In this document: in pieces, positions 1 through 37,430 of the stretch | How positions within the stretch are numbered: position 1 is the first letter of the stretch | How the letters are laid out: each line of letters opens with the position of its first letter | Source of the DNA: a virus | Lineage: Duplodnaviria > Heunggongvirae > Uroviricota > Caudoviricetes | DNA: 37,430 nucleotides | IMG/VR virus record: IMGVR_UViG_2585427768_000010 | Reading direction: 5' to 3' (one strand) | Translations under genes and position numbers: made by a program | The notes under the pieces: generated by a model | What the model was told of the DNA's origin: nothing | What the model saw: only the letters and a program-made list of their open reading frames with translations | The model's database searches: none

Positions 1-1002
1 TTACCCTCTATTGTCAAAAGGGTTCAATTCAACAGCAGCCTCTAAATGACCTGGAGCAAAATGCGCATAACGCATAGTCATTTTTATATCGCTATGCCCC
101 AGTATTTTTTGCAACACAAGAATATTTCCGCCCCGCATCATAAAATGACTGGCAAACGTGTGACGTAGCACATGAGTTAATTGCCCATCAGGAAGCTCGA
201 TCTTCGCTCTCTTAATTGCAGCGTCAAAAGCCTCATAACATGGTGAAAATAGCGCTCCTCGTTTTTTAGGAAGCATAGCCTGCAATTGAGGTGAAATCGG
301 TACAGTGCGGTTCTTCTTTCCTTTAGTTTTAACAAATGTGATTCGACCGGGCAGTACTTGAGATTGCTTTAATCCTTCTGCTTCACTCCACCGAGCACCC
401 GTCGCAAGCCCAATACGGACAACAACCCCCAAATCTTTATTCCGTGACTCATCACACGCAATCAGAAGGCGTTCAATCTCATCTACATACAGAAACGCCA
501 GTTCCTTTTCTTCCTCACGAAACTTGCGAATACCAGTCAGGGGGTTTTCACCAGACCACTCCCCAAGGCGCTTCAGTTCGGCAAAAACAGCATGTAGATA
601 TGACTGCTCGCGATTAACGGTTGCTTCACTAAGTTTTTTCTTCCCCTTGGGATTCCATTCTCCTGATAGCCTTCTTTCCCGATAAGTAGCAAACATATTT
701 TTGTCAAACTGAGAAGCAAATGGATCTCCCAGCCTGGAACAAATCGCCTCAAGTTTGACTTTGCGCTCTGCACCAGAGGACAAGGTTTTACCGTACATCT
801 CAAACCAACGAGCAATCAACTCAGAAAGACGAGGACCAGAACCATCTTGAAACTCGTCTCCAACTCTACTATTCATTAAACGGCGCTCATAAGAGAGCGC
901 CTCACTTTTTGTCGCAAACTGTTTACGAATGCGTTTTCCCGATGCCCCGTAGGGATAACATTCGCAAAGCCATTTACCTGATGGAATCTTACGAACCGAC
1001 AT
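1..1002 (-). CDS. int: Tyrosine integrase, P2 Int-like (333 aa)
   Basis: Translation shares P2 Int blocks GKRIRKQF, TGARWSEA, VTFVKTKGKKNRTVPIS, HVLRHTFASHFMMRGG, LQKILGH, RYAHFAP; stop codon sits at window positions 1-3. Confidence 0.9.
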   Translation of the reverse strand: MSVRKIPSGKWLCECYPYGASGKRIRKQFATKSEALSYERRLMNSRVGDEFQDGSGPRLSELIARWFEMYGKTLSSGAERKVKLEAICSRLGDPFASQFDKNMFATYRERRLSGEWNPKGKKKLSEATVNREQSYLHAVFAELKRLGEWSGENPLTGIRKFREEEKELAFLYVDEIERLLIACDESRNKDLGVVVRIGLATGARWSEAEGLKQSQVLPGRITFVKTKGKKNRTVPISPQLQAMLPKKRGALFSPCYEAFDAAIKRAKIELPDGQLTHVLRHTFASHFMMRGGNILVLQKILGHSDIKMTMRYAHFAPGHLEAAVELNPFDNRG

Positions 1003-1007
1003 TTTAG

Positions 1008-1355
1008 TTACTTATCACATAAATCAAATGCAGCCTTAGTGACATCCCCCAGACTCTTTTTTAACCCTGGGGCGGCATCATTATCTAGCCAAAATGGATT
1101 ATTGTTATCTAACGGTAACGCACCAAATGTTTTACCTTTTATTCGAGCCAAACCTGTAAGTGCATATAACTTATTATCGTCAAAATTCATCACATAAGGA
1201 TTACCATCAAGACACTGTAATTGAACCTCATCAGTATTAAATGGCCATACCCCATTGAAACTCTCACGTTCAATAGTTTTAAAAGGCATTGCGACGGCGG
1301 AAAAAGAAAACATAGATAAAAAAGTAACTAATAGTTGAACCTTTTTTACTTTCAT
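1008..1355 (-). CDS. Secreted protein resembling the YebY/DUF2511 periplasmic family (115 aa, signal peptide)
   Basis: N-terminal signal peptide MKVKKVQLLVTFLSMFSFSAVA; remembered YebY-like pattern W.FN..EV.L.C..GN.YV.N, DNNNPF, final LC; GAGGT Shine-Dalgarno upstream; co-oriented with repressor and int. Confidence 0.55.
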   Translation of the reverse strand: MKVKKVQLLVTFLSMFSFSAVAMPFKTIERESFNGVWPFNTDEVQLQCLDGNPYVMNFDDNKLYALTGLARIKGKTFGALPLDNNNPFWLDNDAAPGLKKSLGDVTKAAFDLCDK

Positions 1356-1384
1356 ATCATTACCTCAATTTAGCTCAAGTAAGA

Positions 1385-2035
1385 TTACAAATTAAAAAAT
1401 GCCCTAGAAATGACACCACCTACCAAAACCCCTACGCAGATAAAGAATATTATTTCTTTTGGATAAAGTCGGATTAATTCTGAAGCACGAAGTCGGACTT
1501 CTGGTAAGGTCGAACTCTCTGTGTGGCTTGATGCCGATTGTTGCTCTAACCACGACAATGCAGACTGTAACTGAGAACGAGTAAGATCGTTTAAACGTCC
1601 TGTACCGAAATTGATATGGCAATACCGCAGAAGTTTTTGTCGAAGTCCACAGTCTTCACTGTTACGTAGTAATAAACTTACAAGAGCCTTACAGGCATCA
1701 TGATCTTTACATCGCTCAAGCATTGCATGCAGAAAACTCTCCGCTGTTTTATATTGATTTACTGTCATATCATCAATACCAGTTACACCAATCTCCGCAT
1801 GTACTTTTTGCCAAATAATAAACGCTTCAGTATTGCTAGCTTCTGCAATAGCAGCAACCAAGCTATTTAGCTCCTTACGCTGAGCCTTAAGCAAAGGGCG
1901 ATCGTCATCATCATTATTCGAAGGGATTGCGATATTGACGGTCTGAGAACCATCATATCGCTCTATCTGAATATTCTTTTCGTGAAAATCACGCCCAGCA
2001 ACGCGATTGTTTGAACCGTTTGAGTTGACGGCCAT
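1385..2035 (-). CDS. Hypothetical protein with C-terminal hydrophobic anchor (216 aa)
   Basis: ORF with GGGAGGTG Shine-Dalgarno; C-terminal hydrophobic segment IIFFICVGVLVGGVISRAFF; N-terminal NNRVAGRDFHE motif also found at the C-terminus of the upstream repressor. Confidence 0.55.
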   Translation of the reverse strand: MAVNSNGSNNRVAGRDFHEKNIQIERYDGSQTVNIAIPSNNDDDDRPLLKAQRKELNSLVAAIAEASNTEAFIIWQKVHAEIGVTGIDDMTVNQYKTAESFLHAMLERCKDHDACKALVSLLLRNSEDCGLRQKLLRYCHINFGTGRLNDLTRSQLQSALSWLEQQSASSHTESSTLPEVRLRASELIRLYPKEIIFFICVGVLVGGVISRAFFNL

Positions 2036-2050
2036 GTCACCTCCCTACTA

Positions 2051-2455
2051 TCACCTACCCTTAGTTTCGTTATAGTCACGACCAGCGATACGGTTATTAC
2101 CACCAGAAATATTTAACTCACGTCCTGATGGCTGAGTTTCCTTTTCACTGATCGCACCTTTTAAAGCCCCAATCACCGCATTTTTCACATCTAACGAAGC
2201 TGCTCGAAAGCGAGTAATCAACTCCTGCTCATCATCGTTATAAGTTTCAGGTGAGTGAATTCCCAACACAACATACTGAACATCAAGGCCAAAACGAGAC
2301 AGCGCTGCCAAATACGCAGCATCAGGAAAGCTATCTCCTTTCTCATATCTAAGCTGAGTTAGCTTTTTGACTCCACCAATGTCGCTCATGGCAACTTGAC
2401 TAAGTCCCAATCTTTCCCTTTCCTCACGCAACCGCTGACCAATATCATTTTTCAT
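2051..2455 (-). CDS. XRE-family helix-turn-helix immunity repressor (C/CI analogue, 134 aa)
   Basis: N-terminal HTH (QRLREERERLGLSQVAMSDIGGVKKLTQLRYEKG); positioned divergently from the early operon and upstream of int as in P2 C. Confidence 0.7.
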   Translation of the reverse strand: MKNDIGQRLREERERLGLSQVAMSDIGGVKKLTQLRYEKGDSFPDAAYLAALSRFGLDVQYVVLGIHSPETYNDDEQELITRFRAASLDVKNAVIGALKGAISEKETQPSGRELNISGGNNRIAGRDYNETKGR

Positions 2456-2464
2456 ACAAAAACC

Positions 2465-2494
2465 TTGACAGGTATCTTTTTTGATACCAAAATG
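2465..2494 (+). promoter_or_regulatory. Candidate early promoter with embedded operator palindrome
   Basis: TTGACA at 2465-2470 followed directly by perfect inverted repeat GGTATC-N6-GATACC (2471-2488) in the repressor/early-operon divergent intergenic region. Confidence 0.35.
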
Positions 2495-2530
2495 ATTTCA
2501 CGAGCTATTAGATGATCACAATATACCACT

Positions 2531-2737
2531 ATGAAACAAGTTCTTCACGATACCAGATCACGCATTCCGCGTAACACCGCCACAGGTCCAAGACTGGCAC
2601 TTCGGCTGTCCCTCGAGGAGCGAGCCGTCATTGATGAAATGGCAGCTAAAGAACAACGCTCATCCTCTAACATGGCGCGCATGATCTTCCTTCGCGGCCT
2701 AGAGCTAACCCAGAAAGAACAAAACAAATCTTCCTGA
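2531..2737 (+). CDS. Small putative ribbon-helix-helix-like regulator (68 aa), first gene of early operon
   Basis: ORF; segment RLSLEERAVIDEMAAKEQRSSSNMARMIFLRGLE resembles RHH DNA-binding proteins; function inferred only. Confidence 0.4.
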   Translation: MKQVLHDTRSRIPRNTATGPRLALRLSLEERAVIDEMAAKEQRSSSNMARMIFLRGLELTQKEQNKSS

Positions 2738-2753
2738 TCAGGAGGCTAGTGGG

Positions 2754-2957
2754 ATGTCAGGTATAACCATCAATATCAATGTGAATGCCCCCTATGTATC
2801 CCTGCAGAAATATGCAGAGATAACAGGTATCCCTCTTAATACATGCAAAAAGATGTTGGCTGACGGTCGAATTATTATCCGACCCAAACGCGCCAAAATG
2901 GAAAAGCCTGAAGTAAACCTTGTGGCGATGTTAAAAGACGCTTTGGCTAACAGCTAA
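2754..2957 (+). CDS. Cox/Apl/AlpA-like small HTH protein (67 aa), putative excision/transcription regulator
   Basis: GGAGG Shine-Dalgarno; HTH-like YAEITGIPLNTCKKMLADGRI similar in pattern to P2 Cox (FAKLIGKSTGAVRRMIDKGKLPVI). Confidence 0.45.
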   Translation: MSGITININVNAPYVSLQKYAEITGIPLNTCKKMLADGRIIIRPKRAKMEKPEVNLVAMLKDALANS

Positions 2958-2978
2958 AACAATGAACAGAGCACCATC

Positions 2979-3329
2979 ATGAAAAAAAACGCTAATAATC
3001 CATACTCCAAATTTCGTAATGGCGTAGAACGCCATGTACACCACGTCGCTACCAGTGCATCACGTAGTAACAGTCGCTATAACCTGAACGAGACGCACGC
3101 AACACCGGATGGCCACGCTGTAAAACAAATCGGCGAGCATGCCTGGCTGATTGAGAAAGCTGGAATCGTGGTCCACAAATGCCCACGCAATCCGTTTACC
3201 GGAAACCGCATTTTTGCATTGAACTGCGGCGACAATCACTTCGGGCAGGATTTCACATTATACGAAGCACTTCGCACGGTTGATCGTCTGCTTCGCGGGC
3301 AAAGTTTTATTAAACAGGCTGATTTATAA
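2979..3329 (+). CDS. Hypothetical early protein (116 aa)
   Basis: ORF in early operon, co-oriented and tightly spaced. Confidence 0.5.
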   Translation: MKKNANNPYSKFRNGVERHVHHVATSASRSNSRYNLNETHATPDGHAVKQIGEHAWLIEKAGIVVHKCPRNPFTGNRIFALNCGDNHFGQDFTLYEALRTVDRLLRGQSFIKQADL

Positions 3330-3339
3330 CAGGTGCTTT

Positions 3340-3618
3340 ATGACCAAAGAGCATGCACAAGGTGTATTTATCCGTTTTATTGATTTTCGCGGTGAACTGT
3401 TATTACGCGCATCAGCCATTGACGGAGTTGTTCCATCCGAAAAAAACGCAGCTACTTACGTTTATCTGAACGGTACGCGCCTGACTGTGGAGCTTCCGTA
3501 CCAGACCGTACGAGAAATCATTAGCGAAGCTGAAAAGGCACGTCAGGTTAATGGCGATGAACCCTATATCGAAATTATTTGTATGGATTCAGAAGCTGAA
3601 ATTCAGAAAGCAGATTAA
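3340..3618 (+). CDS. Hypothetical early protein (92 aa from ATG 3340)
   Basis: ORF; the internal ATG at 3340 avoids overlap with the upstream gene. Confidence 0.45.
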   Translation: MTKEHAQGVFIRFIDFRGELLLRASAIDGVVPSEKNAATYVYLNGTRLTVELPYQTVREIISEAEKARQVNGDEPYIEIICMDSEAEIQKAD

Positions 3619-3629
3619 AGGGCGTTGTG

Positions 3630-3872
3630 ATGGGCAAAGAATATAAAACTCTCATTAACAAAGCACTTGAGCGTTTTTATTTTCGCTTAAGTGCATCAGG
3701 CGCTCATGCTGAACGTGCGGCCCGTGACTCATTGACCAGAGCAATCCGAAGTCTGTATGACGTGGCTTTTTACGCTGATGATCTGGATGCACTTAACGAA
3801 CTTTCCGAGCTGATCTATGCCGCAGAATGCGGGGAACATATTGAACCGTATAAGCTGGGAAATATCGCATGA
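3630..3872 (+). CDS. Hypothetical early protein (80 aa)
   Basis: ORF with ATG at 3630. Confidence 0.45.
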   Translation: MGKEYKTLINKALERFYFRLSASGAHAERAARDSLTRAIRSLYDVAFYADDLDALNELSELIYAAECGEHIEPYKLGNIA

Positions 3873-3982
3873 GTATATTTATCTCATGGCTTGTTCTGAT
3901 TATTTCGGTGGTCTGCGCCATTGGGATTATGCGAATTATTAATTCAGTAAAAAAGATTGAACGCTTTTTCACTGAAGAATAA
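3869..3982 (+). CDS. Small hydrophobic peptide (37 aa, MSIFISWLVLIISVVCAIGIMRIINSVKKIERFFTEE)
   Basis: Hand-translated; ATGA start/stop overlap with upstream gene; one predicted transmembrane helix; below the 60-aa cut-off of the supplied ORF track. Confidence 0.3.
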   Translation: MSIFISWLVLIISVVCAIGIMRIINSVKKIERFFTEE

Positions 3983-4068
3983 CCGCGCAAATAAGACCCC
4001 AGGTTAAATAAGAAAATGTGAAAACAATCCGCATTCGCGGAGGTATTCGCACACGCCAAGGAGGCGTA

Positions 4069-4272
4069 ATGGCAATTAAGCATTTTCCCGTCGTTCGTTT
4101 CACCTCCAAAGGACGTGAATACGAAGTTGACGAACGCCTGATTACCACAATCGACAAACACCGTTCAGAAAAGGATGCACATCACATCTATCTCACTGAC
4201 GGCACTTACTTTTGCGCCACCAACGTGGTGCAGGTAAATCTTATCAGACAGGTACAGGAGTCACGCAGATGA
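4069..4272 (+). CDS. Hypothetical early protein (67 aa from ATG 4069)
   Basis: AAGGAGG Shine-Dalgarno at 4055-4061 precedes ATG 4069. Confidence 0.45.
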   Translation: MAIKHFPVVRFTSKGREYEVDERLITTIDKHRSEKDAHHIYLTDGTYFCATNVVQVNLIRQVQESRR

Positions 4273-4514
4273 CCATTCTGGACTACATCGCTGCCAATCC
4301 GGGTTGTAGCGGTGGAGAAATCGCCGCAGCACTGAATACACCAACCACAACCATTAATGCGGAGCTACGCCGTCTCTGGCGCAGCGGTTCAGTCATAAGA
4401 AAAGAGCGCAAAACAGGCGGTCGCTTTTCTTATCAGGTAAACCCGATGCCGTTTGGGTGTAGCAACCCACTAACCCAGATGTTCAACCAGCTACTGAGGG
4501 AAATCAGAGCATGA
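4269..4514 (+). CDS. Putative winged-helix DNA-binding protein (81 aa)
   Basis: ATGA overlap with upstream gene; sequence MTILDYIAANPGCSGGEIAAALNTPTTTINAELRRLWRSGSV has HTH character. Confidence 0.45.
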   Translation: MTILDYIAANPGCSGGEIAAALNTPTTTINAELRRLWRSGSVIRKERKTGGRFSYQVNPMPFGCSNPLTQMFNQLLREIRA

Positions 4515-4655
4515 GCACCTCCAACTGCCGGAAACCACGTCGGGCTTCAGCAGCTCATCCGGCAGCAAAACAAACTCCATTAATTCCTGTTCCGGGTCTT
4601 TCCTGCACCTTGTGGCGGGAGGCCTTCGCACATCTGTAACAAGAGGATTGCCGCA

Positions 4656-5021
4656 ATGATTCTCGCCAACGACTTTCTTGAATACCTGCTCAACACAGAG
4701 CGTGATCTTGCCGTTCGCGTGCGTGAACGTTATGACATGTACCTGAAATCCCAGCTTGTACCGCAGCTCGCTGACGGAAAGATTGTTATTGATGGTCGCT
4801 ACATGATTGACAGCCACGAGGGAAATTACAGGCTTTACCGCATTGAAGGTGGCACCCCGTCCGTTATTGGCATTTACCAGCGCCCATCCTCTGCAATCGT
4901 CAATGTGATTGCCGACAGCATCCGCATCACACATCGCCATGCCGACACAGAAGACACCGTGCTGGAAATTCAGCGGCTGGCTACAGTCTGCCGCGACACC
5001 CTGAATGGCATGACGAAGTAA
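4656..5021 (+). CDS. Hypothetical early protein (121 aa) directly upstream of A
   Basis: AAGAGGA Shine-Dalgarno; occupies the position of P2 B-region genes. Confidence 0.5.
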   Translation: MILANDFLEYLLNTERDLAVRVRERYDMYLKSQLVPQLADGKIVIDGRYMIDSHEGNYRLYRIEGGTPSVIGIYQRPSSAIVNVIADSIRITHRHADTEDTVLEIQRLATVCRDTLNGMTK

Positions 5022-5027
5022 ATCACT

Positions 5028-7850
5028 ATGACGGCAGAGTACATCAGGGACTGGCAACAACCGCGCCACGCAGTGGGGCGTGAAGGAACGGGGATCCCCG
5101 CTCCTGAATCCGCGCTTTCCTCCTGGCTGGATGCCTACCGGGCAGAGAACGAGCGCCGCCAGGAAATGGCTGATGCGGCGTTCTCCGCCACGCCGCTGGG
5201 CAACCTGATTAATAAAAGCCTAGACGCACAGGAAAAACAGGACAAAACAATCACACTGGCAGGAGACGCCAGAAAACAGGCACGCGGCGCGGTAGATGAG
5301 GCCATGGCCTCACTGCGCCTGCTGCCGTCCTATCTGCGCGATCCGCTTATTCGCCACCTCTCCTTCCTGCGCAAAAAACAGGAAGCCGATCGTCAGCAAG
5401 GAAAAAACGCCAGGCAGGCAGAACGCTATGCGCGTGGGACCCTGCGCAAAATATTCGAACGTCTGGAGCGCACCGATCACCGCTGGCTGACATCGGGTTA
5501 TCGCTCCCTTGCCGGACGTGAACGCCTGGACGATTTGATTTCCCTGCCGCAACTCAACAAACACCAGATACAGACGCTGGCCACCATGACGGCGGCGATG
5601 TTCAGCAGCACCTTCGAAAAACTCTGCGATGGTTTTGGCGCGACTGATGGCGAGCTGACCATGGATGTAACGCTGAAGGCGTATCAGATGCTGGCCCGCA
5701 TGGCGTTACACTTACACGCCATGCCTCCGCATTATGACGCACTGACAACAGACAAAGACCGGAGGCACGAACCGGACACAGAACTGCTGCCGGGCGCAAT
5801 CCTTCGCCTGACCTGTGCGGAATGGTGGAAACGCAAACTGTGGCTGTTACGTTGCGAGTGGAGAGAAGAACAACTCCGCGCCGCCTGTCTAGTTTCCAGA
5901 AAAACATCGCCCTATCTGAGCCAGGACGCGTTAAGCGAGTTTCGCGCACAGCGCGAGAAAACACGCGATTTCCTGAAAAGTTTCATGCTGGAAAATGAAG
6001 ACGGGTTCACGATTGATCTCGAGACGGTGTATTACGCGGGAGTAAGTAACCCGGTTCACCGTAAGGCAGAAATGATGGCCACCATGAAGGGGCTGGAACT
6101 TCTGGCCGAAGCCCGTGGCGACAAAGCGGTGTTTCTGACTGTCACCTGCCCGTCAAAATACCACGCCACAACGGAGAACGGTCATCCGAATCCCAAATGG
6201 AACGGGGCCACAATGCGCGACTCCAGCGATTACCTGGTTAACACGTTTTTTGCGGCGGTCCGCAAAAAACTGAACCGCGACGACCTGCGCTGGTATGGCA
6301 TCCGCACGGTGGAGCCTCATCATGACGGCACCGTGCACTGGCATATGATGGTCTTTGCACATCCGGAAGAAATCGACACCATTGTGTCCCATACCCGCGA
6401 TATTGCCATTCAGGAAGACCGCCACGAGCTGGGCAATGATATTACTCCGCGCTTTAAGGTGGAGTATGTCGACGGCTCAAAAGGCACGCCAACCAGCTAC
6501 ATCGCCACCTACATCGGAAAGAACCTGGACAGCCGCGCCGTGGATGGCATCGACCCGAAAACGGACAAGCCACGCGTGGACCACGAAACCGGAAAATCAA
6601 TGGCCGAGAGCGTGGAACGCGCCATCGGCTGGGCGCGTCTTCACCGCGTCCGCCAGTTCCAGTTCTTTGGTATCCCCTCCCGTCAGGTATGGCGTGAACT
6701 CCGCCGCCTTGCCAGTCAGATGGCCCGCAACCCGGAAGGTCCACAACGTCTGGAAAATGACGCAATGGATGCGGTACTCGCTGCCGCTGATGCCGGGTGT
6801 TTTGCCACCTACATTGAGAAACAGGGTGGCGTACTTGTTCCACGCAAAGACTACCTGATTCGCACCGCCTACGACCTCGCAGAAGAGCTGAACGATTACG
6901 GCGAGCAAAGCGTACAGATTTACGGGATCTGGTCGCCACAAATCGGGGAATCTTCCCGCGTGTGCACGCACCCGGATAACTGGAAGCTGGTAAGACGTAA
7001 ACCGGAAGCGGAAGACAGCGCCCGCGAAAATGGTTTTGACCTTCAGGGCGGCCCTGCCGCCCCTTGGACTCGTGGCAATAACTGTCCCCGTGTACAGGAA
7101 ACGGACAACAACGGGACAGAACAGCCGGAAGAACGGCCAGCACCGTGGCCGCAGCTCCCTGACGGCGTTGAAGTGAACGAATGGATGCGCTCACTGAAAC
7201 GGCACGAACGCCGGGCGCTGATGCGTTCGCTTCGTGACAAACAGGCAAAAAACAGCAGTGATGAAATGCAGAGCTGGACACAGAGCCGCAAACAGCAGCG
7301 GCCTTTGCCTGATAACCACGAATTACTCGCTAAAGAATGGCGGGAGTCTGCTGAATCTCTCGGCCTGCATATCGGTGAACAGCAGATGCAGCACCTGTTA
7401 CGGGGCGGCAGTCTGTACGTTGACGGCAGCATCATTGCACCGCAGGGATTTGAAATTGTACGCAAACCGGATACCCGACCGGACAGCCGGATCACGCAGC
7501 TCTGGCAGCGCCTGAGCCGTAACCACGGCGTAAGCAGCACGGAGATCCGCCATAACCCGGTCGCCAGCTATCTGGAACAGCTGGGGGCATCAGACCCCGA
7601 AGCCGCCGCACGCCTGGCATCCACACTTCAGCAAGACCAGAACACCATGAAAACACCCGTTACCGTGCTTTCTGACATGCTGCGCGCCATCCGCGACGCA
7701 GAGCACGCACAGAGAATCAGTGAAACCACTGAACGCGCCCGCCGCAAAGCAGACCTGCTGCGAGGTGGCCTGACCAGTGGAAACAAAAAACAGACAGAAA
7801 CGGGATTCACAAATCCCGTAAATGAGCAAAAAACGCGCCGCGATATATGA
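5028..7850 (+). CDS. A: Replication initiation protein A (rolling-circle endonuclease, 940 aa)
   Basis: HxH metal motif (VHWHMMVFAHPEE) and tandem-tyrosine rolling-circle motif (SYIATYIGKN) as in P2 gpA; position after early operon. Confidence 0.85.
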   Translation: MTAEYIRDWQQPRHAVGREGTGIPAPESALSSWLDAYRAENERRQEMADAAFSATPLGNLINKSLDAQEKQDKTITLAGDARKQARGAVDEAMASLRLLPSYLRDPLIRHLSFLRKKQEADRQQGKNARQAERYARGTLRKIFERLERTDHRWLTSGYRSLAGRERLDDLISLPQLNKHQIQTLATMTAAMFSSTFEKLCDGFGATDGELTMDVTLKAYQMLARMALHLHAMPPHYDALTTDKDRRHEPDTELLPGAILRLTCAEWWKRKLWLLRCEWREEQLRAACLVSRKTSPYLSQDALSEFRAQREKTRDFLKSFMLENEDGFTIDLETVYYAGVSNPVHRKAEMMATMKGLELLAEARGDKAVFLTVTCPSKYHATTENGHPNPKWNGATMRDSSDYLVNTFFAAVRKKLNRDDLRWYGIRTVEPHHDGTVHWHMMVFAHPEEIDTIVSHTRDIAIQEDRHELGNDITPRFKVEYVDGSKGTPTSYIATYIGKNLDSRAVDGIDPKTDKPRVDHETGKSMAESVERAIGWARLHRVRQFQFFGIPSRQVWRELRRLASQMARNPEGPQRLENDAMDAVLAAADAGCFATYIEKQGGVLVPRKDYLIRTAYDLAEELNDYGEQSVQIYGIWSPQIGESSRVCTHPDNWKLVRRKPEAEDSARENGFDLQGGPAAPWTRGNNCPRVQETDNNGTEQPEERPAPWPQLPDGVEVNEWMRSLKRHERRALMRSLRDKQAKNSSDEMQSWTQSRKQQRPLPDNHELLAKEWRESAESLGLHIGEQQMQHLLRGGSLYVDGSIIAPQGFEIVRKPDTRPDSRITQLWQRLSRNHGVSSTEIRHNPVASYLEQLGASDPEAAARLASTLQQDQNTMKTPVTVLSDMLRAIRDAEHAQRISETTERARRKADLLRGGLTSGNKKQTETGFTNPVNEQKTRRDI

Positions 7851-7898
7851 AGCGCGCATAAAACAGGCAAAAACGGGATTTCAGAATCCCGTAAACGA
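7798..7898. repeat. Two direct copies of a 28-bp hairpin-containing motif (AAACGGGATT-N5-AATCCCGTAAA)
   Basis: Copy 1 at 7798-7825 (inside the 3' end of A), copy 2 at 7871-7898; each is a 7-bp stem with 5-nt loop. Confidence 0.6.
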
Positions 7899-7926
7899 TT
7901 AATTAATCAACATAAGGAAAAGCGAC

Positions 7927-8328
7927 ATGAAAATTTGTATCGATGACGGCTCCACCAACATCAAGCTGGCATGGACTGAGAACGGCGAACGCCGCAACGC
8001 CATCAGCCCGAACAGCTTCAAGTCGGAATGGTCTGCGCCGTTCGGTGGCACGCAGCCCGCGAACTACATGCTTGATGGCGTGCGCTATGGTTTTGATCCG
8101 GTCAGCGATCGCTTTGTCCAGACAACTGACACGCAATACCAGTACAGCGATGTGAATGTCATTGCCATTCATCACGCGCTGGTCAAATCAGGCATCACGC
8201 CACAGGAGGTGGATGTGGTTGTCACCCTGCCACTGAGCGAGTATTTCGACACAAACGCACAGCCGGACATAGCCAACATCAACCGCAAAAAAAGCCCAGG
8301 ATTCCCGGGGCGGTTCAGAGGAGAGTGA
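7927..8328 (+). pseudogene. ParM/StbA-like actin-type ATPase, N-terminal fragment only (133 aa)
   Basis: Translation aligns colinearly with remembered plasmid R1 ParM residues 1 to about 125 (IDDGSTNIKL, SPNSFK, QYSDVNV, HHAL, TLPLSEY, NINRKK) then ends after 9 unrelated residues. Confidence 0.55.
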
Positions 8329-8330
8329 GA

Positions 8331-8822
8331 ATGCAAATTTCACCGGTTACTCTTCGTGTTGCGAAGGCGTTTATATCCAGACATCACCGACACAATAAAC
8401 CCCCGGTGGGGCATAAATTCAGCATTGGTCTGAGAAATGATGCCGGAGAATTGATAGGTGTGGCGACAGCCGGTAGACCTGTTGCACGACATTTGGACGA
8501 TGGATTAACGCTTGAAGTAAATCGCACATGTACCACAGGAGAACGCAACGCTAACAGCGCACTTTATGGTGCTGTCTGGCGGGCAGCAAAGGCTATGGGT
8601 TATCAACGTTGTATTACGTACACCCAGGCAGATGAATCAGGAGCATCTCTCCGCGCAGCTGGTTTTGTTCGTGTGAAAGAGCTTCCTCCAAGAAAAAGCT
8701 GGGCGGAATCAAGCGTCGCCCTGCGGAGTAAACGCGATCCGGTCGGAAACGGTGGTGTTCCTCGTGTGCTCTGGGAAATCAGGAGAATGAGTACCACTGG
8801 CATTCGCATCAAAGGAGAGTGA
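8331..8822 (+). CDS. Hypothetical protein, possibly GNAT-fold acetyltransferase-like (163 aa)
   Basis: AGGAGAG Shine-Dalgarno; weak GNAT-like pattern (GERNANSALYGAVWRAAKAMGYQRCITYT...ASLRAAGFVRV); fold assignment tentative. Confidence 0.45.
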   Translation: MQISPVTLRVAKAFISRHHRHNKPPVGHKFSIGLRNDAGELIGVATAGRPVARHLDDGLTLEVNRTCTTGERNANSALYGAVWRAAKAMGYQRCITYTQADESGASLRAAGFVRVKELPPRKSWAESSVALRSKRDPVGNGGVPRVLWEIRRMSTTGIRIKGE

Positions 8823-9087
8823 TATGGCAACTTTGACAAAAAAAGAACAAGCATGGTTGAGCGAATTACAGGACGTTCTTGATCGCTGCCCATCACCGAA
8901 AAAAATTGGTTTTTACACCATTGGCGATAAAAGCATTTACCTGTATGACCTGCGCCGCATGGATGAAATCATGGAGGCTCTTGATAATCGTTCGTCAATG
9001 GATTGGTGTGTTGCTGTCCATGATATGAATGCAGGGTTTGATGAAAAGATTTTGTTCCCCTCATCAGTTGAAAGCACAGCAGGATAA
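8808..9087 (+). repeat. Direct repeat copy 1 (about 280 bp, carries the 87-aa ORF)
   Basis: Near-identical to 9495-9773 with a single synonymous difference noted. Confidence 0.9.
8824..9087 (+). CDS. Hypothetical protein (87 aa), copy 1
   Basis: ORF MATLTKKEQAWLSELQDVLDRCPSPKK...; Shine-Dalgarno AAAGGAGAG. Confidence 0.5.
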   Translation: MATLTKKEQAWLSELQDVLDRCPSPKKIGFYTIGDKSIYLYDLRRMDEIMEALDNRSSMDWCVAVHDMNAGFDEKILFPSSVESTAG

Positions 9088-9097
9088 GGACTAACAC

Positions 9098-9508
9098 ATG
9101 ACCACTATTACCAAAGAACGTATTGAATTGTTCATTAAAAATCCGCTTGAAAACGGGCTTACTCGTGACGAACAAATGGAACTGGCACGAATTGCACTGG
9201 CATCGCTGGAAGCAGAGGCAGTTATGTTCTGTATATCAGGACAAAATGTAGATTCAGAAGAACATGTATCAACCAGCAAAGCGGTTGTTGATGCCTGGGT
9301 TGAAGAATGGAATCAGGTTGACGGAAGTCCTGGCGAACCACTGTACAAAACTATGCCACTCTACTATCACGCTGCCTTGCCAGCGCCGGTAGTGCCGGAT
9401 GAAATGTATTGGCAGGATGCGCCAGTTGAAGGCAGCAGCAAAGCGGCTGCATACGCTACAGGCTGGAACGCCTGCCGCGCCGCTATGCTTCATGGGAAAG
9501 GAGAGTGA
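9098..9508 (+). CDS. Hypothetical protein (136 aa)
   Basis: ORF flanked on both sides by the 280-bp direct repeat. Confidence 0.5.
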   Translation: MTTITKERIELFIKNPLENGLTRDEQMELARIALASLEAEAVMFCISGQNVDSEEHVSTSKAVVDAWVEEWNQVDGSPGEPLYKTMPLYYHAALPAPVVPDEMYWQDAPVEGSSKAAAYATGWNACRAAMLHGKGE

Positions 9509-9773
9509 TATGGCAACTTTGACAAAAAAAGAACAAGCATGGTTGAGCGAATTACAGGACGTTCTTGATCGCTGTCCATCACCGAAAAAAATTGGTTTTT
9601 ACACCATTGGCGATAAAAGCATTTACCTGTATGACCTGCGCCGCATGGATGAAATCATGGAGGCTCTTGATAATCGTTCGTCAATGGATTGGTGTGTTGC
9701 TGTCCATGATATGAATGCAGGGTTTGATGAAAAGATTTTGTTCCCCTCATCAGTTGAAAGCACAGCAGGATAA
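9495..9773 (+). repeat. Direct repeat copy 2 (about 280 bp)
   Basis: Near-identical to 8808-9087. Confidence 0.9.
9511..9773 (+). CDS. Hypothetical protein (87 aa), copy 2, identical to the 8824-9087 product
   Basis: Identical translation; true start is the ATG at 9511, not the longer track ORF 9399-9773. Confidence 0.5.
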
Positions 9774-9807
9774 GGACCCAGCAAATATACACAACCTATA
9801 AAACACT

Positions 9808-9834
9808 AAAGCGCCTCAGGGGCGCTTTTTGTTT
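9808..9834 (+). terminator. Rho-independent terminator after the hotspot genes
   Basis: AGCGCC-TCAG-GGCGCT stem-loop followed by TTTTTGTTT. Confidence 0.6.
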
Positions 9835-9866
9835 GCACAAAAGTGCACAAATTTGCACAATTTTTT
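9834..9866. repeat. Three tandem TGCACAA motifs spaced 4-5 nt apart
   Basis: ttgcacaaaagtgcacaaatttgcacaa; a fourth TGCACAA lies at about 9926-9932. Confidence 0.5.
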
Positions 9867-10242
9867 TGAACGACTTTTTACCCTTCCGGCCCGCATGGCG
9901 GCTGGATCCGTCAAGGATCCGTGCGTGCACAAAAAAACGCGCTTTTTCTGCGCGCAGGTGACGGGGGAACAGCCCGCGTTTCAGGGGGTAAATAGCATTC
10001 CCTGAACGATGTCGCAGAGACACAACAGAATGGCCATATTTCTCACGCTGAGCATGAAAAAGGCGTGAGGGCTTTTGATTTGATGGGGTGAAAGGTAAGG
10101 CCGTCAAAATCGCACTGAGGCAGCGAGAACATACAGTCAACGCGGTGGAATTGCGTAAGAGTCTGACCGTCGATGGTGGCGATAAACTGGAAGGCGTCGT
10201 GAAATTATCTGATTGATACAGGAGCTGGAGAGCCGGGGCATA

Positions 10243-10271
10243 AATTTTTTATGCCCCGGCGAAGCAGCAGA
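10243..10271. other. Perfect 13-bp inverted repeat with 3-nt spacer (GCCGGGGCATAAA ttt TTTATGCCCCGGC) in ORF-free region
   Basis: Seen directly; lies in the ORF-poor 9.78-10.33 kb interval where the cos site is expected. Confidence 0.5.
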
Positions 10272-10359
10272 CAAGCGAAGCGCGTCAGCGATACGGCACC
10301 TTGCCGACCATACTTCATAAGTGCAAAATACGAGCAAAGAAATCAATGGAGGCTGTCTT

Positions 10360-10884
10360 ATGGTCATTAATTACAAGCAGTTAAGAGAAAAACGGGAGCA
10401 GGTAAAGGAGAGCTTTCGCCGCAATGAAGATCTGACCCCGCTTGTACGCCTTGCCCAGGGCATTGTTGATGCTTATGAAATCTCGCTGGAGCTGCCATCA
10501 CAGACCTGGACAGATAGCGACGGTAATCGCCAGCATTACGTTTCATGCGGACTGGAAGCAGCCGAAGGATTTCGCAGAATGCCTTTATCCCAGATCCCTG
10601 CCGCTACCCCCAAAGCATGGGGCAGCAATGATGAGCGAAAACTGACTTTTAGTATTGAAACGGTGGTTGACGACACACCTGGCGAAGTCGCGTTCGTACA
10701 CACTCCTGTTTCGATCGCAATGTATAACGATGAAATACAGGTTCGCGTTAATAATAATATCGTGCCACTTAAAGAAGGTAATTCACCCTACACCACCGTT
10801 TGTGAAGCCATTCAATATTACGTTCTCTCTGAAATTGATAATCTCAAGCCTGACGGCACCCAGAAAATGGTTCAACTCTGGTAA
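10360..10884 (+). CDS. Hypothetical protein (174 aa from ATG 10360)
   Basis: GGAGG Shine-Dalgarno before ATG 10360; convergent with Q and sharing a terminator. Confidence 0.5.
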   Translation: MVINYKQLREKREQVKESFRRNEDLTPLVRLAQGIVDAYEISLELPSQTWTDSDGNRQHYVSCGLEAAEGFRRMPLSQIPAATPKAWGSNDERKLTFSIETVVDDTPGEVAFVHTPVSIAMYNDEIQVRVNNNIVPLKEGNSPYTTVCEAIQYYVLSEIDNLKPDGTQKMVQLW

Positions 10885-10889
10885 AAAGG

Positions 10890-10915
10890 ACAGCCCCATC
10901 ACGGGGCTGTTTTTT
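10890..10915. terminator. Bidirectional rho-independent terminator between the 174-aa gene and Q
   Basis: CAGCCCC-ATCA-CGGGGCTG hairpin flanked by A-run and T-run. Confidence 0.6.
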
Positions 10916-11945
10916 CATCAAGAAGAGCATAAGAGTTAAAACGGATCACCTCTTCGCCAAGCCAGTCATTGATGTGCTTCATAGCCTCCATGACGGGCAT
11001 CAGCTCGTTAATTGCGTAAACCCGCGCTGCCTTCTCCACATCGCCAAACGCACTTTTTTCGCCCGGCATCGCCCCCATCAGTTGCGGCGGAACGCGGTGC
11101 GCAGCCAGCACATCATCACGGGATGCCGCCTTAACATTCATGAATTCATCTTTTGCGGTGATCTGCTGGAACGGCAAAATTTGCACCCCCTCTTTGCCCC
11201 CGTTGGGCGCATGAATGAGCACGTTTTTAAACGCACCACCACCACGTGCCCCCTGTAGCGTTTCTTTCAGGGAGTCCATGCTTTCGCGGTTTACCTGCGC
11301 TGCACCGATGTAGATGATGCACCCGGCGTGGGATCCGTTGTCGTAGTACAGTTTTCTGAACATGTCCGCCGAATGAGAAAGGCTGGCCGAGAGTAATGCG
11401 CCAAGATATTCCGGCATGCCGTAGATTTCCTGGTTAATATCCGGATTCATCAGGTGGCACACTTTGCCAGGACGAAACTGAAACGCGTCCTTGCCATCCT
11501 GCACATACCACCATGATTCAAGATCGCTTCCGCGTCGCATGTATTTCGCCAGGGCGTGCCGTAATTTAAGCGGTTCGCCGAGCATATTGCTTCGAAGCTC
11601 AAGGAATGCGTTACCGAACACAAACCAGTCCAGCGCCAGCGCCGAGAAATCCTGCCGGGAAAGCAGCGGGTGCGGGATGTAGCAACCGAGTAATACATTG
11701 CGCTTAAAGTAAAGCGCAGACTGATGCCAGGACGTTTGCCGGGCAGCTCTTGCCAGACCGTACCAGTCCACCGGGGTTTCATACCACCGCCCGTTATCAG
11801 CACAGTACATATTGTCCAGCAGGTCATGCCCGGTCAGGCGATAAGGACCATCAAATGTGAATGCACTGAGCGATGATTCTTTCCTGAGCGCATCAGCGAG
11901 ATCAATGCGTGAACTCATGCGCACTTTTTTATTTTTTCTGCTCAT
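10899..11945 (-). CDS. Q: Portal protein (P2 gpQ-like, 348 aa)
   Basis: Size and position downstream of terminase P on minus strand; ATGA overlap with P stop. Confidence 0.85.
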   Translation of the reverse strand: MSRKNKKVRMSSRIDLADALRKESSLSAFTFDGPYRLTGHDLLDNMYCADNGRWYETPVDWYGLARAARQTSWHQSALYFKRNVLLGCYIPHPLLSRQDFSALALDWFVFGNAFLELRSNMLGEPLKLRHALAKYMRRGSDLESWWYVQDGKDAFQFRPGKVCHLMNPDINQEIYGMPEYLGALLSASLSHSADMFRKLYYDNGSHAGCIIYIGAAQVNRESMDSLKETLQGARGGGAFKNVLIHAPNGGKEGVQILPFQQITAKDEFMNVKAASRDDVLAAHRVPPQLMGAMPGEKSAFGDVEKAARVYAINELMPVMEAMKHINDWLGEEVIRFNSYALLDEKTAP

Positions 11946-13696
11946 CAGAACTCCATAACTGTGAAACGCTCGTTTTCTCCTTCGCCGCCAATTGGTTCGT
12001 TAATGACAGCAAGCATGGTTGCCCACGCAAGGTCGCCGTGGCTGATCCCCCTCGCGCGGTCCGTTTCGTAAGTGATAAAGCCGCCCGGTGTTTTCACCTT
12101 ACGCACGGCGTTAAAGGCTGCGACCAGCTCGCGTTCGGCGCGATCGTATTCCCACCGCCCGGCACGCATTATTTGCAGCATTTTCAGTACCAGCGACCGT
12201 TTTGATGACAGCGTGAAGGTGTACGGAATAGCAGCAGGGAAAAACCGTTTCACTATCTGATAAACAGCCTCCCCGTTCCCGCCCGTCACATCAATGCCGA
12301 TGTGTTCCACGTTGTAGCGACACGTGAACTCTTCAATGACTCTGGCCTGTTCTTCAAACTCCAGCCCCTGAACGCGTCGCGTCTCCACCGTTCGAAAACG
12401 GCCACCAGGAACAGACGGAGGAACCACCACGGACACAGCGCCGCTGTCGCCGTTGCCACTGCTGCCGTTTGCGTCATACCCAATCCATACCGGACGATTC
12501 CCCATCGGGCGGGGAGCAAAAGGTTTCCAGTCTTTCCAGTCGTCGTATCCGTCAACACCACAGCCAATCAGGATATTCAGGTTAAATGCCGATTCCCCTT
12601 CGCGGACAAACTCACACATATAGAGATTGAGGAACTCGTCTTCGGTGTTTTCATCACGAATTTCATCAATATCGGTGTGTTTCCAGCCGTGATTAACCAC
12701 ATCTTCCAGCGTGACAATTTGCCGCCACGTCCGGTCAGGGCAGATAAGCCCGTTATGCAGCGTTTTCCAGTCCACAGAAAAACGCTGGCGTTTATGCGTG
12801 GCCTTTTTCTCGTTCCAGCGGTCGCCGTTCCAGTAGGCGTATGCCTCGTGCGTTTCGGTGGATGGCGTGGAGAAGTAGGTGCGCCGCAGTCCGCTGAGGG
12901 TTGCCATAGCGCCAGCCACCTTGCGCAGTTCAGCAAAGCGACTGACCCAGAAAAATTCATCAAAATAAAAATTGCCCGTATAGGACTGCGCCGACGCAGC
13001 AGAAGTGCCGAGAAAATGCAGCTCTGCGCCGTTGGAGAGGATGATTTTATCGCCCCCTTTCAGCTCCACATCAACTTCAGCCGCGGCCTTCTGAATAATG
13101 CTTTTAAACTGGAACGCCTGACGACGCGACGCAGACAAAAAAATCTGGTTACGCTGGTAAGGTTGCGCCACATCGTCACGCAGCGCCATCAGCAGTGCTT
13201 CCTGTGCAAAATACCAGGTCGCGCCAATCTGTCGGGATTTCAGGATCATCCTGTTACGTATCCCGGCTTCCCTGCAAAGGGTCAGGGAGTCAAACCAGCC
13301 CCGCTGATGCCACTCCAGCCTGCTGATGATTTTTTCCCGCAGTGCGACAATCTGTTCCGGCGTGAAATGATTTTTGAGTTTTTTCGCCCGGCCTTTCTTT
13401 CCTGTGGCCGTCGCATCCGGCTGGCCATCATGCATTTTTTTAAGCTGCCGGGTCAGCAGGTCTATTTCCTTAAAGTCACCGCCTGTTTTATTCTGTTTTT
13501 CAGTAAGCTGGATGAGGCGCGCATCGATGGACTGCGTGACACGCTGCACGGGTGGCGTTTCATCCCACTGGTCGCGTTTTTTCCACGCATAAATCGTGTT
13601 CGGGTTTATTCCCATCAGACGTGATATTTCTGCGGGCGGATAACCCTGCCAGTAAAGTTGCCGCGCACGCTGGCGCACAAAAGCGTCCTGAATCAT
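11945..13696 (-). CDS. P: Terminase large (ATPase) subunit (P2 gpP-like, 583 aa)
   Basis: Size close to P2 gpP and divergent from the capsid operon as in P2. Confidence 0.85.
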   Translation of the reverse strand: MIQDAFVRQRARQLYWQGYPPAEISRLMGINPNTIYAWKKRDQWDETPPVQRVTQSIDARLIQLTEKQNKTGGDFKEIDLLTRQLKKMHDGQPDATATGKKGRAKKLKNHFTPEQIVALREKIISRLEWHQRGWFDSLTLCREAGIRNRMILKSRQIGATWYFAQEALLMALRDDVAQPYQRNQIFLSASRRQAFQFKSIIQKAAAEVDVELKGGDKIILSNGAELHFLGTSAASAQSYTGNFYFDEFFWVSRFAELRKVAGAMATLSGLRRTYFSTPSTETHEAYAYWNGDRWNEKKATHKRQRFSVDWKTLHNGLICPDRTWRQIVTLEDVVNHGWKHTDIDEIRDENTEDEFLNLYMCEFVREGESAFNLNILIGCGVDGYDDWKDWKPFAPRPMGNRPVWIGYDANGSSGNGDSGAVSVVVPPSVPGGRFRTVETRRVQGLEFEEQARVIEEFTCRYNVEHIGIDVTGGNGEAVYQIVKRFFPAAIPYTFTLSSKRSLVLKMLQIMRAGRWEYDRAERELVAAFNAVRKVKTPGGFITYETDRARGISHGDLAWATMLAVINEPIGGEGENERFTVMEF

Positions 13697-13744
13697 TGCT
13701 CCCCCTGAGTAATTACAGGAAGATTACCCGCGCGCGAAACCGTT

Positions 13745-13800
13745 CTCCTTACCCCCCTGTTCTGGCCGTTTTCTTACAACAAAAGCCCTTTGTATCAGCC
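13745..13800. promoter_or_regulatory. Candidate late-promoter activator element in the P/O divergent intergenic region
   Basis: CCCCTGTTCTGGCCGTTTTCTTACAACAAAAG followed by CCCTTTGTATC; the same two motifs recur in the FI/D intergenic region. Confidence 0.4.
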
Positions 13801-13850
13801 TGTTACGCTTTGCCATCATGACTGAAGAACCAGTCAGAGGGGCAAAAACT

Positions 13851-14687
13851 ATGGCTAATGAAAAAAAGACATCCCGCAAAAAGTTTCGCGTGGCTGTCTC
13901 CGGATCAACTGTTGATGGCCGCGAAATCAGCCCGGTACATCTGCGTGAAGCCGCCGAGAACTTCAACCCGGATGTTTACGCTGCCCGCGTGAACGTTGAG
14001 CACTATCTCTCGCCATGCCCGTCAAGCGAATTTTCCGCAATGGGCGATGTCACCGCGCTGAGTACGGAAGATATTACGGAAGGCCCGCTGGCCGGACGTA
14101 CTGCGCTGTATGCAGAAATCGAACCGACCGAGCGCATGAAGCAGCTTGTCGCTGACGGCAAGAAAATCTATTCCAGTATCGAACTGCACCCGCAGTTCTC
14201 CGTTAACGGGCGCGCCTATCTGGTCGGGCTGGCGATGACCGACACCCCGGCAAGCCTGGGCACTGAGCGCCTGAAATTCACGGCACAGCAACGTCAGGCG
14301 GTGATGACGTTCAACAGTATCCAGGGTGAAGCGCCGCTTATCTCCGAAGCCATTGAGTCTGAAATCATCGAAATGGCAGAACAACGCCAGGAAGAAGGCA
14401 CCCAGTGGTTTAACCGCGTAATGGGGATTATTGGCCGTGGCCGCAAAGCGGATGACGCCAGTTTTTCCCGTATTCAGGAAGCGGTGGAAGGCGTCGCAAC
14501 GTCACAGGCCGACATTATCGACCGTTTTAATGTGCTGGAAGCCCGCCATCAGCAGGACCGCCAGAAAATCACGTCACTGACCACAGAGCTGACAGCATTG
14601 AAGGAAAAACTGCGCACGCAGGACGGCGATCCGCAGAACCGCTTCACCGCAACGGGCGCAGCCTCCGACCAGCTGGCTGACTTCTGA
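13851..14687 (+). CDS. O: Capsid scaffolding protein (P2 gpO-like, 278 aa from ATG 13851)
   Basis: GAGGGG Shine-Dalgarno before ATG 13851; position before major capsid gene. Confidence 0.8.
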   Translation: MANEKKTSRKKFRVAVSGSTVDGREISPVHLREAAENFNPDVYAARVNVEHYLSPCPSSEFSAMGDVTALSTEDITEGPLAGRTALYAEIEPTERMKQLVADGKKIYSSIELHPQFSVNGRAYLVGLAMTDTPASLGTERLKFTAQQRQAVMTFNSIQGEAPLISEAIESEIIEMAEQRQEEGTQWFNRVMGIIGRGRKADDASFSRIQEAVEGVATSQADIIDRFNVLEARHQQDRQKITSLTTELTALKEKLRTQDGDPQNRFTATGAASDQLADF

Positions 14688-14710
14688 TAAGACAAAGGAG
14701 CAAATTTTTT

Positions 14711-15763
14711 ATGAATCTGGTGATGTCAGATATTACCCGCAACAAGCTGGGTTGCTATATGGCGAAGCAGGCGTCGCTTAACAATATCCCGGTATCTGCA
14801 CTGGTATCGCGATTTACCGTGGAACCCGCGGTGCAGCAGCGTTTTGAAAACGCCTCAAAGGAAAGTACCGAATTTACGAAAAGAATTAACGTGATCGGCG
14901 TGACCGACCAGAAAGGCGAAAAAATCCTCCTGGACACCACCGGGCCAATTGCGCGCACGAATAGCAGTTATGACGGCATCAAACGCCGTAACCCGAATAA
15001 CGTGATCGATATGAAGTCTCGTCAGTACCAGTGCGAACAGGTGAACTACGATACCTTTATTTCGTACCCACAGCTTGATACCTGGGCGGCCCACAGCGAT
15101 TTTCAGTCCCGTATCAGTACACAGATCGCCCGGCAGGTAGCGCTTGATCGCATCATGATTGGCTTTAACGGCACATCCCACGCCTACGAGTCTGATTTTC
15201 ACACCAACAAGCTGCTTCAGGACGTTAACGTGGGCTGGCTGGAGCACATCAGAACCGATGCCAGCGAGCGCGTAATGAATGACGTGACGCTGACCTCCCG
15301 CAACATGGACAACACTGTGGCGCACGCGGGTAAGTATGCGAATGCCGATGCTCTGGTACAGGATGCGCGCTCATCCCTGCTGGATGAATGGCACAAGGAA
15401 GCTGACGACCTCGTGGTGATTATGGGGCGCAACCTGTTTAACTCGCTGCGTCTGCCCGTGCTGAACAGCATCAGCGGCCAGAATCCCAATGCGGAATTAC
15501 TTGCCGGGCAGCTCATCCTGTCATCGCGCACCATTGGCGGGCTGGGCGTGTTCCTTGCGCCGTTCTTCCCGGATGCAACGATGCTTATCACCTCGTTCAA
15601 CAACCTGTCGATTTACTGGCAGAAAGGTTCAATGCGTCGCCTGATGAAAGACGAGCCGGAATACAACCGCATCGCCACCTACCAGTCCATCAATGACGCT
15701 TATGTCGTTGAAGACTATGGCAAGTGCGCGATGGTCACTGGCCTGAAGTTCGCCGACAGCTAA
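14711..15763 (+). CDS. N: Major capsid protein (P2 gpN-like, 350 aa)
   Basis: Shares P2 gpN blocks FTVEP, GEKI, FNG, LQDVNVGWL, LVVIMGR, FFPDATMLIT, LSIY, YVVEDY. Confidence 0.9.
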   Translation: MNLVMSDITRNKLGCYMAKQASLNNIPVSALVSRFTVEPAVQQRFENASKESTEFTKRINVIGVTDQKGEKILLDTTGPIARTNSSYDGIKRRNPNNVIDMKSRQYQCEQVNYDTFISYPQLDTWAAHSDFQSRISTQIARQVALDRIMIGFNGTSHAYESDFHTNKLLQDVNVGWLEHIRTDASERVMNDVTLTSRNMDNTVAHAGKYANADALVQDARSSLLDEWHKEADDLVVIMGRNLFNSLRLPVLNSISGQNPNAELLAGQLILSSRTIGGLGVFLAPFFPDATMLITSFNNLSIYWQKGSMRRLMKDEPEYNRIATYQSINDAYVVEDYGKCAMVTGLKFADS

Positions 15764-15808
15764 TCAACTCACGGCGGGCATCATGCCCGCCTGTAACGGA
15801 GAGAAAAA

Positions 15809-16609
15809 ATGATTACTCCTGCACAACAACACTGGCAGAACGTGATGGCACAGCGCGCAGGCCGGGCGAATGAAGGTGTGGACCACGCCGCGTGTACCGC
15901 GCATGAAGAGGTGCTGTATCGTCTGCGTCTGGCACAGGCCAGGCTAAAGGCCATACAGGCCAGAAGCGCGAAAGCCGCCATCAAAAAAGAGTTGTTGCCG
16001 GACTTTTCCGGCTGGATTGAGGGAACGCTGGAGGCTGACGGCGGGCAACAGGACGAAGTAATTGCCACGCTGATGGTGTGGGCGATTGACTGCGGCGATC
16101 TTCCGCTGGCGCTGCGTATTGGTGCATATGTGGTCCGTCACAACCTCATCATGCCGGATAACTTTGGCCGTACTGCTGCCACGGTACTGACCGAAGAAAT
16201 CTGCAACCCGGTACTGACGCAGGCCGGGACGGATGCCGACGCGGATTTATCCGCCTTTATCGAACCACTGGACACACTTTGGGAAATTGTCGCCAACCAG
16301 GACATTCCGGACGAAGTGCGCGCCAAATTATGCAAGGCGTGTGCCTTTGCCCGTCGTGGCCTGACCGATGCAGACAACATGGCCTCATCACTGAAGCTGC
16401 TGCGCGAAGCGATGCACCTGAACCCGAACGCAGGTGTGAAACGCGAGATTGCAACCCTTTCCCGCGCCCTGAAAAAAGCCGATTCCGCAGCCGAACCAGA
16501 AGACGCCAGCGCACAGCAGGCGCAGGACGAAAGCAGCAAAAGTAAAAAGACAACGCGGAAGCCTGCAACACGAAAAACCACCGCGACGCAGAAGGCAAAG
16601 CGCGGTTAA
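15809..16609 (+). CDS. M: Terminase small / endonuclease subunit (P2 gpM-like, 266 aa)
   Basis: Position and size; basic C-terminal tail. Confidence 0.8.
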   Translation: MITPAQQHWQNVMAQRAGRANEGVDHAACTAHEEVLYRLRLAQARLKAIQARSAKAAIKKELLPDFSGWIEGTLEADGGQQDEVIATLMVWAIDCGDLPLALRIGAYVVRHNLIMPDNFGRTAATVLTEEICNPVLTQAGTDADADLSAFIEPLDTLWEIVANQDIPDEVRAKLCKACAFARRGLTDADNMASSLKLLREAMHLNPNAGVKREIATLSRALKKADSAAEPEDASAQQAQDESSKSKKTTRKPATRKTTATQKAKRG

Positions 16610-16710
16610 CGACTGACCCCGTCAGCGGGCGGCGTGCGCGGTGTTCCGGTTTGACTCCGTGACCGTTTACACCGCGCACCCACCGCCCGATTTTTTCAGG
16701 AGTGAACCCC

Positions 16711-17205
16711 ATGAGTATGGTTGCCAGAACTAACCCCGGCCCCGCAGAGGACGACATCACCGATACCGATGATGGCGACACTCGCATTTCAGCGGGTGCA
16801 TTCTGGCCGGATATTGTGCTGCGTGAGCTGCGTCTGGCGGTACGACTGCCGGGCCGCGTGACCACCTCCCGCCTGCTGCATACCGCCACCGGGGCCATAG
16901 CACACGTTACCCGCGAGCTGGAAGCATGGCAGCAGGAACAACAGGCGGCTGGCTATCAGACGCTGGCCGATGTTCCGGCCCCTGTAATTAACGGAGAAAG
17001 CGTCAATCTCTGGCACTGGCGCAATGCTGTTTATACCGCCACACGCGCCCTGATTCTGGAGCGTTACCGCGATGCGGACACAACGGACAAGGGCGACCGC
17101 CGGGCGGACGCACTGGATATACAGACATCGGATTTGTGGCGCGATGTGAGCTGGGCCATCTCTGACATTCTGGGACGACCGCGAATGTTTGCGGAGCTGT
17201 GCTGA
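16711..17205 (+). CDS. L: Head completion/stabilisation protein (P2 gpL-like)
   Basis: AGGAG Shine-Dalgarno before ATG 16711; position after M. Confidence 0.8.
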   Translation: MSMVARTNPGPAEDDITDTDDGDTRISAGAFWPDIVLRELRLAVRLPGRVTTSRLLHTATGAIAHVTRELEAWQQEQQAAGYQTLADVPAPVINGESVNLWHWRNAVYTATRALILERYRDADTTDKGDRRADALDIQTSDLWRDVSWAISDILGRPRMFAELC

Positions 17206-17405
17206 TGAAAGTGAAGGCACTGGAAGGCGACACCGTGGATTCGCTCTGTTTCCGGTACTACGGCACGACACAGGGCGTCACCGAAAAGGTGCTGGATGCC
17301 AACCCCGGACTCTGTCAGCAGGTATTTCTGGACGCCGGGCAGGAAGTGGAGATGCCGGAGCCGGAGAAGAAGAAACGAGAAATGATTCAGTTGTGGGGGG
17401 AGTAG
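17205..17405 (+). CDS. X: Tail protein X (LysM-like, 66 aa)
   Basis: Similar to P2 gpX pattern (L.GDT.D..C.RYYG.T.GV.E.VL.ANPGL); ATG overlaps L stop. Confidence 0.75.
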   Translation: MKVKALEGDTVDSLCFRYYGTTQGVTEKVLDANPGLCQQVFLDAGQEVEMPEPEKKKREMIQLWGE

Positions 17406-17407
17406 CA

Positions 17408-17731
17408 GTGAGCACCATTCAAACAGGGATCACAGAGCAGGTTATTGCGTGGCTCTTTGACCACCTGCCAACGGTGTATGCAGTAGGCGCGGCTGTCAGC
17501 ATTTCCGCGCTGATGAGTCTTTATGACGGACGAACACTGGTTCAGACCGTAACGGGATCGCTGGCGTGCGGCGTTCTTGCCATGGCCGTGGCCGGGTCGC
17601 TGCGCTTCTTCGGGATCCCTGAGGATGCAGTGACGTTTTTTGGTGCCTCAATCGGTTTTATGGGCGCAGAGAAAGCACGCGACAAGGTTATTGCAATATT
17701 TGATCGCAGGGTGAAGGAGAGGAACGAATGA
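17408..17731 (+). CDS. Putative holin (107 aa, GTG start)
   Basis: Three hydrophobic segments; immediately upstream of endolysin. Confidence 0.55.
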   Translation: MSTIQTGITEQVIAWLFDHLPTVYAVGAAVSISALMSLYDGRTLVQTVTGSLACGVLAMAVAGSLRFFGIPEDAVTFFGASIGFMGAEKARDKVIAIFDRRVKERNE

Positions 17732-18120
17732 GCAACACATTTAAATTCAGCAGCCGAAGCGAAAAGAATTTGCAGGGTGTAAATCCTGATCTGGTGAAAG
17801 TGACCCGACGGGCGCTGGAAATCTCGGAAGTGGATTTTGGTATCACCGAAGGATTGCGCAGTCGTTATCGTCAGAAGCAGCTCGTGACCACAGGCAAGAG
17901 CCAGACCATGAACAGTCGCCATCTCACAGGGCATGCCGTGGATGTTGTGGCTTATGTTGGCAGCCAGGTGTCATGGGAATGGCCGCTGTACGAAAAAATC
18001 GCAGCAGCATTCAGACAGGCCAGCCAGGAACTGAATATTCCGGTGGAATGGGGCGGCGACTGGAAGACCCTGAAAGACGGACCGCATTTTCAGTTACCAC
18101 ACGGAGCCTATCCGGCATGA
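17728..18120 (+). CDS. Endolysin, peptidase M15-type (L-alanyl-D-glutamate peptidase-like, 130 aa)
   Basis: Zinc-peptidase M15 pattern (SRHLTGHAVDV, WGGDW, GPHFQL); position between holin and spanins. Confidence 0.75.
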   Translation: MSNTFKFSSRSEKNLQGVNPDLVKVTRRALEISEVDFGITEGLRSRYRQKQLVTTGKSQTMNSRHLTGHAVDVVAYVGSQVSWEWPLYEKIAAAFRQASQELNIPVEWGGDWKTLKDGPHFQLPHGAYPA

Positions 18121-18512
18121 AGCTCTGGCCCACGCTTGGCGTCGCTTTCCTTCTGATTACATCCATGCGTCTGTCGTGGTCGCTGGGCCGGGAGAACGCC
18201 AGAAACGAAGCGCAGGCCAGCACCCTGAAAAGTACCGTCGACACACTGAATATCATCAGCGCCGGGGTACAGGATATGCAGCAGGTGCTGGCTCAGCTCC
18301 GCGCGGAAAATCAGCAACGCAATCAGGACGGAGAGGTAAGACGTGAACAGCTACGCAACGATATTGCAAAAGATGAATGCGCCCACGCTTTGCCTGACGC
18401 TCGTTTTACTGACAGGTTGCGCAGGCACGCAGAACGCGCCAGGGCCAGCGCCGTCAGTCCGGCTTATACCGCAGACGCTGACCATGCCGGTAACGCCTCC
18501 CCCCTTCCCTGA
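18117..18512 (+). CDS. lysB: i-spanin (LysB/Rz-like, 131 aa)
   Basis: N-terminal transmembrane segment MKLWPTLGVAFLLITSM then coiled-coil-like charged region; start overlaps endolysin stop. Confidence 0.6.
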   Translation: MKLWPTLGVAFLLITSMRLSWSLGRENARNEAQASTLKSTVDTLNIISAGVQDMQQVLAQLRAENQQRNQDGEVRREQLRNDIAKDECAHALPDARFTDRLRRHAERARASAVSPAYTADADHAGNASPLP

Positions 18513-18654
18513 CCCACCCACATGGGGAAACCTCGGAATATGGGGCGACCGCCTTCTGGATGCACTGGAAACCTGTAACGCGGATAAACGGGCCATTGCT
18601 GAACTGGATAAGAGAATAGCCGAACTGACACACCAGACGGGAGTAACACAATGA
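18343..18654 (+). CDS. lysC: o-spanin lipoprotein (LysC/Rz1-like, 103 aa, GTG start) overlapping lysB out of frame
   Basis: Lipobox LLTGC after signal sequence; proline-rich; starts inside lysB in a different frame and extends beyond it. Confidence 0.55.
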   Translation: MNSYATILQKMNAPTLCLTLVLLTGCAGTQNAPGPAPSVRLIPQTLTMPVTPPPFPDPPTWGNLGIWGDRLLDALETCNADKRAIAELDKRIAELTHQTGVTQ

Positions 18655-20531
18655 CCAGTAAGAACTTTGCACTGATTACAGCCATGACACAGGCTGAACT
18701 GACTCAAAAGGTGAATGAACATCTTGCGAAAGGGTGGCATCTTCAGGGGGAGACGCGGGTTGCCTACGAACCCGGCACCCCGTGGTATCTAATGCAGGCA
18801 ATGGTGGACGATGGCACTACAGACATCTCACCTGATTCCCCCCAGCACGGCAGCGTGCCGGAGTGGTATTACGTGGTGGTACTTGCTGGTCAATCCAATG
18901 CCATGTCATATGGTGATGGAATGCCGCTGCCGGATTCTTACGATGCGCCCCACCCACGCATTAAGCAACTGGCCCGTCGCAACACAGTGACTCCCGGTGG
19001 TAAAGCATGCGCATTTAACGACATCATTCCGGCAGACCACTGCCTGCATGATGTTCAGGATATGAGCGCACTGAATCATCCGAAGGCAGACCTGAGCAAA
19101 GGGCAGTACGGCTGTGTCGGCCAGGGCTTACATATTGCCAAAAAACTGCTCCCGTATATCCCGAATAACGCGGGGATCCTGCTGGTACCATGCTGTCGTG
19201 GTGGTTCGGCATTCACTCAGGGCGCGGAGGGAACATTCAGTACGACCACGGGGACCAGCCAGGATTCGGCGCGCTGGGGTGTGGGTAAACCGTTATATCA
19301 GGACCTGATTGCGCGCACTAAAGCTGCATTACAGAAGAACCCGAAAAATGTGTTGCTGGCGGTGTGCTGGATGCAGGGCGAATTTGACATGAGCGCTGCC
19401 ACCTACGCACAGCAACCGGACCTGTTCACGGCCATGCTGAAGCAGTTCCGTACTGACCTTTCCGGATTTAACGCGCAGTGCCATGGCGGCAGTGCTGCAG
19501 TTGTACCGTGGATTTGTGGCGACACGACGTATTACTGGAAAAACACATACGGCACACAGTATGACTCCGTCTACGGCGCGTACAAAAACAGGGAGAGCGA
19601 CAACGTTTTCTTTGTGCCGTTCATGACCGACGGTAACGGCAACAACACGCCCACCAACTTACCGGCAGAAGACCCGGATATTGCTGATGCAGGTTATTAC
19701 GGCGCGCAATCCCGTAGTAATGGTAATTGGGTATCGTCAAATCGTCCGACACATTTCAGTTCATGGGCGCGCAGGGGCATTATTTCGGATCGCCTGGCAA
19801 CCGCTATTCTGAACGCAGTTGGTCGAACCAGCGCCTTCATCAGCGGTACCGCACCGGAGATTAAACCCTCGCCCGGCGGCGACACTCCATCGGGGCCGTC
19901 TGATGGTGACACATCCGTTCGTACAGTCTCCCTGCTGCCGACAGCCGGAGAGGCTGCTGCGCAGGGCTGGACCATCACCGGCGGCAGTGTTGCGCTGGAA
20001 GATGGTGTGTTTAAGGTTACCAAGCAGAGCAATAAAACCTGGTCCCTGATGCATCCGGTGGATGACGCAGTCTCCCTGCTGACACGGGGTGGCAGACTGA
20101 GCTGTAAGTTTCGACTGTCAGGCGCACTGACCAACAACCAGTTCGGTCTGGGAATTTATCTGTATACCGATGTAGCGTTACCTGACGTCGTGGCGATGAC
20201 CGGGACTGGTAACCCGTTCCTGATGTCGTTCTTCACCCAGACCACAGACGGCAAACTGAATCTGATGCATCACAAGAAAGCCGGAAACACAAAGTTGGGC
20301 GAGTTCGGGAATTACAGTAACGACTGGCAGACGCTGGAGCTGGTGTTCACCGCCGGCAGTGCCACGGTTACTCCGAAACTGAATGGAGTGGCTGGCCCGG
20401 CATTCCAGGTCATAAAAGACAGTCTGACACTGGGGCTGAATGCGCTGACGTTAACTGATATCACTAAAAATGCCGCGTACGGCGTCGATATCGGCAGCCT
20501 GGTGCTGGAAATCAATAATCCCGCAGCATAA
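18651..20531 (+). CDS. NanS-p-like SGNH esterase (putative sialate O-acetylesterase; DUF1737 N-domain plus esterase plus C-terminal domain, 626 aa)
   Basis: N-terminal DUF1737-like segment (AMTQAELTQKVNEHLAKGWHLQGE); SGNH block I VVLAGQSNAMSYG; ATGA overlap with lysC stop; no counterpart at this position in P2. Confidence 0.65.
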   Translation: MTSKNFALITAMTQAELTQKVNEHLAKGWHLQGETRVAYEPGTPWYLMQAMVDDGTTDISPDSPQHGSVPEWYYVVVLAGQSNAMSYGDGMPLPDSYDAPHPRIKQLARRNTVTPGGKACAFNDIIPADHCLHDVQDMSALNHPKADLSKGQYGCVGQGLHIAKKLLPYIPNNAGILLVPCCRGGSAFTQGAEGTFSTTTGTSQDSARWGVGKPLYQDLIARTKAALQKNPKNVLLAVCWMQGEFDMSAATYAQQPDLFTAMLKQFRTDLSGFNAQCHGGSAAVVPWICGDTTYYWKNTYGTQYDSVYGAYKNRESDNVFFVPFMTDGNGNNTPTNLPAEDPDIADAGYYGAQSRSNGNWVSSNRPTHFSSWARRGIISDRLATAILNAVGRTSAFISGTAPEIKPSPGGDTPSGPSDGDTSVRTVSLLPTAGEAAAQGWTITGGSVALEDGVFKVTKQSNKTWSLMHPVDDAVSLLTRGGRLSCKFRLSGALTNNQFGLGIYLYTDVALPDVVAMTGTGNPFLMSFFTQTTDGKLNLMHHKKAGNTKLGEFGNYSNDWQTLELVFTAGSATVTPKLNGVAGPAFQVIKDSLTLGLNALTLTDITKNAAYGVDIGSLVLEINNPAA

Positions 20532-20554
20532 GGAAGAGCAGGAGAGCAAAACAG

Positions 20555-21022
20555 ATGCTTAAGACAAACAGTCTGCGAGAGTCCATGCTTCATGGGTGTC
20601 GGTGGTGCCAGGCTAATCCCGAGAAATTCACCATTTTCGTGGAGAGCGGCAACATTGAAACGACCGGAGAAGCGCCCTCGTTTGTTTACCGCTATCAGAT
20701 GGTGATGTTTGTCATGGATTACGCCGGAGAGCTGGACGACCTCACGCTGCCGCTGCTGGCGTGGTTATCCGAAAATCAGCCACAGTTGTTGCTCAATCCG
20801 GAGCGTAATCAGGACATCAAATTTTCTGCCGTTATCAATGACGATGACAGCGCCGATCTCCTGTTTACGCTCCCCCTGCGGGAACGCGTTCGCATCACGC
20901 GCAACAGTCAGGGCACACCGCAGGCAGAACACCTGCCGGAGCCAAAACCCCGTCTGCCCTCTTCCGAAGGCGACTGGTCGCATGTATTCCAGGATGTGAC
21001 GTGGGGTGAAAGCGATGGATAA
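20555..21022 (+). CDS. R: Tail completion protein R (155 aa)
   Basis: Size identical to P2 gpR and position before S. Confidence 0.8.
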   Translation: MLKTNSLRESMLHGCRWCQANPEKFTIFVESGNIETTGEAPSFVYRYQMVMFVMDYAGELDDLTLPLLAWLSENQPQLLLNPERNQDIKFSAVINDDDSADLLFTLPLRERVRITRNSQGTPQAEHLPEPKPRLPSSEGDWSHVFQDVTWGESDG

Positions 21023-21650
21023 GGCATTCACCAGCGTGGATGAAACCTTTGAGGCTATCCGCGACAGCCTGAATCAGCAGGCCATCAATAACATCGCCAG
21101 AAAGCTGGCACAGGATTTACGTCGCGCCCAGCAGGCACGTATCCGATCACAAAAAGCGCCGGACGGGACCGAATGGACACCACGCAGACGCCGCGTAACC
21201 CGGATACAGGAGCGCATTCGCTTTATCTGGAATAACGAAGCACGCACGCTGAAAAACTGGCATCACGACACGGGGAAATACGGGCGAACCATTACCGGGT
21301 GGGATGAGGATAAAAACAATATCCGCACGTTTTACCGGGATGACATCGACCGTTTTCTGGAAATACGCACCCGGCGCATCAACCAGGACAGCACAAAGCG
21401 CGTCCCCATGTTCGTAAAACTGCGCACCGCCCGCTACCTGAAAGCCCGTGCAGATGCCTCCGGTGTGACGGTGGGTTACAGCGGCGTGGCCGCACGTATT
21501 GCACGCGTTCATCAGTTCGGTGAGCGCGATCAGGTTGCGCCGGGCATTTTCACCGATTACCCGGTACGTGAGCTGTTGGGTATCAGCCAGGCAGATGAGC
21601 GCCTGATTTATAACACGGTGCTGGGCCGGATTGCGGAGGCTGTACGGTGA
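21015..21650 (+). CDS. S: Tail completion protein S
   Basis: Position; start uncertain (GTG 21006 or ATG 21015). Confidence 0.75.
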   Translation: MDKAFTSVDETFEAIRDSLNQQAINNIARKLAQDLRRAQQARIRSQKAPDGTEWTPRRRRVTRIQERIRFIWNNEARTLKNWHHDTGKYGRTITGWDEDKNNIRTFYRDDIDRFLEIRTRRINQDSTKRVPMFVKLRTARYLKARADASGVTVGYSGVAARIARVHQFGERDQVAPGIFTDYPVRELLGISQADERLIYNTVLGRIAEAVR

Positions 21651-22228
21651 GCGCAGAACTCATGCGACTGCTGAGCAACATCATCCGCACCGGGATCATC
21701 TCTGAAGTTGATGAGAAGTCCTGGCGCGTGCGCGTTCGCAGCGGCGAACTGGAAACAGGCTGGTTGCGCTGGAACACCACGCGCGCGGGAGCCTTCAATG
21801 TGTGGCTGCCGCCATCACCAGGCGAACAGGTGGTAATTGCCTGCATTGGCGGCAACCCGGAAACCGCCATGATAATTGGCAGCCTGTGGAGTGATGCCAG
21901 TCCGGCCCCCGGCAAAAGCCTGAAAGAAATCGTGGTCAGCGCGCCGGATGGCGCGGTGTTCCGCTACGACGCAGACGCTGGCGCACTGAGCGCCAGCGGC
22001 ATGAAAACAGCCACCCTGCAGGCATCCGTCAGCGTGACACTGGATACGCCCGTCGTGGAATGCACAAACCTTCTGAGAACAGCGACGCTTGACGTCACAA
22101 AAGGGGGAAAGATGTGCGGCAATATCACGCACAGCGGCGGCAACTTCACCTCAAACGGCATCACAGTGCATACGCATAAACACGGTGGTGTGAAAGGCGG
22201 CAGCGATTCGACAGGAGGCCCGCAGTGA
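21647..22228 (+). CDS. V: Baseplate spike protein V (193 aa)
   Basis: Position; C-terminal HTHKHGG apex motif typical of gpV spikes; start GTG 21647 or ATG 21662. Confidence 0.8.
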   Translation: MSAELMRLLSNIIRTGIISEVDEKSWRVRVRSGELETGWLRWNTTRAGAFNVWLPPSPGEQVVIACIGGNPETAMIIGSLWSDASPAPGKSLKEIVVSAPDGAVFRYDADAGALSASGMKTATLQASVSVTLDTPVVECTNLLRTATLDVTKGGKMCGNITHSGGNFTSNGITVHTHKHGGVKGGSDSTGGPQ

Positions 22229-22575
22229 CAACCCGCTACACAGGAATGAATCCGGACGGGACGGGAAACCTGAATGATATGGAGCACCTGAAACAGTCAG
22301 CCAGGGACATCCTGACCACCCCGCTGGCCAGCCGGGTTATGCGACGGGAATATGGCAGCCTTGTACCTGATTTGATTGACGAACCCATGAATAACACCAC
22401 GCGTCTGCAATGCATGAGTGCTGCCGTGATTGCGCTGACACGATGGGAACCCCGCATTGCCCTGGACGCCATCGACGTTGTCTGGAAAGCGGGAGGCCGC
22501 GCCGGGGTGACGCTGTCGGGCACTGTCATGCAGACCATGCAGAATGTTGAGTTAACCATCACGCTGAGGGAGTAA
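22225..22575 (+). CDS. W: Baseplate protein W (116 aa)
   Basis: Size and position. Confidence 0.8.
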   Translation: MTTRYTGMNPDGTGNLNDMEHLKQSARDILTTPLASRVMRREYGSLVPDLIDEPMNNTTRLQCMSAAVIALTRWEPRIALDAIDVVWKAGGRAGVTLSGTVMQTMQNVELTITLRE

Positions 22576-22578
22576 ATC

Positions 22579-23475
22579 ATGCCTGCTGTTGACCTTTCCC
22601 AGTTACCGGAACCCGCCATCATCGCGAAGCCTGATTTTGAGGCAATTCTGGCTGACACAAAGGCCATGATGATTGCGTCCTATCCTGCCGAACAGCGTGA
22701 AGCCGTCTCCGCCGCGCTGGAGCTGGAATCGGAACCCCTGAACGTTATCGCCCAGACAACAGCGTTTCGTGAAATGCTGTTACGCCAGCGGGTCAATGAG
22801 GGTGCACGCGCCTGCATGTTAAGCCACAGCGCCGGGACAGACCTGGACAACCTCGCGGGCAATATGAACACAAAGCGCCTGGTTATCACTCCGGCAACGG
22901 ATACCACCGACGCGGTGATGGAAAGCGACACATCGCTGAGACTGCGGGCGCAACGGGCGTATGACGGTCTGAGTGTTGCTGGCCCGTCAGGCGCATACGA
23001 GTATTTTGCACGCAGCGCCAGCGGTCTGGTACGCGACGCGCGAGCCATCAGCCCGTCTCCGGCCAACGTGACGGTTTCCATCCTGTCCACTGAAGGCGAC
23101 GGCACAGCAACGGAGGCGTTGCTTAATACCGTTCGCGCCGTTCTGAATGCAGAGGATACCCGCCCGGTGGCCGACCGCCTGACCGTACAGAGCGCCAGAA
23201 TCGTGACATGGCGGCTGAATGCAAAACTGTACTTTTACCCCGGCCCGGAATCCGAACCTATTCTGGCCGCGGCTGAATCGTCGTTCAGGAAGTGGCTGGC
23301 TGAGCAGGGGCTTATCGGTCAGGACGTGGCGTTGTCCGCCATTGCTGCCGCACTGCATGTGCACGGTGTGCAACGCGTGGAGATAATCGAACCCACACAG
23401 AATATGGCCATCAGCGACATACAGGCGGCGCGCTGTGAGTCATTCACCATCAGCGAAGGTGGACGCAATGAGTAA
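22579..23475 (+). CDS. J: Baseplate protein J (298 aa)
   Basis: Size and position. Confidence 0.8.
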   Translation: MPAVDLSQLPEPAIIAKPDFEAILADTKAMMIASYPAEQREAVSAALELESEPLNVIAQTTAFREMLLRQRVNEGARACMLSHSAGTDLDNLAGNMNTKRLVITPATDTTDAVMESDTSLRLRAQRAYDGLSVAGPSGAYEYFARSASGLVRDARAISPSPANVTVSILSTEGDGTATEALLNTVRAVLNAEDTRPVADRLTVQSARIVTWRLNAKLYFYPGPESEPILAAAESSFRKWLAEQGLIGQDVALSAIAAALHVHGVQRVEIIEPTQNMAISDIQAARCESFTISEGGRNE

Positions 23476-24076
23476 TTCGTTGTTACCACCATCAGCCAGC
23501 AATTTCATGCGTTGTGCCGAAGCCGTCGGAACACGCATTACAGACATTCCGGTAGACCTCAACACGCTGTGGTCGCCGGACACCTGCCCGGTGCATCTGC
23601 TGCCTTATCTCGCCTGGGCGTTTTCCGTTGACCGCTGGGATCGCAACTGGCCGGAAGAGACAAAGCGACAGGTGATTCGTGATGCATGGCTGATACACCG
23701 ACACAAAGGGACCATCAGCGCACTGCGAAGAGCCGTGGAGCCTCTCGGCTACCTGATTGAAGTAAAGGAGTGGTGGCAACTCAACGAGGAGCCGGGAACA
23801 TTTCGCATTGTTGTCGGAGTACTTGATCAGGGCATCACCGATGAAATGTATCAGGAACTTGAGCGCCTTATTGCGGATGCAAAACCAGTAAGTCGCCATC
23901 TGACGGGGCTGGCGATCAGCCTGAGTGTGAACGGAAAGATTTTCGTTGGTACGGGATGCTATCACGGCGATGCCCTGACGGTTTATCCCTACACCCCGGA
24001 GTCCATTATTGTCGAAGGGGATTATTTCCCTGCCCCGGCCATTCATTTAATTGATAATCTGAGAGTAAACGCATGA
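23468..24076 (+). CDS. I: Baseplate/tail protein I (202 aa from ATG 23468)
   Basis: Position; ATG overlaps J stop. Confidence 0.8.
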   Translation: MSNSLLPPSASNFMRCAEAVGTRITDIPVDLNTLWSPDTCPVHLLPYLAWAFSVDRWDRNWPEETKRQVIRDAWLIHRHKGTISALRRAVEPLGYLIEVKEWWQLNEEPGTFRIVVGVLDQGITDEMYQELERLIADAKPVSRHLTGLAISLSVNGKIFVGTGCYHGDALTVYPYTPESIIVEGDYFPAPAIHLIDNLRVNA

Positions 24077-25668
24077 CAGTGAAATACTACGCCATTCTGA
24101 CTAATCAGGGCGCGGCACGACTGGCTAACGCGACGATGCTCGGCAGTAAGCTGAATCTGACGCGAATGGCCGTTGGTGATGCAAATGGTGTGTTACCAAC
24201 ACCAGACCCTGCACAAACAAAACTGATTAACCAGAAACGCATTGCACCGCTGAATCTTCTGAGTGTTGACCCTAACAATCAGAGCCAGATTATTGCGGAG
24301 CAAATCATCCCTGAAAGCGAGGGTGGATTCTGGATCCGTGAGATTGGTCTTTATGATGATAAAGGTGTACTCATTGCGGTGGCAAACTGCCCGGAAACGT
24401 ACAAACCGCAGTTGCAGGAAGGCAGTGGACGCACCCAGACTATCCGCATGATTCTGGTTGTCACGAACACCGAAGCCATCACGCTGAAAATCGACCCGTC
24501 TGTGGTTCTGGCAACCCGCAAATATGTGGATGATAAAATCTCAAAGCACGAGCAGTCACGACGTCACCCGGACGCCTCGCTGACCGCAAAAGGCTTTGTT
24601 CAACTTAGCAGTGCCACGGACAGTCAATCAGAAACTGAGGCTGCCACGCCGAAGGCTGTGAAAATCGCGTATGATCTGGCCTGGGGAAAATACACAGCCC
24701 AGGATGCAACAACGACCCGTAAAGGGATCGTACAACTGAGCAGTGCCACCAACAGCACCTCTGAAACGCTGGCCGCCACACCAAAAGCCGTCAAGGCGGC
24801 ATACGACCTTGCAGCCGGCAAGGCCCCCGTCAGCCACACTCACCCATGGAGTCAGATAACGGGAGTGCCTGCTGCCTCGCTGACGGCAAAAGGCACCGTA
24901 CAACTGAGCAGTGCCATCAACAGCACGTCTGAAATACTGGCCGCCACACCGAAAGCGGTCAAGGATGCATACGATCTGGCAAACGGAAAACAACCGGCAG
25001 ATGCCACGCTCACTGCTCTGGCAGGACTTGCCACTGCAGCAGATCGGTTGCCTTATTTTACCGGAGCAGACCGCGCAGCGCTGGCAACCCTTACAGCTAT
25101 TGGTCGCGCTATTATCGCTAAGGGCAGTATAAAAGATGTCCTCAATTACCTTGGTTTGGGGGAAGGCTCTGCATTGCCTGTTGGTGTACCGGTTCCGTGG
25201 CCCACCGCCACACCGCCAGAAGGCTGGTTAAAGTGCGACGGGCGCGCCTTTACAAAAGAACAATATCCTGTTCTGGCCAGAGCCTACCCGACCCTCCGTC
25301 TTCCCGATTTACGCGGTGAGTTTATCCGTGGATGGGACGACGGGCGCAAAGTTGATACAGGACGTAAGTTGCTGTCCGCACAAGGGGCAACGCTGTTAAG
25401 AACAGCAATGCTGGATTATTATAACCAGGACACTACGGGAACCTCGGGGATAGTCGGCATGGGATTCAACAATGAAGATTCCATTACAGACCTTCGTGAG
25501 GGCAGCTTTAAAATGCCGGACGGGACAACATTCAGCGATCCTGTCGTGGCAATGTCAGACAATGGTATGCAGGCTACTATTCTGACCTCTATCAGAAGCG
25601 GGTATGCGAAGGGTATCACTGTCAGACCCCGTAGCATTGCACTTAATTACATTGTGAGGGCAGTTTAA
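24073..25668 (+). CDS. H: Tail fibre protein H (531 aa) with constant N-terminal 360 aa and variable C-terminal receptor-binding region
   Basis: Strong match to P2 gpH (AVGD, GGFW.RE.GLYDD.G.LIAVAN, SKHEQSRRHPDASLTAKGFVQLSSAT, DATLTALAGLATAADR, PYFTG); three internal LTAKG..QLSSA repeats. Confidence 0.9.
   Translation: MTVKYYAILTNQGAARLANATMLGSKLNLTRMAVGDANGVLPTPDPAQTKLINQKRIAPLNLLSVDPNNQSQIIAEQIIPESEGGFWIREIGLYDDKGVLIAVANCPETYKPQLQEGSGRTQTIRMILVVTNTEAITLKIDPSVVLATRKYVDDKISKHEQSRRHPDASLTAKGFVQLSSATDSQSETEAATPKAVKIAYDLAWGKYTAQDATTTRKGIVQLSSATNSTSETLAATPKAVKAAYDLAAGKAPVSHTHPWSQITGVPAASLTAKGTVQLSSAINSTSEILAATPKAVKDAYDLANGKQPADATLTALAGLATAADRLPYFTGADRAALATLTAIGRAIIAKGSIKDVLNYLGLGEGSALPVGVPVPWPTATPPEGWLKCDGRAFTKEQYPVLARAYPTLRLPDLRGEFIRGWDDGRKVDTGRKLLSAQGATLLRTAMLDYYNQDTTGTSGIVGMGFNNEDSITDLREGSFKMPDGTTFSDPVVAMSDNGMQATILTSIRSGYAKGITVRPRSIALNYIVRAV
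25139..25164. other. Invertase crossover site A (hix/gix-like, 26 bp), inside H
   Basis: Reverse complement reads TTCCCCCAAACC-AA-GGTAATTGAGGA; compare hixL TTCTTGAAAACC-AA-GGTTTTTGATAA. Confidence 0.5.
25151..25330 (+). repeat. Tail-fibre recombination repeat, copy A (direct orientation)
   Basis: About 170 bp nearly identical to inverted copies ending at 26767 and 27239. Confidence 0.8.
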
Positions 25669-26282
25669 TGAGTAACACTGCAGTTCTGGATGAAAACGGT
25701 ATCGCCACTGTAGCGGGCGATATCACTGTATATCACTATGACGAGGAAACCCGGGAATACACCTCATCCTCTGTGGAGTATCTCGCCCTTGGGGTGGGTA
25801 CTCCGGCACATTCGTGCGCCGATGCACCGCCGGAGGCAATTTCGGGTTACGTGGTTTGCCGGACTGCCACGCTGAACGGGTGGGAGCATGTGCCTGATCA
25901 CCGCGGCGAGACGGTATACAGCACGGAGAACGGTAACCCTGTTCTGATTACCCAACCGGGTGATTACCCGGCGGACACCACCACAAAACAGCCAGCCACG
26001 CCATGGGATACCTGGAACGGTGAGGCGTGGGTAACCGATACTGAACGGCAGCGAGCCGCAGAACTGGAGGTTGCCAGACAGCAACGCCAGCAACGGGTGA
26101 AACAGGCGATGGCGTCCGTCGATCTTATCAACCTCAAACTGCGTGCTGGTCGCAGTCTGACACCAGAAGAAACGGCAAAACTGAACGCCGTGCTGGATTA
26201 TATCGACGAGCTGAACGCACTGGATATCAGCACGGCACCTGAAATCAGCTGGCCGGAAGCGCCACTGGCACTTGCCAGTTGA
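25668..26282 (+). CDS. G: Tail fibre assembly chaperone G (204 aa)
   Basis: Position after H with 1-nt overlap; typical tail-fibre-assembly C-terminus. Confidence 0.8.
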   Translation: MSNTAVLDENGIATVAGDITVYHYDEETREYTSSSVEYLALGVGTPAHSCADAPPEAISGYVVCRTATLNGWEHVPDHRGETVYSTENGNPVLITQPGDYPADTTTKQPATPWDTWNGEAWVTDTERQRAAELEVARQQRQQRVKQAMASVDLINLKLRAGRSLTPEETAKLNAVLDYIDELNALDISTAPEISWPEAPLALAS

Positions 26283-26288
26283 ACGGTA

Positions 26289-26753
26289 TCACGCCGCCCT
26301 CACGATATAGTTAAACGCGATATTGCGGGGGCGGGTTATGTTAAAGAATGCTCCGTTTAATTCGGCTTTTGCGCGACTGTTTGTTCCACCCAGTATTGCG
26401 TACCACAAATAATCGCTACGGTAATTCCCCGCAAACACCTTATCGCCGCCATAGTCAATATTATTTCCGTTACTCATGTACGAGATATCAAGCGCAGAAT
26501 CGTTATCGTCATGACCGCCGACCAGTGTACCTTTCTGCCATGAAAGCAACTTACGCCCCTCGTCAATCTTGCGCCCGTCGTCCCATCCACGGATAAACTC
26601 ACCGCGTAAATCGGGAAGACGGAGGGTCGGGTAGACTCTGGCCAGAACAGGATATTGTTCTTTGGTGAACGTAGCTCCGTTGCACTGTAACCAGCCTGCT
26701 GGCGGTGTGGCGGTGGGCCATGGAACCGGTACACCAACAGGCAATGCAGAGCC
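26289..26753 (-). CDS. Alternative tail-fibre C-terminal cassette 2 (promoterless, about 155 aa; expressed only after inversion)
   Basis: Begins inside inverted repeat copy B in frame with the H constant region (LGEGSALPVGVPVPWPTATPP); ends RPRNIAFNYIVRAA like H. Confidence 0.65.
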   Translation of the reverse strand, partial: GSALPVGVPVPWPTATPPAGWLQCNGATFTKEQYPVLARVYPTLRLPDLRGEFIRGWDDGRKIDEGRKLLSWQKGTLVGGHDDNDSALDISYMSNGNNIDYGGDKVFAGNYRSDYLWYAILGGTNSRAKAELNGAFFNITRPRNIAFNYIVRAA

Positions 26754-26767
26754 TTCCCCCAAACCAA
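26580..26767 (-). repeat. Tail-fibre recombination repeat, copy B (inverted)
   Basis: Reverse complement matches 25151-25330 with a diverged central patch. Confidence 0.8.
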
Positions 26768-26779
26768 CGTTTTTATGCC
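26754..26779. other. Invertase crossover site B
   Basis: TTCCCCCAAACC-AA-CGTTTTTATGCC. Confidence 0.5.
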
Positions 26780-27225
26780 GCCCTTACGATATAATTAAAG
26801 GCAATATTACGAGGACGGTTTTCATTAGCTGTTGGCACGACACGAGAGGCGTCGAATCCAAGGTCATCGGTTTTGTCTATAGTAGTTGTGTTATTCGGCA
26901 TTCTCGCTGATCGTGTTCCTGCATCGTAAAAAGCCCCTCTGATTGCATCAAAAGACATACCGATCCCGCCATCTGCGAATCCCTCAATATTTCTTATTGC
27001 ATCCCCCTGTGAAGATAATAATTGTCGCCCGGCATCCACACCACGTCCGTCATCCCAGCCACGAATAAATTCACCGCGTAAATCGGGAAGACGGAGGGTC
27101 GGGTAGGCTCTGGCCAGAACAGGATATTGTTCTTTTGTAAAGGCGCGCCCGTCGCACTTTAACCAGCCTTCTGGCGGTGTGGCGGTGGGCCACGGAACCG
27201 GTACACCAACAGGCAATGCAGAGCC
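26773..27225 (-). CDS. Alternative tail-fibre C-terminal cassette 3 (promoterless, about 150 aa)
   Basis: Begins inside inverted repeat copy C in frame; different variable region; ends RPRNIAFNYIVRAA. Confidence 0.65.
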   Translation of the reverse strand, partial: GSALPVGVPVPWPTATPPEGWLKCDGRAFTKEQYPVLARAYPTLRLPDLRGEFIRGWDDGRGVDAGRQLLSSQGDAIRNIEGFADGGIGMSFDAIRGAFYDAGTRSARMPNNTTTIDKTDDLGFDASRVVPTANENRPRNIAFNYIVRAA

Positions 27226-27239
27226 TTCCCCCAAACCAA
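27060..27239 (-). repeat. Tail-fibre recombination repeat, copy C (inverted)
   Basis: Reverse complement nearly identical to 25151-25319. Confidence 0.8.
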
Positions 27240-27251
27240 CGTTTTCGTTTT
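27226..27251. other. Invertase crossover site C
   Basis: TTCCCCCAAACC-AA-CGTTTTCGTTTT, close to hix core AAACCAAGGTTTT. Confidence 0.5.
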
Positions 27252-27305
27252 TATCCCTACCTATACCAACTCTGTATTTTTCACGAAACAAAGAGGATGT
27301 TTTTT

Positions 27306-27905
27306 ATGCAAATTGGCTATATTCGTGTGTCAACAAACGACCAGAACACGGATTTACAACGCAATGCACTGAACTGCGCAGGATGTGAACTGATTTTTGA
27401 AGATAAAATCAGCGGAACGAAATCAACCAGACCGGGATTGAAAAAACTGCTCAGAACGCTATCAGAAGGAGATACGCTGGTTGTCTGGAAGCTGGACAGA
27501 CTGGGCAGAAGTATGAAACACCTGATCACGCTTATTGAGGAATTGCGGGAAAAAGGTGTTAATTTCCGTAGTCTGACGGACAGCATTGACACGTCAACAC
27601 CCATGGGGCGTTTCTTTTTTCACGTCATGGGGGCTTTAGCCGAAATGGAACGTGAATTAATTGTAGAGCGTACACTGGCCGGGCTGGCAGCAGCACGCGC
27701 ACAAGGACGCATTGGCGGACGTCGCCCGAAGTTGACAAAAGAACAACACGAGCAAATAGCGAGGCTGATTAAAAACGGTCATGACAGGAAACAACTGGCG
27801 ATCATTTACGACATCGGCATATCGACGATTTATCGTTATCACCCTGTAGGCGATATACAGGCTGAAGAAACAACCAGACAGACTCAGGAAAATGAAAACC
27901 GCTAA
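27306..27905 (+). CDS. Serine DNA invertase, Hin/Gin/Cin/Pin family (199 aa)
   Basis: N-terminal resolvase catalytic domain (IGYIRVSTNDQ with catalytic Ser, VWKLDRLGRS) and C-terminal HTH (ISTIYRY); AGAGGA Shine-Dalgarno before ATG 27306. Confidence 0.9.
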   Translation: MQIGYIRVSTNDQNTDLQRNALNCAGCELIFEDKISGTKSTRPGLKKLLRTLSEGDTLVVWKLDRLGRSMKHLITLIEELREKGVNFRSLTDSIDTSTPMGRFFFHVMGALAEMERELIVERTLAGLAAARAQGRIGGRRPKLTKEQHEQIARLIKNGHDRKQLAIIYDIGISTIYRYHPVGDIQAEETTRQTQENENR

Positions 27906-27921
27906 TCTGACCATTAGCGGT
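27892..27921. terminator. Bidirectional hairpin terminator between invertase and U
   Basis: AAAACCGCTAAT-ctgacc-ATTAGCGGTTTT perfect 12-bp inverted repeat. Confidence 0.55.
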
Positions 27922-27931
27922 TTTGCGTTAA

Positions 27932-28426
27932 TCAAAACAGCCCTTTAACGGAGCTGGCCGCGCTGTTAAGAGATGATGTCACTTTATCTTTGAAGCCGGA
28001 CAGCATATCGCTGAACGATGAGGATTGCAGGCGCTCCCGCAAATCCTCATCACAGCGTTCAAGAGTCAGTGAAAATTCTATCTTTTTCGCCTTACCATAG
28101 CGATCAAACTCGGAACGGGTCGTATTCGTTTCAGTCAGTACATACATGCCGTAAATCTGCCCGACACCATCAATCAGAGGCCAGGGGCGTCCTGTATATG
28201 CCTGCGTGGTCAGCAACGAAAGCGACACTTCGCCACCTGTAATTTCAGGATAAAGCACGCCGGAAAGCACAATGCGATCATCACCTGCGCCGATATACTG
28301 CCAGCCTGCTGAACGGTTAACGCGTTCATTTTTCACATGCCGCCAGCTTTTGTTTTGCTGTAACTGCTGATGCGGCAGCGTGCGCAGCTCAAAAACAAAC
28401 ATGCCGTAGATCATCATCATGGCCAT
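27932..28426 (-). CDS. U: Tail protein U (164 aa)
   Basis: Position immediately downstream of tape measure; size like P2 gpU. Confidence 0.8.
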   Translation of the reverse strand: MAMMMIYGMFVFELRTLPHQQLQQNKSWRHVKNERVNRSAGWQYIGAGDDRIVLSGVLYPEITGGEVSLSLLTTQAYTGRPWPLIDGVGQIYGMYVLTETNTTRSEFDRYGKAKKIEFSLTLERCDEDLRERLQSSSFSDMLSGFKDKVTSSLNSAASSVKGLF

Positions 28427-28432
28427 GACTCC

Positions 28433-31249
28433 TCAATCTTTATCGTAAAAACTGCCCCGCCCGGCACGGGCGCGCCGTTCCATTTCTGCCCTAACCATTT
28501 CACCGACCAGTTTCGCCAGTTCGCGGGGATTCTGTGTAACAATGTTATGCAGATGAACATGAATTTCACCGCCAAATCCGGAGGCAACAGGCTCCCGGTT
28601 ACGGGAAGTTGCAGGAGCTGATGCCACTGGCGATCGTATGGCCTCCGCCACCGGGCGGGAGCTGGCCGCAACAACAGGGACCAGCGCCGGAGGCAGCGGA
28701 GCCGGAACCACGGGTGTGATATTAATTGCGGGGGCAGGCTTACTGACCTGCGCAATCTTCCGCTCCTGCCACTCCCCACGAACAGCAAGTGCGCGGGGCA
28801 GGTTCTTAAAGACAATATCGCCGGGGCCAATGCGTTTTTTCGTCTCATCAACCAGCTTACCTGTGTTATCAGCAATTTTGCTGAGTCTGCGCAGCGTCCC
28901 GGTATTGCTGTCTGTGAGCGGTTTGTTGTCTTTGGGTTTATCACCTCCGGTGCCATTGCCATTTTCCACAGGCTTCGGCGGATTGATTTTCGCCAGGTCC
29001 CCCTGAAGTAAGGCAACCTTGTCCTGAAGAATGGCCGCACGCTGTGCGTCTTCGATTTTCTTGCGCGCCCTTTCCGCTTCATCCGGAAGGACGCCAAGTT
29101 TTTCAAGTATCCACGCCAGCGTATCCAGTAGCATTTTTGCAGGTGTCAGAACAAGTTGTAACGCACCGCCAAGAACGTTACCGAATATCTCGCCAGCACT
29201 GGTACATTTATCCAGCGTTTCCTTGCTGGACTCCATCGGTGACAACAGCGATTTAAACCAGTTAAACACCTGGCTGATCCCGCTTCCGATTGCGTCAAAA
29301 ACAGGACCAAACCGTTCAAAGGTTTCGCGCAACGGGGTCAGCCTTTCCATAATCCCGCTGAACACCCCGGCAAAAAATGCCCTGATGGGATCCCAGTATT
29401 TCCAGATGAGAACGGCAGCTCCGGCAAGCGCAGCCACGATAAGACCGACCGGACTGAACAACGCCCCGATAGCGCCCCCCAGTAACGAAACGGAACCCGT
29501 CACCATTCCCCATAGTGCTGGCAGGAGTCTGACAGCATTCATTGAACCGGTCAGGAGGGAAAAGCCAAGACGCAGTTTTGCCAGCGGGCCAGCAAGCACA
29601 CCAATAGCCAGCGACAACGAGCCAACCGTTGCAGTCATTGCCAGCAACGCACCGCCTGCTATCAGTAGCTGGCGCGTCAGTACCGGATGGGCCTGCGCCA
29701 GCGAGGTGATTTTTTCAAGCACCCGCGTGAGCCACTGCGTGACAGAACGCAGCGGACCGTCAACCAGATCACTGATGCGAATACGAAGACCTTCCCATGC
29801 GCTGTCGAGATTTTTCAGGTCCCCATCAAGATTATCGGCCATTACTTTTGCGACGCGATCGGCCTCTCCCCTTGCCCCCTGCAATTCTCTGGTCAGTTTT
29901 TGCAGCTCTCCTGAACCAGCCGCAGCAACAAGCGTCTGCAAACCAACGAACGCCTCTTCTCCGGCGATGTCCTTGAAGAAGGAAACCTGGTCCACCTGTC
30001 CGTATTTTTGTGTCGCCTTATAGAGATCAAGCAGCACATCCTCCATCGGGCGCATTTTGCCTCTGGCGTCAGCAACTGACACCCCCAGCTCTTTCAGCGC
30101 ATCAGCCGCAGCTTTTGGCGGTGATGCAAGGCGGGACAGACTTGCGCGCATGGCCGTACCAGCATCGCTTCCACGAAGACCATTATTGGCAAGCATCCCG
30201 GCCATGGCCGCCGCTTCTTCAAGACTGATACCAAGTTTTGCGGCAACCGGACCGGTATACTTCATGGTTTCGCCCAGCGCGCGTAAATCAGTATTGGTCC
30301 GGGTGAATGCCGCTGTCAGCGTATCGCCAACCCGGTCCATTTGATCGGCTGTCAGGTTGAACTGTGTGAGGATATTGGAGCCTATATCCGCCGTCTCGCC
30401 GAGTTCGACGCCACCTGCCAGCGCCATATTAAGAACACCGGGCAATGCGGCCTGAATGGCCTGCGGAGTAAAACCAGCCATTGCCAGAAAGCTCTGCCCA
30501 CTGGCGGCATCACTCGCAGTAAACTGTGTTTCAGAGCCAAGTTTTAACGCCTGCTCACGCAGCGCCTTAAACTGCGGGCTGTTTTTGTCGATTCGCGTCA
30601 GTGCCTGAACGCGGGACATCTCTTTGCCGAACCCGATCGCAGGCTGCAAAAAACGCCCGGCAGCATAGCCGCCCGCCGCTGCCGCACCAATTGCCAGCGC
30701 ACCACCTGTTTTCAGTTTTCCCGCGGTTTCCTGCGCGCGCGAATACCGCTCACGCGCCCGCGTTACACGCGCAAGCGCCTGCCGTTCGCGTTCAAGCTGG
30801 TTGTTGTACTGTTCGGTGCGTCTGATGGCCTGCTGGATGGTGTTATCGCTGCCTGTCAGGGAAATGCCGTGGCGTTTCAGCTCTCCGCCAAGCTCCCGCA
30901 TTTTCTGAATTTCCCGTGTGCGCGATTCATTCAGGCGTTCAAGCCGGGTGCTTAACTGCTGCATCAGCTTTTGTTGTTTTTCGCTGAGCACTGTACCCGT
31001 GCGTTGTAACTGATTAAGGGCGTTAAGCTGGCGTCGTGCTTTCACGATACCCGCATCCGCTTTACTGACAGCGTCGCGGGCGCGCTCAAATGATCGCGCC
31101 TGACGCTCGAGATTTTTGATCGCCCCCTGCGTTCGCTGGATGGAGTCACCAAACTGCCCCATCAGGCGGCGGGCGTTTTCGGCAGGCCGGGTCAGCCTGT
31201 CAACGGCGCTGAAAGCGACCCGGATATCAAGAGTCTTCATTGTCTGCAT
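28433..31249 (-). CDS. T: Tail tape measure protein T (938 aa)
   Basis: Long, Ala/Gly/Leu-rich coiled-coil-like ORF downstream of E/E'. Confidence 0.9.
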   Translation of the reverse strand: MQTMKTLDIRVAFSAVDRLTRPAENARRLMGQFGDSIQRTQGAIKNLERQARSFERARDAVSKADAGIVKARRQLNALNQLQRTGTVLSEKQQKLMQQLSTRLERLNESRTREIQKMRELGGELKRHGISLTGSDNTIQQAIRRTEQYNNQLERERQALARVTRARERYSRAQETAGKLKTGGALAIGAAAAGGYAAGRFLQPAIGFGKEMSRVQALTRIDKNSPQFKALREQALKLGSETQFTASDAASGQSFLAMAGFTPQAIQAALPGVLNMALAGGVELGETADIGSNILTQFNLTADQMDRVGDTLTAAFTRTNTDLRALGETMKYTGPVAAKLGISLEEAAAMAGMLANNGLRGSDAGTAMRASLSRLASPPKAAADALKELGVSVADARGKMRPMEDVLLDLYKATQKYGQVDQVSFFKDIAGEEAFVGLQTLVAAAGSGELQKLTRELQGARGEADRVAKVMADNLDGDLKNLDSAWEGLRIRISDLVDGPLRSVTQWLTRVLEKITSLAQAHPVLTRQLLIAGGALLAMTATVGSLSLAIGVLAGPLAKLRLGFSLLTGSMNAVRLLPALWGMVTGSVSLLGGAIGALFSPVGLIVAALAGAAVLIWKYWDPIRAFFAGVFSGIMERLTPLRETFERFGPVFDAIGSGISQVFNWFKSLLSPMESSKETLDKCTSAGEIFGNVLGGALQLVLTPAKMLLDTLAWILEKLGVLPDEAERARKKIEDAQRAAILQDKVALLQGDLAKINPPKPVENGNGTGGDKPKDNKPLTDSNTGTLRRLSKIADNTGKLVDETKKRIGPGDIVFKNLPRALAVRGEWQERKIAQVSKPAPAINITPVVPAPLPPALVPVVAASSRPVAEAIRSPVASAPATSRNREPVASGFGGEIHVHLHNIVTQNPRELAKLVGEMVRAEMERRARAGRGSFYDKD

Positions 31250-31495
31250 TCCCGCTGCGAAGTGCCGCCCGCTCGCGCCAGCTAACCACTTCGCCGGGCG
31301 TCATCATGAAGATTTCGGCGGGCGACCAGTTAAAAATGGCGGCAATATCCGCCACCAGATCTTCGATGTGCTCAAAGCACACCAGGGTGATTACGCTGCC
31401 GTCTCCTGCACGCTCTTCGCGCCAGAGTCTGGCTCGCTCATAAAATTTACAGCCACAGCGCACAACCGAATAAAATCGCGTGACGACATTTTTTT
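31227..31495 (-). CDS. E' extension in the -1 frame (tape-measure chaperone frameshift product E+E')
   Basis: -1 frame opens at the A7 run (minus-strand 31489-31495) inside E and ends overlapping the T start, as for P2 E/E'. Confidence 0.55.
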
Positions 31496-31765
31496 AATCA
31501 TCACTTCATCCAGTCGTGGCGAGGTCACGCGAGGCAACAGCGTGAACATGGTATCCGCTTTCAGATTCAGCACATCAGACAGCGACAGACCACGCAGGGA
31601 TCCCGCCTGCTCAATAGCCCCGGTGATCTCCACATATGTGATTTTTTCGCCACCACGCTCAATTGGCCGGGAAAGTTTTACACCACGTTCGACAGCCATA
31701 TCCTCACCTGCCGTCACATCATCCGCTACGGTGTTATTCCGGGTTTCAGTATCGATATCTTTCAT
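31391..31765 (-). CDS. E: Tail assembly chaperone E (124 aa in zero frame)
   Basis: AAGGAGA Shine-Dalgarno; position between FII and T; contains slippery A7. Confidence 0.75.
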   Translation of the reverse strand: MKDIDTETRNNTVADDVTAGEDMAVERGVKLSRPIERGGEKITYVEITGAIEQAGSLRGLSLSDVLNLKADTMFTLLPRVTSPRLDEVMIKKMSSRDFIRLCAVAVNFMSEPDSGAKSVQETAA

Positions 31766-31820
31766 CAGTTGTCTCCTTTTCAGTCAGAGGCGACGCACTG
31801 CGCCGCCTGCATATTACTTA

Positions 31821-32333
31821 TCAGCCAAGCCCAAGCGCGGAACGAATGCGGTCAGGCACAATGTCCTTGCCGTCCTTCCGGTAGATGTGGTTCAACAGGT
31901 CGATTTCCAACAGCGGGCGATCGTTAACGCTCAGCTTGTAGTAGGTGTTTTTGACAGCGTAAGTGTGTGATGTGGCTTCGCCCTGTTTGGCCTCCCCCAT
32001 ATCAATTTCCGTCACACGCCCGCGCATCTCGATTTCATACAGATCGCTTTCTGCATCGGTGTAGTATTCACCCGCAAAACGCAGCAGCGTGCCGTCAATC
32101 GTGCCGCCATATTTAAGGAACAGCGCACGAACAGCTCCCCCCATAACAAAACTCGCATCAAGCGCGGAGTCGTCCAGACCGAGATCAATACTTACCGCCC
32201 CCATCATGCCACCACCACGATAGCTGTCGGTTTTGCGCGTCAGTTTGGGCGGCGTGACGGACGTCACCTTACCCACTTCGTTTTCACCATCCACAAACAG
32301 CGTAAAAAAGCGAAGATGTTTTGGTACAGCCAT
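31821..32333 (-). CDS. FII: Major tail tube protein FII (170 aa)
   Basis: Size and position after sheath. Confidence 0.85.
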   Translation of the reverse strand: MAVPKHLRFFTLFVDGENEVGKVTSVTPPKLTRKTDSYRGGGMMGAVSIDLGLDDSALDASFVMGGAVRALFLKYGGTIDGTLLRFAGEYYTDAESDLYEIEMRGRVTEIDMGEAKQGEATSHTYAVKNTYYKLSVNDRPLLEIDLLNHIYRKDGKDIVPDRIRSALGLG

Positions 32334-33517
32334 CAGGCACCTCCCAGCACCGCAAATGCGGGACCAAAGAATTCATCAGTAAACGACTGGTAAAGCTCCA
32401 TGTCTTCCAGCGGGGGAACAGGCGTATATTTGTAGCGAATACGCACGCGCCCCTGACGTAAATTCGTGGTGCCGTTATCCACCACGTCATACCAGCACGA
32501 CGCCCCAATCAGTTTCCCGGCAGTAACCAGTGAATCCAGTTTTGCCCTGATGGCACTGATAACATCTTTCACGTTCGCAGGCGTCAGTGGACTGTCGATG
32601 GTTTCAAACTGCGCTTCCGCAATTGAATCAGCCAGCACCTGTGCGGTTCGGGTATACACCTCAAAGATGTAGGCGTTCGTTTCCGGTGTGCGGTTGCCCC
32701 AGAAGCGGAACCCGTTGCGACGAATAATGGTCGTGATTTCTTTGTTGTTGAGGCTATTGGCATCGCTGTCTTCGGCCTGCAACGACCAGAACACATGCCT
32801 GGACATCCCCAGCACATTTTTAACCGGAACGTTGGACAGTGATTTGTGCCATCCCTGCTCATGGTCAATGTACGCACGAAGGCCGCACGCATAGGCAGGC
32901 GCGGGGAACGTTTCGTTTTTGCCACTTTTCGGGTTGTAGGCGATGAAGTCCGGCCATAAGAGCATCACCTCACGTTCGTTGAATTTCTGGCGGTAGGTAA
33001 TCGCCTCAGCCATCGTGTTACAGCCGTGACATGAGGCATACACAAACGCGCGCAGTTTACCCGCAATCACGCACAGGGATTTTGTCACCGCCTCCGTGTC
33101 CAGCTCCGGCGCGGCCAGAATACGCGGACGGTATCCGATGCTTTCATCCTGCTCTGCAACAAGCAGCGCATACATCCCCGTATAGCTGCCGTCAGATTCA
33201 GAACCACCGATAACCAGTTGATCCTGCGTCTTTCCGTCTTCTTCTTTGTGTTCAGCCACGCGAACGACGATCACCTTTGTGCTCACCTGGTCTGCGATGG
33301 CCTTAAGCGCACGATAAAGCGTCCCCGTTGTCCCGCATTTTCCCAGCACGTCATTGACGCGGGTCAGCAGTGTGGGCTTGTTCAGCGGGAACAGCTTCGC
33401 GTCCGCATCATCCGCCGTTGCCACGATACCGATAACGCTGGAATCAACATCGTTAATCGCTGTTACCAGGTCGGTATTTTCCGTAACACGGGCACCATGA
33501 AAACGAGTTTCACTCAT
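32333..33517 (-). CDS. FI: Tail sheath protein FI (394 aa)
   Basis: Size and position. Confidence 0.85.
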   Translation of the reverse strand: MSETRFHGARVTENTDLVTAINDVDSSVIGIVATADDADAKLFPLNKPTLLTRVNDVLGKCGTTGTLYRALKAIADQVSTKVIVVRVAEHKEEDGKTQDQLVIGGSESDGSYTGMYALLVAEQDESIGYRPRILAAPELDTEAVTKSLCVIAGKLRAFVYASCHGCNTMAEAITYRQKFNEREVMLLWPDFIAYNPKSGKNETFPAPAYACGLRAYIDHEQGWHKSLSNVPVKNVLGMSRHVFWSLQAEDSDANSLNNKEITTIIRRNGFRFWGNRTPETNAYIFEVYTRTAQVLADSIAEAQFETIDSPLTPANVKDVISAIRAKLDSLVTAGKLIGASCWYDVVDNGTTNLRQGRVRIRYKYTPVPPLEDMELYQSFTDEFFGPAFAVLGGA

Positions 33518-33525
33518 AGCTTTAG

Positions 33526-33620
33526 CCCCTTGTATCCGTTAAATGATTCGGCAACAATCATCACCCACCACGCGCGTAATCTCACCCCTGTGCCGTTCTC
33601 CCGATCCGGCGACAACAAAA
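33526..33620. promoter_or_regulatory. Candidate late-promoter elements in the FI/D divergent intergenic region
   Basis: CCCCTTGTATCCG and CCCCTGTGCCGTT...ACAACAAAAAG resemble the motifs in the P/O intergenic region. Confidence 0.4.
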
Positions 33621-33674
33621 AGCAGTAACCCCCTCCGCACGCACATGCGACCATGCCGCACAGGGAGGGAACAG

Positions 33675-34784
33675 ATGACCGATACCACCATGCAATTGCT
33701 CAGTCAGGGCACAGACCCCGTGAAAATGCCGGATTTTGATATTCTCGCGGAGGGTAAAACGCTGTCAGGCGTGGCAGAGCGCCTGATGAGCCTGTCACTG
33801 ACCGACAACCGGGGATTTGACGCGGACCAGCTCACCATCACGCTGGATGATGCGGATTGTCAGTTGCAGCTACCGCCACGGGGCGCGCGCCTGACGGTTC
33901 TCATTGGCTGGAAAGGAGAACCGCTGACAGAAAAAGGCACTTACATTGTTGATGAAATCGCTCACGAAGGACCGCCGGACAGGCTGACTGTTTCAGCCAG
34001 AAGCGCAGATTTTCGGGATGAATTTAACGTTAAACGTGAGGTGTCCTGGCATGATGTGACCGTTGAGCGTGTGGTATCCGCCATCGCTCATCGGTATGGT
34101 CTGAAACCGCAAATCAGCGAAATGCTGATGGATATCGAAATCGACCACGCCGACCAGACCGAAGAAAGCGACATGTCCTTCCTTACGCGCATGGCGGAAA
34201 TGCTGGGCGCAATCACCACGGTAAAAAGCGGTAATCTGTTATTCATTATGCCAGGCGGTGGCGTGAACGCACAGGGCCAGCCGTTGCCATCGTTCGCCAT
34301 CACGCGCAGCAGTGGCGATCGCCATCAGTTCCGCATTGCTGACCGCGAAGCGTATACGGGGGTACGCGCTTACTGGCTTGATCTTAATTACGGGAAAAAG
34401 AAAAAAGTCAGCGTGAAACACCGCAAACCGCCAAAACCCAAAAAGGAGAAAAGCAGCAGCCGTGAAGGTGATTATATGGAAGGCGCGGAAGGCAATGTGT
34501 TTGTGTTACGCAAGACTTATCAGAACGAGCAGGCAGCAAGACGCGCAGCGGCGGCAAAGTGGCAGCAGCTACAACGCGGAGCCGCATCATTCTCCATCAC
34601 GCTGGCATGTGGTCGTGCAGAACTCTACCCCGAAATGCATGGCACGGTAACAGGATTTAAAAGCGAGATTGATAATCAGGACTGGATTATTGCAAAAGCC
34701 GAGCACACCATCGATAACAGCGGCTTTACCACGCAGCTTGAGCTTGAGGCAAAAATCTCGGAATGGATAGCAGAAACAGAGTGA
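33675..34784 (+). CDS. D: Tail protein D (late control gene D, 369 aa from ATG 33675)
   Basis: GGGAGGGA Shine-Dalgarno before ATG 33675; position before ogr. Confidence 0.85.
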   Translation: MTDTTMQLLSQGTDPVKMPDFDILAEGKTLSGVAERLMSLSLTDNRGFDADQLTITLDDADCQLQLPPRGARLTVLIGWKGEPLTEKGTYIVDEIAHEGPPDRLTVSARSADFRDEFNVKREVSWHDVTVERVVSAIAHRYGLKPQISEMLMDIEIDHADQTEESDMSFLTRMAEMLGAITTVKSGNLLFIMPGGGVNAQGQPLPSFAITRSSGDRHQFRIADREAYTGVRAYWLDLNYGKKKKVSVKHRKPPKPKKEKSSSREGDYMEGAEGNVFVLRKTYQNEQAARRAAAAKWQQLQRGAASFSITLACGRAELYPEMHGTVTGFKSEIDNQDWIIAKAEHTIDNSGFTTQLELEAKISEWIAETE

Positions 34785-34826
34785 GCAACTTAGAATAGCA
34801 GCAGCACCACGTTAAGGGAGGTCGCT

Positions 34827-35087
34827 ATGTTCCGTTGTCCGCTTTGTGGCGCATCTGCCCGTATCCGCACCAGTCGTCCGGAAAATGATTCAAACACCGT
34901 GCGGCAAAAGTATTACCAGTGTAACAACCTGGAATGCGGCGTATGCTTCTCAACACTGGAAGCTTTCCATAAATTCACATCAAAACACACCTCCGGCGTT
35001 CACTCTTCAGAAGGTATCCCGTGGCATGAGCTGCCAGCTTCACACAGGGGAAACAATCAGATGAGTTTGCCTTTACCTCAGAATTAA
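34827..35087 (+). CDS. ogr: Late transcription activator Ogr (zinc-finger, 86 aa)
   Basis: MFRCPLCG...YYQCNNLEC four-cysteine pattern as in P2 Ogr (MFHCPLCQ...YHQCQNVNC); AGGGAGG Shine-Dalgarno. Confidence 0.85.
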   Translation: MFRCPLCGASARIRTSRPENDSNTVRQKYYQCNNLECGVCFSTLEAFHKFTSKHTSGVHSSEGIPWHELPASHRGNNQMSLPLPQN

Positions 35088-35278
35088 CAGGCAGAATTGC
35101 CGGAGTAACAAAAAAGCGATAGATTACGCGCGGGTGCCTTTCGGCTGATGGTCGGAGGGAATACCCGAAGGCCAGATGTGGAAAGGCCCCGGAAAACATT
35201 TCTGTTTAACCGAGGCCCTAACATATCTACCTTAAGCAAGTGATAGGTTAGCGCCTCTCCAACAAAGGAGCAAGCGCT

Positions 35279-35419
35279 ATGTCGCAAAAATCGCTTACGG
35301 CCATCACATTCTGCGTGACGGTAATCCTCATCATCTGGATGCTACACGGTTCGCTGTGTGAAATACGGATGAGCTTCTGGGGAGCGGAGTTTGCGGCGTT
35401 CTTACAGTGTAAGCAGTAA
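35279..35419 (+). CDS. Hok/Gef-family type I toxin (46 aa: MSQKSLTAITFCVTVILIIWMLHGSLCEIRMSFWGAEFAAFLQCKQ)
   Basis: Hand-translated; single transmembrane helix followed by SLCEIR and AAFL.C motifs shared with Hok/HokA-type proteins; AAAGGAG Shine-Dalgarno. Confidence 0.6.
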   Translation: MSQKSLTAITFCVTVILIIWMLHGSLCEIRMSFWGAEFAAFLQCKQ

Positions 35420-35506
35420 GGAAACCGCGACGGGGGAGCAATCCCCCGTCAATCGGTTGCTAAGGTTGGCTGAAGTGGCACCCTATCTCACAGACATGAA
35501 CAACAA

Positions 35507-35539
35507 ACCCGCAGCGTAAGAACTGCGGGTTTTCTTTTT
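35507..35539 (+). terminator. Rho-independent terminator downstream of hok-like gene
   Basis: ACCCGCAG-cgtaagaa-CTGCGGGT followed by TTTCTTTTT. Confidence 0.55.
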
Positions 35540-35607
35540 GGAACTATCACTAGCTAGTGTACCGTTAACGGCACATAATGCTCGCACAACAAACCTGTTA
35601 AAAGAGA

Positions 35608-35889
35608 TTACTCAGCATTCTCCTGCTTCCATTGCCGGATCATTTCATCGGTAACATCACCCTCATAACATACCACGTCATACCCTCCATTACGGCTATA
35701 TGCACTGCGTCCACCACATCTACTACCATTCCTTGCATGATTATAAGGACACGCACAATTGCCTGGATAAGATTCAATGGATTCTTTAATTATTTCTTTT
35801 TTGATCTGAGCATCAGACTTTCCTGTTGCTGCATATCCGCTAAAAGATACTAAACAAAGGCAGATTGCCATTAATAAACCACATCGCAT
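35608..35889 (-). CDS. Small secreted cysteine-rich hypothetical protein (about 93 aa from internal Met)
   Basis: Signal-peptide-like MRCGLLMAICLCLVSFSGYAA; the longer 131-aa track ORF has no RBS; start uncertain. Confidence 0.4.
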   Translation of the reverse strand: MRCGLLMAICLCLVSFSGYAATGKSDAQIKKEIIKESIESYPGNCACPYNHARNGSRCGGRSAYSRNGGYDVVCYEGDVTDEMIRQWKQENAE

Positions 35890-36214
35890 ACCGATACACT
35901 CTATTACTAACCAATCATAGCCCACATCATAAAATCGAGATGAGGAGTACAATACCTTTAACAAGAAGGTGTCATAACGATAATATGTCGTGCAATTCAT
36001 CAAAAAAAAGATCTATATCAAAGAGATAGAACTCTTATCAGTGCTTCAGACATCGGCATTCGAGGCAGCAGAAAAACAGTAAATCTGACGAATTTGCCTT
36101 TTCCCAAGATGTTGTCAGATTAAAAAGATAGATTAGCGCAGGTACCTGTTGGTGGATTGCAGGAGGAAAAATGAAGTCGAGTGGAAAAATCCCAGAAAAA
36201 TTTTTGTTTAACAG

Positions 36215-36260
36215 AGGTCCTGGTTCACTATGCGAAATACGGAGGAGCTGCAGAAGAATT
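36215..36260 (+). pseudogene. Degenerate hok-like 3' fragment
   Basis: TATGCGAAATACGGAGGAGCT matches the SLCEIR-coding segment of the hok-like gene (about 25 of 29 nt) in the same frame; no transmembrane N-terminus. Confidence 0.35.
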
Positions 36261-36427
36261 CTGCTTCATCCTTAGAGTTTAAACAGCACGTGCACTACCA
36301 TTGTTTCTGCATATCGCCACACCATCGCCACTCACCCGCCATTGCACAAAATACAAAAAAAAAAAACCCCCCCGAAGGTGGTTTCACGACACTGCTTATT
36401 GCTTTGATTTTATTCTTATCTTTCCCA

Positions 36428-36514
36428 TGGTACCCGGAGCGGGACTTGAACCCGCACAGCGCGAACGCCGAGGGATTTTAAATCCCTTGTGTCTACCGAT
36501 TCCACCATCCGGGC
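36428..36514 (-). tRNA. leuZ: tRNA-Leu (anticodon TAA), 87 nt
   Basis: Reverse complement matches remembered E. coli leuZ sequence (GCCCGGATGGTGGAATCGGTAGACACAAGGGATTTAAAATCCC...CCA). Confidence 0.9.
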
Positions 36515-36526
36515 TCGGGAAGAAAG

Positions 36527-36600
36527 TGGAGGCGCGTTCCGGAGTCGAACCGGACTAGACGGATTTGCAATCCGCTACATAACCGCTTTGTTAACGCGCC
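36527..36600 (-). tRNA. cysT: tRNA-Cys (anticodon GCA), 74 nt
   Basis: Reverse complement matches remembered E. coli cysT (GGCGCGTTAACAAAGCGGTTATGTAGCGGATTGCAAATCCG...). Confidence 0.9.
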
Positions 36601-36654
36601 AAATTCTTCAGGCCTTTCAGCCAGACATCCGCTTGAGGCCGATGTCTTTTAAAC

Positions 36655-36730
<76 letters not shown>

Positions 36731-36881
36731 ATTCATCAAGCAATCAGTTAATCACTTGATTTTATTATCGTCTGGCAATCAGTGCCGCCGTTCGATGCGT
36801 TGCATTCTACTTACCTGGCGCGATGAGTCAACGATATTTTTCACCACTTTTGATCGTTTGCTGAAAATTGCGCCGAAACGA

Positions 36882-37430
36882 TCACTGATCAAGCAAATCT
36901 GCACGCGCAGCGCTCAAATATTGCAACATTGACCACAGAGTCAGTACCGCAGCCACAAAGAAAAGTGCAATACCGGCGTACTCAACCCAAATGTTCGGAC
37001 GCCACAGCAGCCAGGCCAACGCCACCATCTGGGCAGTGGTTTTCACTTTCCCAATCCAGGAGACAGCCACGCTACTGCGTTTACCCAACTCCGCCATCCA
37101 TTCGCGTAGCGCAGAAATAATAATTTCACGGGCGATCATCGTTGCCGCCGGTAGGGTCACCCACCAGCTGTGATAATGCTCGGTTACCAGCACCATGGCG
37201 ATAGCCACGAGAACTTTATCTGCTACAGGGTCAAGGAAAGCACCAAACCGGGTACTCTGGTTCCAGCGGCGTGCCAGAAAACCATCGAACCAGTCAGTCA
37301 CCGCCGCGACGCAGAAAATGAGCGCGGCGGCAAACGGCGACCAGGTGACAGGCAGATAAAAGACCAATACAAAGAATGGGATAAGGATGACACGGAACAG
37401 TGTAAGCAACGTAGGGATATTAAATTGCAT
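36882..37430 (-). CDS. pgsA: CDP-diacylglycerol--glycerol-3-phosphate 3-phosphatidyltransferase (182 aa, complete)
   Basis: Translation [27 protein letters not shown]...[11 protein letters not shown] matches E. coli PgsA; upstream of glyW-cysT-leuZ as in E. coli. Confidence 0.9.

Follow-up and report, generated by a model that had tools for sequence, protein, structure and literature searches.

What role do two genes play when they lie between the immunity repressor and the integrase of a prophage, a position where close relatives have none? In the window, the 37,430-nucleotide stretch of viral DNA analyzed here (IMG/VR record IMGVR_UViG_2585427768_000010), the repressor gene is followed by two co-oriented ORFs, termed ORF216 and ORF115, and then by the integrase gene int. 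An initial annotation took both ORFs for cargo that forms a membrane-plus-periplasm pair acting in superinfection exclusion or lysogenic conversion. We propose instead that the repressor and ORF216 form an immunity cassette, the two products of which pair via a matched terminal motif, and that ORF115 is a separate moron. Taken as a whole, we give this explanation a probability of roughly 0.55.

Organization of the repressor-integrase block

The block consists of four co-oriented minus-strand ORFs (Table 1), separated by gaps of 15, 29 and 5 nt in the order of repressor, ORF216, ORF115 and int. Both intervening genes possess their own Shine-Dalgarno sequence, as initially annotated: GGAGG (2040-2044), 4 nt before the ATG of ORF216, and GAGG, 8 nt before that of ORF115. 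At the repressor/ORF216 junction, the repressor ends with three in-frame stops, TGA TAG TAG (2045-2053), which are followed by GGAGG and the ATG of ORF216 in the same frame. A sequence scan revealed no terminator-like site on the minus strand between the genes of the block. This layout fits one operon, as had been claimed; as far as spacing and the absence of terminators go, the four genes are probably co-transcribed in lysogens. On the opposite strand, the Arc-like gene is kept beside the cassette in related P2-like loci. It is the first gene of a divergent early operon and part of the same immunity module. The Cox-like gene shares 45-78% identity across related loci.

ORF216 and ORF115 are real genes. 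They match the families phrog_5825 (E=6e-103) and phrog_2950 (E=9e-40), respectively, are named "membrane protein" and "DUF2511 domain-containing protein" in E. coli RefSeq entries, and have homologues in other genera at 35-77% amino-acid identity. Among 5426 complete E. coli genomes, 506 (~9%) contain 80% or more of positions 1-2600. In E. coli FORC_069, the counterpart of the integrase is annotated as a phage integrase and adjoins yecA. In P88 and PhiR44_2, two close P88-like relatives, int directly adjoins the repressor gene; the two genes are therefore extra relative to those phages, which bears out the initial annotation on this point.

Table 1. Features of the repressor-integrase block and the adjoining divergent genes
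Feature	Coordinates	Strand	Basis
Tyrosine integrase, last gene of the block	1..1002	-	Pfam Int_N (E=5e-32), Phage_integrase (E=2.5e-22)
ORF115, predicted secreted DUF2511/YebY-like protein, 115 aa	1008..1355	-	Pfam, PHROG, YebY match, GC dip
Putative ORF115 signal peptide, residues 1-22, MKVKKVQLLVTFLSMFSFSAVA, cleavage after AVA	1290..1355	-	sequence reading
ORF216, tail-anchored, probably cytoplasm-facing Flk_N protein, conserved repressor partner, 216 aa	1385..2035	-	phrog_5825, Flk model, linkage
C-terminal transmembrane anchor of ORF216, residues 195-214, conserved GxxxG (G202, G206)	1394..1453	-	AF2 helix 192-215
Helical Flk_N domain of ORF216, residues 46-172	1520..1900	-	
N-terminal motif of ORF216, residues 3-19, VNSNGSNNRVAGRDFHE	1979..2029	-	BLASTP against repressor tail
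Repressor/ORF216 junction	2040..2053	-	sequence and six-frame scan
XRE-type immunity repressor, 134 aa: HTH domain, two helices, low-confidence tail	2051..2455	-	HTH, PHROG, AF2
C-terminal tail motif of the repressor, residues 114-130, LNISGGNNRIAGRDYNE	2066..2116	-	conservation, match to ORF216 N-terminus
Promoter-like site of the divergent early operon, TTGACA-17-CAAAAT	2465..2493	+	consensus scan 10/12, pattern match only
Arc-like (ribbon-helix-helix) gene	2531..2737	+	"Arc-like repressor" annotation in phage 520873
Cox-like excisionase/regulator	2754..2957	+	annotation "Cox-like excisionase and repressor"

Occurrence of the repressor-ORF216 cassette

The repressor shows weak matches to HTH_31 and HTH_3, under the Pfam cut-offs, in addition to PHROG matches to phrog_8 and other repressor families. 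Its AF2 model comprises helices over residues 5-106 and a tail (residues 108-134) with pLDDT below 50. Repressors of this type lack a LexA/S24-like cleavage domain.

In 95/95 loci, collected from 15 genomes and 80 IMG/VR contigs, a repressor homologue lies directly upstream of the ORF216 homologue, and between 80 and 1881 nt separate this cassette from int. The P2-like carriers of the cassette have hosts among Enterobacterales, Pseudomonas and Ralstonia, and Mu-like prophages of Pectobacterium, Gilliamella and P. aeruginosa possess the same pair. In a Ralstonia P2-like phage, both genes are nearby but convergent, not in one operon. The E. coli strains that carry the cassette include members of O157:H7 and O26, and many prophages of Klebsiella, Salmonella, Yersinia and Pseudomonas have it as well. 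The family is widespread in Klebsiella pneumoniae; one member, P0097, by itself occurs on 754 contigs. When 50,697 phage records were searched by tblastn, the prophage-derived record 520873 was the sole carrier of the cassette, and Ralstonia gave weak matches; there is therefore no characterized reference phage. In the literature we found no published description of a Flk_N-repressor pair, or of amyloid signalling with a prophage repressor. Because it is present in every locus with this repressor type, ORF216 is, as judged from gene content, part of an immunity cassette and not cargo.

Architecture and membrane topology of ORF216

Precomputed Pfam hits assign PF27202 (Flk_N) to a 98% identical homologue of ORF216 (P0001) and to nearly all homologues among the matches listed. 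The Flk_N domain can be read as two tandem three-helix units. Fold comparison revealed that it resembles three-helix phage interaction modules, including the C-terminal domain of Red-beta, the structure of which (8tfu) was solved with a C-terminal SSB peptide bound. A BFVD search with ORF216 found local three-helix likeness to RecT-type and regulatory proteins but no significant match over the whole protein, and a sequence search against PDB chains gave zero matches.

The C-terminal hydrophobic anchor noted at the outset corresponds to an AF2 helix of residues 192-215, the only hydrophobic helix of the protein, with very few residues past the hydrophobic core. Its glycines G202 and G206 are invariant in the family alignment, and equivalent glycines are kept in distant members. 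Flk, a member of the same domain family, is cytoplasmic and anchored by its C-terminus (PMC13344023). With this precedent and a single C-terminal anchor, ORF216 probably faces the cytoplasm as well. The distant members came from an exhaustive representative search; a word-index profile search gave close homologues only. Their alignment contains no stretch conserved enough for a pattern-based locus search. A metalloprotease-like role for the invariant H79-A80-E81 was considered and rejected, as the glutamate is lost in distant members.

A matched motif in the repressor tail and the ORF216 N-terminus

A motif of 17-25 residues, NNRxAGRD[FY]xE in the window, is common to the C-terminal tail of the repressor and the N-terminus of ORF216. 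BLASTP aligned the two with 10/17 identical residues (E=2e-5), and a six-frame scan did not find the motif in other frames of the window. It is the best-conserved part of the repressor, with a mean pairwise identity of 77% vs 52% for the HTH domain, and is kept across the ORF216 family. Both motifs sit in low-confidence regions of the AF2 monomers, with no confident structure.

Further analysis of these motifs revealed that they are rich in G, N and Q, and differ between lineages while being matched within each locus. The loci yield 71 unique repressor-partner pairs. The lineage-specific pairs are NR.AGRD with NR.AGRD, QQFNG.V..V..GD with QQFNG.V..V..GD, FHG.VGQ with FHG.VGQ, GQIAG.NIY with QIAGRDIY, and NNVQIGSV with GNVQIGKV, in addition to FNG..GQF...IIN, which is present in both proteins. 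The mean motif score is 57.5 for cognate and 39.7 for non-cognate pairs, with 0/20000 permutations as high; when permuted within clades, 22/20000 and 15/20000 reached the cognate score. The enterobacterial clade has a nearly invariant motif (cognate 63.3 vs non-cognate 61.6), and its co-variation signal is small because the motif hardly varies there. If two old paralogous motifs had simply evolved independently on one common tree, a greater likeness of cognate pairs would not follow; the co-variation would also arise if a third, co-evolving factor bound both motifs. Two tail-less repressor homologues were looked up, neither of which has a Flk_N neighbour. At two loci (L128 and L129), the repressor is without the tail motif, and the N-terminus of the partner is different. 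Moreover, the same N-terminal motif recurs in additional 2-TM proteins at 15 or more pseudomonad loci.

We propose a two-gene immunity cassette, in which an XRE repressor with a low-confidence tail is followed by a tail-anchored Flk_N protein, and the motifs at the two termini would pair directly as β-strands. Such pairing would anchor the repressor to the inner membrane or convert it at that site, with ORF216 setting or switching the level of free repressor. In another version, membrane proteins could receive the state of the repressor as a signal. The analysis shows the gene architecture, the co-occurrence and co-variation, the features relevant to topology and the fold; from these we infer that the two proteins interact physically, what this means for lysogeny, and any phenotype. 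Together, the repressor and its matched membrane partner point to an undescribed control on prophage dormancy.

An unlikely alternative holds that the motifs never touch: ORF216 would be a Rex- or Sie-like protein merely co-transcribed with the repressor, and a third factor, such as a protease, adaptor or chaperone, would read the common motif on both proteins and co-regulate their stability or activity. Lambda cI, which is co-transcribed with rexA and rexB, the products of which affect the switch, offers a precedent, and the low-confidence, probably flexible termini that bear the motifs would be expected of short linear motifs or degrons. The basic cluster that closes the repressor tail (NENKK, KGR) also suits this explanation, as does the enterobacterial motif, which stays near-invariant while the HTH domain diverges, as with a conserved host receptor. 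However, one receptor per host fails to explain why pseudomonad-type prophages contain three or more different kinds of matched motif, or why the Pectobacterium Mu-like motif type differs from that of enterobacterial P2-like prophages. Cognate pairs being more alike than non-cognate ones, even within clades, also argues against it, as does the lack of a PADLOC match for ORF216.

A bolder form of direct pairing, which we regard as improbable, would make the motifs amyloid-signalling-like self-templating elements that wire the repressor by prion-type β assembly to at least one inner-membrane protein. A cooperative, possibly irreversible conformational switch at the membrane, independent of RecA cleavage, would then determine whether the prophage stays in lysogeny or turns to lysis or abortive death. 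The non-enterobacterial variants are rich in G, N, Q, V and I, but the enterobacterial one carries charged residues (R, D, E, K), unlike typical amyloid cores; the AF2 monomers have pLDDT<50 at the motifs. If this were true, amyloid signalling would extend from NLR-type defence to a core immunity switch in P2-like and Mu-like prophages, which are common and occur, among others, in E. coli O157:H7, Klebsiella and Pseudomonas.

ORF115 in a variable slot next to int

ORF115 matches Pfam PF10709 (DUF2511) with 28.4 bits (cut-off 21) over profile positions 2-87 of 87. Its match to the YebY chain 7n0j is weak (E=0.003), and residues C48 and C113 align with both YebY cysteines. The signal peptide and AVA cleavage site were read by eye. 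Proteins with a DUF2511 domain reside outside the cytoplasm and have a Cys-Cys disulfide (PMC8689200), and ORF115 is likewise predicted to be a periplasmic, disulfide-bonded protein. The initial assignment to a signal-peptide protein of DUF2511/YebY type is thus upheld. An orthologue of YebY in the AZY copper operon was considered and rejected: yobA (CopC) and yebZ (CopD) are absent from the neighbourhood of ORF115, which consists of the Flk_N gene and int.

The GC content drops to 34-35% in ORF115, compared to 43-46% in the flanks. Across related loci, the slot next to int is occupied by at least 10 unrelated gene families, BRCT/WYL-like ones among them, or is empty, which makes it the true cargo slot that had been supposed. 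In Enterobacteriaceae, DUF2511 genes had already been reported in an interval flanked by a recombinase and a phage CI repressor (PMC8689200). ORF115 shows the variable slot occupancy and atypical composition of a prophage moron, whereas ORF216, with its 95/95 loci, does not. Only half of the original "two cargo genes" therefore stands: by slot occupancy and composition, the gene between the cassette and int, ORF115, is a moron that is exchanged independently, whereas ORF216 is a Flk_N protein and the conserved partner of the repressor. A PADLOC search with both proteins gave zero matches at E up to 1. Most likely, ORF115 would bind a ligand or protein of the envelope and thereby serve lysogenic conversion or exclusion; it may act in envelope-level exclusion on its own.

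That the two proteins work together as a membrane-plus-periplasm device for superinfection exclusion or lysogenic conversion is very unlikely and already contradicted by the co-occurrence data. The genes are adjacent and probably co-transcribed with the repressor, ORF115 appears secreted and ORF216 membrane-bound, and lactococcal phages keep Sie genes in the int-repressor interval (PMC7693887). However, the two genes occur together only in the E. coli type and at 3 of ~50 divergent loci (L005, L067 and L090), with unrelated genes or nothing elsewhere. Moreover, the tail-anchored ORF216 probably faces the cytoplasm with essentially zero periplasmic residues, as does Flk (PMC13344023), and no connection to any periplasmic protein is apparent. 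It is tied to the repressor instead, in every locus and via the common, co-varying terminal motif.

Relation to Flk and origin of the motif match

A phage copy of Flk that targets the flagellar type III export gate, with effects such as altered motility or flagellum-dependent phage entry, is a highly improbable role for ORF216. It matches the NCBIfam Flk model PRK10715 at E=1e-15, and each half of a Flk-length relative (348 aa), which has the same C-terminal anchor, aligns to its domain region with 25% identity. A Flk orthologue, taken as a protein above the PRK10715 cut-off and of ~333 aa full length with a duplicated module, was nevertheless rejected, as ORF216 reaches only 57.9 bits, far under the equivalog cut-off of 353, and has only 216 aa. 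In addition, the N-terminal motif is absent from Flk-length relatives, the strict linkage is to the repressor and not to flagellar genes, and the family is common in Klebsiella pneumoniae, which is not known to be flagellated.

A functionless by-product of duplication or gene conversion between neighbours is hardly credible and already disfavoured: the motif-coding stretches are only 87 nt apart in the same reading frame, but their DNA agrees at 24/33 nt and at only 5/11 third codon positions, and the motif is therefore not a recent DNA duplication, while the match persists with different sequences in several bacterial orders and two phage types, in the most conserved part of the repressor.

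Implications of the cassette

If the preferred reading of a motif-paired cassette is true, a membrane partner coupled to the repressor would provide an SOS-independent input, such as envelope state or superinfection. The logic of matched motifs in neighbouring genes would gain a transcription factor as a new partner class, and the Flk_N domain gains a second, genetically tractable context. The cassette is frequent in complete E. coli genomes and lends itself readily to testing. The analysis also tells a conserved regulatory gene apart from the true cargo slot beside int, and that slot, with its diverse candidate defence and conversion genes, is open to systematic mining.

Comparison with known systems

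Flk (also called Fluke or RflH) of Salmonella and E. coli resembles ORF216 in its Flk_N family, cytoplasmic helical structure and C-terminal inner-membrane anchor. ORF216 differs in that it is about two-thirds the length of Flk, scores far below the equivalog cut-off, has a G/N-rich N-terminal motif, and is encoded by prophages directly after the repressor, also in hosts without flagella. ORF115 shares the domain, the signal peptide and both cysteines with the characterized DUF2511 proteins YebY (7n0j) and MlbQ; however, it lies outside the yobA-yebZ-yebY copper operon and the lantibiotic cluster, and its match to YebY is weak.

The cassette also resembles amyloid-signalling gene pairs, by analogy of layout only. 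In Bab/Agp (BASS11) of E. coli prophage defence islands, the Bell-NLR BASS pairs and fungal HET-S/NWD2, adjacent genes likewise bear a short motif at the C-terminus of one product and the N-terminus of the other, with one membrane partner, and several proteins can bear one motif. VQIG, present in the Ralstonia pair, agrees with a signature of the G-phi-Q-phi-G type that has been given for RHIM/BASS3. Compared to those systems, the present pair lacks an NLR/STAND or TPR sensor and a Bell/HeLo domain; its C-terminal motif is on a DNA-binding XRE HTH repressor, its membrane protein is constitutively tail-anchored with the motif at the N-terminus, and its enterobacterial motif is charged.

Lambda cI-rexA-rexB is similar in having accessory genes directly downstream of the repressor, one of which encodes an inner-membrane product. 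The Rex proteins influence the lysogeny-to-lysis switch and exclusion (bioRxiv 2021.04.19.439022; PMC11077077). Unlike the Rex system, ORF216 is a single partner protein, and it has neither sequence similarity to Rex nor a PADLOC match. We know of no terminal motif common to CI and Rex.

For ORF115 and its slot, the best analogy is with the Sie2009/Ltp-type exclusion genes of lactococcal and streptococcal phages, where the int-repressor interval encodes small envelope proteins that are expressed in lysogens (PMC7693887). ORF115 differs from these in phage group and hosts and shares no homology with them. The kind of action proposed for ORF216 is that of PtsG on Mlc. PtsG, a membrane protein, holds the repressor Mlc and controls it by keeping it off DNA, via domain-domain binding that is regulated by phosphorylation. 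The two systems are not homologous, and a matched terminal motif would take the place of that binding in the cassette described here.

A P88-like prophage with another immunity module

The window is a P88-like prophage (Xuanwuvirus, Peduoviridae), the late and replication genes of which are ~95% identical to those of phages P88, PhiR44_2 and Shae_phiSM; E. coli FORC_069 carries this sequence beside yecA. Its left end comprises the genes of an XRE-type immunity repressor, ORF216, ORF115 and a tyrosine integrase (int), separated by gaps of 15, 29 and 5 nt. The initial annotation had placed two co-oriented genes with Shine-Dalgarno sequences between repressor and int; they lie exactly at the coordinates it proposed, and both Shine-Dalgarno sequences are present. 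A scan found no minus-strand terminator-like site between the four genes. In P88 and PhiR44_2, the repressor is a different and shorter one that directly adjoins int; the window prophage thus has another immunity module, which brings two additional genes. Of 5426 complete E. coli genomes, 506 contain the stretch 1-2600 at a coverage of at least 80%, O157:H7 and O26:H11 strains among them.

Genes at the left end of the prophage
Feature	Coordinates	Strand	Product length
repressor	2051-2455	minus	134 aa
ORF216	1385-2035	minus	216 aa
ORF115	1008-1355	minus	115 aa
int	1-1002	minus	

The repressor gene terminates in three successive in-frame stops, TGA TAG TAG (2045-2053, minus strand), and ORF216 begins in the same frame downstream of GGAGGTGAC. 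The triple stop may be due to chance, or may guard against read-through into ORF216. A 68-aa Arc-like gene (2531-2737, plus strand), with 39-58% identity in related loci, is annotated in the phage 520873 record and missing from the RefSeq annotation of FORC_069, which instead has a minus-strand gene for a 45-aa hypothetical protein (2545-2682); this call is probably spurious. In the region 7927-8822, as in locus L001 from 13927 onward, the gene after that of the replication endonuclease is for a ParM-like plasmid segregation protein, an order also annotated in FORC_069 and P88-like phages.

A conserved repressor-Flk_N cassette

The ORF216 profile recovered 95 loci: 80 in IMG/VR and 15 in species-representative genomes that span Enterobacterales. 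In 95/95 of them a homologue of the 134-aa repressor ends 16-47 nt upstream of the ORF216 homologue; conservation extends to the divergent Arc-like and Cox-like genes. Exhaustive search for distant members gave only 134 clusters among 1.84 billion representatives, with the same arrangement in pseudomonad-type P2-like prophages. Searches that started from repressor homologues revealed the pair in Mu-like prophages (Pectobacterium, Gilliamella and P. aeruginosa), the partner there having a precomputed match to Pfam PF27202, named Flk_N; a Ralstonia P2-like phage has the two genes near each other but convergent. Repressor and Flk_N genes constitute a conserved cassette that moves between phage types. 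We found no description of this cassette with its matched termini (see below) in the literature or in 50,697 phage records, and as far as these show it is undescribed. The cassette is common and readily tested.

Among phage-database records, the cassette occurs only in that of Escherichia phage 520873 (L002, NC_049344.1, 1039-3065). There, int is in two parts, and ORF216 and ORF115, both unannotated, are each recovered only as three tblastn pieces. These breaks look like frameshifts or sequencing errors, and hide the genes from phage-based surveys. In the endosymbiont genomes of Candidatus Symbiopectobacterium (L013, 6001-6631) and an Arsenophonus endosymbiont (L019), frameshifts or truncations affect the Flk_N gene and int, and the repressor tail of the former reads AGNNF for AGRDF, a pattern that fits joint decay of a degenerating prophage. 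In a Salmonella enterica contig (L139, 767-2801), a single Flk_N gene is preceded by three tandem repressor paralogues, two with the full tail motif and one with a degenerate tail.

ORF115 and an exchangeable slot beside int

ORF115 matches Pfam DUF2511 above cut-off as well as phrog_2950, starts with a typical signal peptide, and retains both disulfide cysteines when aligned with the solved YebY chain 7n0j. Its GC content is 34-35%, compared to 43-46% on each side. Among the 95 loci, it is confined to the E. coli type and three others (L005, L067, L090). In the remaining loci, 80-1881 nt separate the ORF216 homologue from int, and this interval is either empty or occupied by one of at least ten unrelated families, among them small acidic, zinc-ribbon and N-terminally anchored membrane proteins, in addition to BRCT- and WYL-like proteins weakly similar to the PADLOC candidate PDC-S48. 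This variable occupancy makes the interval a genuine exchangeable slot. Alternative occupants were seen in L008, L010-L012, L063, several of L068-L099 and L139; they also include coiled-coil/TM proteins, and the BRCT/WYL-like proteins with weak PDC-S48 matches are of 290-440 aa. It is possible that P2-like prophages have in this interval a defence hotspot that has gone unrecognised.

The proposal of two cargo genes therefore stands in part: the slot is real and holds ORF115, but ORF216, with its invariable upstream repressor, is not cargo. The idea that the two proteins act as an envelope pair is wrong, given the narrow distribution of ORF115. ORF115 is an ordinary moron (cargo), in a context already noted: the YebY structure paper described DUF2511 genes between recombinase and phage CI repressor in Enterobacteriaceae (PMC8689200). 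The closest functional analogy is that of the lactococcal-phage Sie genes, between int and repressor (PMC7693887).

ORF216 is a tail-anchored Flk_N protein

In the AlphaFold model of ORF216, the N-terminus (residues 1-45) is of low confidence; a helical domain modelled with confidence (46-172) follows, then a variable linker and a single C-terminal hydrophobic helix (192-215). Very few residues follow the hydrophobic core of this helix, which indicates a tail-anchored protein with its bulk in the cytoplasm; Flk has the same topology (PMC13344023), and by this precedent and the single anchor the bulk of ORF216 is predicted to be cytoplasmic. The anchor (residues 195-214, 1394-1453 of the window) has an invariant GxxxG (G202, G206), kept also in distant family members, which suggests helix-helix association in the membrane. 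ORF216 has a weak match to the NCBIfam Flk model (58 bits, E=1e-15; cut-off, 353 bits) and aligns to each half of a 348-aa Flk-length relative at 25% identity; it is a Flk_N protein, not Flk. As the family is abundant in Klebsiella, a flagellum-specific role is disfavoured.

Repressor and partner share a co-varying terminal motif

The 20 C-terminal repressor residues, LNISGGNNRIAGRDYNE-TKGR, resemble the first 20 of ORF216, MAVNSNGSNNRVAGRDFHE, with 10/17 identical (E=2e-5, single comparison). No further copy was found in six frames of the window. Recent duplication as the source was ruled out, because third positions of the coding stretches agree at only 5/11. The motif is the most conserved repressor segment, with a mean pairwise identity of 77% (the HTH has 52% and the linker ahead of the motif 55%), and the tail that carries it has an AlphaFold pLDDT <50. 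Across lineages the motif differs, and the repressor and partner copies change together.

Matched repressor and partner termini in distant lineages
Lineage	Repressor tail	Partner N-terminus
Pseudomonad (L100)	QQFNGPVGGVTSGDVVN	QQFNGAVKQVAAGDIKN
Pseudomonad (L127)	IFHGAVGQAIEGGISN	DFHGSVGQVAAGDIQN
Pectobacterium, Mu-like	QIFNGDISGQFAGNQIIN	QEFNGTAQGQFSSRDIIN
Gilliamella, Mu-like	GEGQIAGGNIY	AEQIAGRDIY
Ralstonia	GGSNNVQIGSV	DGNGNVQIGKV

Had the two copies been old paralogous motifs that evolved independently along a common tree, tails should resemble their own partners no more than they resemble others. Local-alignment scores of 71 unique repressor-partner pairs averaged 57.5 for cognate and 39.7 for non-cognate pairs; the observed cognate value was reached in 0/20000 permutations, and within clades in 22/20000 (enterobacterial) and 15/20000 (pseudomonad). 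This cognate excess indicates co-evolution. Co-occurrence of tail motif and partner points the same way: neither of two tail-less repressor homologues looked up has a Flk_N neighbour (0/2), and L128 and L129 combine a repressor devoid of the motif with a partner that has a different N-terminus. In both proteins, the matched and co-varying motif lies within a terminus modelled at low confidence.

Further small proteins, 127-144 aa long and with two transmembrane segments, open with the motif that the repressor tail and Flk_N N-terminus of the same locus share (for example MEFNGNVGQVAGGDIHNY). One or two per locus occur in at least 15 pseudomonad loci (L102, 4504-4896; L110, 4505-4894 and 4916-5350; 13 further pseudomonad-type loci within L103-L125), so that one motif is common to three or four proteins of a single prophage.

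Possible function and comparison with known systems

We propose that the repressor-tail and partner motifs associate directly, probably as paired β-strands, by which the partner would tether, sequester or convert the repressor at the membrane. The partner might thereby modulate the lysogeny switch; alternatively, the partner might relay the state of the repressor to membrane proteins. The main rival to direct association is a third factor that reads both motifs. Several distinct matched motif types within one host group speak against a single host receptor, but are compatible with a phage-encoded one.

The repressor-partner pair has the same layout as amyloid-signalling gene pairs, such as those with Bell/NLR BASS motifs and Bab/Agp of E. 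coli prophage defence islands. Unlike these, the cassette is devoid of their defining sensor and effector domains and its enterobacterial motif is charged; since fibril formation is also only hypothetical, the resemblance would be one of logic, not membership. The nearest functional precedent, with no homology to the cassette, is lambda cI-rexA-rexB, in which accessory genes downstream of the repressor affect the switch.

What the first reader, a model, noticed from the sequence alone, without database searches (positions are those of the whole stretch)
1985..2104. Shared NNR(I/V)AGRD(Y/F) motif at the repressor C-terminus and the next gene's N-terminus
The repressor ends ...ISGGNNRIAGRDYNETKGR and the adjacent 216-aa protein begins MAVNSNGSNNRVAGRDFHEKN. 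The underlying DNA is roughly 70% similar by eye, so this looks like an old partial duplication across the gene boundary. The motif could be a shared protease or partner recognition tag linking repressor and cargo protein, or simply a recombination scar.
Basis: seen in the sequence. Interest (0 to 1): 0.45.

Follow-up and report, generated by a model that had tools for sequence, protein, structure and literature searches.

The report
Matched tag linking repressor and membrane protein
A prophage repressor and the membrane protein encoded just after it carry the same short peptide tag at their facing ends; the tag differs between phage lineages but matches within each pair, which points to a physical link between the lysogeny switch and the cell membrane.

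Summary
The repressor (2051-2455, minus strand) ends LNISGGNNRIAGRDYNE. The 216-aa protein that starts 15 nt downstream begins VNSNGSNNRVAGRDFHE. That is 10/17 identical residues, 25/34 nt, and no better score in 5000 shuffles.

It is not a scar. All 120 listed homologues of the 216-aa protein keep the tag, as do 51 of 117 near-full-length repressor relatives. More distant repressors in Mu-like prophages carry different tails, and the next gene's N-terminus carries that same variant. These include phages B3 (ORF18/ORF20) and BcepMu (gp17/gp18). Across 23 non-redundant pairs, cognate score is 50.3 against 28.9 for non-cognate (z 8.5, 0/100000 permutations). Synonymous codons are randomised (42% identical, 45% expected), so the match is held at protein level.

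The tag is about 18 residues, rich in N, G, V and Q, almost free of L, and modelled at low AlphaFold2 confidence on both proteins. The partner is always membrane-anchored but belongs to varied families; here it has a Flk_N domain.

My best reading, which is inferred, is a tag that pairs with its own kind and couples repressor to membrane partner. This gene layout resembles amyloid-signalling pairs (HET-S/NWD2, Bab/Agp), but the flanking domains differ. I found no published description.

The parts
2051..2455 (-). XRE-type helix-turn-helix repressor, 134 aa. It sits in the CI/C position, divergent from the Arc-like/Cox-like early operon.
   Evidence: ORF. PHROG 8/4/3 transcriptional regulator or repressor, E 2.5e-14 to 3e-6. 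Pfam HTH_31/HTH_3 hits fall below the gathering scores. AlphaFold2 gives HTH helices at 5-64 and helices at 74-106 with pLDDT 84-95. The homologue in phage 520873 is annotated as a transcriptional regulator next to an Arc-like repressor and a Cox-like excisionase.
2066..2116 (-). Repressor copy of the tag: L114-E130, LNISGGNNRIAGRDYNE.
   Evidence: Local alignment. It lies in the low-confidence tail (residues 108-134, pLDDT about 43). It is conserved as INVSGxGNR[VI]AGRD[YF]NE in 51 of 117 near-full-length relatives.
2054..2065 (-). Short basic end after the tag (TKGR). Relatives usually end in K/R-rich stretches such as NKK, KKNK or GKKRK.
   Evidence: The mean is 2.7 K/R in the last 8 residues across 23 non-redundant repressors.
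2036..2053 (-). Gene junction: three consecutive in-frame stops (TGA TAG TAG), then the Shine-Dalgarno sequence GGAGGT, three bases (GAC) and the ATG.
   Evidence: Read directly from the sequence. No terminator-like site was found between 900 and 2800.
1385..2035 (-). ORF216, a tail-anchored membrane protein: N-terminal tag, Flk_N helical domain, C-terminal transmembrane helix.
   Evidence: ORF. phrog_5825, E 6e-103. NCBIfam Flk, E 1e-15, far below the equivalog cut-off. Homologues carry PF27202, which is Flk_N. AlphaFold2 mean pLDDT is 86. RefSeq calls it 'membrane protein'.
1979..2029 (-). ORF216 copy of the tag: V3-E19, VNSNGSNNRVAGRDFHE.
   Evidence: All 120 listed homologues have N[RK]x[ASG]x[RQCN]D within the first 30 residues. 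AlphaFold2 pLDDT is 52-61 for residues 1-40.
1517..1900 (-). Flk_N helical bundle of ORF216, about residues 46-173.
1391..1462 (-). C-terminal transmembrane anchor of ORF216, about residues 192-215.
   Evidence: Hydrophobic end EIIFFICVGVLVGGVISRAFFNL. AlphaFold2 helix 192-215.
1978..2011 (.). DNA repeat copy 1 (34 nt), under the ORF216 tag.
   Evidence: the repeat finder family D1.
2065..2098 (.). DNA repeat copy 2 (34 nt, 74% identical, 87 nt from copy 1), under the repressor tag.
   Evidence: the repeat finder family D1; alignment.

Best explanation
The two copies are a matched interaction tag that is maintained at protein level. The tag is about 18 residues, is rich in N, G, V and Q, and is modelled at low confidence in the monomer. 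One copy sits at the C-terminal end of the prophage's CI-type XRE repressor. The other sits at the cytoplasmic N-terminal end of the tail-anchored membrane protein that is translated next, probably from the same transcript. I infer that the tag pairs with its own kind by beta-strand stacking, the kind of contact that rewards sequence identity. That would let the membrane protein capture or co-assemble with the repressor tail and couple the lysogeny switch to the inner membrane. The most likely role is a membrane-anchored, signal-gated modulator (anti-repressor or tether) of a repressor that has no LexA-type self-cleavage domain.

Shown here: the tag exists; it is conserved; it is present or absent concordantly; it co-varies between lineages; it is held by selection on the protein; it lies in low-confidence termini; and the partner is always membrane-anchored.

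Inferred: direct tag-to-tag binding, the direction of regulation, and the biological output.
For: 1. Conservation. The tag is in 120/120 listed ORF216 homologues and in 51/117 repressor relatives across Escherichia, Klebsiella, Salmonella, Yersinia, Serratia and Pectobacterium.

2. The gene pair recurs in unrelated phage backbones. It appears in the P2-like window and in Mu/BcepMu-like prophages with rve transposase, MuB-like AAA proteins and holin/SLT genes. It also appears in phages B3 and BcepMu.

3. Lineage-specific tags match within pairs. Examples are QIFNGDISGQFAGNQIIN with QEFNGTAQGQFSSRDIIN; QQINGPISGGVAGRDFV with KQEINGDVEGGIAGRDIV; KQVFKGSVSGVAGRDVVK with KQTFKGPVGDVAGNDVVK; and B3 ISVTGDGNRTAGRDFHE with IEVTGSNNIVAGRDFIE. 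For 23 non-redundant pairs the cognate mean is 50.3 and the non-cognate mean 28.9 (z 8.5, 0/100000 permutations).

4. Presence and absence are concordant: 23/4/4/23, Fisher p 3e-7, with each side judged only from non-cognate comparisons.

5. In 22 of 23 loci, the best match to the repressor tail among all ORFs in the locus is the N-terminus of the gene immediately downstream.

6. Identical residues use the same codon no more often than codon usage predicts (99/234 observed, 105.8 expected, z -1.0). The match is therefore selected at protein level and is not due to gene conversion.

7. The tag lies in low-confidence termini next to confident folds.

8. The partner's middle domain varies (Flk_N or no known family), but the N-terminal tag recurs, and most partners show a predicted membrane anchor. 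This points to tag-to-tag contact and membrane location as the constant features.

9. The positions most often identical between partners are F, G, Q, R, V and N.
Against: No binding was tested or modelled.

The two tag-coding segments lie within about 100 bp of each other, so they are always inherited together. Part of the lineage-level co-variation could therefore come from linkage plus separate purifying selection on each copy.

Within the single xR-x-AGRD class, fine-scale co-variation is only marginal (223 identical positions against 214.8 +/- 4.0, 516/20000 permutations).

No fused repressor-Flk_N protein was seen among the 93 Flk_N-like cluster representatives.

The tag contains charged residues (R, R, D, E), which would stack like on like in a strictly in-register sheet.

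The identification as the immunity repressor rests on gene position and homology, not on experiment.
Confidence: 0.5

Rival explanations
1. Common third partner, with one protein acting as decoy or competitor. Both tags bind the same site on another protein, either phage-encoded (such as an anti-repressor) or host-encoded. The membrane protein then competes with the repressor for that factor or delivers it. The tags match because they fit one pocket, not because they touch each other.
For: Conservation of both copies and protein-level selection fit this equally well. Mimicry of a repressor segment is a known anti-repressor logic (my own knowledge). ORF216's Flk_N bundle weakly resembles the Red-beta C-terminal domain, which PDB entry 8tfu shows bound to an SSB C-terminal peptide, so it might bind peptides.
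Against: The tag differs strongly between lineages, so the third factor would have to co-vary as well. The only constant neighbours are the repressor core, which is highly conserved, and a partner whose domain varies. No third ORF in 22/23 loci resembles the tag, although a receptor need not resemble it. A conserved host factor would predict one conserved tag, not many classes.
Confidence: 0.2
2. Independent self-assembly modules. Each protein uses its copy only to oligomerise with itself: repressor cooperativity on one side, clustering of the membrane protein on the other. The copies descend from one duplication and do not interact.
For: Small HTH repressors need an oligomerisation element. 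A tail after the helical domain sits where some relatives carry what looks like a LexA/S24-type C-terminal domain (L054, L057, judged by eye). A self-pairing tag would self-associate by definition.
Against: Two modules that evolve independently should drift apart. Instead, cognate copies remain closer to each other than to the equivalent copies in other lineages. A tag that pairs with itself would also cross-pair with an identical-class tag made from the same mRNA, so non-interaction would need special insulation.
Confidence: 0.12
3. Shared degradation tag. Both termini are degrons for one protease (ClpXP, Lon or FtsH), giving the two proteins a coordinated turnover.
For: Degradation of the Mu repressor by ClpXP depends on its C-terminal end (my own knowledge). 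Both tags are terminal and modelled at low confidence.
Against: Host proteases are conserved, yet the tag varies widely between lineages of related hosts. The same sequence would have to work at an N-terminus and, in the repressor, at an internal position followed by a basic extension. Nothing explains why the two must match pair by pair.
Confidence: 0.07
4. Neutral remnant. The repeat is a recombination or duplication scar with no function, or a chance resemblance between low-complexity ends.
For: The repeat is short and its DNA identity is modest.
Against: The score is never reached in 5000 shuffles. Conservation is 120/120 in the partner family. Matching persists with randomised synonymous sites. 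Presence/absence and co-variation are concordant in distant phages.
Confidence: 0.03

Closest known systems
Amyloid-signalling motif pairs: fungal HET-S/NWD2, bacterial BASS1-10 in Bell/NLR pairs, and Bab/Agp (BASS11) in an E. coli prophage defence island
   Same: Adjacent collinear genes with a tiny gap or an overlap. The short motif sits at the C-terminus of the first product and the N-terminus of the second. The motif differs between families but matches within a pair. Composition is enriched in N, G, Q and V and depleted in L (compared with the description in the Dyrka et al. preprint). The monomer is modelled at low confidence. A prophage location has a precedent in Bab/Agp (bioRxiv 10.1101/2024.11.07.622273).
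   Different: Neither partner is an NLR/STAND or TPR-GreA/B-C-PIN sensor, and neither is a Bell/HeLo, TIR or CHAT effector. Here the C-terminal copy is on a DNA-binding repressor and the N-terminal copy is on a membrane-anchored protein. The motif is shorter (median 18 residues against about 25). No second pseudo-repeat is present (1/23 loci). Fibril formation is untested.
Lambda cI-rexA-rexB and similar immunity operons, in which the repressor is co-transcribed with a membrane protein
   Same: A lysogenic operon in which the repressor gene is followed by a membrane-protein gene expressed in the lysogen (established knowledge for lambda). The gene order is the same here. In the beetrevirus Fc02, repc and the downstream accessory gene e4 are co-transcribed in the lysogen (PMC9936078), although Fc02 did not turn up among the phages that share the B3 module.
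   Different: To my knowledge, lambda CI and the Rex proteins share no terminal motif. ORF216 is not related to RexB (no such hits).
Anti-repressors that inactivate non-cleavable repressors by binding or aggregation (CTXphi RstC acting on RstR, 186 Tum, P22 Ant, Gifsy anti-repressors)
   Same: They provide a route to switch off a repressor that lacks an S24 self-cleavage domain. RstC causes RstR to aggregate (my own knowledge). NCBIfam gives a weak RstR-family hit for this repressor (E 4e-6, far below the cut-off).
   Different: Known anti-repressors are soluble, are usually under separate (often LexA) control, and do not copy a segment of their target. Here the candidate is membrane-anchored, lies in the repressor's own operon, and carries the repressor's own tail sequence.
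Membrane sequestration of transcription factors (RseA with sigma-E, PtsG with Mlc)
   Same: The concept is the same: a membrane protein holds a soluble regulator at the inner membrane and releases or captures it on a signal. Some partners (BcepMu gp18 and the Aeromonas and Jeongeupia homologues) have a small conserved two-cysteine domain after the transmembrane helix, presumably periplasmic.
   Different: Those systems use dedicated heterologous interfaces, not a duplicated self-matching peptide. No homology to them was found.
Flk (Fluke/RflH), the flagellar secretion-switch regulator of Salmonella
   Same: ORF216 shares the Flk_N helical domain and the C-terminal membrane anchor. [quoted passage not shown]
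   Different: Chromosomal Flk proteins are about 330 aa, begin MQP..SGPG and lack the tag. The NCBIfam score of 57.9 is far below the Flk equivalog cut-off of 353. The prophage context also differs.

Membership tests
Amyloid-signalling motif pair (FASS/BASS type) | Adjacent, collinear genes; short motif at the C-terminus of one product and the N-terminus of the other | tested here: met
   The gap is 15 nt in the window. In the 23 motif-class pairs it ranges from -50 to +32 nt. In 22/23 loci the best match to the tail is the N-terminus of the downstream gene.
Amyloid-signalling motif pair (FASS/BASS type) | Motif of about 20-25 residues, enriched in G/N/Q/V/I and depleted in K/P/L | tested here: met
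   N 3.6x, G 2.4x, V 1.9x, Q 1.5x; L 0.09x, K 0.74x, P 0.77x; I is not enriched (0.95x). Median length is 18, somewhat short. The criteria are taken from the Dyrka et al. preprint.
Amyloid-signalling motif pair (FASS/BASS type) | The N-terminal copy is on an oligomerising sensor (NB-ARC/NACHT NLR, or TPR-GreA/B-C-PIN) | tested here: not met
   The N-terminal copy is on a 216-aa Flk_N tail-anchored protein, or on other small membrane proteins. No NTPase or TPR domains were found.
Amyloid-signalling motif pair (FASS/BASS type) | The C-terminal copy is on a cell-death or immune effector (HeLo/Bell, TIR, CHAT and similar) | tested here: not met
   The C-terminal copy is on an XRE helix-turn-helix repressor.
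Amyloid-signalling motif pair (FASS/BASS type) | The motif forms cross-beta fibrils or propagates as a prion, and the sensor copy templates the effector copy | not testable with these tools
   This needs peptide fibrillation assays, ThT/Congo red binding, solid-state NMR or in-cell foci.
CI/C-type XRE prophage repressor | Helix-turn-helix domain of the XRE/Cro-CI type | tested here: met
   PHROG 8, 4 and 3 (E 2.5e-14 to 3e-6). AlphaFold2 gives a five-helix HTH with pLDDT 93-95. Pfam HTH_31, HTH_19 and HTH_3 hits fall below their gathering scores (23.2 vs 27, 20.0 vs 30.2, 19.1 vs 23).
CI/C-type XRE prophage repressor | Located next to the integrase and divergent from the early lytic operon (Cox/Apl/Ner side) | tested here: met
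   The order is int, DUF2511, ORF216 and repressor on the minus strand, followed by Arc-like, Cox-like and DUF4761 genes on the plus strand. The arrangement relative to the ner-like/transposase operon is the same in Mu-like loci.
CI/C-type XRE prophage repressor | Shown to repress the lytic promoter or to confer immunity | not testable with these tools
I found no experimental data for this phage.
LexA/lambda-CI type self-cleaving repressor | C-terminal S24 peptidase domain | tested here: not met
   The protein is 134 aa with no Peptidase_S24 hit. After the HTH there are only two helices and a low-confidence tail. Some distant relatives (L054, L057; 221 aa) have a longer C-terminal domain in its place that looks LexA/S24-like by eye; I did not scan it against a profile.
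Flk (flagellar regulator) orthologue | Score above the NCBIfam equivalog cut-off; about 330 aa; chromosomal flagellar context | tested here: not met
   57.9 bits against a cut-off of 353. The protein is 216 aa and lies in a prophage. True Flk sequences lack the N-terminal tag.
Flk_N domain protein (PF27202) | Contains the Flk_N domain | tested here: met
   Precomputed PF27202 hits on nearly all homologues. The domain is named Flk_N. The local Pfam copy lacks this model. The NCBIfam Flk alignment covers residues 35-166.
Type II toxin-antitoxin pair (HTH antitoxin plus toxin) | Recognisable antitoxin and toxin families | tested here: not met
   There are only weak MqsA and HipB-type HTH hits, far below their cut-offs. 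PADLOC found nothing for ORF216 and only weak HTH-level hits (RmrA, control protein) for the repressor.

The most novel reading that the evidence does not exclude
The tag is a functional amyloid or prion-like templating motif that controls a lysogeny switch. When the membrane protein clusters, in response to an envelope or infection signal, its N-terminal tags nucleate a cross-beta assembly. That assembly recruits and converts the matching repressor tails, which either removes the repressor from its operators (SOS-independent prophage induction) or, in the reverse direction, activates the membrane protein when the repressor state changes. This would extend amyloid signalling from NLR/effector immune pairs to phage repressors, including those of phages B3 and BcepMu and a prophage module found in about 10% of complete E. 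coli genomes.
Probability: 0.2. Interest if true: 0.9.

Novelty: new variant of a known kind. Interest (0 to 1): 0.72.

Why it matters
Many temperate phages of the P2 and Mu types have small repressors with no self-cleavage domain. How such repressors are inactivated, or connected to the state of the cell, is often unknown.

A self-matching tag shared with a co-expressed membrane protein would be a concrete physical link between the lysogeny switch and the inner membrane. Simple experiments can test it: tag swaps, proline substitutions, localisation and two-hybrid assays.

The link occurs in cultivable model phages (B3, BcepMu) and in a prophage module carried by 520 of 5426 complete E. coli genomes. 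The lineage-specific but pair-matched sequences also suggest a second specificity code, beside operator recognition, that could keep co-resident prophages from interfering with each other.

If the tag works by cross-beta templating, it would be the first case I know of in which amyloid-type signalling acts on a transcription factor that decides a virus's life cycle.

Tried and rejected
1. A HET-s-like second pseudo-repeat in the partner. I searched the 45 residues after the first copy; only 1 of 23 loci reached p<0.05. Rejected as a general feature.

2. Fused 'all-in-one' repressor-Flk_N proteins, which would be Rosetta-stone evidence for a complex. None was seen among the 93 Flk_N-like cluster representatives. 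This is a negative result of limited reach.

3. Modelling the complex by submitting both genes as one chain.

4. Recent gene conversion or duplication. Rejected: identical codons are at the level expected from codon usage.

5. Stop-codon read-through or a recoding fusion. The two ORFs are in the same frame, but they are separated by TGA TAG TAG, and the gaps and overlaps vary between lineages. Rejected.

6. Fine-scale co-variation inside the xR-x-AGRD class. It is only marginal (p about 0.03), so I do not use it as strong evidence.

8. LexA boxes in the window, as a sign of an SOS-controlled anti-repressor. Matches are no more frequent than chance (14 against 11.9 +/- 3.7). Uninformative.

9. 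Using the Fc02 transcriptome as direct evidence. Fc02 did not turn up in either the repressor search or the B3-module search, so it serves only as an analogy.

10. Defence-system libraries. PADLOC found nothing for ORF216 or the DUF2511 protein.

11. Literature searches for a prior description found none.
Full report
**Setting.** The window is a P2-type prophage of the genus Xuanwuvirus. Its first 3.4 kb are 97% identical to Escherichia phage 520873. The 1.2-kb segment studied here is present in 520 of 5426 complete E. coli genomes, mostly at 99% identity or more, next to yecA.

On the minus strand the genes are:
- an integrase (1-1002);
- a secreted DUF2511 protein (1008-1355);
- a 216-aa protein (1385-2035);
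- a 134-aa helix-turn-helix protein (2051-2455).

The plus strand then carries an Arc-like gene, a Cox-like gene and the early operon. By position and homology the 134-aa protein is the immunity repressor; this is an inference, with no experiment behind it. Public records call the two genes only 'helix-turn-helix domain-containing protein' and 'membrane protein'.

- The repressor ends ...LNISGGNNRIAGRDYNETKGR and the next protein begins MAVNSNGSNNRVAGRDFHE.
- The best local alignment (L114-E130 against V3-E19) has 10/17 identities and scores 62. None of 5000 shuffles exceeded 51 (Gumbel p about 3e-5).
- The DNA repeat is 34 nt, 74% identical and 87 nt apart, so the copies are in frame.
- No other real ORF in the 37-kb window carries the motif.
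- The junction reads TGA TAG TAG GGAGGT GAC ATG. That is three stops followed by a strong ribosome-binding site, so read-through fusion is not expected. No terminator-like site follows.

**It is conserved, not a scar.** All 120 listed homologues of the 216-aa protein, from many genera of Enterobacterales, start with M-x-VNS-x-G-x-x-NR-x-[AS]GRD[FY]-x-E. Of 117 near-full-length repressor relatives, 51 end with INVSG-x-GNR[VI]AGRD[YF]NE followed by lysines.

**The key result is matched variation.** More distant repressor relatives keep the HTH core (RLREERERLGLSQ...) and a helix (DE-x-EL-x-x-FR-x-APLAVKAA) but have other tails. I looked up their genomic places and scanned one genome per species and the IMG/VR viral contigs with the repressor alignment. 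The pair recurs in Mu/BcepMu-like prophages of Gamma- and Betaproteobacteria, and the next gene's N-terminus carries the same variant as the repressor tail:
- Pectobacterium: QIFNGDISGQFAGNQIIN with QEFNGTAQGQFSSRDIIN.
- A Rhodocyclaceae genome: QQINGPISGGVAGRDFV with KQEINGDVEGGIAGRDIV.
- Locus L025: KQVFKGSVSGVAGRDVVK with KQTFKGPVGDVAGNDVVK.
- Jeongeupia: GNAQIGQASAGDIVN with GGAQIDQAAAGDINN.
- Phage B3 ORF18/ORF20: ISVTGDGNRTAGRDFHE with IEVTGSNNIVAGRDFIE.
- Phage BcepMu gp17/gp18: QEQVFHGSVGQA with KQEFNKPVGQA.

**Statistics for the matching.**
- Among 54 non-redundant pairs, motif-like tails and motif-like downstream N-termini occur together (23/4/4/23, Fisher p 3e-7). Each side was classified only from non-cognate comparisons.
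- Within the 23 motif-class pairs, cognate scores average 50.3 against 28.9 for non-cognate combinations (z 8.5, 0 of 100000 permutations). The mean rank of the cognate is 3.2, where 12 is expected. A first set of 16 pairs gave z 6.8.
- In 22 of 23 loci, the best match to the repressor tail among every ORF of 60 aa or more on both strands is the N-terminus of the gene immediately downstream.

**The match is held at protein level.** In cognate alignments, identical residues use the same codon in 99 of 234 cases. Codon usage of the same genes predicts 105.8 (z -1.0). Nucleotide identity over the motif averages about 59%. In the window itself, five of the seven identical residues in NNR-x-AGRD use different synonymous codons. 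Recent duplication or gene conversion is therefore excluded, and selection keeps the two peptides alike.

**Anatomy.**
- AlphaFold2 models the repressor as a confident HTH (residues 5-64) plus two helices (74-106) and a low-confidence tail (108-134, pLDDT about 43).
- The 216-aa protein has a low-confidence N-terminus (pLDDT 52-61 for residues 1-40). Next come a very confident helical bundle (helices from residue 50 to 173, pLDDT 94-98) and a terminal transmembrane helix (192-215).
- Partners in other lineages often have no Flk_N domain and no Pfam family at all. They keep the N-terminal tag, and most show one or two predicted transmembrane segments. Some also have a small conserved two-cysteine domain after the membrane helix.
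- The constant features are therefore the repressor core, the matched tag, and membrane anchoring of the partner.

**Nature of the tag.**
- Median length is 18 residues.
- Enriched residues are N 3.6-fold, G 2.4-fold, V 1.9-fold and Q 1.5-fold; L is almost absent at 0.09-fold.
- F, G, Q, R, V and N are the residues most often identical between partners.
- The repressor copy is followed by a basic end.
- This composition, the terminal placement, the adjacent collinear genes with minimal spacing, and the pair-wise matching are the operational criteria used to discover amyloid-signalling motifs in fungi and bacteria (Dyrka et al. preprint). An E. coli prophage-borne pair, Bab/Agp, has been shown to signal through such a motif (bioRxiv 10.1101/2024.11.07.622273).
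- The resemblance stops at the flanking domains. There is no NLR-type sensor and no Bell/HeLo/TIR effector here. The motif is shorter, and a second pseudo-repeat is not a general feature. I therefore do not file the pair as a BASS family member.

**Mechanism.** Sequence matching that is maintained while both copies change between lineages is what a contact that rewards identity would produce. In-register beta stacking, whether a small zipper or a cross-beta assembly, is such a contact. My best explanation (confidence 0.5) is that the two tags pair directly on the cytoplasmic face of the membrane. The membrane protein would then tether, sequester or co-assemble with the repressor.
- The repressor has no self-cleavage domain, whereas a few distant relatives carry what looks by eye like a LexA/S24-type domain in place of the helix-plus-tail (not scanned). 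This suggests the tail is the regulatory handle of the repressor.
- The direction of control and the signal are not known. Either the membrane protein regulates the repressor, or the repressor regulates a membrane effector.

The rival explanations are:
- a co-evolving third partner that binds both tags (0.2);
- independent self-assembly modules (0.12);
- a shared protease tag (0.07);
- a neutral scar (0.03).

**Caveats.**
- No interaction was modelled or measured.
- The two coding segments are tightly linked, so linkage contributes to co-inheritance.
- Fine-scale co-variation inside one motif class is marginal.
- No fused architectures were found.

**Novelty.** Seven full-text searches and targeted reading found no description of a shared terminal motif between a phage repressor and its downstream membrane protein. 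The library is incomplete, so this absence is not proof. I rate the finding as a new variant of a known kind: matched-terminus gene pairs in a new functional context, the lysogeny switch.

Noticed in passing
window 2444-2496: A 19-nt inverted repeat (ATCATTTTTCATACAAAAA / TTTTTGATACCAAAATGAT, 74% complementary, 15 nt between the arms) spans the repressor start codon. It also spans a plus-strand promoter-like site (TTGACA-17-CAAAAT, 2465-2493) that faces the early operon. It is a candidate operator and early promoter.
   Followed up: no
window 1008-1355 (minus strand): A 115-aa secreted DUF2511 protein (phrog_2950) sits between the membrane-protein gene and the integrase, with no terminator-like site before it. 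It looks like a moron on the lysogenic transcript. It is not part of the pair in other lineages.
   Followed up: partly
window 2036-2053: The repressor and ORF216 are in the same reading frame, separated by three consecutive stop codons (TGA TAG TAG), which is an unusually emphatic termination.
   Followed up: partly
L171 (BcepMu gp18), L026, L018, L019: Partners in BcepMu, Jeongeupia and Aeromonas share a small domain after the transmembrane helix, C-x-[FY]-x-G-[KE]-x-[YF]-x-x-G-[ST]...C-V. It is presumably periplasmic and could be a sensor.
   Followed up: partly
L054, L057 (Halomonas, Vreelandella): Relatives of the same HTH core are 221 aa and end in a sequence that looks like a LexA/S24 peptidase domain (...DVEILGRCEIRIGRVV) where this family has the helix plus tag. 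I judged this by eye and did not scan it.
   Followed up: no
L040, L048-L053, L055, L060-L087 (Pseudomonas chromosomes): Many Pseudomonas genomes have a chromosomal relative of the HTH protein with a different, tag-free C-terminus (...AALWHLLGRL...). It lies just upstream of a response-regulator gene whose product begins MIRVLVVDDHDLVRTGITRMLADIDGLQVVGEA. These loci served as tag-free controls.
   Followed up: no
L089 (NC_049344, phage 520873), locus positions 1001-3447: In the reference phage record the integrase is annotated as two fragments. The ORF216 homologue is unannotated and matches only in three pieces (93% identity), which suggests frameshifts or sequencing errors in that record.
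   Followed up: no
[not shown]
   Followed up: partly
protein hits P0283, P0284, P0306, P0313, P0333: A subgroup of Flk_N membrane proteins has an extra N-terminal helix (DERLAKLAELLKDE...) before a G/N-rich stretch (VKGAGNTINVGGTQVNL). Their upstream neighbours were not examined.
   Followed up: no
window 5028-7850: A 940-aa ORF in the early operon is presumably the replication protein, and the only perfect LexA-box-like match in the window (7082-7097) lies inside it. Such matches are no more frequent than chance.
   Followed up: no

Follow-up and report, generated by a model that had tools for sequence, protein, structure and literature searches.

A truncated parM gene ending in an IS629/IS1203 terminal repeat at the gpA-gpQ locus of a P88-like Escherichia coli prophage

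Introduction

The closest described relatives of the gene studied here are ParM (StbA) of plasmids R1 and NR1 (PDB 1mwk, 4a62), a type II actin-like partition ATPase, and the parM-parR module of P88-like phages, described as a 'putative plasmid partitioning system' (PMC9122126). In P2-like phages, the region from gpA to the portal gene is a published variable hotspot, defined as gpA-gpQ (Rousset et al. 2022, PMC9122126), and about one quarter of these phages carry a partition system there (PMC9122126). At the edges of P2/P4 hotspots, truncated genes are common as recombination remnants, and transposable elements are considered uncommon in the genomes of prophages (PMC13586616). Excision of IS629 driven by IEE or transposase, with flanking deletions and microhomology-mediated joining, is documented in E. 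coli (PMC9943667, PMC9397093); deletions mediated by transposase or IEE canonically cut at the IS terminus (PMC9943667).

Here we analysed a stretch of 37,430 nucleotides (the window), a P2-like E. coli prophage that is P88-like (genus Xuanwuvirus, Peduoviridae). The gene at its variable locus shares with R1/NR1 ParM a colinear N-terminus, including the DDGSTN motif, but neither the C-terminal domain nor the phosphate-2 and adenosine motifs are present, and ParR and a demonstrated parC are missing as well. With the P88-like parM-parR module it has in common the locus, the upstream region and the start codon (DNA identity 98–99.7%), whereas 1.6 kb, taken from the module and from two ORFs downstream of it, have given way to an IS scar. 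We consider it very likely that the open reading frame 7927..8328 is the 5' remnant of parM from a parM-parR (stbA-stbB) type II partition operon, left by an IS-associated deletion.

Results

A truncated parM gene next to gene A

The replication gene A (5028..7850, plus strand, 940 aa; Pfam Phage_GPA, E=3.9e-131) was 96–97% identical in DNA to its counterparts in P88, PhiR44_2 and Shae_phiSM, and it bounds the variable gpA-gpQ locus of P2 type on the left. On the other side, the portal gene (10899-11945, minus strand) had homologues in the genes annotated as portal in P88 and PhiR44_2. The gene next after gpA, between gene A and portal gene Q, is the parM-fragment ORF (7927..8328, plus strand), which starts with ATG and encodes 133 aa.

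Residues 1-123 of this ORF corresponded to positions 1-123 of the 158 positions of Pfam PF06406 (StbA_N; E=1.8e-63), and residues 2-123 were colinear with residues 2-124 of plasmid R1 ParM (PDB 1mwk; E=3e-41), with about 56% identity over the matching region in a structural alignment. The ORF also matched PHROG 691 ('partition protein'). The colinearity with R1 ParM read by the initial annotation was thus real, although its length of 125 residues was slightly too long: the ParM-derived part comprises 122-123 residues, the first ~38% of the protein. The same annotation had taken the first actin-fold domain to be present as a whole, and this did not hold, as the fragment retains only ~78% of the N-terminal Pfam domain (StbA_N 1-123, versus 1-157 in intact phage ParM). 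The parM remnant proper (codons 1-122; 7927..8292, plus strand) keeps the phosphate-1 motif DDGSTN. The phosphate-2 (VDLGGTTLD) and adenosine (VVGGGAE) motifs, both present in the ParM of P88 and PhiR44_2, were absent, so that two of the three nucleotide-binding motifs are missing from the 133-aa product; a Pfam search of the fragment gave no match to the C-terminal domain PF21523.

After the ParM part, the ORF carries an appended tail of 11 residues (SPGFPGRFRGE) that is predicted to be disordered. An AF2 model of the fragment had a mean pLDDT of 63.8, with residues 123-133 below 50, and a Foldseek search with it returned R1 ParM (1mwk) at the top with a target coverage of only ~30% and a TMt of 0.30. 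The model is of moderate confidence only, and we used it solely for the ParM match and the disordered tail.

The translation signals, read from the sequence, are intact: the ribosome binding site AAGGA (7915-7919, plus strand) stands 7 nt upstream of the parM start (ATG, 7927-7929). The position of this start matches that in phages with intact parM, and the region lies within a stretch that is 99.7% identical to PhiR44_2.

Intact relatives and the extent of the deletion

A megablast of window positions 7600-8700 against phage genomes yielded 14 records that matched 7600-8292 at 95.7–99.7% identity and then all stopped. DNA homology to every related phage therefore ends at 8292, and the breakpoint expected near 8290 was confirmed. 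At the same locus, directly after gene A, P88, PhiR44_2, Shae_phiSM and others carry a full-length parM (319 aa) followed by parR/stbB (103 aa; PF10784, Plasmid_stab_B). The full-length phage ParM combines StbA_N (1-157) with the ParM C-terminal domain PF21523 (159-316), and its residues 2-317 align with R1 ParM (E=2.5e-93). The proposal of a recombination remnant, and the suggested search for a full-length parM in related prophages, were both borne out by these phages.

Pairwise BLAST of the window against PhiR44_2 (L002; the P88 record is L001) gave three blocks: window 5331-8292 with L002 2732-5693, window 8315-9091 with L002 7297-8073, and window 9497-12000 with L002 7793-10296. Since the alignment breaks at 8292 and resumes at 8315, the 1,603 bp of PhiR44_2 between them (L002 5694-7296) are missing from the window. 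They comprise parM codons 123-319, parR, a 110-aa ClpX-type zinc-finger ORF, and a 104-aa ORF except for its last codons.

None of this material was found elsewhere in the window. By tblastn, the full-length P88 ParM matched at 7927-8295 only; ParM residues 123-319 and the ClpX zinc-finger ORF matched nothing anywhere in the window, and P88 ParR (PF10784) gave only chance matches (E>=0.13). A Pfam search of the downstream ORFs likewise showed no Plasmid_stab_B domain. The 133-aa fragment cannot work as a partition ATPase.

The junction carries the end of an IS629/IS1203 element

The junction reads CGC AAA AAA AGC CCA GGA TTC CCG GGG CGG TTC AGA GGA GAG TGA, and three segments can be told apart beyond the last parM base. 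The first, AGC (8293..8295, plus strand), is either filler or contains the GC of parM codon 123 after one extra A (A7, versus A6 in intact parM). The second is a solo terminal remnant of IS629/IS1203 (IS3 family), 22 bp long (8296..8317, minus strand), which reads TGAACCGCCCCGGGAATCCTGG and whose plus-strand sequence is CCAGGATTCCCGGGGCGGTTCA. The third is the shared cassette junction GAGGAGAGTGA (8318..8328, plus strand), which holds the ribosome binding site of the next gene (AGGAG, 8319-8323) and the stop codon of the parM fragment (TGA, 8326-8328). The tail of the protein is encoded by these junction bases, the IS repeat and the cassette junction together. An abrupt end of the fragment in the shared junction had been described from the sequence: this junction exists, although only the final 10-11 nt of the 133-aa ORF belong to it, and AGC and the IS remnant (8293-8317) come first. 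The IS scar itself was absent from that description.

The origin of the 22-nt segment was settled by a low-stringency BLAST against phages and plasmids. It matched, at 22 of 22 nt, the outermost bases of the inverted repeat on the orfA side, and the match stopped exactly at the IS terminus, which in the window faces the downstream cassette. The first base beyond the IS end is G in the window and A in intact phages, a difference that counts against the IS-associated deletion. In this search CCAGGATTCCCGGGGCGGTTCA was found at 100% identity in many Stx phages and in thousands of plasmids, usually in several copies per record. We read a full IS copy in the Stx2c phage LC645408 (1,310 bp, with orfA and orfB), whose end reads ...gtttagtctCCAGGATTCCCGGGGCGGTTCA|gagg. 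Its ORFs belong to the IS3 family according to NCBIfam, and PGAP names the copies 'IS3-like element IS1203 family transposase'; IS1203 we take to be an isoform of IS629. The 1,310-bp element was present in 4,260 of 5,426 complete E. coli genomes.

Within the window the IS terminal repeat occurred once (0 expected), and it remained the single match even with up to three mismatches. The ORFs from 7927 to 10884 include no transposase (orfA or orfB), and no second inverted repeat accompanies the remnant; the 22-bp segment is a solo remnant and not an element. Compared with IS629/IS1203, the window thus keeps the terminal 22 bp beside a large deletion, and the transposase, the second repeat and the target duplication are gone. 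We found nothing resembling the 22 nt in the loci of related phages and no match in a scan of genome contigs, and in viral contigs a scan hit nothing beyond the window and a single contig nearly identical to it. The full 36 nt of the junction occurred, among the complete E. coli genomes, only in the 12 that carry the truncated allele. Our literature search returned nothing specific on the IS end sequence or on Xuanwuvirus parM.

We also observed a terminator-like hairpin on the minus strand, CCCGGGAATCCTGGG followed by T7 (window 8295-8309), which is made by the IS repeat remnant and the A7 run. It is probably accidental, but it would face antisense transcription from the cassettes.

How the remnant may have arisen

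The IS-associated deletion could have proceeded as follows. A copy of IS629/IS1203 would have inserted in the locus, and an illegitimate deletion would then have fused parM codon 122/123 with the IS at 22 bp from its orfA-proximal end, removing ~1.6 kb to the left of the IS and nearly the whole IS. The reading frame would thereafter cross the three junction bases and the IS repeat and stop at the TGA of the cassette junction. Two routes could lead there: the IS may have stood immediately 5' of the cassette ribosome binding site, with one subsequent deletion (route A), or it may have entered the A-run of parM, where an adjacent deletion came next and an imprecise excision last (route B). A progenitor with IS629 inserted in parM at the A-run was found neither in IMG/VR nor among the complete E. 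coli genomes. A complete IS629 abutting the GGAGAGTGA junction was likewise absent from IMG/VR, and the complete E. coli genomes gave only chance extensions at unrelated loci. As no progenitor was recovered, the order of events is inferred.

The break in the window lies inside the IS, whereas in the textbook product of excision or adjacent deletion (IEE/IS629) it lies at the terminus. Because canonical cuts fall at the terminus (PMC9943667), a break 22 bp inside the IS makes this a non-canonical product, which speaks against the proposed history. The locus also resembles the pseudogene remnants in P2/P4 defence hotspots (PMC13586616), both being a truncated non-defence gene at the edge of a fast-recombining locus; those remnants, however, are short intergenic relics, whereas here a still-open ORF of 133 codons is coupled to the next gene.

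Plain cassette exchange, in which the 3' part of parM was replaced by homologous or illegitimate recombination at AGGAGAGTGA without any IS, is an improbable alternative. It draws on the fact that AGGAGAGTGA is a significantly repeated boundary (three copies versus 0.05 expected), on the different cassettes that follow the one truncated parM across genomes, and on two other deletion alleles, of 191 and 199 aa, that contain no IS sequence. However, the junction motif does not occur in parM at the breakpoint, and the 22 bp that separate the parM part from the motif are the IS629/IS1203 terminus and end exactly there. Outside the parM junction, the full segment with the motif gave no more than partial matches at chance level in the complete E. 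coli genomes. The identity of the IS thus disfavours cassette exchange.

Distribution of the truncated allele and other short parM forms

Among the 5,426 complete E. coli genomes, 12 contained the truncated junction (8263-8328) and 1,197 the intact parM junction. Only one of the 12 (strain 190693; NZ_CP048934, near position 488,000) had the arrangement of the window; in the other 11 the truncated parM was followed directly by the 87-aa gene described below. This commoner arrangement probably derived from a window-like one via deletion between AGGAGAGTGA repeats.

The remnant is already known. The exact 133-aa protein had been deposited before (e.g. ESC97826.1, 'stbA family protein'), and in RefSeq the gene is flagged by PGAP as a pseudogene ('incomplete; partial in the middle of a contig; missing C-terminus'), in line with a recombination remnant; the new detail is the IS-derived junction. 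The identical 133-aa sequence occurred on 847 contigs and was listed by 1,499 blocks of the assembly collection. A family of proteins of about 130 aa, which had been named as the observation that would speak against a fragment, exists in this trivial sense only: the sequence is a single allele carried along with the prophage, and there is no diverged family. The exact protein was absent from the homology-search matches because it is clustered under a 946-aa protein; the 90%-identity cluster that holds the fragment is represented by a 946-aa replication endonuclease (gpA). This clustering is presumably an artefact; it might go back to a gene call that read through from gpA into ParM or fused the two.

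The remaining short ParM-N proteins of the database comprised different truncations, fusions and frameshifts. In particular, the 191-aa allele is an in-frame fusion of parM to the C-terminus of the 104-aa ORF, and the 199-aa allele is a fusion of parM to the ClpX-zinc-finger ORF on a different parM SNP background. Several 158-aa alleles result from frameshifts in the parM A6 run, and further short forms correspond to deletions at codons 65, 111 and 113 or to contig-end partials.

The left breakpoint was identical in the 133-, 191- and 199-aa alleles, after CGCAAAAAAGC (codons 120-123; window 8287-8295, L006 near 6135 and L014 near 4360), and the frameshifts of the 158-aa alleles fall in the same A-run. 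It is conceivable, though we think it unlikely, that CGCAAAAAAGC is a recurrent breakpoint, either a fragile site or a preferred IS629 target at which the partition module is opened again and again to remodelling of the hotspot, or that the N-terminal piece of ParM has been retained because it serves, for instance, to interfere with competitors segregated by ParM.

Finally, an ENA metagenome scaffold of 1,878 bp (L015) contained, at ~1447-1640, the 191-type parM/ORF104 junction and the IS-scar junction in tandem. Read in order, it holds the 191-type junction, 62 nt of ORF104 and CATCAACCGCAAAAAAA for a second time, with the IS629 scar and then the XF1762 gene behind it. The scaffold is either an assembly chimera or a true recombinant of two truncated alleles.

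The product and the expression of the remnant

The 133-aa product is most probably inert, the product of a non-functional pseudogene, as judged from its sequence: it is without two of the three nucleotide-binding motifs, all of domain II, part of domain I, and ParR. Expression of a stable product is nonetheless possible on sequence alone, since the ORF remains open behind good translation signals and recurs unchanged on 847 contigs.

These same features, together with the listing in 1,499 assembly-collection blocks and the ~56% identity to the corresponding region of R1 ParM, are what a functional stand-alone fragment could appeal to, for example one that caps, in a dominant-negative manner, the filaments formed by ParM of R1-type plasmids or P88-like phages entering the cell. 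We regard such a role, which the initial annotation had offered as its second option, as very improbable, and our results lent it no support. Only 123 of the 158 N-terminal domain positions remain, with the C-terminal domain and the phosphate-2 and adenosine motifs gone, and the tail is IS repeat, predicted to be disordered in a model with a mean pLDDT of 63.8. Moreover, no diverged family exists and the other short forms are unrelated truncations, fusions and frameshifts; the stretch, at 99.7% identity to intact alleles, is too young to show selection, and PADLOC gave no match. An assembly or sequencing artefact, or a simple A-run frameshift in an otherwise intact parM, is refuted: the breakpoint does lie at a homopolymer (A6/A7) where 158-aa frameshift alleles exist, but 12 independent complete genomes share the identical junction, as do hundreds of contigs, and the window contains neither the rest of parM nor parR anywhere along its length.

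With the remnant taken as the product of an IS-associated deletion, transcription and translation that enter parM would now run on into the downstream cassettes without ParR autoregulation. Since translation of the remnant ends on the ribosome binding site of the next gene, translational coupling to that gene is plausible: the TGA (8326-8328) ends 2 nt before the next ATG (8331), and the next gene's ribosome binding site lies within the last codons of the fragment. The idea that the remnant donates a promoter and a start site to the cassettes therefore fits as far as the start is concerned, with ribosome binding site and ATG intact; the promoter part has no support from a consensus scan, which found no sigma-70-like site on the plus strand between 7500 and 8400.

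Upstream of the remnant, a 42-nt direct repeat is present in two copies 73 bp apart (7784-7825 and 7857-7898), one inside gene A, at its final codons, and the other in the spacer between gpA and parM. Each copy holds a 20-bp palindrome, ACGGGATT-N4-AATCCCGT (7800-7819 and 7873-7892; two matches versus 0.18 expected), and the repeats are conserved in P88 (L001 5185-5299). They may represent a candidate ParR operator or parC-like centromere, or else terminator-like hairpins of the minus strand. If the promoter of the par operon is ParR-repressed, the loss of ParR would leave the downstream cassette, which encodes a Mom-like/XF1762 protein, on a derepressed unit; this is speculation, but such a derepression would be relevant when these cassettes are tested.

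The downstream cassettes and their shared boundary

The window holds AGGAGAGTGA three times (8319, 8813 and 9499), and every copy of this motif stands at a gene boundary, where it supplies the ribosome binding site and the stop codon of one gene just before the next ATG. The first cassette gene (8331..8822, plus strand; 163 aa from ATG 8331) belongs to the XF1762 family (NCBIfam NF045478, E=5e-61) and matches PHROG 1384 ('Mom-like DNA modification protein'). Its region is 99.6% identical to PhiR44_2 (L002 7297-8073), and the gene may have a DNA-modification or anti-restriction function. Its match to Pfam Mom was weak and sub-threshold, and PADLOC gave no match for it.

A gene of 87 aa (PHROG 1714) follows in two copies (8824-9087 and 9510-9773, plus strand), which lie within a perfect direct repeat of 281 bp (8811-9091 and 9497-9777, plus strand; 100% identity). 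A 136-aa gene (9098-9508, plus strand; PHROG 5117/660) stands between them. PhiR44_2 has one copy of the 87-aa gene and is without the 136-aa gene. The duplication looks like a recent cassette insertion via recombination at the AAAGGAGAGTGA-T-ATG boundary, and the 281-bp direct repeat should be unstable. The defence-system models of PADLOC matched neither the fragment nor its neighbours, and no known RNA family was found in 7400-11000.

The ORF is to be read as a pseudogene that marks a parMR deletion in a P88-like prophage and not as a new small protein, and its significance beyond correct annotation is small. It documents an IS scar in a P2-like prophage hotspot, and it shows that the variable locus can reach further left, into the partition module.

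Near the right end of the window we also detected three tRNA genes (Leu-TAA, Cys-GCA and Gly-GCC; 36428-36730, minus strand), which are probably host flank marking the prophage attachment site.

Follow-up and report, generated by a model that had tools for sequence, protein, structure and literature searches.

A recurrent stop/Shine-Dalgarno/start junction at small-gene borders in a P2-like hotspot and in other enterobacterial mobile elements

Analysis of a 37,430-nucleotide stretch of viral DNA (hereafter the window) identified a short junction, here termed J, that separates small genes in a P2-like hotspot and recurs in plasmids and in phages of lambdoid, P1-like and P2-like type, where it joins a wide range of gene pairs. 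Its consensus can be written (CTGGCATTCGCATC)AAAGGAGAGTGA(T or GA)ATG. The reading that we favor, and hold to be likely, takes J to be the sequence with which ead/Ea22-like genes natively end. In this reading it couples the translation of neighbouring genes and is also a crossover point for recombination through short homology.

Architecture of the small-gene array

The array lies in the variable region between the gpA gene (5028-7850) and the portal gene (10899-11945) and has the order parM'::IS scar-J-XF1762-J-87aa-136aa-J-87aa; it is closed by an intrinsic-terminator-like hairpin followed by a T-run (9808-9828, + strand). A PADLOC search of the array genes gave no defence-system match for any of them, and the content is a piece of a lambdoid exo-xis-type small-gene array rather than a recognised defence system. 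The core of J is the 10-mer AGGAGAGTGA, which occurs exactly at 8319-8328, 8813-8822 and 9499-9508, always on the + strand, and nowhere else in the 37,430 bases. About 0.05 copies would be expected by chance, 0 of 100 shuffles contained three or more, and allowing one mismatch adds just two sites, at 2249 and 8781. The sequence-only reading that had drawn attention to this region, in which the same 10-mer marks three gene junctions, is thereby borne out. In every copy GGA GAG TGA encodes Gly-Glu-stop in frame with the upstream ORF (7927-8328, 8331-8822 and 9098-9508, respectively), and the next ATG follows at 8331, 8824 and 9511 after gaps of 2, 1 and 1 nt; the proposed dual role, as the end of one gene and the Shine-Dalgarno (SD) sequence of the next, thus holds at all three copies. 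The three junctions had been described as consecutive, which is not strictly the case: the border between the 87-aa and 136-aa genes (9087/9098; TAAGGACTAACACATG) is without the motif.

The first junction, J1 (TCAGAGGAGAGTGAGAATG, 8315-8333, + strand), combines the stop of a pseudogene frame with the SD and ATG of the XF1762 gene. This pseudogene, parM' (7927-8295, + strand), comprises the 5' 369 nt of parM, joined to the motif through a 22-nt insertion sequence (IS) scar. The Pfam StbA_N match to parM' takes in residues 1-123 of the 158-position profile, homology to the full-length parM of relatives stops at about 8292-8295 (at 8292 in blastn comparisons with loci L003, L004 and L006), and in RefSeq the same stretch of loci L001 and L005 is annotated as a parM pseudogene that lacks the C-terminus. 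The scar (8296-8317, - strand) is an IS3-family terminal inverted repeat of the IS1203/IS629 type, its outer end adjoining the junction motif. The 22-mer recurs in other loci (21/22 identical) with one flank constant and the other variable; in 2,938 E. coli genomes there are 16,596 occurrences of a 51-nt version of this IS end, which adjoins a gene that is annotated as 'IS3-like element IS1203 family transposase' and interrupts espY2. The possibility that these 22 nt were the 3' end of some gene had also been considered, no source gene was found, and they were identified instead as the IS end. In L005 and L009 the scar and J are joined directly to the 87-aa gene.

Between J1 and J2 (CTGGCATTCGCATCAAAGGAGAGTGATATGGC, 8797-8828, + strand; an extended form with its core at 8813-8822) lies a gene for a 163-aa protein (8331-8822, + strand), which forms a 494-bp cassette from junction to junction. 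The protein matches the NCBIfam model XF1762_fam (5e-61) over residues 3-136 and also PHROG 1384 (Mom-like). Residue 136 of 163 is the last that the family model covers, and the final 26 nt of the gene are those of ead/Ea22 3' ends: the junction tail has been grafted onto XF1762.

Downstream of J2 is the first copy of the 87-aa gene (8824-9087, + strand; PHROG 1714, a family of unknown function). An IMG/VR contig that is identical to the window over 1-9087 stops exactly at this copy. A repeat search of the window showed that motif copies 2 and 3 both form the left edge of one 281-nt direct repeat (8811-9091 and 9497-9777, + strand), which duplicates the 87-aa gene (second copy 9511-9773) with one synonymous mismatch, TGC vs TGT; hence the window holds two independent occurrences of the motif only. 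Between the repeats lies the 136-aa gene (9098-9508, + strand), which from 9190 onward is a 99.4% match to the 144-aa gene of L004, while its first 92 nt and its position directly after the 87-aa gene match lambdoid prophages. Based on these matches it is a hybrid of genes normally found downstream and upstream of the 87-aa gene, and belongs to a cluster of ead/Ea22-related hotspot genes of 104-144 aa that we name c3. The third junction, J3 (GGAAAGGAGAGTGATATG, 9494-9513, + strand, with the 10-mer at 9499-9508), arose together with the 686-bp duplication-like unit that contains this gene; the same junction type, ...CATGGGAAAGGAGAGTGATATG, is identical in L004, L034, L046, L051 and L149. The further suggestion that three unrelated proteins end in Gly-Glu is accordingly incorrect in its details. 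A single duplicated sequence makes up junctions 2 and 3, what stands upstream of J1 is a truncated parM pseudogene whose frame runs through the IS scar into the motif, and the 136-aa protein belongs to the mosaic ead/Ea22-related group, of which the motif is the native 3' end; XF1762 is the only clearly foreign gene with an acquired tail.

Natural variants and distribution of the junction

Relatives with and without the XF1762 cassette occur for each of three upstream contexts, and the cassette always measures 494 bp. The clearest case is a pair of natural variants that share the unique IS scar: L005 has the order parM'-scar-J-87aa and L001 the order parM'-scar-J-XF1762-J-87aa. The 494-bp cassette is what sets them apart, its breakpoint falls within the 10-mer, and their flanks are 99.7-100% (L005) and 99.8-99.9% (L001) identical to the window. 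This presence/absence difference ends exactly at the linker and supports the sequence-only reading of a standard linker at which cassettes are exchanged. Behind c3 genes, the cassette comes with a distinct upstream haplotype of about 25 nt, which suggests that exchanges in this context probably crossed over in longer flanking homology, not in the 10-mer. The idea of J as a linker for swapping cassettes is therefore supported in part, as regards a shared stop/SD/start junction with cassette edges at it, but not for every crossover. In the plasmid L007, a 71-aa gene has 23-nt copies of J on both sides. An origin of the direct repeats as target-site duplications of a transposon or IS was considered and rejected, since the XF1762 cassette has neither terminal inverted repeats nor a transposase; the IS1203 scar sits outside the cassette, to the left of J1.

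In 80 P2-like loci, amounting to 1.12 Mb and searched on both strands, there are 18 copies of the 10-mer, all of them on the coding strand and at a hotspot gene junction; the motif is carried by 12 of 62 P2-like hotspots, these having been delimited by protein anchors (63 loci; nucleotide anchors gave only 11). In 57 lambdoid-type loci (544 kb), 69 of the 70 copies are stop/start junctions. The search of P2-like relatives that had been suggested thus places the 10-mer at hotspot gene boundaries, and a similar frequency elsewhere without enrichment at boundaries, which would have counted against the idea, is not what is seen. The 14-mer form was found in more than 60 enterobacterial-type viral contigs. 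A scan with AGGAGAGTGATATG recovered at least 73 junctions that have an ORF of 40 aa or more on either side, corresponding to 35 x 34 tight protein clusters, and a conservative count of 62 junctions ending in ...KGE-stop gave 6 upstream and 16 downstream superfamilies in 20 combinations, with 40 of the 62 (about two thirds) following the ead/Ea22-like superfamily; the sampled loci are kin to each other and the scans were conditioned on the motif, and these counts are not numbers of independent events. Matches to AGGAGAGTGAGAATG were mostly unrelated RBS-like sequences from other taxa, only about 25 of them belonging to this junction system. A full-text search of the literature for AGGAGAGTGA and GGAGAGTGATATG returned just unrelated primer and vector matches.

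Between unrelated partners, identity mostly stops within about 2 nt of the 14-mer and often amounts to just 16-18 nt (10 nt for L001/L005). The 32-nt form seen at J2 is a 100% identical, isolated island in Stx2 phage 1717, other Stx phages, Shigella phage POCJ13 and others, and is the same up to the ATG in P7 and HK022; its flanks in these elements match neither XF1762 nor the 87-aa gene. In the Stx phages, POCJ13 and P7 the island is always at the end of an ead/Ea22-like gene, and the annotated ead/Ea22-like genes HK022 p35, Stx2-1717 gp07 and P7 upf88.3 all end in ...GGCATTCGCATCAAAGGAGAGTGA. Moreover, DNA of about 98-99% identity is common to P2-like hotspots, lambdoid prophages and plasmids. 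The gene that most often follows J is the 87-aa gene. Its homologue in Leclercia, Klebsiella and Raoultella keeps the SD-stop-start junction though not the exact sequence, and therefore functional constraint alone can maintain the architecture. A scan of genome contigs with the 87-aa protein yielded 7 loci, of which 3 are gut MAG contigs labelled Segatella/Collinsella that are likely mis-binned, so that the taxonomic range is thinly sampled.

Proposed function of the junction and alternative readings

Together these observations suggest that in temperate phages of enterobacteria the mosaic ead/Ea22-like genes natively end in J (...GIRIKGE-stop), which at the same time supplies the ribosome-binding site of the next gene. 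The distance to the ATG at J is 6-7 nt from AAGGAG and 1-2 nt from the upstream stop. The predicted duplexes with the 3' end of 16S rRNA have energies of -15.1 and -14.1 kcal/mol, compared to about -6 for two neighbouring starts; J therefore places a strong, nearly complete SD (AAGGAG-A-GUGAU) inside the last codons of the upstream gene. Given this SD and the proximity of stop and start, any gene behind J should be translated, probably by coupling. As the same 10-32 nt recur across plasmids and lambdoid, P1-like and P2-like phages with many different pairs of genes around them, J could further offer a patch of identity for homologous or short-homology recombination, which would insert, delete or swap whole small genes with frames and expression intact. 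We infer this role from the pattern of natural variants; RecA, replication slippage or the single-strand annealing proteins of phages would be the likely agents. Short or diverged homology is a substrate for Rad52-like phage recombinases, and reported minimal efficient pairing lengths are 23-27 bp for Red-beta and 31-34 bp for RecA (PMC3945230). Where the identity shared between unrelated partners at J falls below these lengths, as it often does, events bounded by J should be rare.

The most serious alternative is that J is a by-product only, i.e. a conserved ead/Ea22-like 3' end that marks edges without promoting exchange, the genes having landed by illegitimate recombination and selection having kept the joins at borders, as in Hendrix-type models. 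It would account for the preponderance of ead/Ea22-like genes upstream of J, for the divergence of J like ordinary sequence in other genera, and for shared identity that is often too short for efficient pairing. However, unrelated upstream genes (XF1762, a 93-aa protein and a 69-71-aa protein) finish in identical nucleotides, some cassettes have J on both sides, the endpoints of the L001/L005 indel are the two 10-mers, and random joins would not recreate the same 16-32 nt every time. We accordingly regard this reading as improbable. Less probable still is convergent selection for an optimal translational-coupling signal, with recurrence in the absence of shared descent or exchange: J is indeed nearly the full complement of the 16S 3' end (-15 kcal/mol), and distant homologues retain the SD-stop-start layout with other sequences, but the perfect form would be GGAGGTGAT, which is in use at other junctions of the same regions (e.g. 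in L010), while the recurring form has a specific extra A and its identity runs to 28-32 nt, including codons that have no SD role.

Targeting of J by a dedicated enzyme, either an integron-like site-specific recombinase or a homing endonuclease, is very unlikely. Although cassette-like arrays with a repeated boundary resemble integron arrays, the cassette ends are without inverted repeats, no recombinase or nuclease gene was found in or beside the arrays, and the arrays occur in very different elements. An integron-like origin was likewise rejected for the array in the window, whose genes are ParM', XF1762 and small unknowns, with no integrase among them. Finally, a local accident, in which one duplication (copies 2 and 3 being in one 281-nt repeat) and one chance 10-mer would have no wider meaning, is refuted by the strong enrichment at junctions in P2-like and lambdoid relatives and by the many different partners there, and is the least credible of these readings.

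Significance and relation to known systems

The junction bears on an old and unsettled question: does the mosaicism of phages come from homologous exchange between short shared linkers, or from illegitimate joins made at random? De Paepe et al. saw homology traces next to no more than about 30% of mosaics, and raised the question whether those at the other mosaics are too short to be seen (PMC3945230). J is a sharply defined linker of 10-32 nt with many partners and a near-isogenic series of natural variants, and the question therefore becomes directly testable. It marks sites where E. coli phages gain, lose and swap small genes, and would provide a compact natural stop/SD/start module that expresses whatever gene sits behind it. 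A bolder and rather doubtful extension is that J is maintained as a recombinase-free 'universal adaptor', through which small genes could pass singly, in frame and ready to be expressed, among plasmids and lambdoid, P1-like and P2-like phages, perhaps via excised J-bounded circles comparable to the PeSL mini-circles of T4-type phages. If true, J would be the natural equivalent of recombineering arms and would give P2 hotspots one concrete way of exchanging genes with unrelated elements. An earlier survey saw no exchange of the kind that the near-identical DNA of P2-like hotspots, lambdoid prophages and plasmids suggests (PMC3945230), and how P2 hotspots exchange genes with other elements was left open in a 2026 study (PMC13586616).

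The array sits in the A-Q variable hotspot of P2-like phages, bordered by the replication gene A and the portal gene Q (Rousset et al. 2022, PMC9122126; PMC13586616), but that of the window holds no recognised defence system. Like other translationally coupled junctions, J has the SD within the upstream ORF and the stop beside the start; ordinary coupled junctions, however, are specific to one gene pair, whereas J has the same sequence across many unrelated pairs. Integron cassettes (attC/IntI) likewise form arrays of promoterless small genes with a recurring boundary element and presence/absence variation; in contrast, J arrays have no integrase and no attC-type imperfect palindrome, and their boundary lies within coding sequence.

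J is not a new kind of system but an instance of the Susskind-Botstein/Clark boundary sequences of phage mosaicism, and is analogous to the PeSL cassettes of T4. Clark and colleagues reportedly described, in 2001, seven boundary sequences in the metabolic domain of HK620. The PeSL regulatory cassettes of T4-type phages (Arbiol et al. 2010, PMC2839356) are likewise small expression signals repeated between non-essential genes in hyperplastic regions, and recombination between their copies leads to insertions, deletions and replacements. They differ in combining a promoter and a terminator that act on transcription, J being a translational stop/SD/start of 10-32 nt inside an operon; furthermore, it is for PeSLs that mini-circles have been shown. 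That short conserved boundary sequences act as recombination foci is a proposal described in a later paper, which cites Clark 2001 and Susskind & Botstein 1978 (PMC3029335). As described there, those of lambdoid phages are short, conserved among phages and located at gene or module borders with non-homologous flanks, and are the proposed focus of homologous recombination that assorts modules. J shows the same nucleotide conservation across phages, position at gene borders and unrelated, assorting flanks; by that description, it differs in that its units are single small genes, where theirs are functional modules. J also overlaps the stop, SD and start, and spans lambdoid phages, the P1-like P7, P2-like phages and plasmids.

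Gene array and junctions of the prophage

The window is a P2-like prophage, and the gene array lies between its replication gene A (5028-7850; Pfam Phage_GPA, 3.9e-131) and the portal and terminase genes (10899-13696, minus strand; annotation in relatives), and hence in the variable A/Q hotspot of P2-like phages (PMC9122126; PMC13586616). It encodes an N-terminal part of ParM (7927-8328; StbA_N positions 1-123 of 158), a 163-aa Mom-like protein of the XF1762 family (8331-8822; NCBIfam 5e-61, residues 3-136), two copies of an 87-aa protein (8824-9087 and 9511-9773; PHROG 1714, function unknown) and a 136-aa protein (9098-9508) matching PHROGs of unknown function; a terminator-like hairpin (9808-9828) ends the array, and none of its genes matched a PADLOC defence model. 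A perfect 13-nt inverted repeat GCCGGGGCATAAA/TTTATGCCCCGGC with a 3-nt spacer (10232-10260) occupies non-coding DNA between the array and a PHROG 5091 gene of unknown function (10321-10884; 174 aa from ATG 10360, 187 aa as the mechanical ORF from GTG 10321), which adjoins the portal gene and belongs to a cluster (c6) seen in only 11 of 63 related hotspots. Close to the window's right end, a minus-strand cluster of tRNA-Leu(taa), tRNA-Cys(gca) and tRNA-Gly(gcc) (36428-36730) is probably host DNA beside the prophage.

The 10-mer AGGAGAGTGA, contained in a conserved stop/Shine-Dalgarno (SD)/start junction (J; J1, J2 and J3 from left to right), occurs exactly three times in the window (starts 8319, 8813 and 9499), always on the plus strand, against a chance expectation of about 0.05 copies; no shuffle out of 100 held as many as three, and a one-mismatch search brings in just two more sites, 2249 and 8781. 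Every copy reads GGA GAG TGA in the upstream frame, with the next ATG 2, 1 and 1 nt on, respectively, bearing out the sequence-only reading that the motif ends an upstream frame in Gly-Glu-stop just before the next start. That reading also saw three consecutive junctions behind three unrelated proteins. The three GE-stop junctions are real, but the junction of the first 87-aa gene with the 136-aa gene lies amid them and lacks the motif, and they are not independent: copies 2 and 3 form the left edges of one 281-nt direct repeat (8811-9091 and 9497-9777, one synonymous difference), through which the 87-aa gene is present twice, and the first ORF is a pseudogene.

Homology to full-length parM ends at about 8292, and between this fragment and J1 lies the 22-nt CCAGGATTCCCGGGGCGGTTCA (8296-8317), the scar of an IS1203/IS629-type (IS3 family) terminal inverted repeat. 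At other loci one of its flanks is variable and the other constant, the constant side being the end of a multicopy element (16,596 sites in 2,938 E. coli genomes) annotated as 'IS3-like element IS1203 family transposase'. The first GE-ending 'protein' is thus a parM fragment read through the IS scar into the junction. This scar is a transposable-element footprint inside a P2 hotspot, where a recent survey found such elements almost absent (PMC13586616). Two further independent parM truncations (L002; L140/L173) stop at the junction or within the preceding gene. At least three independent deletions (window 7927-8328; L002, L140, L173) have removed parR together with the 3' portion of parM and some of the following gene but left XF1762 and the 87-aa gene in place, which suggests that the partition module is recurrently lost from integrated P2-like prophages. 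On either side of the gene A end, just 5' of parM, stand two 42-nt direct repeats (7784-7825 and 7857-7898), each holding a 20-nt palindrome ACGGGATT..AATCCCGT (7800-7819 and 7873-7892); they may represent the centromere/operator of the ParMR system, whose parR is deleted from this prophage.

Distribution of the junction and its partners

In 80 P2-like loci (1.12 Mb) collected through the C-terminal part of gpA, the 10-mer occurs 18 times, always on the coding strand and only at gene junctions within the hotspot, as a linker would and a generally dispersed motif would not. In all 18 cases the frame closed by the TGA is open for 118 codons or more, and the ORF that starts 1-2 nt further on is 87 aa or longer. 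The motif is carried by 12 of the 62 delimited hotspots, and the gene preceding it is always of type c3 (a cluster of ead/Ea22-related hotspot genes, 104-144 aa), the truncated parM fusion, or one of the cassettes inserted at this site (XF1762, 95-aa or 87-aa gene).

The module of XF1762 and the 87-aa gene (8331-9087) also occurs in lambdoid prophages and a 58-kb plasmid, with 97-99.7% identity among P2-like hotspots, a lambdoid prophage and the plasmid (L006-L008); an earlier survey reported that the lambda group and the P1-P2-Mu group had undergone no recent exchange (PMC3945230). Among lambdoid prophages, the 87-aa gene follows the replication genes, with XF1762 (L008) or without it (L010), and in another (L212) it lies beside xis and int in the exo-xis/early-left region, preceded by a different 164-aa gene. 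On the plasmid (L007) a 71-aa gene separates XF1762 from the 87-aa gene, with GCATCAAAGGAGAGTGATATGGC on either side.

A scan of viral contigs with the 14-mer AGGAGAGTGATATG gave at least 125 matches, at least 73 of them flanked on both sides by ORFs of 40 aa or more; these show clear assortment between at least 35 upstream and at least 34 downstream tight clusters. Among the matches listed, the 87-aa gene stands behind at least 8 upstream clusters, one ead/Ea22-like cluster precedes at least 10 different genes, and 69 of the 70 10-mer copies in these loci are stop/start junctions. After loose clustering with shared tails removed, at least 62 ...KGE* junctions among the matches listed combine at least 6 upstream superfamilies (ead/Ea22-like, at least 40; a 93-aa protein, at least 12; XF1762, at least 6; three minor ones) with at least 16 downstream ones in at least 20 combinations. 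Exact identity between unrelated partners typically stops 2 nt upstream and 0-2 nt downstream of the 14-mer. The viral contigs also contain another constant upstream end, GCCATGATCGTCTACCTGATGATGA-AGGAGAGTGAGAATG, followed by at least 7 different downstream sequences, which may be a second linker-like junction of a different phage group.

Natural variants and the third copy

A search of complete E. coli genomes yielded a natural series of layouts: ParM-ParR-c3(143 aa)-J-XF1762-J-87aa (L003), ParM-ParR-c3(144 aa)-J-87aa (L004) and, with truncated ParM followed by the scar, J-XF1762-J-87aa (L001) or J-87aa (L005 and L009). L001 and L005 have the unique IS scar in common and flanks 99.8-99.9% and 99.7-100% identical to the window, respectively; they are set apart by the XF1762 cassette, exactly 494 bp. 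The L005 junction (...GGTTCAG-AGGAGAGTGA-TATGGC) comprises the left side of J1 and the right side of J2, joined inside the 10-mer. The scar-bearing type is rare (12 of 5,426 genomes, 11 without and 1 with XF1762), and the window's own layout, with an extra 686-bp unit, was not found in the complete-genome collection searched. A 9,087-bp viral contig (IMGVR_UViG_2648501784_000016) is identical to window 1-9087; it breaks off precisely at the stop codon of 87-aa copy 1, which is what a short-read assembly interrupted by the 281-nt repeat would give.

The 136-aa gene is a hybrid: from 9190 on it shares 99.4% identity with the c3 gene (144 aa) of L004, and its first 92 nt, with the 10-nt spacing behind the 87-aa gene, match those of the gene normally following the 87-aa gene in lambdoid prophages (an adjacency with at least 80% of the query covered in 686 records). 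There the 87-aa gene has an ...AAMLHGKGE* gene upstream and an MTTITKERI... gene downstream. Given this hybrid and the duplicated 87-aa unit, J3 is better regarded as a product of recombination between modules than as an independent junction. A paralogue crossover near the shared ...SLEAEAVMF... segment would produce the order 87aa-hybrid-J-87aa exactly; a deletion joining the two 281-nt repeats would restore the L001 layout, and a further one between 10-mers would yield that of L005, the direction of these steps being hypothetical.

Source of the junction and comparison with proposed boundary sequences

When 8331-9100 was compared with deposited phages by megablast, many matches covered query positions of about 467-498 only (window 8797-8828, CTGGCATTCGCATCAAAGGAGAGTGATATGGC), a segment 100% identical in Stx phages 1717, VT1-Sakai, YYZ-2008 and 2851, Shigella phage POCJ13 and others, and nearly identical in P7 and HK022. 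In each named phage it ends an annotated ead/Ea22-like gene, with a different gene starting 1 nt on; this makes the junction the native 3' end of the family, whose genes are mosaic (PMC10834534). The last 26 nt of XF1762 are the same as these ends, yet its family model extends only to residue 136, suggesting that the tail was acquired.

The AAGGAG-A-GUGAU of J is almost fully complementary to the 16S rRNA 3' end AUCACCUCCUU, with predicted duplex energies of -15.1 and -14.1 kcal/mol versus about -6 at two neighbouring starts, and its core SD stands 6-7 nt upstream of the ATG. Convergence on a strong ribosome-binding site might be invoked, but the perfect form GGAGGTGAT is in use at other nearby junctions, so that recurrence of the one-base-longer form is better explained by descent. 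The 87-aa gene has homologues in Leclercia, Klebsiella and Raoultella (61-71% identity), where the SD-stop-start arrangement persists in other nucleotides (e.g. ...ATC AAG GGG GAG TAG), and the Erwinia dacicola copy retains AAAGGAGAGTGATCATG. Functional constraint acts on the architecture; the exact J sequence marks the E. coli/Shigella/Salmonella pool of phages.

An integron-like or transposon-like nature of J was rejected on the repeats and gene content of the array. The motif is a real feature, and the linker idea is largely right, its recombinational part being inferred from natural variants. The 28-32-nt form of J reaches the reported minimal efficient pairing length (Red-beta 23-27 bp, RecA 31-34 bp; PMC3945230), whereas the 10-18-nt identity of the most dissimilar partners falls below it; exchanges between them must then be infrequent or independent of RecA. 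Loci behind c3 genes with and without XF1762 differ also in the approximately 25 nt preceding J, indicating that the crossover point of some exchanges fell within the longer stretch of conserved c3 tail.

Full-text searches of the literature, outside Clark 2001, turned up no paper naming the J sequence. What makes J most useful is that both the linker model and the flow of genes between P2 hotspots and other elements can be tested on it; PMC13586616 leaves the latter open. J matches the 'short conserved boundary sequences' of Susskind & Botstein and Clark et al., as cited in PMC3029335, and is a well-documented new case of boundary sequences already proposed.

Follow-up and report, generated by a model that had tools for sequence, protein, structure and literature searches.

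The activator Ogr binds inverted repeats centred at about -55, and contact with the alpha subunit of the RNA polymerase is required (PMC3152322). The consensus of the Ogr site is TGT-N12-ACA (PMC3931495). In phage P2 three such sites are found, of which PO and PF read TGT-N12-CCA; in the P2 record, PP and PO share a single annotated activator site. The annotated P2 starts lie 47-49 nt past the dyad edge, with centre-to-start distances of 55.5-57.5, and -10-like hexamers are found 35-41 nt from the edge. The P2 genes FI-FII-E-T-U-D-ogr all run in one direction, with D as the last gene of the F operon, and an ogr promoter is annotated between D and ogr.

P88-like prophages are very common, in approximately a quarter of complete E. 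coli genomes, and no description of their late control was found in the searched literature. At 90% identity or more, the region between FI and D (33400-33800 in our coordinates) occurs in 1370 of 5426 complete E. coli genomes, with at most 3 copies per genome. In the same literature, no transcript starts, binding or Ogr-dependence results were found for P88-like phages and no late-promoter work on P88-, 3LV2017- or SEN4/5-like phages. Here, we analyzed one such element computationally, in the following called the window, i.e. the whole stretch of 37,430 nt from IMG/VR record IMGVR_UViG_2585427768_000010. A preceding sequence-only reading had pointed to shared elements in two of its divergent intergenic regions, P/O and FI/D, as plausible Ogr-responsive late promoter sites.

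The prophage and its late genes

The window is a P88-like (Xuanwuvirus) P2-family E. coli prophage. Both intergenic regions and their flanks show 97-99% identity to Escherichia phage P88 and its kin (Xuanwuvirus, Peduoviridae). The gene order was taken from the list of open reading frames, the P88 annotation and Pfam, which gave the following late genes and units:

10899-13696, minus strand: Q and P
13851-26282, plus strand: O to G
27932-33517, minus strand: U, T, E, FII and FI, the leftward FI-FII-E-T-U unit, in the order annotated in P88
32333-33517, minus strand: FI (tail sheath), first gene of the leftward unit, with Pfam Phage_sheath domains
33675-34784, plus strand: D (tail/baseplate hub), which opens the predicted PD unit (Pfam Phage_GPD, 65 bits)
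34827-35087, plus strand: ogr-like activator gene, 86 aa, with CPLC...CNNLEC (Pfam Ogr_Delta)

Both gene pairs, P/O and FI/D, are divergent, with intergenic gaps of 154 nt and 157 nt, respectively, and all four flanking genes are late genes, namely P (terminase), O (scaffold), FI (sheath) and D. The product of the ogr-like gene matches Pfam Ogr_Delta with 52.4 bits (cut-off 26.3) and carries the CX2C...CX4C motif; its gene lies downstream of D after a gap of 42 nt. It had been suggested from the sequence that D and ogr are transcribed from their own late promoter rather than as the tail of the F operon. The layout supports this suggestion: FI-FII-E-T-U is encoded on the strand opposite D, hence D cannot belong to the F operon as its tail and must be transcribed from a promoter of its own.

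Several further features of the gene map deserve mention. A tail-fibre segment follows G, and P88 has a DNA invertase gene in that segment. Within the late O-to-G unit, with the lysis genes on one side and R on the other, an open reading frame of 626 aa (18651-20531, plus strand) carries DUF1737, a SASA (sialate O-acetylesterase-like) domain and DUF6645. P88 has no gene at this site (P88 gap 18978-19116, P88 coordinates), and the open reading frame looks like a cargo gene that is expressed along with the late genes. Past ogr, three tRNA genes stand in a row (36431-36730, minus strand; Rfam, 54-69 bits), presumably representing host flank close to the prophage end.

Two dyads between divergent late genes

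The element that both intergenic regions share in register is GTTCT-N12-ACAACAAAA (13759-13784 and 33595-33620), with the core GTTCT-N12-ACAAC(AAAA) at 13759-13780 and 33595-33616. It contains one imperfect dyad per region:

13761-13778, no strand: P/O dyad TCT-ggccgttttctt-ACA, read from the sequence and the top PWM match
33597-33614, no strand: FI/D dyad TCT-cccgatccggcg-ACA, read from the sequence and the second PWM match

With flanks, the P/O dyad reads tGTTCT-ggccgttttctt-ACAACAAAAG (13759-13785) and the FI/D dyad cGTTCT-cccgatccggcg-ACAACAAAAAG (33595-33622). The former is centred at 13769.5, with the P ATG (13696) at a distance of 73.5 nt and the O ATG (13851) at 81.5 nt; the latter is centred at 33605.5, with the FI ATG (33517) 88.5 nt and the D ATG (33675) 69.5 nt away. 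Both sites have a perfect right half ACA(AC), and the left triplet is TCT instead of the consensus TGT, a single G-to-C change of the central base. The earlier statement that neither region fits the textbook spacing is thus wrong, because the spacing is exactly 12 and the difference lies in the left triplet; this corrects the impression of an unusual activator-site spacing. Its companion suggestion of a variant activator site was justified, as the left half-site is one base off the textbook form.

A PWM scan of the window found one dyad per intergenic region, and only these two sites stand out, with 41.5 bits (P/O) and 33.1 bits (FI/D); the next best score is at most 11.3 bits, and the shuffle maxima reach 13.6-17.4. 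It must be mentioned that the matrix was built from 81 distinct sites with window-like sequences among them, hence both top scores are inflated. A third, PV-type site was found in the window neither by pattern nor by PWM. A direct four-way alignment, with each region in both orientations, was uninformative, and Rfam gave no known RNA in either of them. An RNA hairpin formed by the dyad is not credible, with arms of 3-5 bp and a spacer of 12 nt.

As a separate observation, the exact 9-mer CCGTTCTCC occurs in both regions, at 13740-13748 and 33593-33601. In FI/D it includes the left half-site; in P/O it represents an extra GTTCT that precedes the real dyad by 21 nt on its left side and lacks an ACA at N12. 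The 9-mer is specific to the P88-like lineage.

Conservation among relatives

The relatives of the window were collected in two ways. Genome contigs were scanned with an alignment of FI, which resulted in 80 loci, one genome per species. Where FI shares at least 55% identity with that of the window (54 loci), D invariably lies divergently upstream of it, which is the case at none of the loci with P2 layout (FI identity 51% or less). In 49 of the 54 divergent-layout loci, from approximately 50 species, T(G/C)T-N12-ACA is found 69-82 nt from the FI ATG, 21 times as TCT and 28 times as TGT. The exceptions are one Erwinia locus with CCT-N12-ACA and four Providencia loci, which have GGTTCT-N12-AGAACC at this place. 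Furthermore, 68 distinct P/O regions were obtained by scanning viral contigs with the N-terminus of P, and 67 of them carry T(G/C)T-N12-ACA 62-81 nt from the P ATG. The textbook form GGTTGT-N12-ACAAC is present in both regions of 3LV2017 and SEN5 and in FI/D of KSP20, and Kp4848-1, whose FI is 70% identical to that of the window, has TCT in both its regions.

Among distinct sequences, the half-sites hold 1.83-1.84 bits of information vs 0.61-0.80 in the spacer (for P/O, 1.83 and 0.80, respectively). Among 46 distinct close relatives, FI/D shows no change in TTCT or GACAACAAAAAGCAG but varies at 8 of the 12 spacer positions. Constant half-sites around a hypervariable spacer are the signature of a bipartite protein-binding site. 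For variability within the lineage, the FI scan of viral contigs gave only relatives of 98-100% identity, which are too close for deep footprinting.

Sequences, conservation and geometry of the dyads are direct observations, and so is the presence of an activator gene in the same prophage. Judged from these, the dyads are very probably the activator sites for the prophage's own Ogr-type protein.

Predicted promoters on both sides of the dyads

Hexamers of the form NAnnAT, which resemble a -10 element, are found on all four sides of the two dyads, 35-41 nt past the edge, and this register is conserved in relatives. The core elements are predicted as follows:

13721-13726, minus strand: PP -10-like TAATCT, 35-40 nt from the dyad edge, in the register of P2 PP (TAGCCT)
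13729-13736, no strand: CGCGCGCG block in the PP spacer, adjoining the -10-like hexamer upstream
13790-13795, plus strand: weak PO -35-like TTGTAT
13814-13819, plus strand: PO -10-like CATCAT, 36-41 nt from the dyad edge, with P2 PO geometry
33557-33562, minus strand: PF -10-like GATGAT, 35-40 nt from the dyad edge, with P2 PF geometry
33571-33576, no strand: CGCGCG block of the PF spacer, which, like those of the other three promoters, lies 21-26 nt past the dyad edge
33636-33644, no strand: CGCACGCAC block in the PD spacer, CGCGCGCGC in relatives
33649-33654, plus strand: PD -10-like GACCAT, 35-40 nt from the dyad edge

The hexamers match only 3 of 6 consensus positions, hence their assignment rests on register and conservation. 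For PP, Kp4848-1, 3LV2017 and SEN5 keep TAATCT or TAGCCT. The -35 position of PO reads TTGTAT in the window and TTGAGA in relatives, and in both cases 18 nt separate it from CATCAT; TGCcATcAT is conserved across 54 distinct P/O regions. In 48 distinct FI/D regions the PF register keeps the pattern A..AT and the PD register the consensus aA..aT; GATGAT is invariant in close relatives, as is GACCAT in 46 of them. The CGCGCGCG block is among the best-conserved parts of the left flank of P/O (54 distinct sequences). No sigma-70 consensus promoter was found in the P/O or the FI/D intergenic region, which is expected of activator-dependent promoters. The starts are predicted at about 13712-13714 (PP, minus strand), 13825-13827 (PO, plus strand), 33548-33550 (PF, minus strand) and 33660-33663 (PD, plus strand). 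The predicted PD leader comprises only 12-15 nt with the Shine-Dalgarno sequence GGGAGGG, and this shortness counts against the model.

Some further sequence features of these regions should be noted. The CG-rich block between -35 and -10 of all four predicted promoters is found clade-wide (e.g. in relatives L086-L140 and L167-L246), where it ranks with the best-conserved stretches of the flanks. A rightward PP-like core CGCGCGTAATCT (33571-33583) was rejected, since it lacks conservation beyond the lineage, and within the lineage its T is variable. The ribosome-binding sites of O (AGGGGCAAAAACTATG, 13838-13853, plus strand) and FI (AGGGGCTAAAGCTATG, 33515-33530, minus strand) are identical at 14 of 16 positions in inverted orientation, a likeness absent from the shared elements listed by the sequence-only reading.

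Taken together, each dyad is likely to be one binding site for an activator of the Ogr/Delta family that would serve two back-to-back late promoters. The deviation of the left half-site from the consensus at its central base counts against an Ogr site. Alternatively, the dyads could be real sites of another factor, e.g. a host protein or another phage regulator, or could act one way only, on PO and PF as in P2, with P and D expressed from other signals. The hybrid asymmetry, with TCT on the P/FI side and ACAACAAAA on the O/D side, could indeed mean directionality, and promoter-like matches exist elsewhere, for example inside D. However, the half-sites, the spacing and the gene distance match the family consensus, a cognate Ogr_Delta gene is encoded, and the P2 annotation also has a single site for PP and PO. 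The NAnnAT hexamers are conserved at equal register on both sides, and neither P nor D has another detectable promoter upstream. Hence, we regard another factor or one-way action as unlikely and prefer Ogr-type sites that act in both directions.

The shared strings of the two regions

The core of the earlier proposal, Ogr-responsive late promoter sites in both regions, is supported by the comparative evidence, whereas the components chosen for it are out of register. All quoted strings do occur at the places given for them: CCCCTGT(N0-6)GCCGTT is found only at 13754 and 33585 in the window (0 expected), ACAACAAAAG/A is located at 13776 and 33612, and CCCYTTGTATC at 13786 and 33526. But they do not build one collinear motif, because their distances to ACAAC differ. 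GCCGTT is separated from ACAAC by 5 nt in P/O and by 14 nt in FI/D, and it falls within the spacer in the former and overlaps the left half-site in the latter. CCCCTGT is shifted by 5 nt between the regions, and its TGT is not constant even in relatives of 98% identity. Only the ACAACAAAAG block is real, consisting of the right half-site and a conserved A-rich flank; CCCCTGT, GCCGTT and CCCYTTGTATC occur at non-equivalent positions and do not belong to a common site.

CCCYTTGTATC belongs to a 13-mer, AGCCC(T/C)TTGTATC, shared with one mismatch. In P/O it follows the dyad in the -35 region of PO, and the TTGTAT listed above lies within the CCCTTTGTATC quoted there. The copy in FI/D has another context:

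33524-33536, no strand: AGCCCCTTGTATC, the second FI/D element of the sequence-only reading, in the predicted FI leader, 60 nt beyond the dyad

The reverse complement of AGCCCCTTGTATC carries the FI Shine-Dalgarno sequence (GATACAAGGGGCTAAAGCTATG), and AGCCCCTTGTATC is not conserved in relatives below approximately 98% identity. We therefore treat the sharing of CCC(T/C)TTGTATC as a coincidence or, at most, as lineage-specific.

Taken literally, the earlier proposal describes a site CCCCTGT...GCCGTT...ACAACAAAAG with variable, non-canonical spacing plus a CCC(T/C)TTGTATC element. It can be said in its favour that the strings occur in these two regions only, and that the 13-mer is nominally unusual, as just 5 of 300 shuffles reach its length. 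However, the blocks stand at unequal distances from the invariant ACAAC, GCCGTT is spacer in one region and half-site flank in the other, and CCCYTTGTATC lies downstream of the dyad in P/O and 60 nt upstream of it, in the FI leader, in FI/D. The 98%-identical relatives L086 and L087 have CCCCTGC, and CTGTGCCG is the most variable flank among close relatives. Finally, the blocks are lost in distant relatives and T(G/C)T-N12-ACA is kept, which makes such a composite site very improbable.

The exact pattern GTTCT-N12-ACAAC has three matches in the window vs approximately 0.07 expected (74,860 positions / 4^10, own arithmetic). The third one (29155-29176, minus strand) lies inside gene T, and P88 has the same match. 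It has a low full-PWM score and is absent in Kp4848-1, 3LV2017 and SEN5, and was set aside as a late-promoter site, being probably due to chance. Short motifs are easily found post hoc, this third match exists, and several further 9-12-mers are common to both regions, but a chance likeness or a duplication remnant of two GC-rich intergenic regions with no regulatory role is hardly conceivable, given that the position is conserved in over 100 distinct sequences of many genera whose spacers vary, and that the PWM scores lie far above the shuffle maxima.

The predicted D-ogr unit and the proposed mechanism

For the dyads as Ogr-type sites, the following mechanism is proposed. The Ogr homologue would bind the imperfect dyad TCT-N12-ACA in each divergent region, with the dyad centre approximately 55-56 bp from the start on either side, as at P2 PP/PO. 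The bound activator would recruit the RNA polymerase through the alpha C-terminal domain, in analogy with P2. The promoters activated in this way are expected to be weak, with a -35 that matches the consensus poorly, a CG-rich spacer and a -10 element of the form NAnnAT. Thereby two dyads could drive four late units, namely PP (P, Q), PO (O through G), PF (FI-FII-E-T-U) and PD (D, then ogr). V to G would probably belong to the long O unit, since no PV-type site is present. Binding, Ogr dependence, start sites and polymerase contact are what we infer in this scheme.

Since ogr follows 42 nt behind D and no terminator is predicted between the two genes, ogr would be part of the PD unit, and positive feedback of late transcription on its own activator would result. 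An Ogr homologue follows D in most divergent-layout loci. The first Ogr molecules probably come from a separate weak promoter in the D-ogr gap:

34791-34796, plus strand: candidate -10 TAGAAT of an Ogr-independent ogr promoter, with CATAAT or TATAAT at this place in relatives

This candidate was missed by the promoter scan, and its -35 is weak.

Two observations on this part of the clade are added. In the D-ogr gap of many relatives (e.g. L088, L090, L105, L110 and L083), CATAAT is followed by a perfect palindrome, GGGAGTT-C-AACTCCC, which closely precedes the ogr Shine-Dalgarno sequence GGGAGG. The palindrome may function as an operator or as an anti-SD/anti-anti-SD RNA element; the gap of the window (34785-34826) has TAGAAT instead of CATAAT and lacks the palindrome. 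Moreover, the Ogr proteins of the clade share a C-terminal motif, FIPxDAFPxSHYGxxQLxL, which is not found in P2 Ogr and is divergent in the window (IPWHELPASHRGNNQMSL).

Half-site classes and the activator

Three site classes exist in one clade: TGT/ACA, the hybrid TCT/ACA of the window and the symmetric TCT/AGA of the Providencia type. Of the Ogr alignment columns, the one two residues past the fourth Cys best separates the TCT from the TGT lineages; it is V, R or E with TCT sites and I, L, C or Y with TGT sites, with one exception. In L112, an independent TCT lineage, both this residue and the CGA-X residue are changed. The Providencia Ogr reads CGAVTYTKTS, i.e. TYTKTS vs A(K/R)TRTS in all others, and the window has ARIRTS. 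Whether G or C stands at the centre of the half-site may be an evolving determinant of specificity that co-varies with Ogr, but at present we consider this rather doubtful. The data are compatible with a co-evolving specificity, but they comprise very few independent events, and the hybrid site keeps one canonical half. No solved structure of any Ogr homologue exists on which the co-varying residues could be mapped.

A TCT-type and a TGT-type prophage reside in one genome in K. michiganensis, Kosakonia oryziphila and Salmonella s1. If the specificity assumption is true, the site classes could partly insulate co-resident P2-like prophages and satellites from cross-activation of their late genes. 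Furthermore, the three half-site classes represent a natural series for how zinc fingers of the Ogr family read DNA. For the P88-like prophages themselves, a testable map is gained, with two dyads, four predicted promoters, predicted starts and a proposed D-ogr feedback unit that is absent from P2.

Comparison with known systems

The dyads as such are an expected feature for a P2-family phage. As at P2 PP/PO and PF, they have a 12-bp spacer, one perfect half and another half that is off by one base. In the P2 PO and PF sites the imperfect half is CCA, whereas here it is TCT/AGA, changed at the central base. Moreover, one site is modelled for PP and PO, as annotated in P2. The predicted promoters resemble the P2 late promoters in their weak -35 and the GCGC in the spacer, with a PP -10 of TAGCCT in P2 vs TAATCT here. 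Sites upstream of P/Q, of O and the following genes and of FI and the following genes, and a C4 zinc-finger activator of the Ogr_Delta type encoded after D, are likewise common to both.

The differences to P2 mainly concern the layout. The genes FI to U are inverted relative to D, and by this inversion the PF dyad also faces D, which creates a predicted PD promoter absent from P2. There are two sites here instead of the three in P2, with no PV-type site detectable. The D-ogr gap is shorter than in P2 (81 nt), and the annotated P2 ogr promoter lies at the same position as the candidate TAGAAT.

The same divergent layout, with regions of approximately 155-160 nt, is found in 3LV2017 (Klebsiella, Reginaelenavirus), SEN5 (Salmonella, Senquatrovirus) and KSP20 (Serratia). 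These phages also share one central dyad in each region, the CGCGCG blocks, the -10-like hexamers and ogr after D. Their sites, however, are of the textbook type, whereas the TCT left half is found in the lineage of the window and in prophages of 20 other species. The Providencia-type prophages (L119-L121, L138, L247-L257 and L266) agree in layout, in the place of the dyad and in its 12-bp spacer, but carry the C variant in both halves and are thereby fully symmetric. Hence, the system represents the usual P2-type late-gene switch, altered by one base in the site and extended by a predicted promoter that results from the layout.

Follow-up and report, generated by a model that had tools for sequence, protein, structure and literature searches.

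A predicted NanS-p-type esterase gene in the lysC-gpR slot of a P2-family prophage is a chimera of a lambdoid-type enzyme body and a P2-type N-terminus

Introduction

A role in the feeding of pathogenic E. coli on the O-acetylated sialic acids of gut mucus is ascribed to the NanS-p esterases, and work on these enzymes has so far dealt almost exclusively with lambdoid Stx phages. The window analysed here, a stretch of 37,430 nucleotides (IMG/VR virus record IMGVR_UViG_2585427768_000010), is a P2-family prophage with a P88-like Peduoviridae backbone (Xuanwuvirus), and an original prediction made from the sequence had placed a NanS-p-like esterase gene directly behind its lysis genes. This raises the question of how such a gene in a P2-type backbone is related to its lambdoid counterparts, and what its product may do for the phage or its host.

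Results

Genomic context and expression of the esterase gene

The predicted open reading frame of 626 codons was recovered exactly (Table 1), with its ATG overlapping the lysC stop codon as ATGA and a GGGAG sequence 8 nt upstream, in agreement with the proposed translational coupling to lysC. The location after the lysis genes of a P2-family prophage was borne out by the Pfam assignments of the neighbours, which are Phage_holin_3_1, an M15 endolysin, lysB/DUF2570 and LysC on the 5' side, and P2 gpR and gpS on the 3' side; a sequence identical to this lysC is annotated as lysC by PGAP in L030. The esterase stop codon is separated by 23 nt from the start of gpR, which has its own AGGAG sequence. 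The major capsid protein gpN of the window is 99.4% identical (tblastn) to the annotated P2-family capsid protein of an O104:H4 prophage, and matches the solved gpN structure 7JW1 with an E-value of 4e-82.

Table 1. Coordinates of the esterase gene, its parts and the associated phage features in the 37,430 nt window.
Feature	Position	Strand	Basis
Major capsid protein gpN, P2-family, 350 aa	14711..15763	+	tblastn, 14711-15760
lysC (Rz1-like o-spanin)	18394..18654	+	Pfam LysC, E 1.6e-13
Carrier-specific segment replacing 93 bp of the empty site	18599..20596	+	blastn vs P88 and phage 520873
nanS-p-type esterase gene	18651..20531	+	626 codons plus TAA; Pfam, PHROG, phmmer
DUF1737 domain, P2-type class (aa 1-54)	18651..18812	+	Pfam, AlphaFold
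Linker 1 (aa 55-68, G-T-T-D-I-S-P-D-S-P-Q-H-G-S)	18813..18854	+	predicted disordered
SGNH type II esterase core (aa 69-390), homologous to NanS/YjhS	18855..19820	+	phmmer, Pfam SASA
DNA common to lambdoid nanS-p genes (esterase, linker 2, lectin-like domain)	18857..20531	+	blastn
Codons of Gln81 (oxyanion hole) and Ser82 (nucleophile), GQSN block aa 80-83	18891..18896	+	NanS alignment
Codon of His368 (catalytic base), block RPTH	19752..19754	+	NanS alignment
Linker 2 (aa 391-430, Ser/Pro/Gly-rich)	19821..19940	+	predicted disordered
C-terminal DUF6645 lectin-like beta-sandwich (aa 431-626)	19941..20528	+	Pfam PF20350, 6YP6, model
gpR tail completion gene	20555..21022	+	Pfam P2_Phage_GpR, E 1.4e-38

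Scanning for transcription signals of the gene itself gave two promoter-like sites versus 3.4 expected, both weak (9/12), in a consensus scan which an atypical promoter could escape, while no terminator-like site was present before gpR and there was no excess of such sites nearby. A scan for the Ogr/Delta activator site (TGT-N12-ACA) was uninformative: six matches were found where 8.3 would be expected, and the known late-promoter region had none. Because the gene is without its own promoter and terminator and is coupled to lysC, we infer from the gene layout that it is expressed in the late lytic phase together with the head, lysis and tail-completion genes, as its position among late genes had suggested, and not constitutively in the lysogen. 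The same features, combined with a GC fraction of 0.55-0.56 within the gene versus 0.53-0.58 in the flanks and hence no compositional anomaly, led us to reject its designation as a moron in the sense of an autonomous transcription unit. The moron-like trait that was seen is presence/absence polymorphism: the gene is carried by 376 (approximately 36%) of the 1,039 genomes with a P88-type lysC.

Domain architecture and active site

The encoded protein has three Pfam domains exceeding the gathering score, DUF1737 (PF08410, aa 4-53, E 4e-7), SASA (aa 75-271, E 6e-13) and DUF6645 (PF20350, aa 477-587, E 2e-19), and a match to PHROG 143 spans its full length. Together with the matches to the structures 3PT5 and 6YP6, these confirm the anticipated NanS-p-type architecture, with its DUF1737-like N-terminus and an SGNH esterase core containing the GQSN block. 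The protein is thus a predicted NanS-p-family sialate 9-O-acetylesterase consisting of three modules on flexible tethers. In the AlphaFold model (pLDDT above 90 for aa 11-50), the DUF1737 domain is formed by strand beta1 (aa 5-11), helix alpha1 (aa 14-26) and strands beta2 (aa 30-40) and beta3 (aa 43-53); residues G28, W29, G33 and Q49 are invariant in this domain, and the part most specific to the P2-type class is the hairpin A-Y-E-P-G-T-P-W-Y-L-M-Q at aa 38-49. Both linkers have pLDDT values below 50 (aa 55-67 and aa 394-422, respectively), and linker 1 occupies the position of the SISSP cleavage region in phi24B gp84.

The esterase core aligns over aa 69-388 with NanS (3PT5; phmmer E 6.8e-123), and in this alignment Gln81 and Ser82 correspond to NanS Gln18 and Ser19, and His368 to His301. 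Residues G80, Q81, S82, N83 and H368 are invariant in an alignment of 51 homologues, and the RPTH block was also read in prophage 86. The catalytic residues expected from NanS are therefore conserved, but the Ser-His-Asp triad which the original prediction had put forward does not apply: NanS catalysis uses a Ser19-His301 dyad without a catalytic Asp, and hence a triad is the wrong criterion for this family. Homology points to a NanS-type active site made up of Ser82, His368 and an oxyanion hole of Gln81 and a glycine, again with no catalytic Asp.

The C-terminal domain had been considered to be of unknown function, but it matches the solved lectin-like C-terminal domain of NanS-p (6YP6, E 3.8e-30), and the structure prediction that had been proposed returned a beta-sandwich over aa 424-621 with a pLDDT of about 90. 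By homology this module would be the NanS-p lectin-like jelly-roll, which is thought to keep the enzyme bound on glycans; aromatic residues are kept at three of the four positions of the proposed sugar site (F498, Y503 and F528), while the fourth is L594. The window protein is identical at 622 of 626 positions to WP_000202135.1 of E. coli O104:H4 C227-11, which has five esterase-homologous loci and for which five NanS-p enzymes have been reported as active (PMC8065619), this allele possibly among them. Activity on Neu5,9Ac2, pNP-acetate or mucin would accordingly be expected of the window protein as well.

A lambdoid-type enzyme body on a P2-type N-terminus

Using blastn, the DNA from nt 18857 to the end of the gene was found to be 86.3% identical to Stx1a phage 132418 and 94.5% identical to a lambda-head prophage (L027), with the match starting exactly at 18857 in both of these and in the hybrid contig L115, and with no DNA similarity to lambdoid nanS-p 5' of this nucleotide. 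At the protein level, identity to the Stx1a phage NanS-p is 33% for DUF1737, 88% for the esterase and 84% for the C-terminal domain. The closest relatives of the esterase and C-terminal domains are lambdoid (96% and 97%, respectively), whereas the N-terminus is at most 36% identical to that of any non-P2 type, and its DUF1737 module is 22-36% identical to lambdoid DUF1737 domains. These comparisons show the gene to be a chimera at the sequence level, with a body of lambdoid origin and a P2-type N-terminal module. Likewise, P0047 is 95% (esterase) and 87% (C-terminal domain) identical to lambdoid proteins, the C-terminal domain of P0094 is 94% identical, and a Mu-like prophage has the same esterase body on an N-terminus other than DUF1737, for which Pfam and PHROG searches were uninformative. 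Comparison of these alleles shows that lambdoid and P2-type phages have traded their esterase bodies more than once, each backbone keeping its own N-terminus.

An apparent counter-example, the lambdoid N-terminus adjoining gpR in L115, was discarded, because neither lysC nor gpN is present in the left half of this contig, which is lambdoid. L115 would be a recombinant or else an assembly chimera, with its joint exactly at the position equivalent to 18857.

The carrier-specific segment and its distribution

When the region was compared by blastn with P88 and phage 520873, matches covered only positions 16500-18598 and 20597-22500, leaving 1,998 bp in the window versus 93 bp in P88-like phages without the esterase gene, which include P88 and other close relatives. 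The segment also comprises the last 56 nt of lysC (18599-18654), which are specific to esterase-carrying phages, and the first 42 nt of gpR. The lysC-esterase-gpR arrangement is present in 376 of 5,426 complete E. coli genomes, O104:H4 outbreak strains included, and at least five further P2-type protein lineages use the same slot with a different endolysin, so that the earlier view of this gene as unusual in a P2-like phage was overstated. It is also carried by the induced and sequenced phages vB_EcoM-705R2 and vB_EcoM-569R5, and the btuC-ihfA prophage of O104:H4 C227-11 is a further carrier. About four of the 26 assessable viral-contig copies are truncated, and hence the gene is dispensable; phage 2B8 has a split copy.

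N-terminal class and capsid type

The class of the N-terminus was compared with the capsid of the phage carrying it. All six protein lineages with the P2-type N-terminus are encoded between lysB/lysC and gpR in prophages with a PF05125 capsid, and of 34 IMG/VR contigs with this N-terminus, 33 encode a P2-type gpN, with lambdoid capsid genes absent from all 34. Conversely, the lambdoid-type N-terminus was not accompanied by gpN or lysC at any of 80 loci. A tblastn search of the phage collection with the N-domain gave matches in P88-like records only, N-domain identity tracks gpN identity, and different DUF1737 variants are found with Sepvirinae and with HK97-type heads. Two aspects of this domain had been missed in the original prediction, namely that it is a P2-lineage-specific module, and that DUF1737 has recently been shown to bind the phi24B capsid.

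Within the lambdoid phages, 1717 and P13374 are 97% identical in the esterase and 98% in the C-terminus, with 69% in DUF1737, whereas Stx1a_132418 and 1717, which have a common head, are 94% identical in DUF1737, 71% in the esterase and 37% in the C-terminus. Among the lambdoid phages compared, the sequence of DUF1737 thus appears to follow the head type rather than the enzyme lineage. The mapping of variants to capsids is not one-to-one, since the 'TPYTLMQ' variant accompanies capsid proteins of at least two families unrelated to each other (an HK97-type fusion and lambda gpE). We also considered co-adaptation of gpN with the esterase, as 27 carriers and four non-carriers are fully separated at twelve gpN positions. 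Distant carriers have only some of these differences, P2 gpN itself also has D at position 162, and the fixed differences look like a linked recombination block; because linkage explains them, they were rejected as evidence of co-adaptation.

In a word-indexed homologue search, the 69-aa N-terminus matched nothing but fragments of its own allele, the ten matches of an exhaustive HMMER search with the N-domain were frameshifted fragments and stand-alone DUF1737 proteins of 54-74 aa, and no relative was confirmed in species-representative genomes scanned with the P2-type N-domain alignment. Foldseek with the N-domain model against a PDB set without the phi24B capsid entries (9XL*) gave small dodecin-like beta-alpha-beta-beta folds, with a best E-value of 0.08.

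Discussion

A model for the P2-type esterase

In phage phi24B, DUF1737 has been identified by cryo-EM and proteomics as a capsid-binding domain, hexamers of gp84 bind via a Tyr42 'tooth', and decoration is limited to the flat face-centre hexons of the T=9 capsid (bioRxiv 10.64898/2026.04.10.717836). Since phi24B DUF1737 binds the capsid, display of the window protein on the P2-type head can be envisaged. The modelled N-domain, which consists of a helix and three antiparallel strands and leads into a disordered tether, has the topology of the phi24B gp84 N-domain, although neither the phi24B anchor hairpin T-A-G-Y-G-A-E-F with Tyr42 (A-Y-E-P-G-T-P-W-Y-L-M-Q in the window) nor the SISSP processing motif (D-I-S-P-D-S-P) is conserved. 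By this analogy gpN is the proposed partner, and the DUF1737 module might dock the enzyme, probably as a ring, onto the gpN hexamers of the T=7 head, a proposal we hold tentatively and at somewhat less than even odds. The broader version of this idea, to which we give slightly less credence still, is that the N-terminal module of NanS-p could be an interchangeable virion-docking adaptor, with each backbone having its own while the payload is traded, and the P2-type one docking on gpN hexamers. On this adaptor reading, which we regard with the same reserve, heads of the P2 type, of the Sepvirinae type and of lambdoid siphoviruses would each have their own DUF1737 class, and Mu-like phages a non-DUF1737 module.

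Taken as a whole, the best explanation for the locus, with a probability of roughly 0.6, is that it encodes a late-made chimeric sialate 9-O-acetylesterase which, by analogy, would dock on the head and would de-O-acetylate sialic acids around lysing cells. The esterase would be made with the other late genes in lytic growth and set free at cell lysis. Docked virions would combine esterase activity with lectin binding and could de-O-acetylate the sialoglycans of intestinal mucus, and the linkers may be cleaved later, releasing the enzyme. Docked or not, it would strip Neu5,9Ac2 and the mucin glycans near lysing cells of their 9-O-acetyl groups, and surviving lysogens could then use the sialic acid, a benefit which has been shown experimentally for other NanS-p alleles.

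The main competitor, which we consider quite possible while keeping it below an even chance, is that the esterase is a soluble 'public good' only, and that DUF1737 has no capsid role in P2-type phages but perhaps functions in folding, in oligomerisation or in something else. In its favour, EHEC can grow on Neu5,9Ac2 by means of NanS-p alleles, whose products also de-acetylate the glycans of mucin (PMC8065619; PMC10462455), and the T=7 P2 capsid is without face-centred hexons of the kind used in phi24B, with no decoration of the P2 head itself having been reported. The backbone specificity of the N-terminus would here be a by-product of recombination: if the diverged 5' end cannot recombine, every gene conversion between co-resident paralogues would begin within the conserved 'PEWYYVVVLAGQSN' stretch, and crossovers in the conserved 5' part of the esterase, as in L115, could be enough to leave the N-terminus with its backbone. 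The identical start of the lambdoid match at 18857 in three independent comparisons is in line with this, as are the occurrence of one DUF1737 variant with two capsid families and the explanation of the gpN differences by linkage. A purely soluble enzyme leaves unexplained, however, why a folded 54-aa domain with four invariant residues has been kept in every lineage, why its divergence parallels that of the capsid, and why the Mu-like phage has swapped the domain for a different module rather than losing it, and the sole experimental datum on DUF1737 is its binding to the phi24B capsid.

That the enzyme is virion-borne and aids adsorption by de-O-acetylating a glycan of the bacterial surface (the O-antigen, or a capsule made of sialic acid or otherwise acidic), comparable to the tailspike deacetylases of other phages, seems improbable to us, even though this role has been raised for NanS-p in a review of Stx phages (PMC8065619). 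The core is 88-97% identical to enzymes acting on free and mucin-bound Neu5,9Ac2, the same body is found on podo-, sipho- and myoviruses with quite different receptors and tails, and a capsid location is poorly placed for processing a receptor at the tail tip. In related P88-like prophages, an acetyltransferase moron close to the tail-fibre genes would provide the acetylated surface, but functional pairing with such an enzyme was rejected for the window, where this gene is absent and an invertible fibre segment is present instead. Most improbable of all is a neutral passenger decaying in a defective prophage; the truncated copies and the split copy in 2B8 would fit such decay, but the reading frame is intact in the window, the catalytic residues are all invariant across the 51 homologues, and the arrangement has been kept in the 376 genomes and in six diverged protein lineages, as well as in the two induced phages. 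The late-made chimeric esterase with a possible docking module hence remains our preferred reading.

While this kind of enzyme is well known, the chimera with a P2-specific N-terminus is new. P2-type prophages commonly have this enzyme body among their late genes, as seen in about 7% of complete E. coli genomes, with the 2011 O104:H4 outbreak strain and ST131-associated phages among the carriers, and protein identities of up to 96-97% between backbones indicate recent exchange across phage families, in which only the small N-terminal domain stays with the backbone. When nanS-p copies are counted in EHEC and EAEC, P2-type alleles should be included, which PCR primers on the lambdoid DUF1737-SASA junction would probably miss, as there is no blastn similarity upstream of nt 18857. 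The use of DUF1737 as a marker of phi24B-like particle architecture is also called into question. Combined with the 2026 phi24B capsid result, our findings provide a concrete and testable 'plug-and-display' model for enzymes on phage heads; if docking on gpN is true, the protein would be the first enzyme to decorate the head of a P2-family phage, and DUF1737 binding would be independent of the flat face-centred hexons of T=9 capsids.

Comparison with known systems

The lambdoid NanS-p proteins (L0105/z1466 of 933W, vb_24B_21/gp84 of phi24B and 'yjhS' of Stx1a phages) have the same DUF1737-SASA-DUF6645 architecture and the same catalytic residues as the window protein, and some alleles are 88-96% identical to it in the esterase and 84-97% in the C-terminal domain. 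Their genes are likewise late genes adjoining the lysis cassette, but are located between Q/stx and holin S in lambdoid backbones, whereas the window gene follows the lysis genes in the lysC-gpR slot of a P2-type myovirus with a gpN capsid, and is translationally coupled to lysC, unlike lambdoid nanS-p. The absence of the Q/stx-holin context concerns the usual genomic surroundings and is not a property of the protein, in which the differences include the separate class of the DUF1737 module, a beta2-beta3 hairpin longer by four residues (A-Y-E-P-G-T-P-W-Y) and the Leu at one of the four proposed aromatic positions of the sugar site.

The core is homologous to the SGNH type II core of E. coli NanS (YjhS, 3PT5), with the Ser-His dyad and the oxyanion Gln common to both, but NanS lacks both DUF1737 and a lectin-like C-terminal domain, and its gene belongs to the nan regulon of the host, not to the late genes of a phage. 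Psu, encoded by the satellite P4, decorates gpN capsids, and gpN hexamers can thus accept an accessory decoration protein; Psu resembles the window protein in neither sequence nor fold and lacks an enzyme domain. The capsid decoration protein phi24B gp84 belongs to the same family and has the same predicted N-domain topology and Ser/Pro-rich disordered tether, although phi24B is a T=9 podovirus on whose virions gp84 has been seen, while the window protein has a different hairpin and would, if displayed, be carried on a P2-type T=7 head.

An esterase gene embedded in a P2-family late operon

The open reading frame originally predicted between lysC and gpR was recovered at its exact coordinates, together with its coupling to lysC, its domain order and its neighbours. 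Its ATG overlaps the lysC TGA (ACAATGACC) with a GGGAG 8 nt upstream, Pfam detects DUF1737, SASA and DUF6645 (see table), and PHROG 143 spans the protein end to end. The genes upstream (gpL, gpX, holin, M15 endolysin, lysB/DUF2570 and lysC) and downstream (gpR, which starts 23 nt past the esterase TAA and has its own AGGAG, gpS and gpV) form one P2-family late block. Around the gene, the DNA shows 95-97% identity with Escherichia phage P88 and further phages of Xuanwuvirus (Peduoviridae), which lack the gene and match the window in two pieces; the match to P88 and phage 520873 stops at 18598 and restarts at 20597, with 1,998 bp in the window standing in place of 93 bp, and the replaced segment takes in the final 56 nt of lysC and the initial 42 nt of gpR. 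The label "moron" given to this gene was not borne out, as a consensus scan found two promoter-like sites, both weak, where 3.4 were expected, and nothing resembling a terminator in the gap from the esterase gene to gpR, and the GC content of the gene (0.55-0.56) is the same as that of its flanks. From the scan and the layout of the segment replacement, the gene is embedded in the late operon rather than being an autonomous moron cassette, and there is a good chance that the protein is expressed from this operon. Approximately 4 of 26 assessable viral-contig copies are truncated, showing that the gene can be dispensed with.

The arrangement had been called unusual in a P2-like phage, which holds for P2 and P88 but is wrong for the group as a whole. 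When 5,426 complete E. coli genomes were searched with a junction query (18500-18860, lysC 3' end plus DUF1737), the lysC part matched 1,039 genomes, 376 of which (36%) run on into the DUF1737-esterase gene; a 2.6-kb query across the whole arrangement found 373 genomes. Among the carriers are the O104:H4 outbreak strains C227-11, HUSEC2011 and 2011C-3493; their prophage is of the same type, is flanked by btuC and ihfA and encodes a protein (WP_000202135.1) identical to the window protein at 622 of 626 residues. The phage collection contains three further carriers (vB_EcoM-705R2, vB_EcoM-569R5 and an ST131-associated P88-like phage). No link of nanS-p or DUF1737 to P2-like phages was found in the literature searched, and the gene is unmentioned in a global survey of P2-like viruses.

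Coordinates of features in the window and in comparison loci
Feature	Location	Strand	Remark
nanS-p-type ORF	18651-20531	+	626 codons
DUF1737	aa 4-53		Pfam E 4e-7
SASA	aa 75-271		Pfam E 6e-13
DUF6645	aa 477-587		Pfam E 2e-19
gpN	14711-15763		carrier/non-carrier differences at aa 40, 85, 90, 99, 101, 103, 105, 124, 129, 159, 162, 164
Tail-fibre gene	24073-25668		window
Fibre-assembly gene	25668-26282		window
Alternative fibre C-terminal segments	26289-26762 and 26773-27291	-	downstream of fibre-assembly gene
Gin/Cin-type serine invertase	27177-27905	+	after alternative fibre segments
Low-GC stretch	35501-36500		GC 0.40-0.43
tRNA cluster	36428-36730	-	right end of window
DUF1378 genes	L019 12036-12200; L023 12105-12257; L028 8046-8213; L029 8073-8240		after esterase
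Acetyltransferase gene	L003 28456-29028, L030 26783-27328	-	related prophages
ParM-type and ParR-type genes	L003 10082-11360, L030 8132-9407		related prophages
Split nanS-p	L006 3001-4978		phage Lambda_2B8
Mu-like prophage esterase	L024 7638-9686		682 aa
Hybrid contig	L115 10001-16937		IMGVR_UViG_2585427772_000005

Other features of the prophage

The motif GEGSALPVGVPVPWPTATPP occurs in both alternative fibre segments and in the C-terminus of the expressed fibre, and with the invertase gene that follows, the region 26289-27905 resembles the invertible segments by which Mu and P1 switch host range, here in a P2-type phage. Related P88-like prophages of O104:H4 C227-11 (L003) and a Tanzanian ESBL isolate (L030) have a hexapeptide-type 'serine O-acetyltransferase' moron replacing the invertible segment; the presence of acetyltransferase and O-acetylesterase in one phage is suggestive, but the window itself has no acetyltransferase. 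The same two prophages contain plasmid segregation genes of the ParM and ParR types, annotated after the replication endonuclease gene. Such genes are not usual in a P2-type phage that integrates. At the right end of the window, a low-GC stretch precedes a tRNA-Leu(TAA), tRNA-Cys(GCA) and tRNA-Gly(GCC) cluster, which is probably host flank and marks an integration site unlike those of near-identical prophages, by serS (L030) and btuC-ihfA (L003). At the left end, positions 1001-2500 have a GC content of 0.35-0.43 versus 0.52-0.61 in the prophage body, and may be cargo or flanking DNA.

The enzyme belongs with NanS-p

Two structures align with the protein: E. coli NanS/YjhS over residues 69-388 (3PT5, E 6.8e-123), and the crystallised NanS-p C-terminal domain over residues 431-623 (6YP6, E 3.8e-30). 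The second provides a solved homologue for a domain first described as of unknown function. The Ser-His-Asp triad proposed as catalytic check is the wrong criterion, since NanS works by a Ser19-His301 dyad with an oxyanion hole of Gln18 and a glycine, without the catalytic Asp found in classical SGNH enzymes (PMC9063846). The window protein has the equivalents of Gln18, Ser19 and His301, namely Q81, S82 and H368, and none of them varies across an alignment of 51 sequences. Its His block is RPTH, a sequence also described in prophage 86, and three of the four sugar-site aromatics proposed for the phi24B C-terminal domain are still aromatic (F498, Y503, F528), the fourth being Leu (L594). The NanS-p enzymes of EDL933 and O104:H4 are active and support growth on Neu5,9Ac2 (PMC8065619; PMC10462455). 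Five loci of strain C227-11 are homologous to the esterase core, the window allele being one of them; this agrees in number with the five O104:H4 enzymes reported active, and the window allele itself is likely to be among the enzymes assayed. Judged by these alignments, the window protein is very probably a NanS-p-family enzyme.

A lambdoid enzyme body behind a P2-type N-terminus

The DNA match to lambdoid nanS-p begins abruptly at 18857 and extends to the stop codon, with 86% identity to Stx1a phage 132418 and 94.5% to a prophage having a lambda-type head. Compared with the Stx1a allele, 282/321 residues of the esterase (88%) and 165/196 of the C-terminal domain (84%) are identical, versus 17/51 (33%) of DUF1737, and in tblastn searches of the phage collection the first 69 residues matched only the three P88-like records and none of the approximately 350 enzyme-carrying lambdoid phages. 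Among approximately 90 full-length homologues, the hairpin (Y/S)-E-P-G-x-P-(W/F)-Y-L-M-Q is shared by a P2-type class made up of the window protein, P0011/12/14, P0047, P0080, P0094, P0065 and P0069; the remaining N-termini fall into a large 'TPYTLMQ' class, the phi24B class ('AGYGAEF'), several minor ones, and a 120-aa non-DUF1737 N-terminus. N-domains are 45-62% identical within the P2-type class versus 35-45% to any other class, whereas the closest esterase and C-terminal relatives of P2-type proteins are lambdoid (window protein 96% and 97%, P0047 95% and 87%, P0094 C-terminus 94%), with only 66-79% (esterase) and 35-65% (C-terminus) identity among the P2-type proteins themselves. These opposing affinities indicate that lambdoid and P2-type phages have traded the enzyme body on several occasions, with the N-terminus left in place. 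Four of the five other P2-type lineages have a small DUF1378 gene separating the esterase from gpR. Lambdoid Stx phages, P13374 for example, also have it after nanS-p, which speaks for a larger transferred block; the window has no DUF1378 gene. In the lambda-type phage Lambda_2B8, nanS-p is split in two ORFs, both annotated 'Mobile element protein', and represents a disrupted copy and a misannotation.

The prediction that other P2-type N-termini sit in P2-type phages held in all five look-ups: P0080, P0047, P0094, P0065 and P0069 are all encoded between lysB/lysC and gpR in prophages with a GPO scaffold and PF05125 capsid, which are non-P88 lineages given their lysozyme-type endolysin. All 34 IMG/VR contigs encoding the P2-type N-domain class (51-100% identity) have lysC and the fused esterase, none has a lambdoid capsid gene, and P2-type gpN is upstream in 33, the remaining contig being too short to tell. 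On these contigs, gpN identity of at least 98% accompanies N-domain identity of 93-100%, and 61-71% accompanies 51-65%; within the P88-like group, a single N-terminus is combined with esterases varying 88-100% and C-termini varying 71-100%. Neither gpN nor lysC is present in any of the best 80 loci with a lambdoid-type N-domain, where the capsid is an HK97-fusion, lambda gpE or ClpP-fusion protein.

By sequence identity, the domains assort independently among lambdoid phages too. When phages 1717 and PV02105, whose heads have an HK97-type protease-capsid fusion, are compared with P13374 and phi315, which have Sepvirinae podovirus heads, identity is 96-97% in the esterase and 97-100% in the C-terminus but drops to 63-69% in DUF1737. 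Stx1a_132418 and 1717, with the same head (capsid 96% identical), share 94% of DUF1737, 71% of the esterase and 37% of the C-terminus. PhiR12_3 (Sepvirinae head) has the Sepvirinae loop although its enzyme is divergent. A Mu-like prophage (Logan SRR5787742 contig; gp45-48 baseplate genes, Gin-like resolvase and Mom) encodes an esterase with SASA and DUF6645 behind 120 N-terminal residues that form no DUF1737 domain and match nothing in Pfam; DUF1378 and DUF826 genes follow 3', as in Stx phages, the group lying beside gin and mom, and its protein cluster has 535 member sequences.

Does the N-terminus dock on the capsid?

In phi24B, the NanS-p homologue gp84 is a structural protein by proteomics and cryo-EM, its DUF1737 hexamers use a hairpin 'tooth' (Tyr42) to plug the central pore of face-centred hexons in a T=9 capsid, and the enzyme part is cut off near an SISSP motif (bioRxiv 10.64898/2026.04.10.717836). 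The AlphaFold model of the window N-domain (pLDDT >90 over aa 11-50) has the same topology as the phi24B domain, one helix and three antiparallel strands, and is followed by a predicted disordered tether (aa 54-68, D-I-S-P-D-S-P); the full-length model has three folded units with low-confidence linkers at aa 55-67 and 394-422. The anchor-equivalent hairpin, four residues longer than in phi24B, is the region differing most between N-terminus classes and is strongly conserved inside the P2-type class. An N-terminus acting as virion-docking adaptor would yield backbone-specific N-termini on interchangeable enzyme bodies, as seen. The protein would be produced late and may dock on gpN hexamers, with the esterase and lectin domains then displayed or released in mucus.

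By analogy with phi24B, we give capsid docking of the window protein a probability of about 0.4. Counting against it, P2-type capsids are T=7 and lack face-centred hexons, no decoration is reported on the head of P2, which itself lacks the gene, phi24B Tyr42 and its loop are not conserved, and the 'TPYTLMQ' variant occurs as intact genes on phages of two unrelated capsid families. The N-terminus may also stay with its backbone simply because homologous crossovers begin in the conserved 5' esterase end. A hybrid contig (L115) switches from lambdoid to P88-like exactly at the equivalent of 18857. Its left half has lambdoid late genes upstream of nanS-p and a lambdoid-type DUF1737, and the remainder follows the window sequence across gpR, S, V, W and J (megablast 96.3% over approximately 6.5 kb, blastn 93.4% over the first 3.6 kb); the contig is either a real recombinant of two co-resident prophages via shared esterase sequence or an assembly mis-join. 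Capsid co-adaptation was also considered for gpN, where 12 positions differ completely between 27 esterase carriers and 4 esterase-free P88-like phages, a small sample with four non-carriers. This was rejected: distant carriers and P2 gpN break the pattern, which makes linkage the simpler reading, and the difference is probably a linked recombination block.

The phi24B preprint explicitly stops short of a distribution analysis and treats DUF1737 as diagnostic of phi24B-like particles (bioRxiv 10.64898/2026.04.10.717836), and the latter is contradicted by the present data. In sequence and predicted structure the window protein has all the characteristics of the NanS-p family, and the enzymology expected of it is ordinary; what deserves pursuit is its modular N-terminus. 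Compared with lambdoid NanS-p, the window protein departs only in its P2-type genomic context and its N-terminal class.

Follow-up and report, generated by a model that had tools for sequence, protein, structure and literature searches.

Results

The window, by which we mean the whole analyzed stretch of 37,430 nt, carries a complete P2-like (P88/Xuanwuvirus-like) E. coli prophage, with its genes apparently complete from the integrase through gpD. The constant part of its tail-fibre gene H (24073-25150, plus strand) encodes the N-terminal domain and the fibre repeats (Pfam Phage_tail_fib at residues 1-150, E = 9e-62, and Phage_fiber_2 repeats) and extends to a crossover core. This core, the dinucleotide TT at 25151-25152, belongs to the 26-bp crossover site A inside H (25139-25164, plus strand; TCCTCAATTACC-TT-GGTTTGGGGGAA). 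In tip c1, the one now expressed, the conserved N-terminal half of the tail-collar domain (Pfam Collar, residues 371-418 of H) is encoded by repeat A (25148-25387, plus strand), which is followed by the variable part of this tip (25388-25668, plus strand). The start of the tail-fibre assembly (chaperone) gene tfa (25668-26282, plus strand; Pfam Caudo_TAP, E = 3.5e-28) overlaps the H stop, and tfa lies within the invertible DNA.

Two further tip cassettes, most likely silent as long as they are not fused to H, follow on the minus strand. Cassette c2 (26289-26767; Pfam Collar, E = 1.4e-15) consists of a variable part at 26289-26541 and repeat B at 26542-26770, and cassette c3 (26773-27239; Pfam Collar, E = 3.1e-16) of a variable part at 26773-27002 and repeat C at 27003-27242. 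They are headed by crossover site B (26754-26779, minus strand; GGCATAAAAACG-TT-GGTTTGGGGGAA, core 26766-26767), whose left half overlaps the c3 stop codon and 3' flank, and by site C (27226-27251, minus strand; AAAACGAAAACG-TT-GGTTTGGGGGAA, core 27238-27239), which aligns with gixR of phage Mu. A spacer of 63 nt (27243-27305, plus strand), presumably the invertase promoter region, separates site C from the start of a gene for a Gin/Hin-type serine DNA invertase of 199 residues with the nucleophile Ser9 (27306-27905, plus strand). The spacer is 100% identical in every relative compared, including E. coli E2348/69. A hairpin with terminator-like features on both strands (27895-27924) lies between the invertase gene and the convergent gpU gene. 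In a consensus scan of the window, neither c2 and c3 nor the invertase gene had a promoter-like site upstream; the sole match, at 27013-26986 on the minus strand, is below chance expectation.

The presence of three repeats, one direct in H and two inverted, had already been recognized when the sequence was read alone (below, the sequence-only reading), but their length of about 170 bp was underestimated, as they span about 235 nt (229-240 nt). A repeat search returned the inverted pairs 25148-25387/27003-27242 (240 nt, 90% complementary) and 25148-25376/26542-26770 (229 nt, 90%); repeats B and C are direct with respect to each other and 85% identical. All three repeats, which are thus 85-90% identical, open with the 16-mer TTGGTTTGGGGGAAGG, and in the alignment their homology starts exactly at TT-GGTTTGGGGGAAGG. 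Exactly three copies of the 16-mer are present in the window, where 0.41 would be expected, and none of 100 shuffles reached this count. The hix-like 26-bp sites at the repeat starts read as previously claimed, on the opposite strand as TTCCCCCAAACC-AA-GGTAATTGAGGA at site A, with AA-CGTTTTTATGCC at site B and AA-CGTTTTCGTTTT at site C. Sites A, B, and C share identical right halves and the TT core, one on the plus and two on the minus strand, and their left half-sites are degenerate, with only 5-6 of 12 positions symmetric with the right half.

No further crossover site with up to three mismatches to the 16-mer was found in the window, and a looser search with AAACCNNGGTTT, allowing one mismatch, returned only sites B and C. 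Secondary crossover sites were also considered as the cause of the inversion of the FI-U tail block relative to P2, and none was found in the window. As the 16-mer is expected by chance a few hundred times in 596 Gb of contigs, a scan of this collection was uninformative on its distribution; nearly all of the 120 matches listed were single chance matches in unrelated phyla.

The assignment of the invertase to the Hin/Gin family was borne out by its Pfam domains (Resolvase, E = 2.4e-51; HTH_7, E = 1.4e-12) and by matches to the Mu Gin structures 4M6F and 3UJ3 (E about 1e-91). In NCBIfam, no family scored above cut-off with the invertase, and the fibre proteins had no match. The protein is 73% identical to Mu Gin, and the alignment with 4M6F is gap-free over residues 1-185. 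Ser9 falls in IGYIRVSTNDQ, and the catalytic serine is therefore intact; its mutation would have spoken against an active enzyme. The C-terminal helix-turn-helix matches the Hin DNA-binding domain 1HCR (E = 1.6e-11). In this class of invertases, the recombinational enhancer has two Fis sites within roughly 60-65 bp and lies inside the 5' end of the invertase gene, at a distance of about 100 bp from a crossover site. From its position, a putative Fis-dependent enhancer may be placed at the 5' end of the invertase gene (27330-27400, plus strand), about 100 bp from site C. Its alignment with the corresponding 5' part of Mu gin shows high identity, but as the stretch is coding sequence, conservation does not prove enhancer function. 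Kahmann et al. (1985) reportedly located a stimulatory site within the invertase gene. Only those invertases that contact Fis and the enhancer conserve basic residues at Hin positions 47, 48, and 51 as well as Gln151, Arg154, and Leu155 (PMC3798978), and the invertase of the window has all of them as K46, K47, R50, Q150, R153, and L154 (offset of -1 relative to Hin, taken from the 1HCR alignment). Dependence on Fis and an enhancer is probable.

All three cassettes have open reading frames. When the constant part of H is joined at the core to c2 or c3, open frames of 518 and 514 residues result, confirming that both cassettes are in frame with H. All three tips contain the tail-collar domain and are homologous to the distal tip of T4 gp37 (2XGF, E = 1e-14), including the shared C-terminal strand NIAFNYIVR. 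A common C-terminal tail had been proposed and is indeed shared, although not with the exact sequence given: the end is RPRSIALNYIVRAV in c1, with S where N was claimed, and RPRNIAFNYIVRAA in c2 and c3. The same cassettes are common to P2-like prophages, a fliZ-adjacent prophage remnant, and P1-like phage-plasmids, and RefSeq labels equivalent cassettes 'partial' or 'pseudogene' in some genomes.

The predicted fusion of H to c2 or c3 by inversion between sites A and B or A and C is found in nature. Two complete E. coli genomes carry exact inversion isomers of the same cassettes, AVS0542 (L008) the A×B isomer with c2 fused to H, and AVS0225 (L013) the A×C isomer with c3 fused to H. Their cassettes are 99-100% identical to those of the window, the constant part of H is identical across the isomers compared, and tfa is inverted in both; the isomers are from different genomes and are not variants within one culture. 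For this cassette set, state 1 was seen in L001 and L002, state 2 in L008, and state 3 in L013 (states as defined in the Discussion). Junctions of state 4 were found in L005, L004, and L012, and c3 is fused to H also in L005 and L012. Among complete E. coli genomes, with matches covering at least 80% of the query, the predicted H-c2 junction is present in 103 and the H-c3 junction in 16.

The pairs L001/L008 and L001/L013 show that both exchanges, A×B and A×C, are reciprocal. These two independent breakpoints, mapped at high resolution, both lie in one 19-nt interval (-3 to +17) that contains the TT core and sits at one edge of the roughly 240-nt homology. On the cassette side, the junctions have no mismatch over 260 nt, and all polymorphisms from +17 on travel with the cassette. 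That both exchanges occurred in the same core interval at the edge of the homology points to site-specific rather than homologous recombination.

Discussion

The switch is real and active in nature, and we are highly confident that the locus is a site-specific multiple-inversion switch for tail-fibre host range. Judging from its relatives, this particular lysogen probably switches as well. In the proposed mechanism, the invertase would pair site A in H with the oppositely oriented site B or C, cut at the central TT/AA dinucleotide, and invert the intervening DNA, so that each inversion would swap the last 155-173 residues of H for c1, c2, or c3. As each site heads a conserved stretch of roughly 235 nt that encodes half of the collar domain, inversion always preserves the reading frame. 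State 1, that of the window, has H-c1 followed by tfa in forward and c2 and c3 in reverse orientation. State 2 would consist of H-c2 followed by tfa, c1, and c3, all reversed; state 3 of H-c3, forward c2, and reversed tfa and c1; and state 4 of H-c3, forward c1 and tfa, and reversed c2. With three sites so oriented, four DNA arrangements and three expressed tips are possible. The sequence-only reading, which spoke of a three-way switch, was thus right about the tips but not about the DNA states; it also did not include the flipping of tfa with the segment or the prior publication of such a switch. As one tip is expressed per genome, a lysogen population would release phages of mixed receptor specificity (bet-hedging), given that the three tips probably differ in their receptors.

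The assembly gene is translationally coupled to c1, and in the state of the window the co-oriented assembly gene accompanies c1 only. When tfa flips with the segment, as in states 2 and 3, its orientation is opposite to that of the late operon, and c2 and c3 are left without a co-oriented assembly gene; in state 4, it lies once more downstream of H. It is conceivable, albeit rather doubtful, that the switch controls the chaperone as well as the tip. If so, either folding of c2 and c3 needs no co-expressed assembly protein or working c3 fibres arise only in state 4, and the fourth state would be functionally distinct and not redundant.

As inverted repeats of roughly 235 nt with 85-90% identity are long enough for occasional exchange, RecA-dependent homologous recombination could in principle have generated the isomers, with the invertase being incidental. 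This is extremely improbable, because both exchanges fall into the same 19-nt interval, for which the chance is about (19/240)^2 = 0.006 if crossovers are uniformly distributed over about 240 nt, and because a Gin-type site alignable with gixR marks the exact start of the homology. Moreover, in E2348/69, whose repeats are 92% identical, variants coexist at 10-50% in single colonies (PMC4272514), which indicates a rate far above that of homologous recombination.

It is likewise very unlikely that the cassettes are leftover duplicates of tail-fibre genes in a frozen switch copy that no longer operates. Such a relic would agree with the single orientation in the window and with the 'partial' and 'pseudogene' labels of equivalent cassettes in RefSeq. 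However, the invertase frame is intact and retains the residues for catalysis and enhancer contact, the 16-mer is perfect at all three sites, all three cassettes are open, the prophage appears complete from the integrase to gpD, and near-identical prophages occur in three or four different states.

The locus shares with Fis/enhancer-dependent invertase systems the catalytic domain, the helix-turn-helix, the contact residues, the 26-bp sites, and the reciprocal exchange at the core. The invertase shares its fold and Ser9 with Mu Gin, and site C, the spacer, and the gene start align in the same register with gixR-gin, although the crossover core is GA in gixR and AA/TT in the window. Inversion of the Mu G segment also gives a tail-fibre gene another C-terminal part, but Mu has two sites, two states, and an assembly gene for each variable part (U and U'), whereas the window has three sites, four states, and one assembly gene. 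The C segment of P1 with its invertase Cin follows the same principle, and classical P1 has two states. The P1-like plasmid pKY1497_2 carries the c1, c2, c3, and tfa sequences of the window (99-100% identity) beside its own invertase, which is 86% identical in protein sequence to that of the window, and has four tips. In the P segment of e14, which is inverted by Pin, the crossover half-site is nearly identical (AAACCTTGGTTTGGGAGAAGG versus TTGGTTTGGGGGAAGG in the window) and a tail-fibre C-terminus is likewise fused, but e14 has two sites and is a defective prophage.

More than two sites, a Gin-family invertase, and shuffled C-terminal tail-fibre cassettes are also known from Min of p15B, which Sandmeier, Iida, and Arber are said to have described in 1992 and which reportedly has six crossover sites and hundreds of isomers. 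The proposed resemblance to Min-type systems thus holds for the multi-site shuffling but not for the number of sites, and the comparison is loose, since the window has three sites and four isomers. The R64 shufflon also selects one of several adhesin C-termini by multiple inversion, but its enzyme Rci is a tyrosine recombinase and that of the window a serine recombinase. With invertible tail-fibre cassettes, a temperate phage hedges its bets on host receptors, and such cassettes repeatedly give rise to misassembly and to 'partial' or 'pseudogene' annotations in E. coli genomes. The locus brings no new principle; it offers a clean natural series of three or four states with breakpoints at base level, which is useful for annotation and for the engineering of phage host range.

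The closest counterpart is the invertible tail-fibre locus of E. coli O127:H6 strain E2348/69 (NC_011601.1, 1891695-1893703). By sequencing and PCR, Goldberg et al. (2014, Genome Med; PMC4272514) demonstrated three inverted repeats in this P2-like prophage, with four coexisting variants and three C-termini. Its genes are arranged as in the window: V-W-J-I-H are followed by an invertible segment that contains a single tfa and two additional tips, and then by the invertase, the convergent gpU, and the tape-measure gene. Both loci have three partially homologous repeats of 215-240 nt between H and gpU, one in H and two inverted, and hence three sites, four states, and three C-termini. The E2348/69 repeats open with the same ACCTTGGTTTGGGGGAAGG, and its invertase matches that of the window at 197 of 199 residues (99.0%; 99.2% at the nucleotide level). 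In E2348/69, spans of about 1.6 and 2.0 kb are inverted, compared with 1.62 and 2.09 kb in the window. The cassettes, in contrast, are other alleles, with repeats 73-77% identical to those of the window, mostly unrelated variable parts, and a tfa of 59% identity, and the E2348/69 reference sequence represents state 3, the window state 1. The system is therefore not as unusual as the sequence-only reading suggested: a nearly identical switch was already published with experimental evidence in 2014, and the window is an ordinary, well-preserved example of this known system.

Organization of the tail-fibre locus

By its gene content, the window contains a complete P2-like prophage, which neighbors tRNA-Gly, tRNA-Cys, and tRNA-Leu genes and a CDP-alcohol phosphatidyltransferase gene that is probably pgsA. 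The integrase (1-1002) and replication protein A (5028-7850) are followed by portal, terminase, capsid, and lysis genes, and then by the baseplate genes V, W, J, and I (21647-24076), the tail-fibre gene H (24073-25668, + strand), and the tail-fibre assembly gene tfa (25668-26282, +). Between tfa and gpU, we found the ORFs c2 (26289-26762, − strand) and c3 (26773-27291, −), each with a Pfam tail-collar domain, and a 199-residue invertase ORF (27306-27905, +) with Resolvase and HTH_7 domains.

A repeat search identified inverted repeats at 25148-25387 and 27003-27242 (rA and rC, 240 nt, 90% identity) and at 25148-25376 and 26542-26770 (rA and rB, 229 nt, 90%), and rB and rC are in direct orientation to each other (85%). 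The repeats are thus longer than the roughly 170 bp of the sequence-only reading. In a three-way alignment of the repeats, the homology starts abruptly at TT-GGTTTGGGGGAAGG, and nothing upstream of this point is common to A and B or C. The 16-mer of the site occurs exactly three times in the 37 kb, compared to 0.41 expected occurrences, and three were reached in no shuffle. Written as 12+2+12, the crossover sites are TCCTCAATTACC-TT-GGTTTGGGGGAA (A), GGCATAAAAACG-TT-GGTTTGGGGGAA (B), and AAAACGAAAACG-TT-GGTTTGGGGGAA (C), with identical right half-sites and degenerate left half-sites. The stretch from site C through a 63-nt spacer into the beginning of the invertase gene aligns with gixR and gin of phage Mu in the same register. 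The repeat search, the 16-mer count, and the Resolvase and HTH_7 domains confirm the previously proposed three-site arrangement with an adjoining invertase.

The alignment of the invertase with Mu Gin (PDB 4M6F, 3UJ3; E about 1e-91, 73% identity) is gap-free, and Ser9 lies in the motif IGYIRVSTNDQ. McLean et al. (PMC3798978) described residues that are conserved only in Fis/enhancer-dependent invertases, and the window invertase carries them, namely the basic residues K46, K47, and R50 of helix B and, in helix 1 of the DNA-binding domain, Q150, R153, and L154. A putative Fis-dependent enhancer is suggested by its position and its resemblance to gin.

Several further features were observed. In canonical P2, the FI-FII-E-T-U tail block has the opposite orientation; relative to that order, the block of the window (27932-33517, −) is inverted, and gpD (33543-34784) remains on the + strand. 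A search of the block borders for a crossover-like site found none, and gpU and the tape-measure genes are convergent with the invertase in every relative examined, including E. coli E2348/69. A 626-residue ORF (18651-20531, +) between the lysis genes and the tail genes R and S has DUF1737, SASA sialate O-acetylesterase, and DUF6645 domains; it looks like cargo resembling the NanS-p esterases of Stx prophages. At 7927-8822 (+), a 133-residue ORF has a match to ParM/StbA that is limited to the N-terminal part, and the 165-residue ORF after it has a weak, sub-threshold match to the Mom family. The H shaft contains tandem fibre repeats (24589-24989; three copies of about 101 nt, spaced by 132 and 168 nt), and as this region is 168 nt longer in seven fetched relatives (L002-L004, L006-L008, and L013), the fibre length is polymorphic.

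Three alternative tips and one assembly gene

The tips c1 (fused to H in the window), c2, and c3 have their first 65-75 residues in common (GLGEGSALPVGVPVPWP...RGWDDGR) and differ in the middle 75-95 residues. The last strand is also shared, as had been read from the sequence, but as RPR[NS]IA[FL]NYIVRA, with N or S at the position that had been given as N. The tips are homologous to the distal tip of the T4 long tail fibre protein gp37 (2XGF, E 1e-14) and also to T4 gp12, and 2XGF has the same C-terminal NIAFNYIVR strand. As both conserved ends match 2XGF while the middle differs, the variable middle is probably the receptor-contacting part.

There is one tfa for the three tips, and its ATG overlaps the stop codon of H/c1. 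As tfa flips with the segment, it is antisense to the late operon when H is fused to c2 (state 2) and in one of the two H-c3 arrangements (state 3). The same single-tfa design is present in E2348/69 and in a four-cassette P1-like plasmid; by contrast, the tip resembling c3 in locus L014 has a separate tfa behind it, which is 53% identical.

Inversion isomers in other genomes

Among 5,426 complete E. coli genomes, megablast with the locus as query identified close relatives with 97-99% identity, and we mapped the window segments onto several fetched loci. DA33135 (L001) and 190693 (L002) are colinear with the window (state 1). AVS0542 (L008) has H-rB-c2 with tfa, c1, and rA inverted and c3, rC, and the invertase unchanged, which is the exact A×B product (state 2). 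AVS0225 (L013) has H-rC-c3 and rB-c2 with tfa, c1, and rA inverted and adjoining the invertase, which is the exact A×C product (state 3). Every segment in these four loci is 99-100% identical to the window. The state-4 junctions, in which the left flank of B joins rA with c1 and tfa forward and c2-rB lies beside the invertase, are present in three places: in OZ040015 (L005), in TUM13770 (L004) with a different first cassette, and in the four-cassette P1-like plasmid pKY1497_2 (L012). Synthetic junction queries, with at least 80% of the query covered, matched H-c2 in 103 complete genomes and H-c3 in 16; most matches among the best listed were single pieces with at least 98.9% identity. When the part of H that ends at the core is fused to c2 or c3, the reading frame stays open for 518 or 514 residues, respectively. 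These in-frame fusions and the two exact isomers support the earlier proposal that inversion swaps the tip.

To place the exchanges, we followed the positions at which rA, rB, and rC differ from one another in this lineage. Both the A×B and the A×C exchange are reciprocal, and both breakpoints lie between -3 and +17 from the first G of GGTTTGG, an interval that includes the TT core and is followed by 260 nt with 0 mismatches. As two independent exchanges fall at the very end of a homology of about 240 nt, the breakpoints argue for site-specific inversion and against homologous recombination.

Two assemblies deserve mention. L005 (NZ_OZ040015.1, 2649-4813) carries two copies of c3, one joined to H and the other silent beside the invertase, and its tfa is cut off at nt 587 of 615 and followed by an additional partial site of 55 nt. 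The arrangement resembles a chimera in which a left half in state 4 meets a right half in state 1 or 2, and it is possibly an assembly artefact from a culture with mixed orientations. In Escherichia sp. MOD1-EC7003, three contigs of 1.0-1.7 kb (L026, L053, and L062) start 56 nt ahead of a crossover site, as would be expected if short-read assembly is interrupted at an invertible locus with multiple repeats.

Four arrangements and possible loss of c3

With X as the A-to-B segment (c1, tfa, and c2) and Y as the B-to-C segment (c3), the reachable arrangements are XY, X'Y, Y'X', and Y'X. The last two place site B in the same direction as A and opposite to the site next to the invertase, so that X can flip alone. 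The sequence-only reading of a three-way switch thus holds for the three expressed tips but not for the arrangements, which number four, with c3 predicted to be expressed in two of them. A deletion between the sites in direct repeat would eliminate c3 from states 3 and 4. A two-site relative lacking c3 (L003, NZ_OZ040035.1; Al-rA-c1-tfa-c2'-rB'-Cl, with Al and Cl as left flanks of A and C; 99-100% identical) exactly matches the predicted deletion product of state 4 and may have arisen in this way. L007 is also a two-site locus, and its second cassette is a different allele.

Comparison with known systems

In a 2023 survey, phage tail genes are listed as loci where programmed inversion recurs, and according to a 2024 preprint, P2-like phages frequently have a DNA invertase and inverted adjacent genes at this hotspot. 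Sequences of c1, c2, c3, and tfa (99-100% identity) are also found in the P1-like phage-plasmid pKY1497_2 (NZ_AP019805.1) and in a fliZ-interrupting prophage remnant beside fliZ/fliA (L011, NZ_CP032261.1), both with an invertase that differs from that of the window (86% protein and 74% nucleotide identity). Judged from these sequences, the cassettes together with their sites form a module that is exchanged between unrelated phages.

In paired-end data of E2348/69, Goldberg et al. (2014; PMC4272514) observed "two interlaced funnels" in a P2-like prophage, with three partially homologous inverted repeats and four coexisting variants that were confirmed by PCR (their Table S1: NC_011601.1 1891695-1893703, repeat starting with ACCTTGGTTTGGGGGAAGGCTCTGCA...). 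That locus, whose reference sequence is in state 3, has the same gene order as the window, an invertase with 197 of 199 residues identical, a 100% identical spacer, and a gpU gene with 98% nucleotide identity, whereas its cassettes are other alleles and its repeats are 73-77% identical. As gene order, invertase, and spacer match while the cassettes differ, the window is, by sequence comparison, an allelic version of this experimentally characterised switch, and the system is thus already known.
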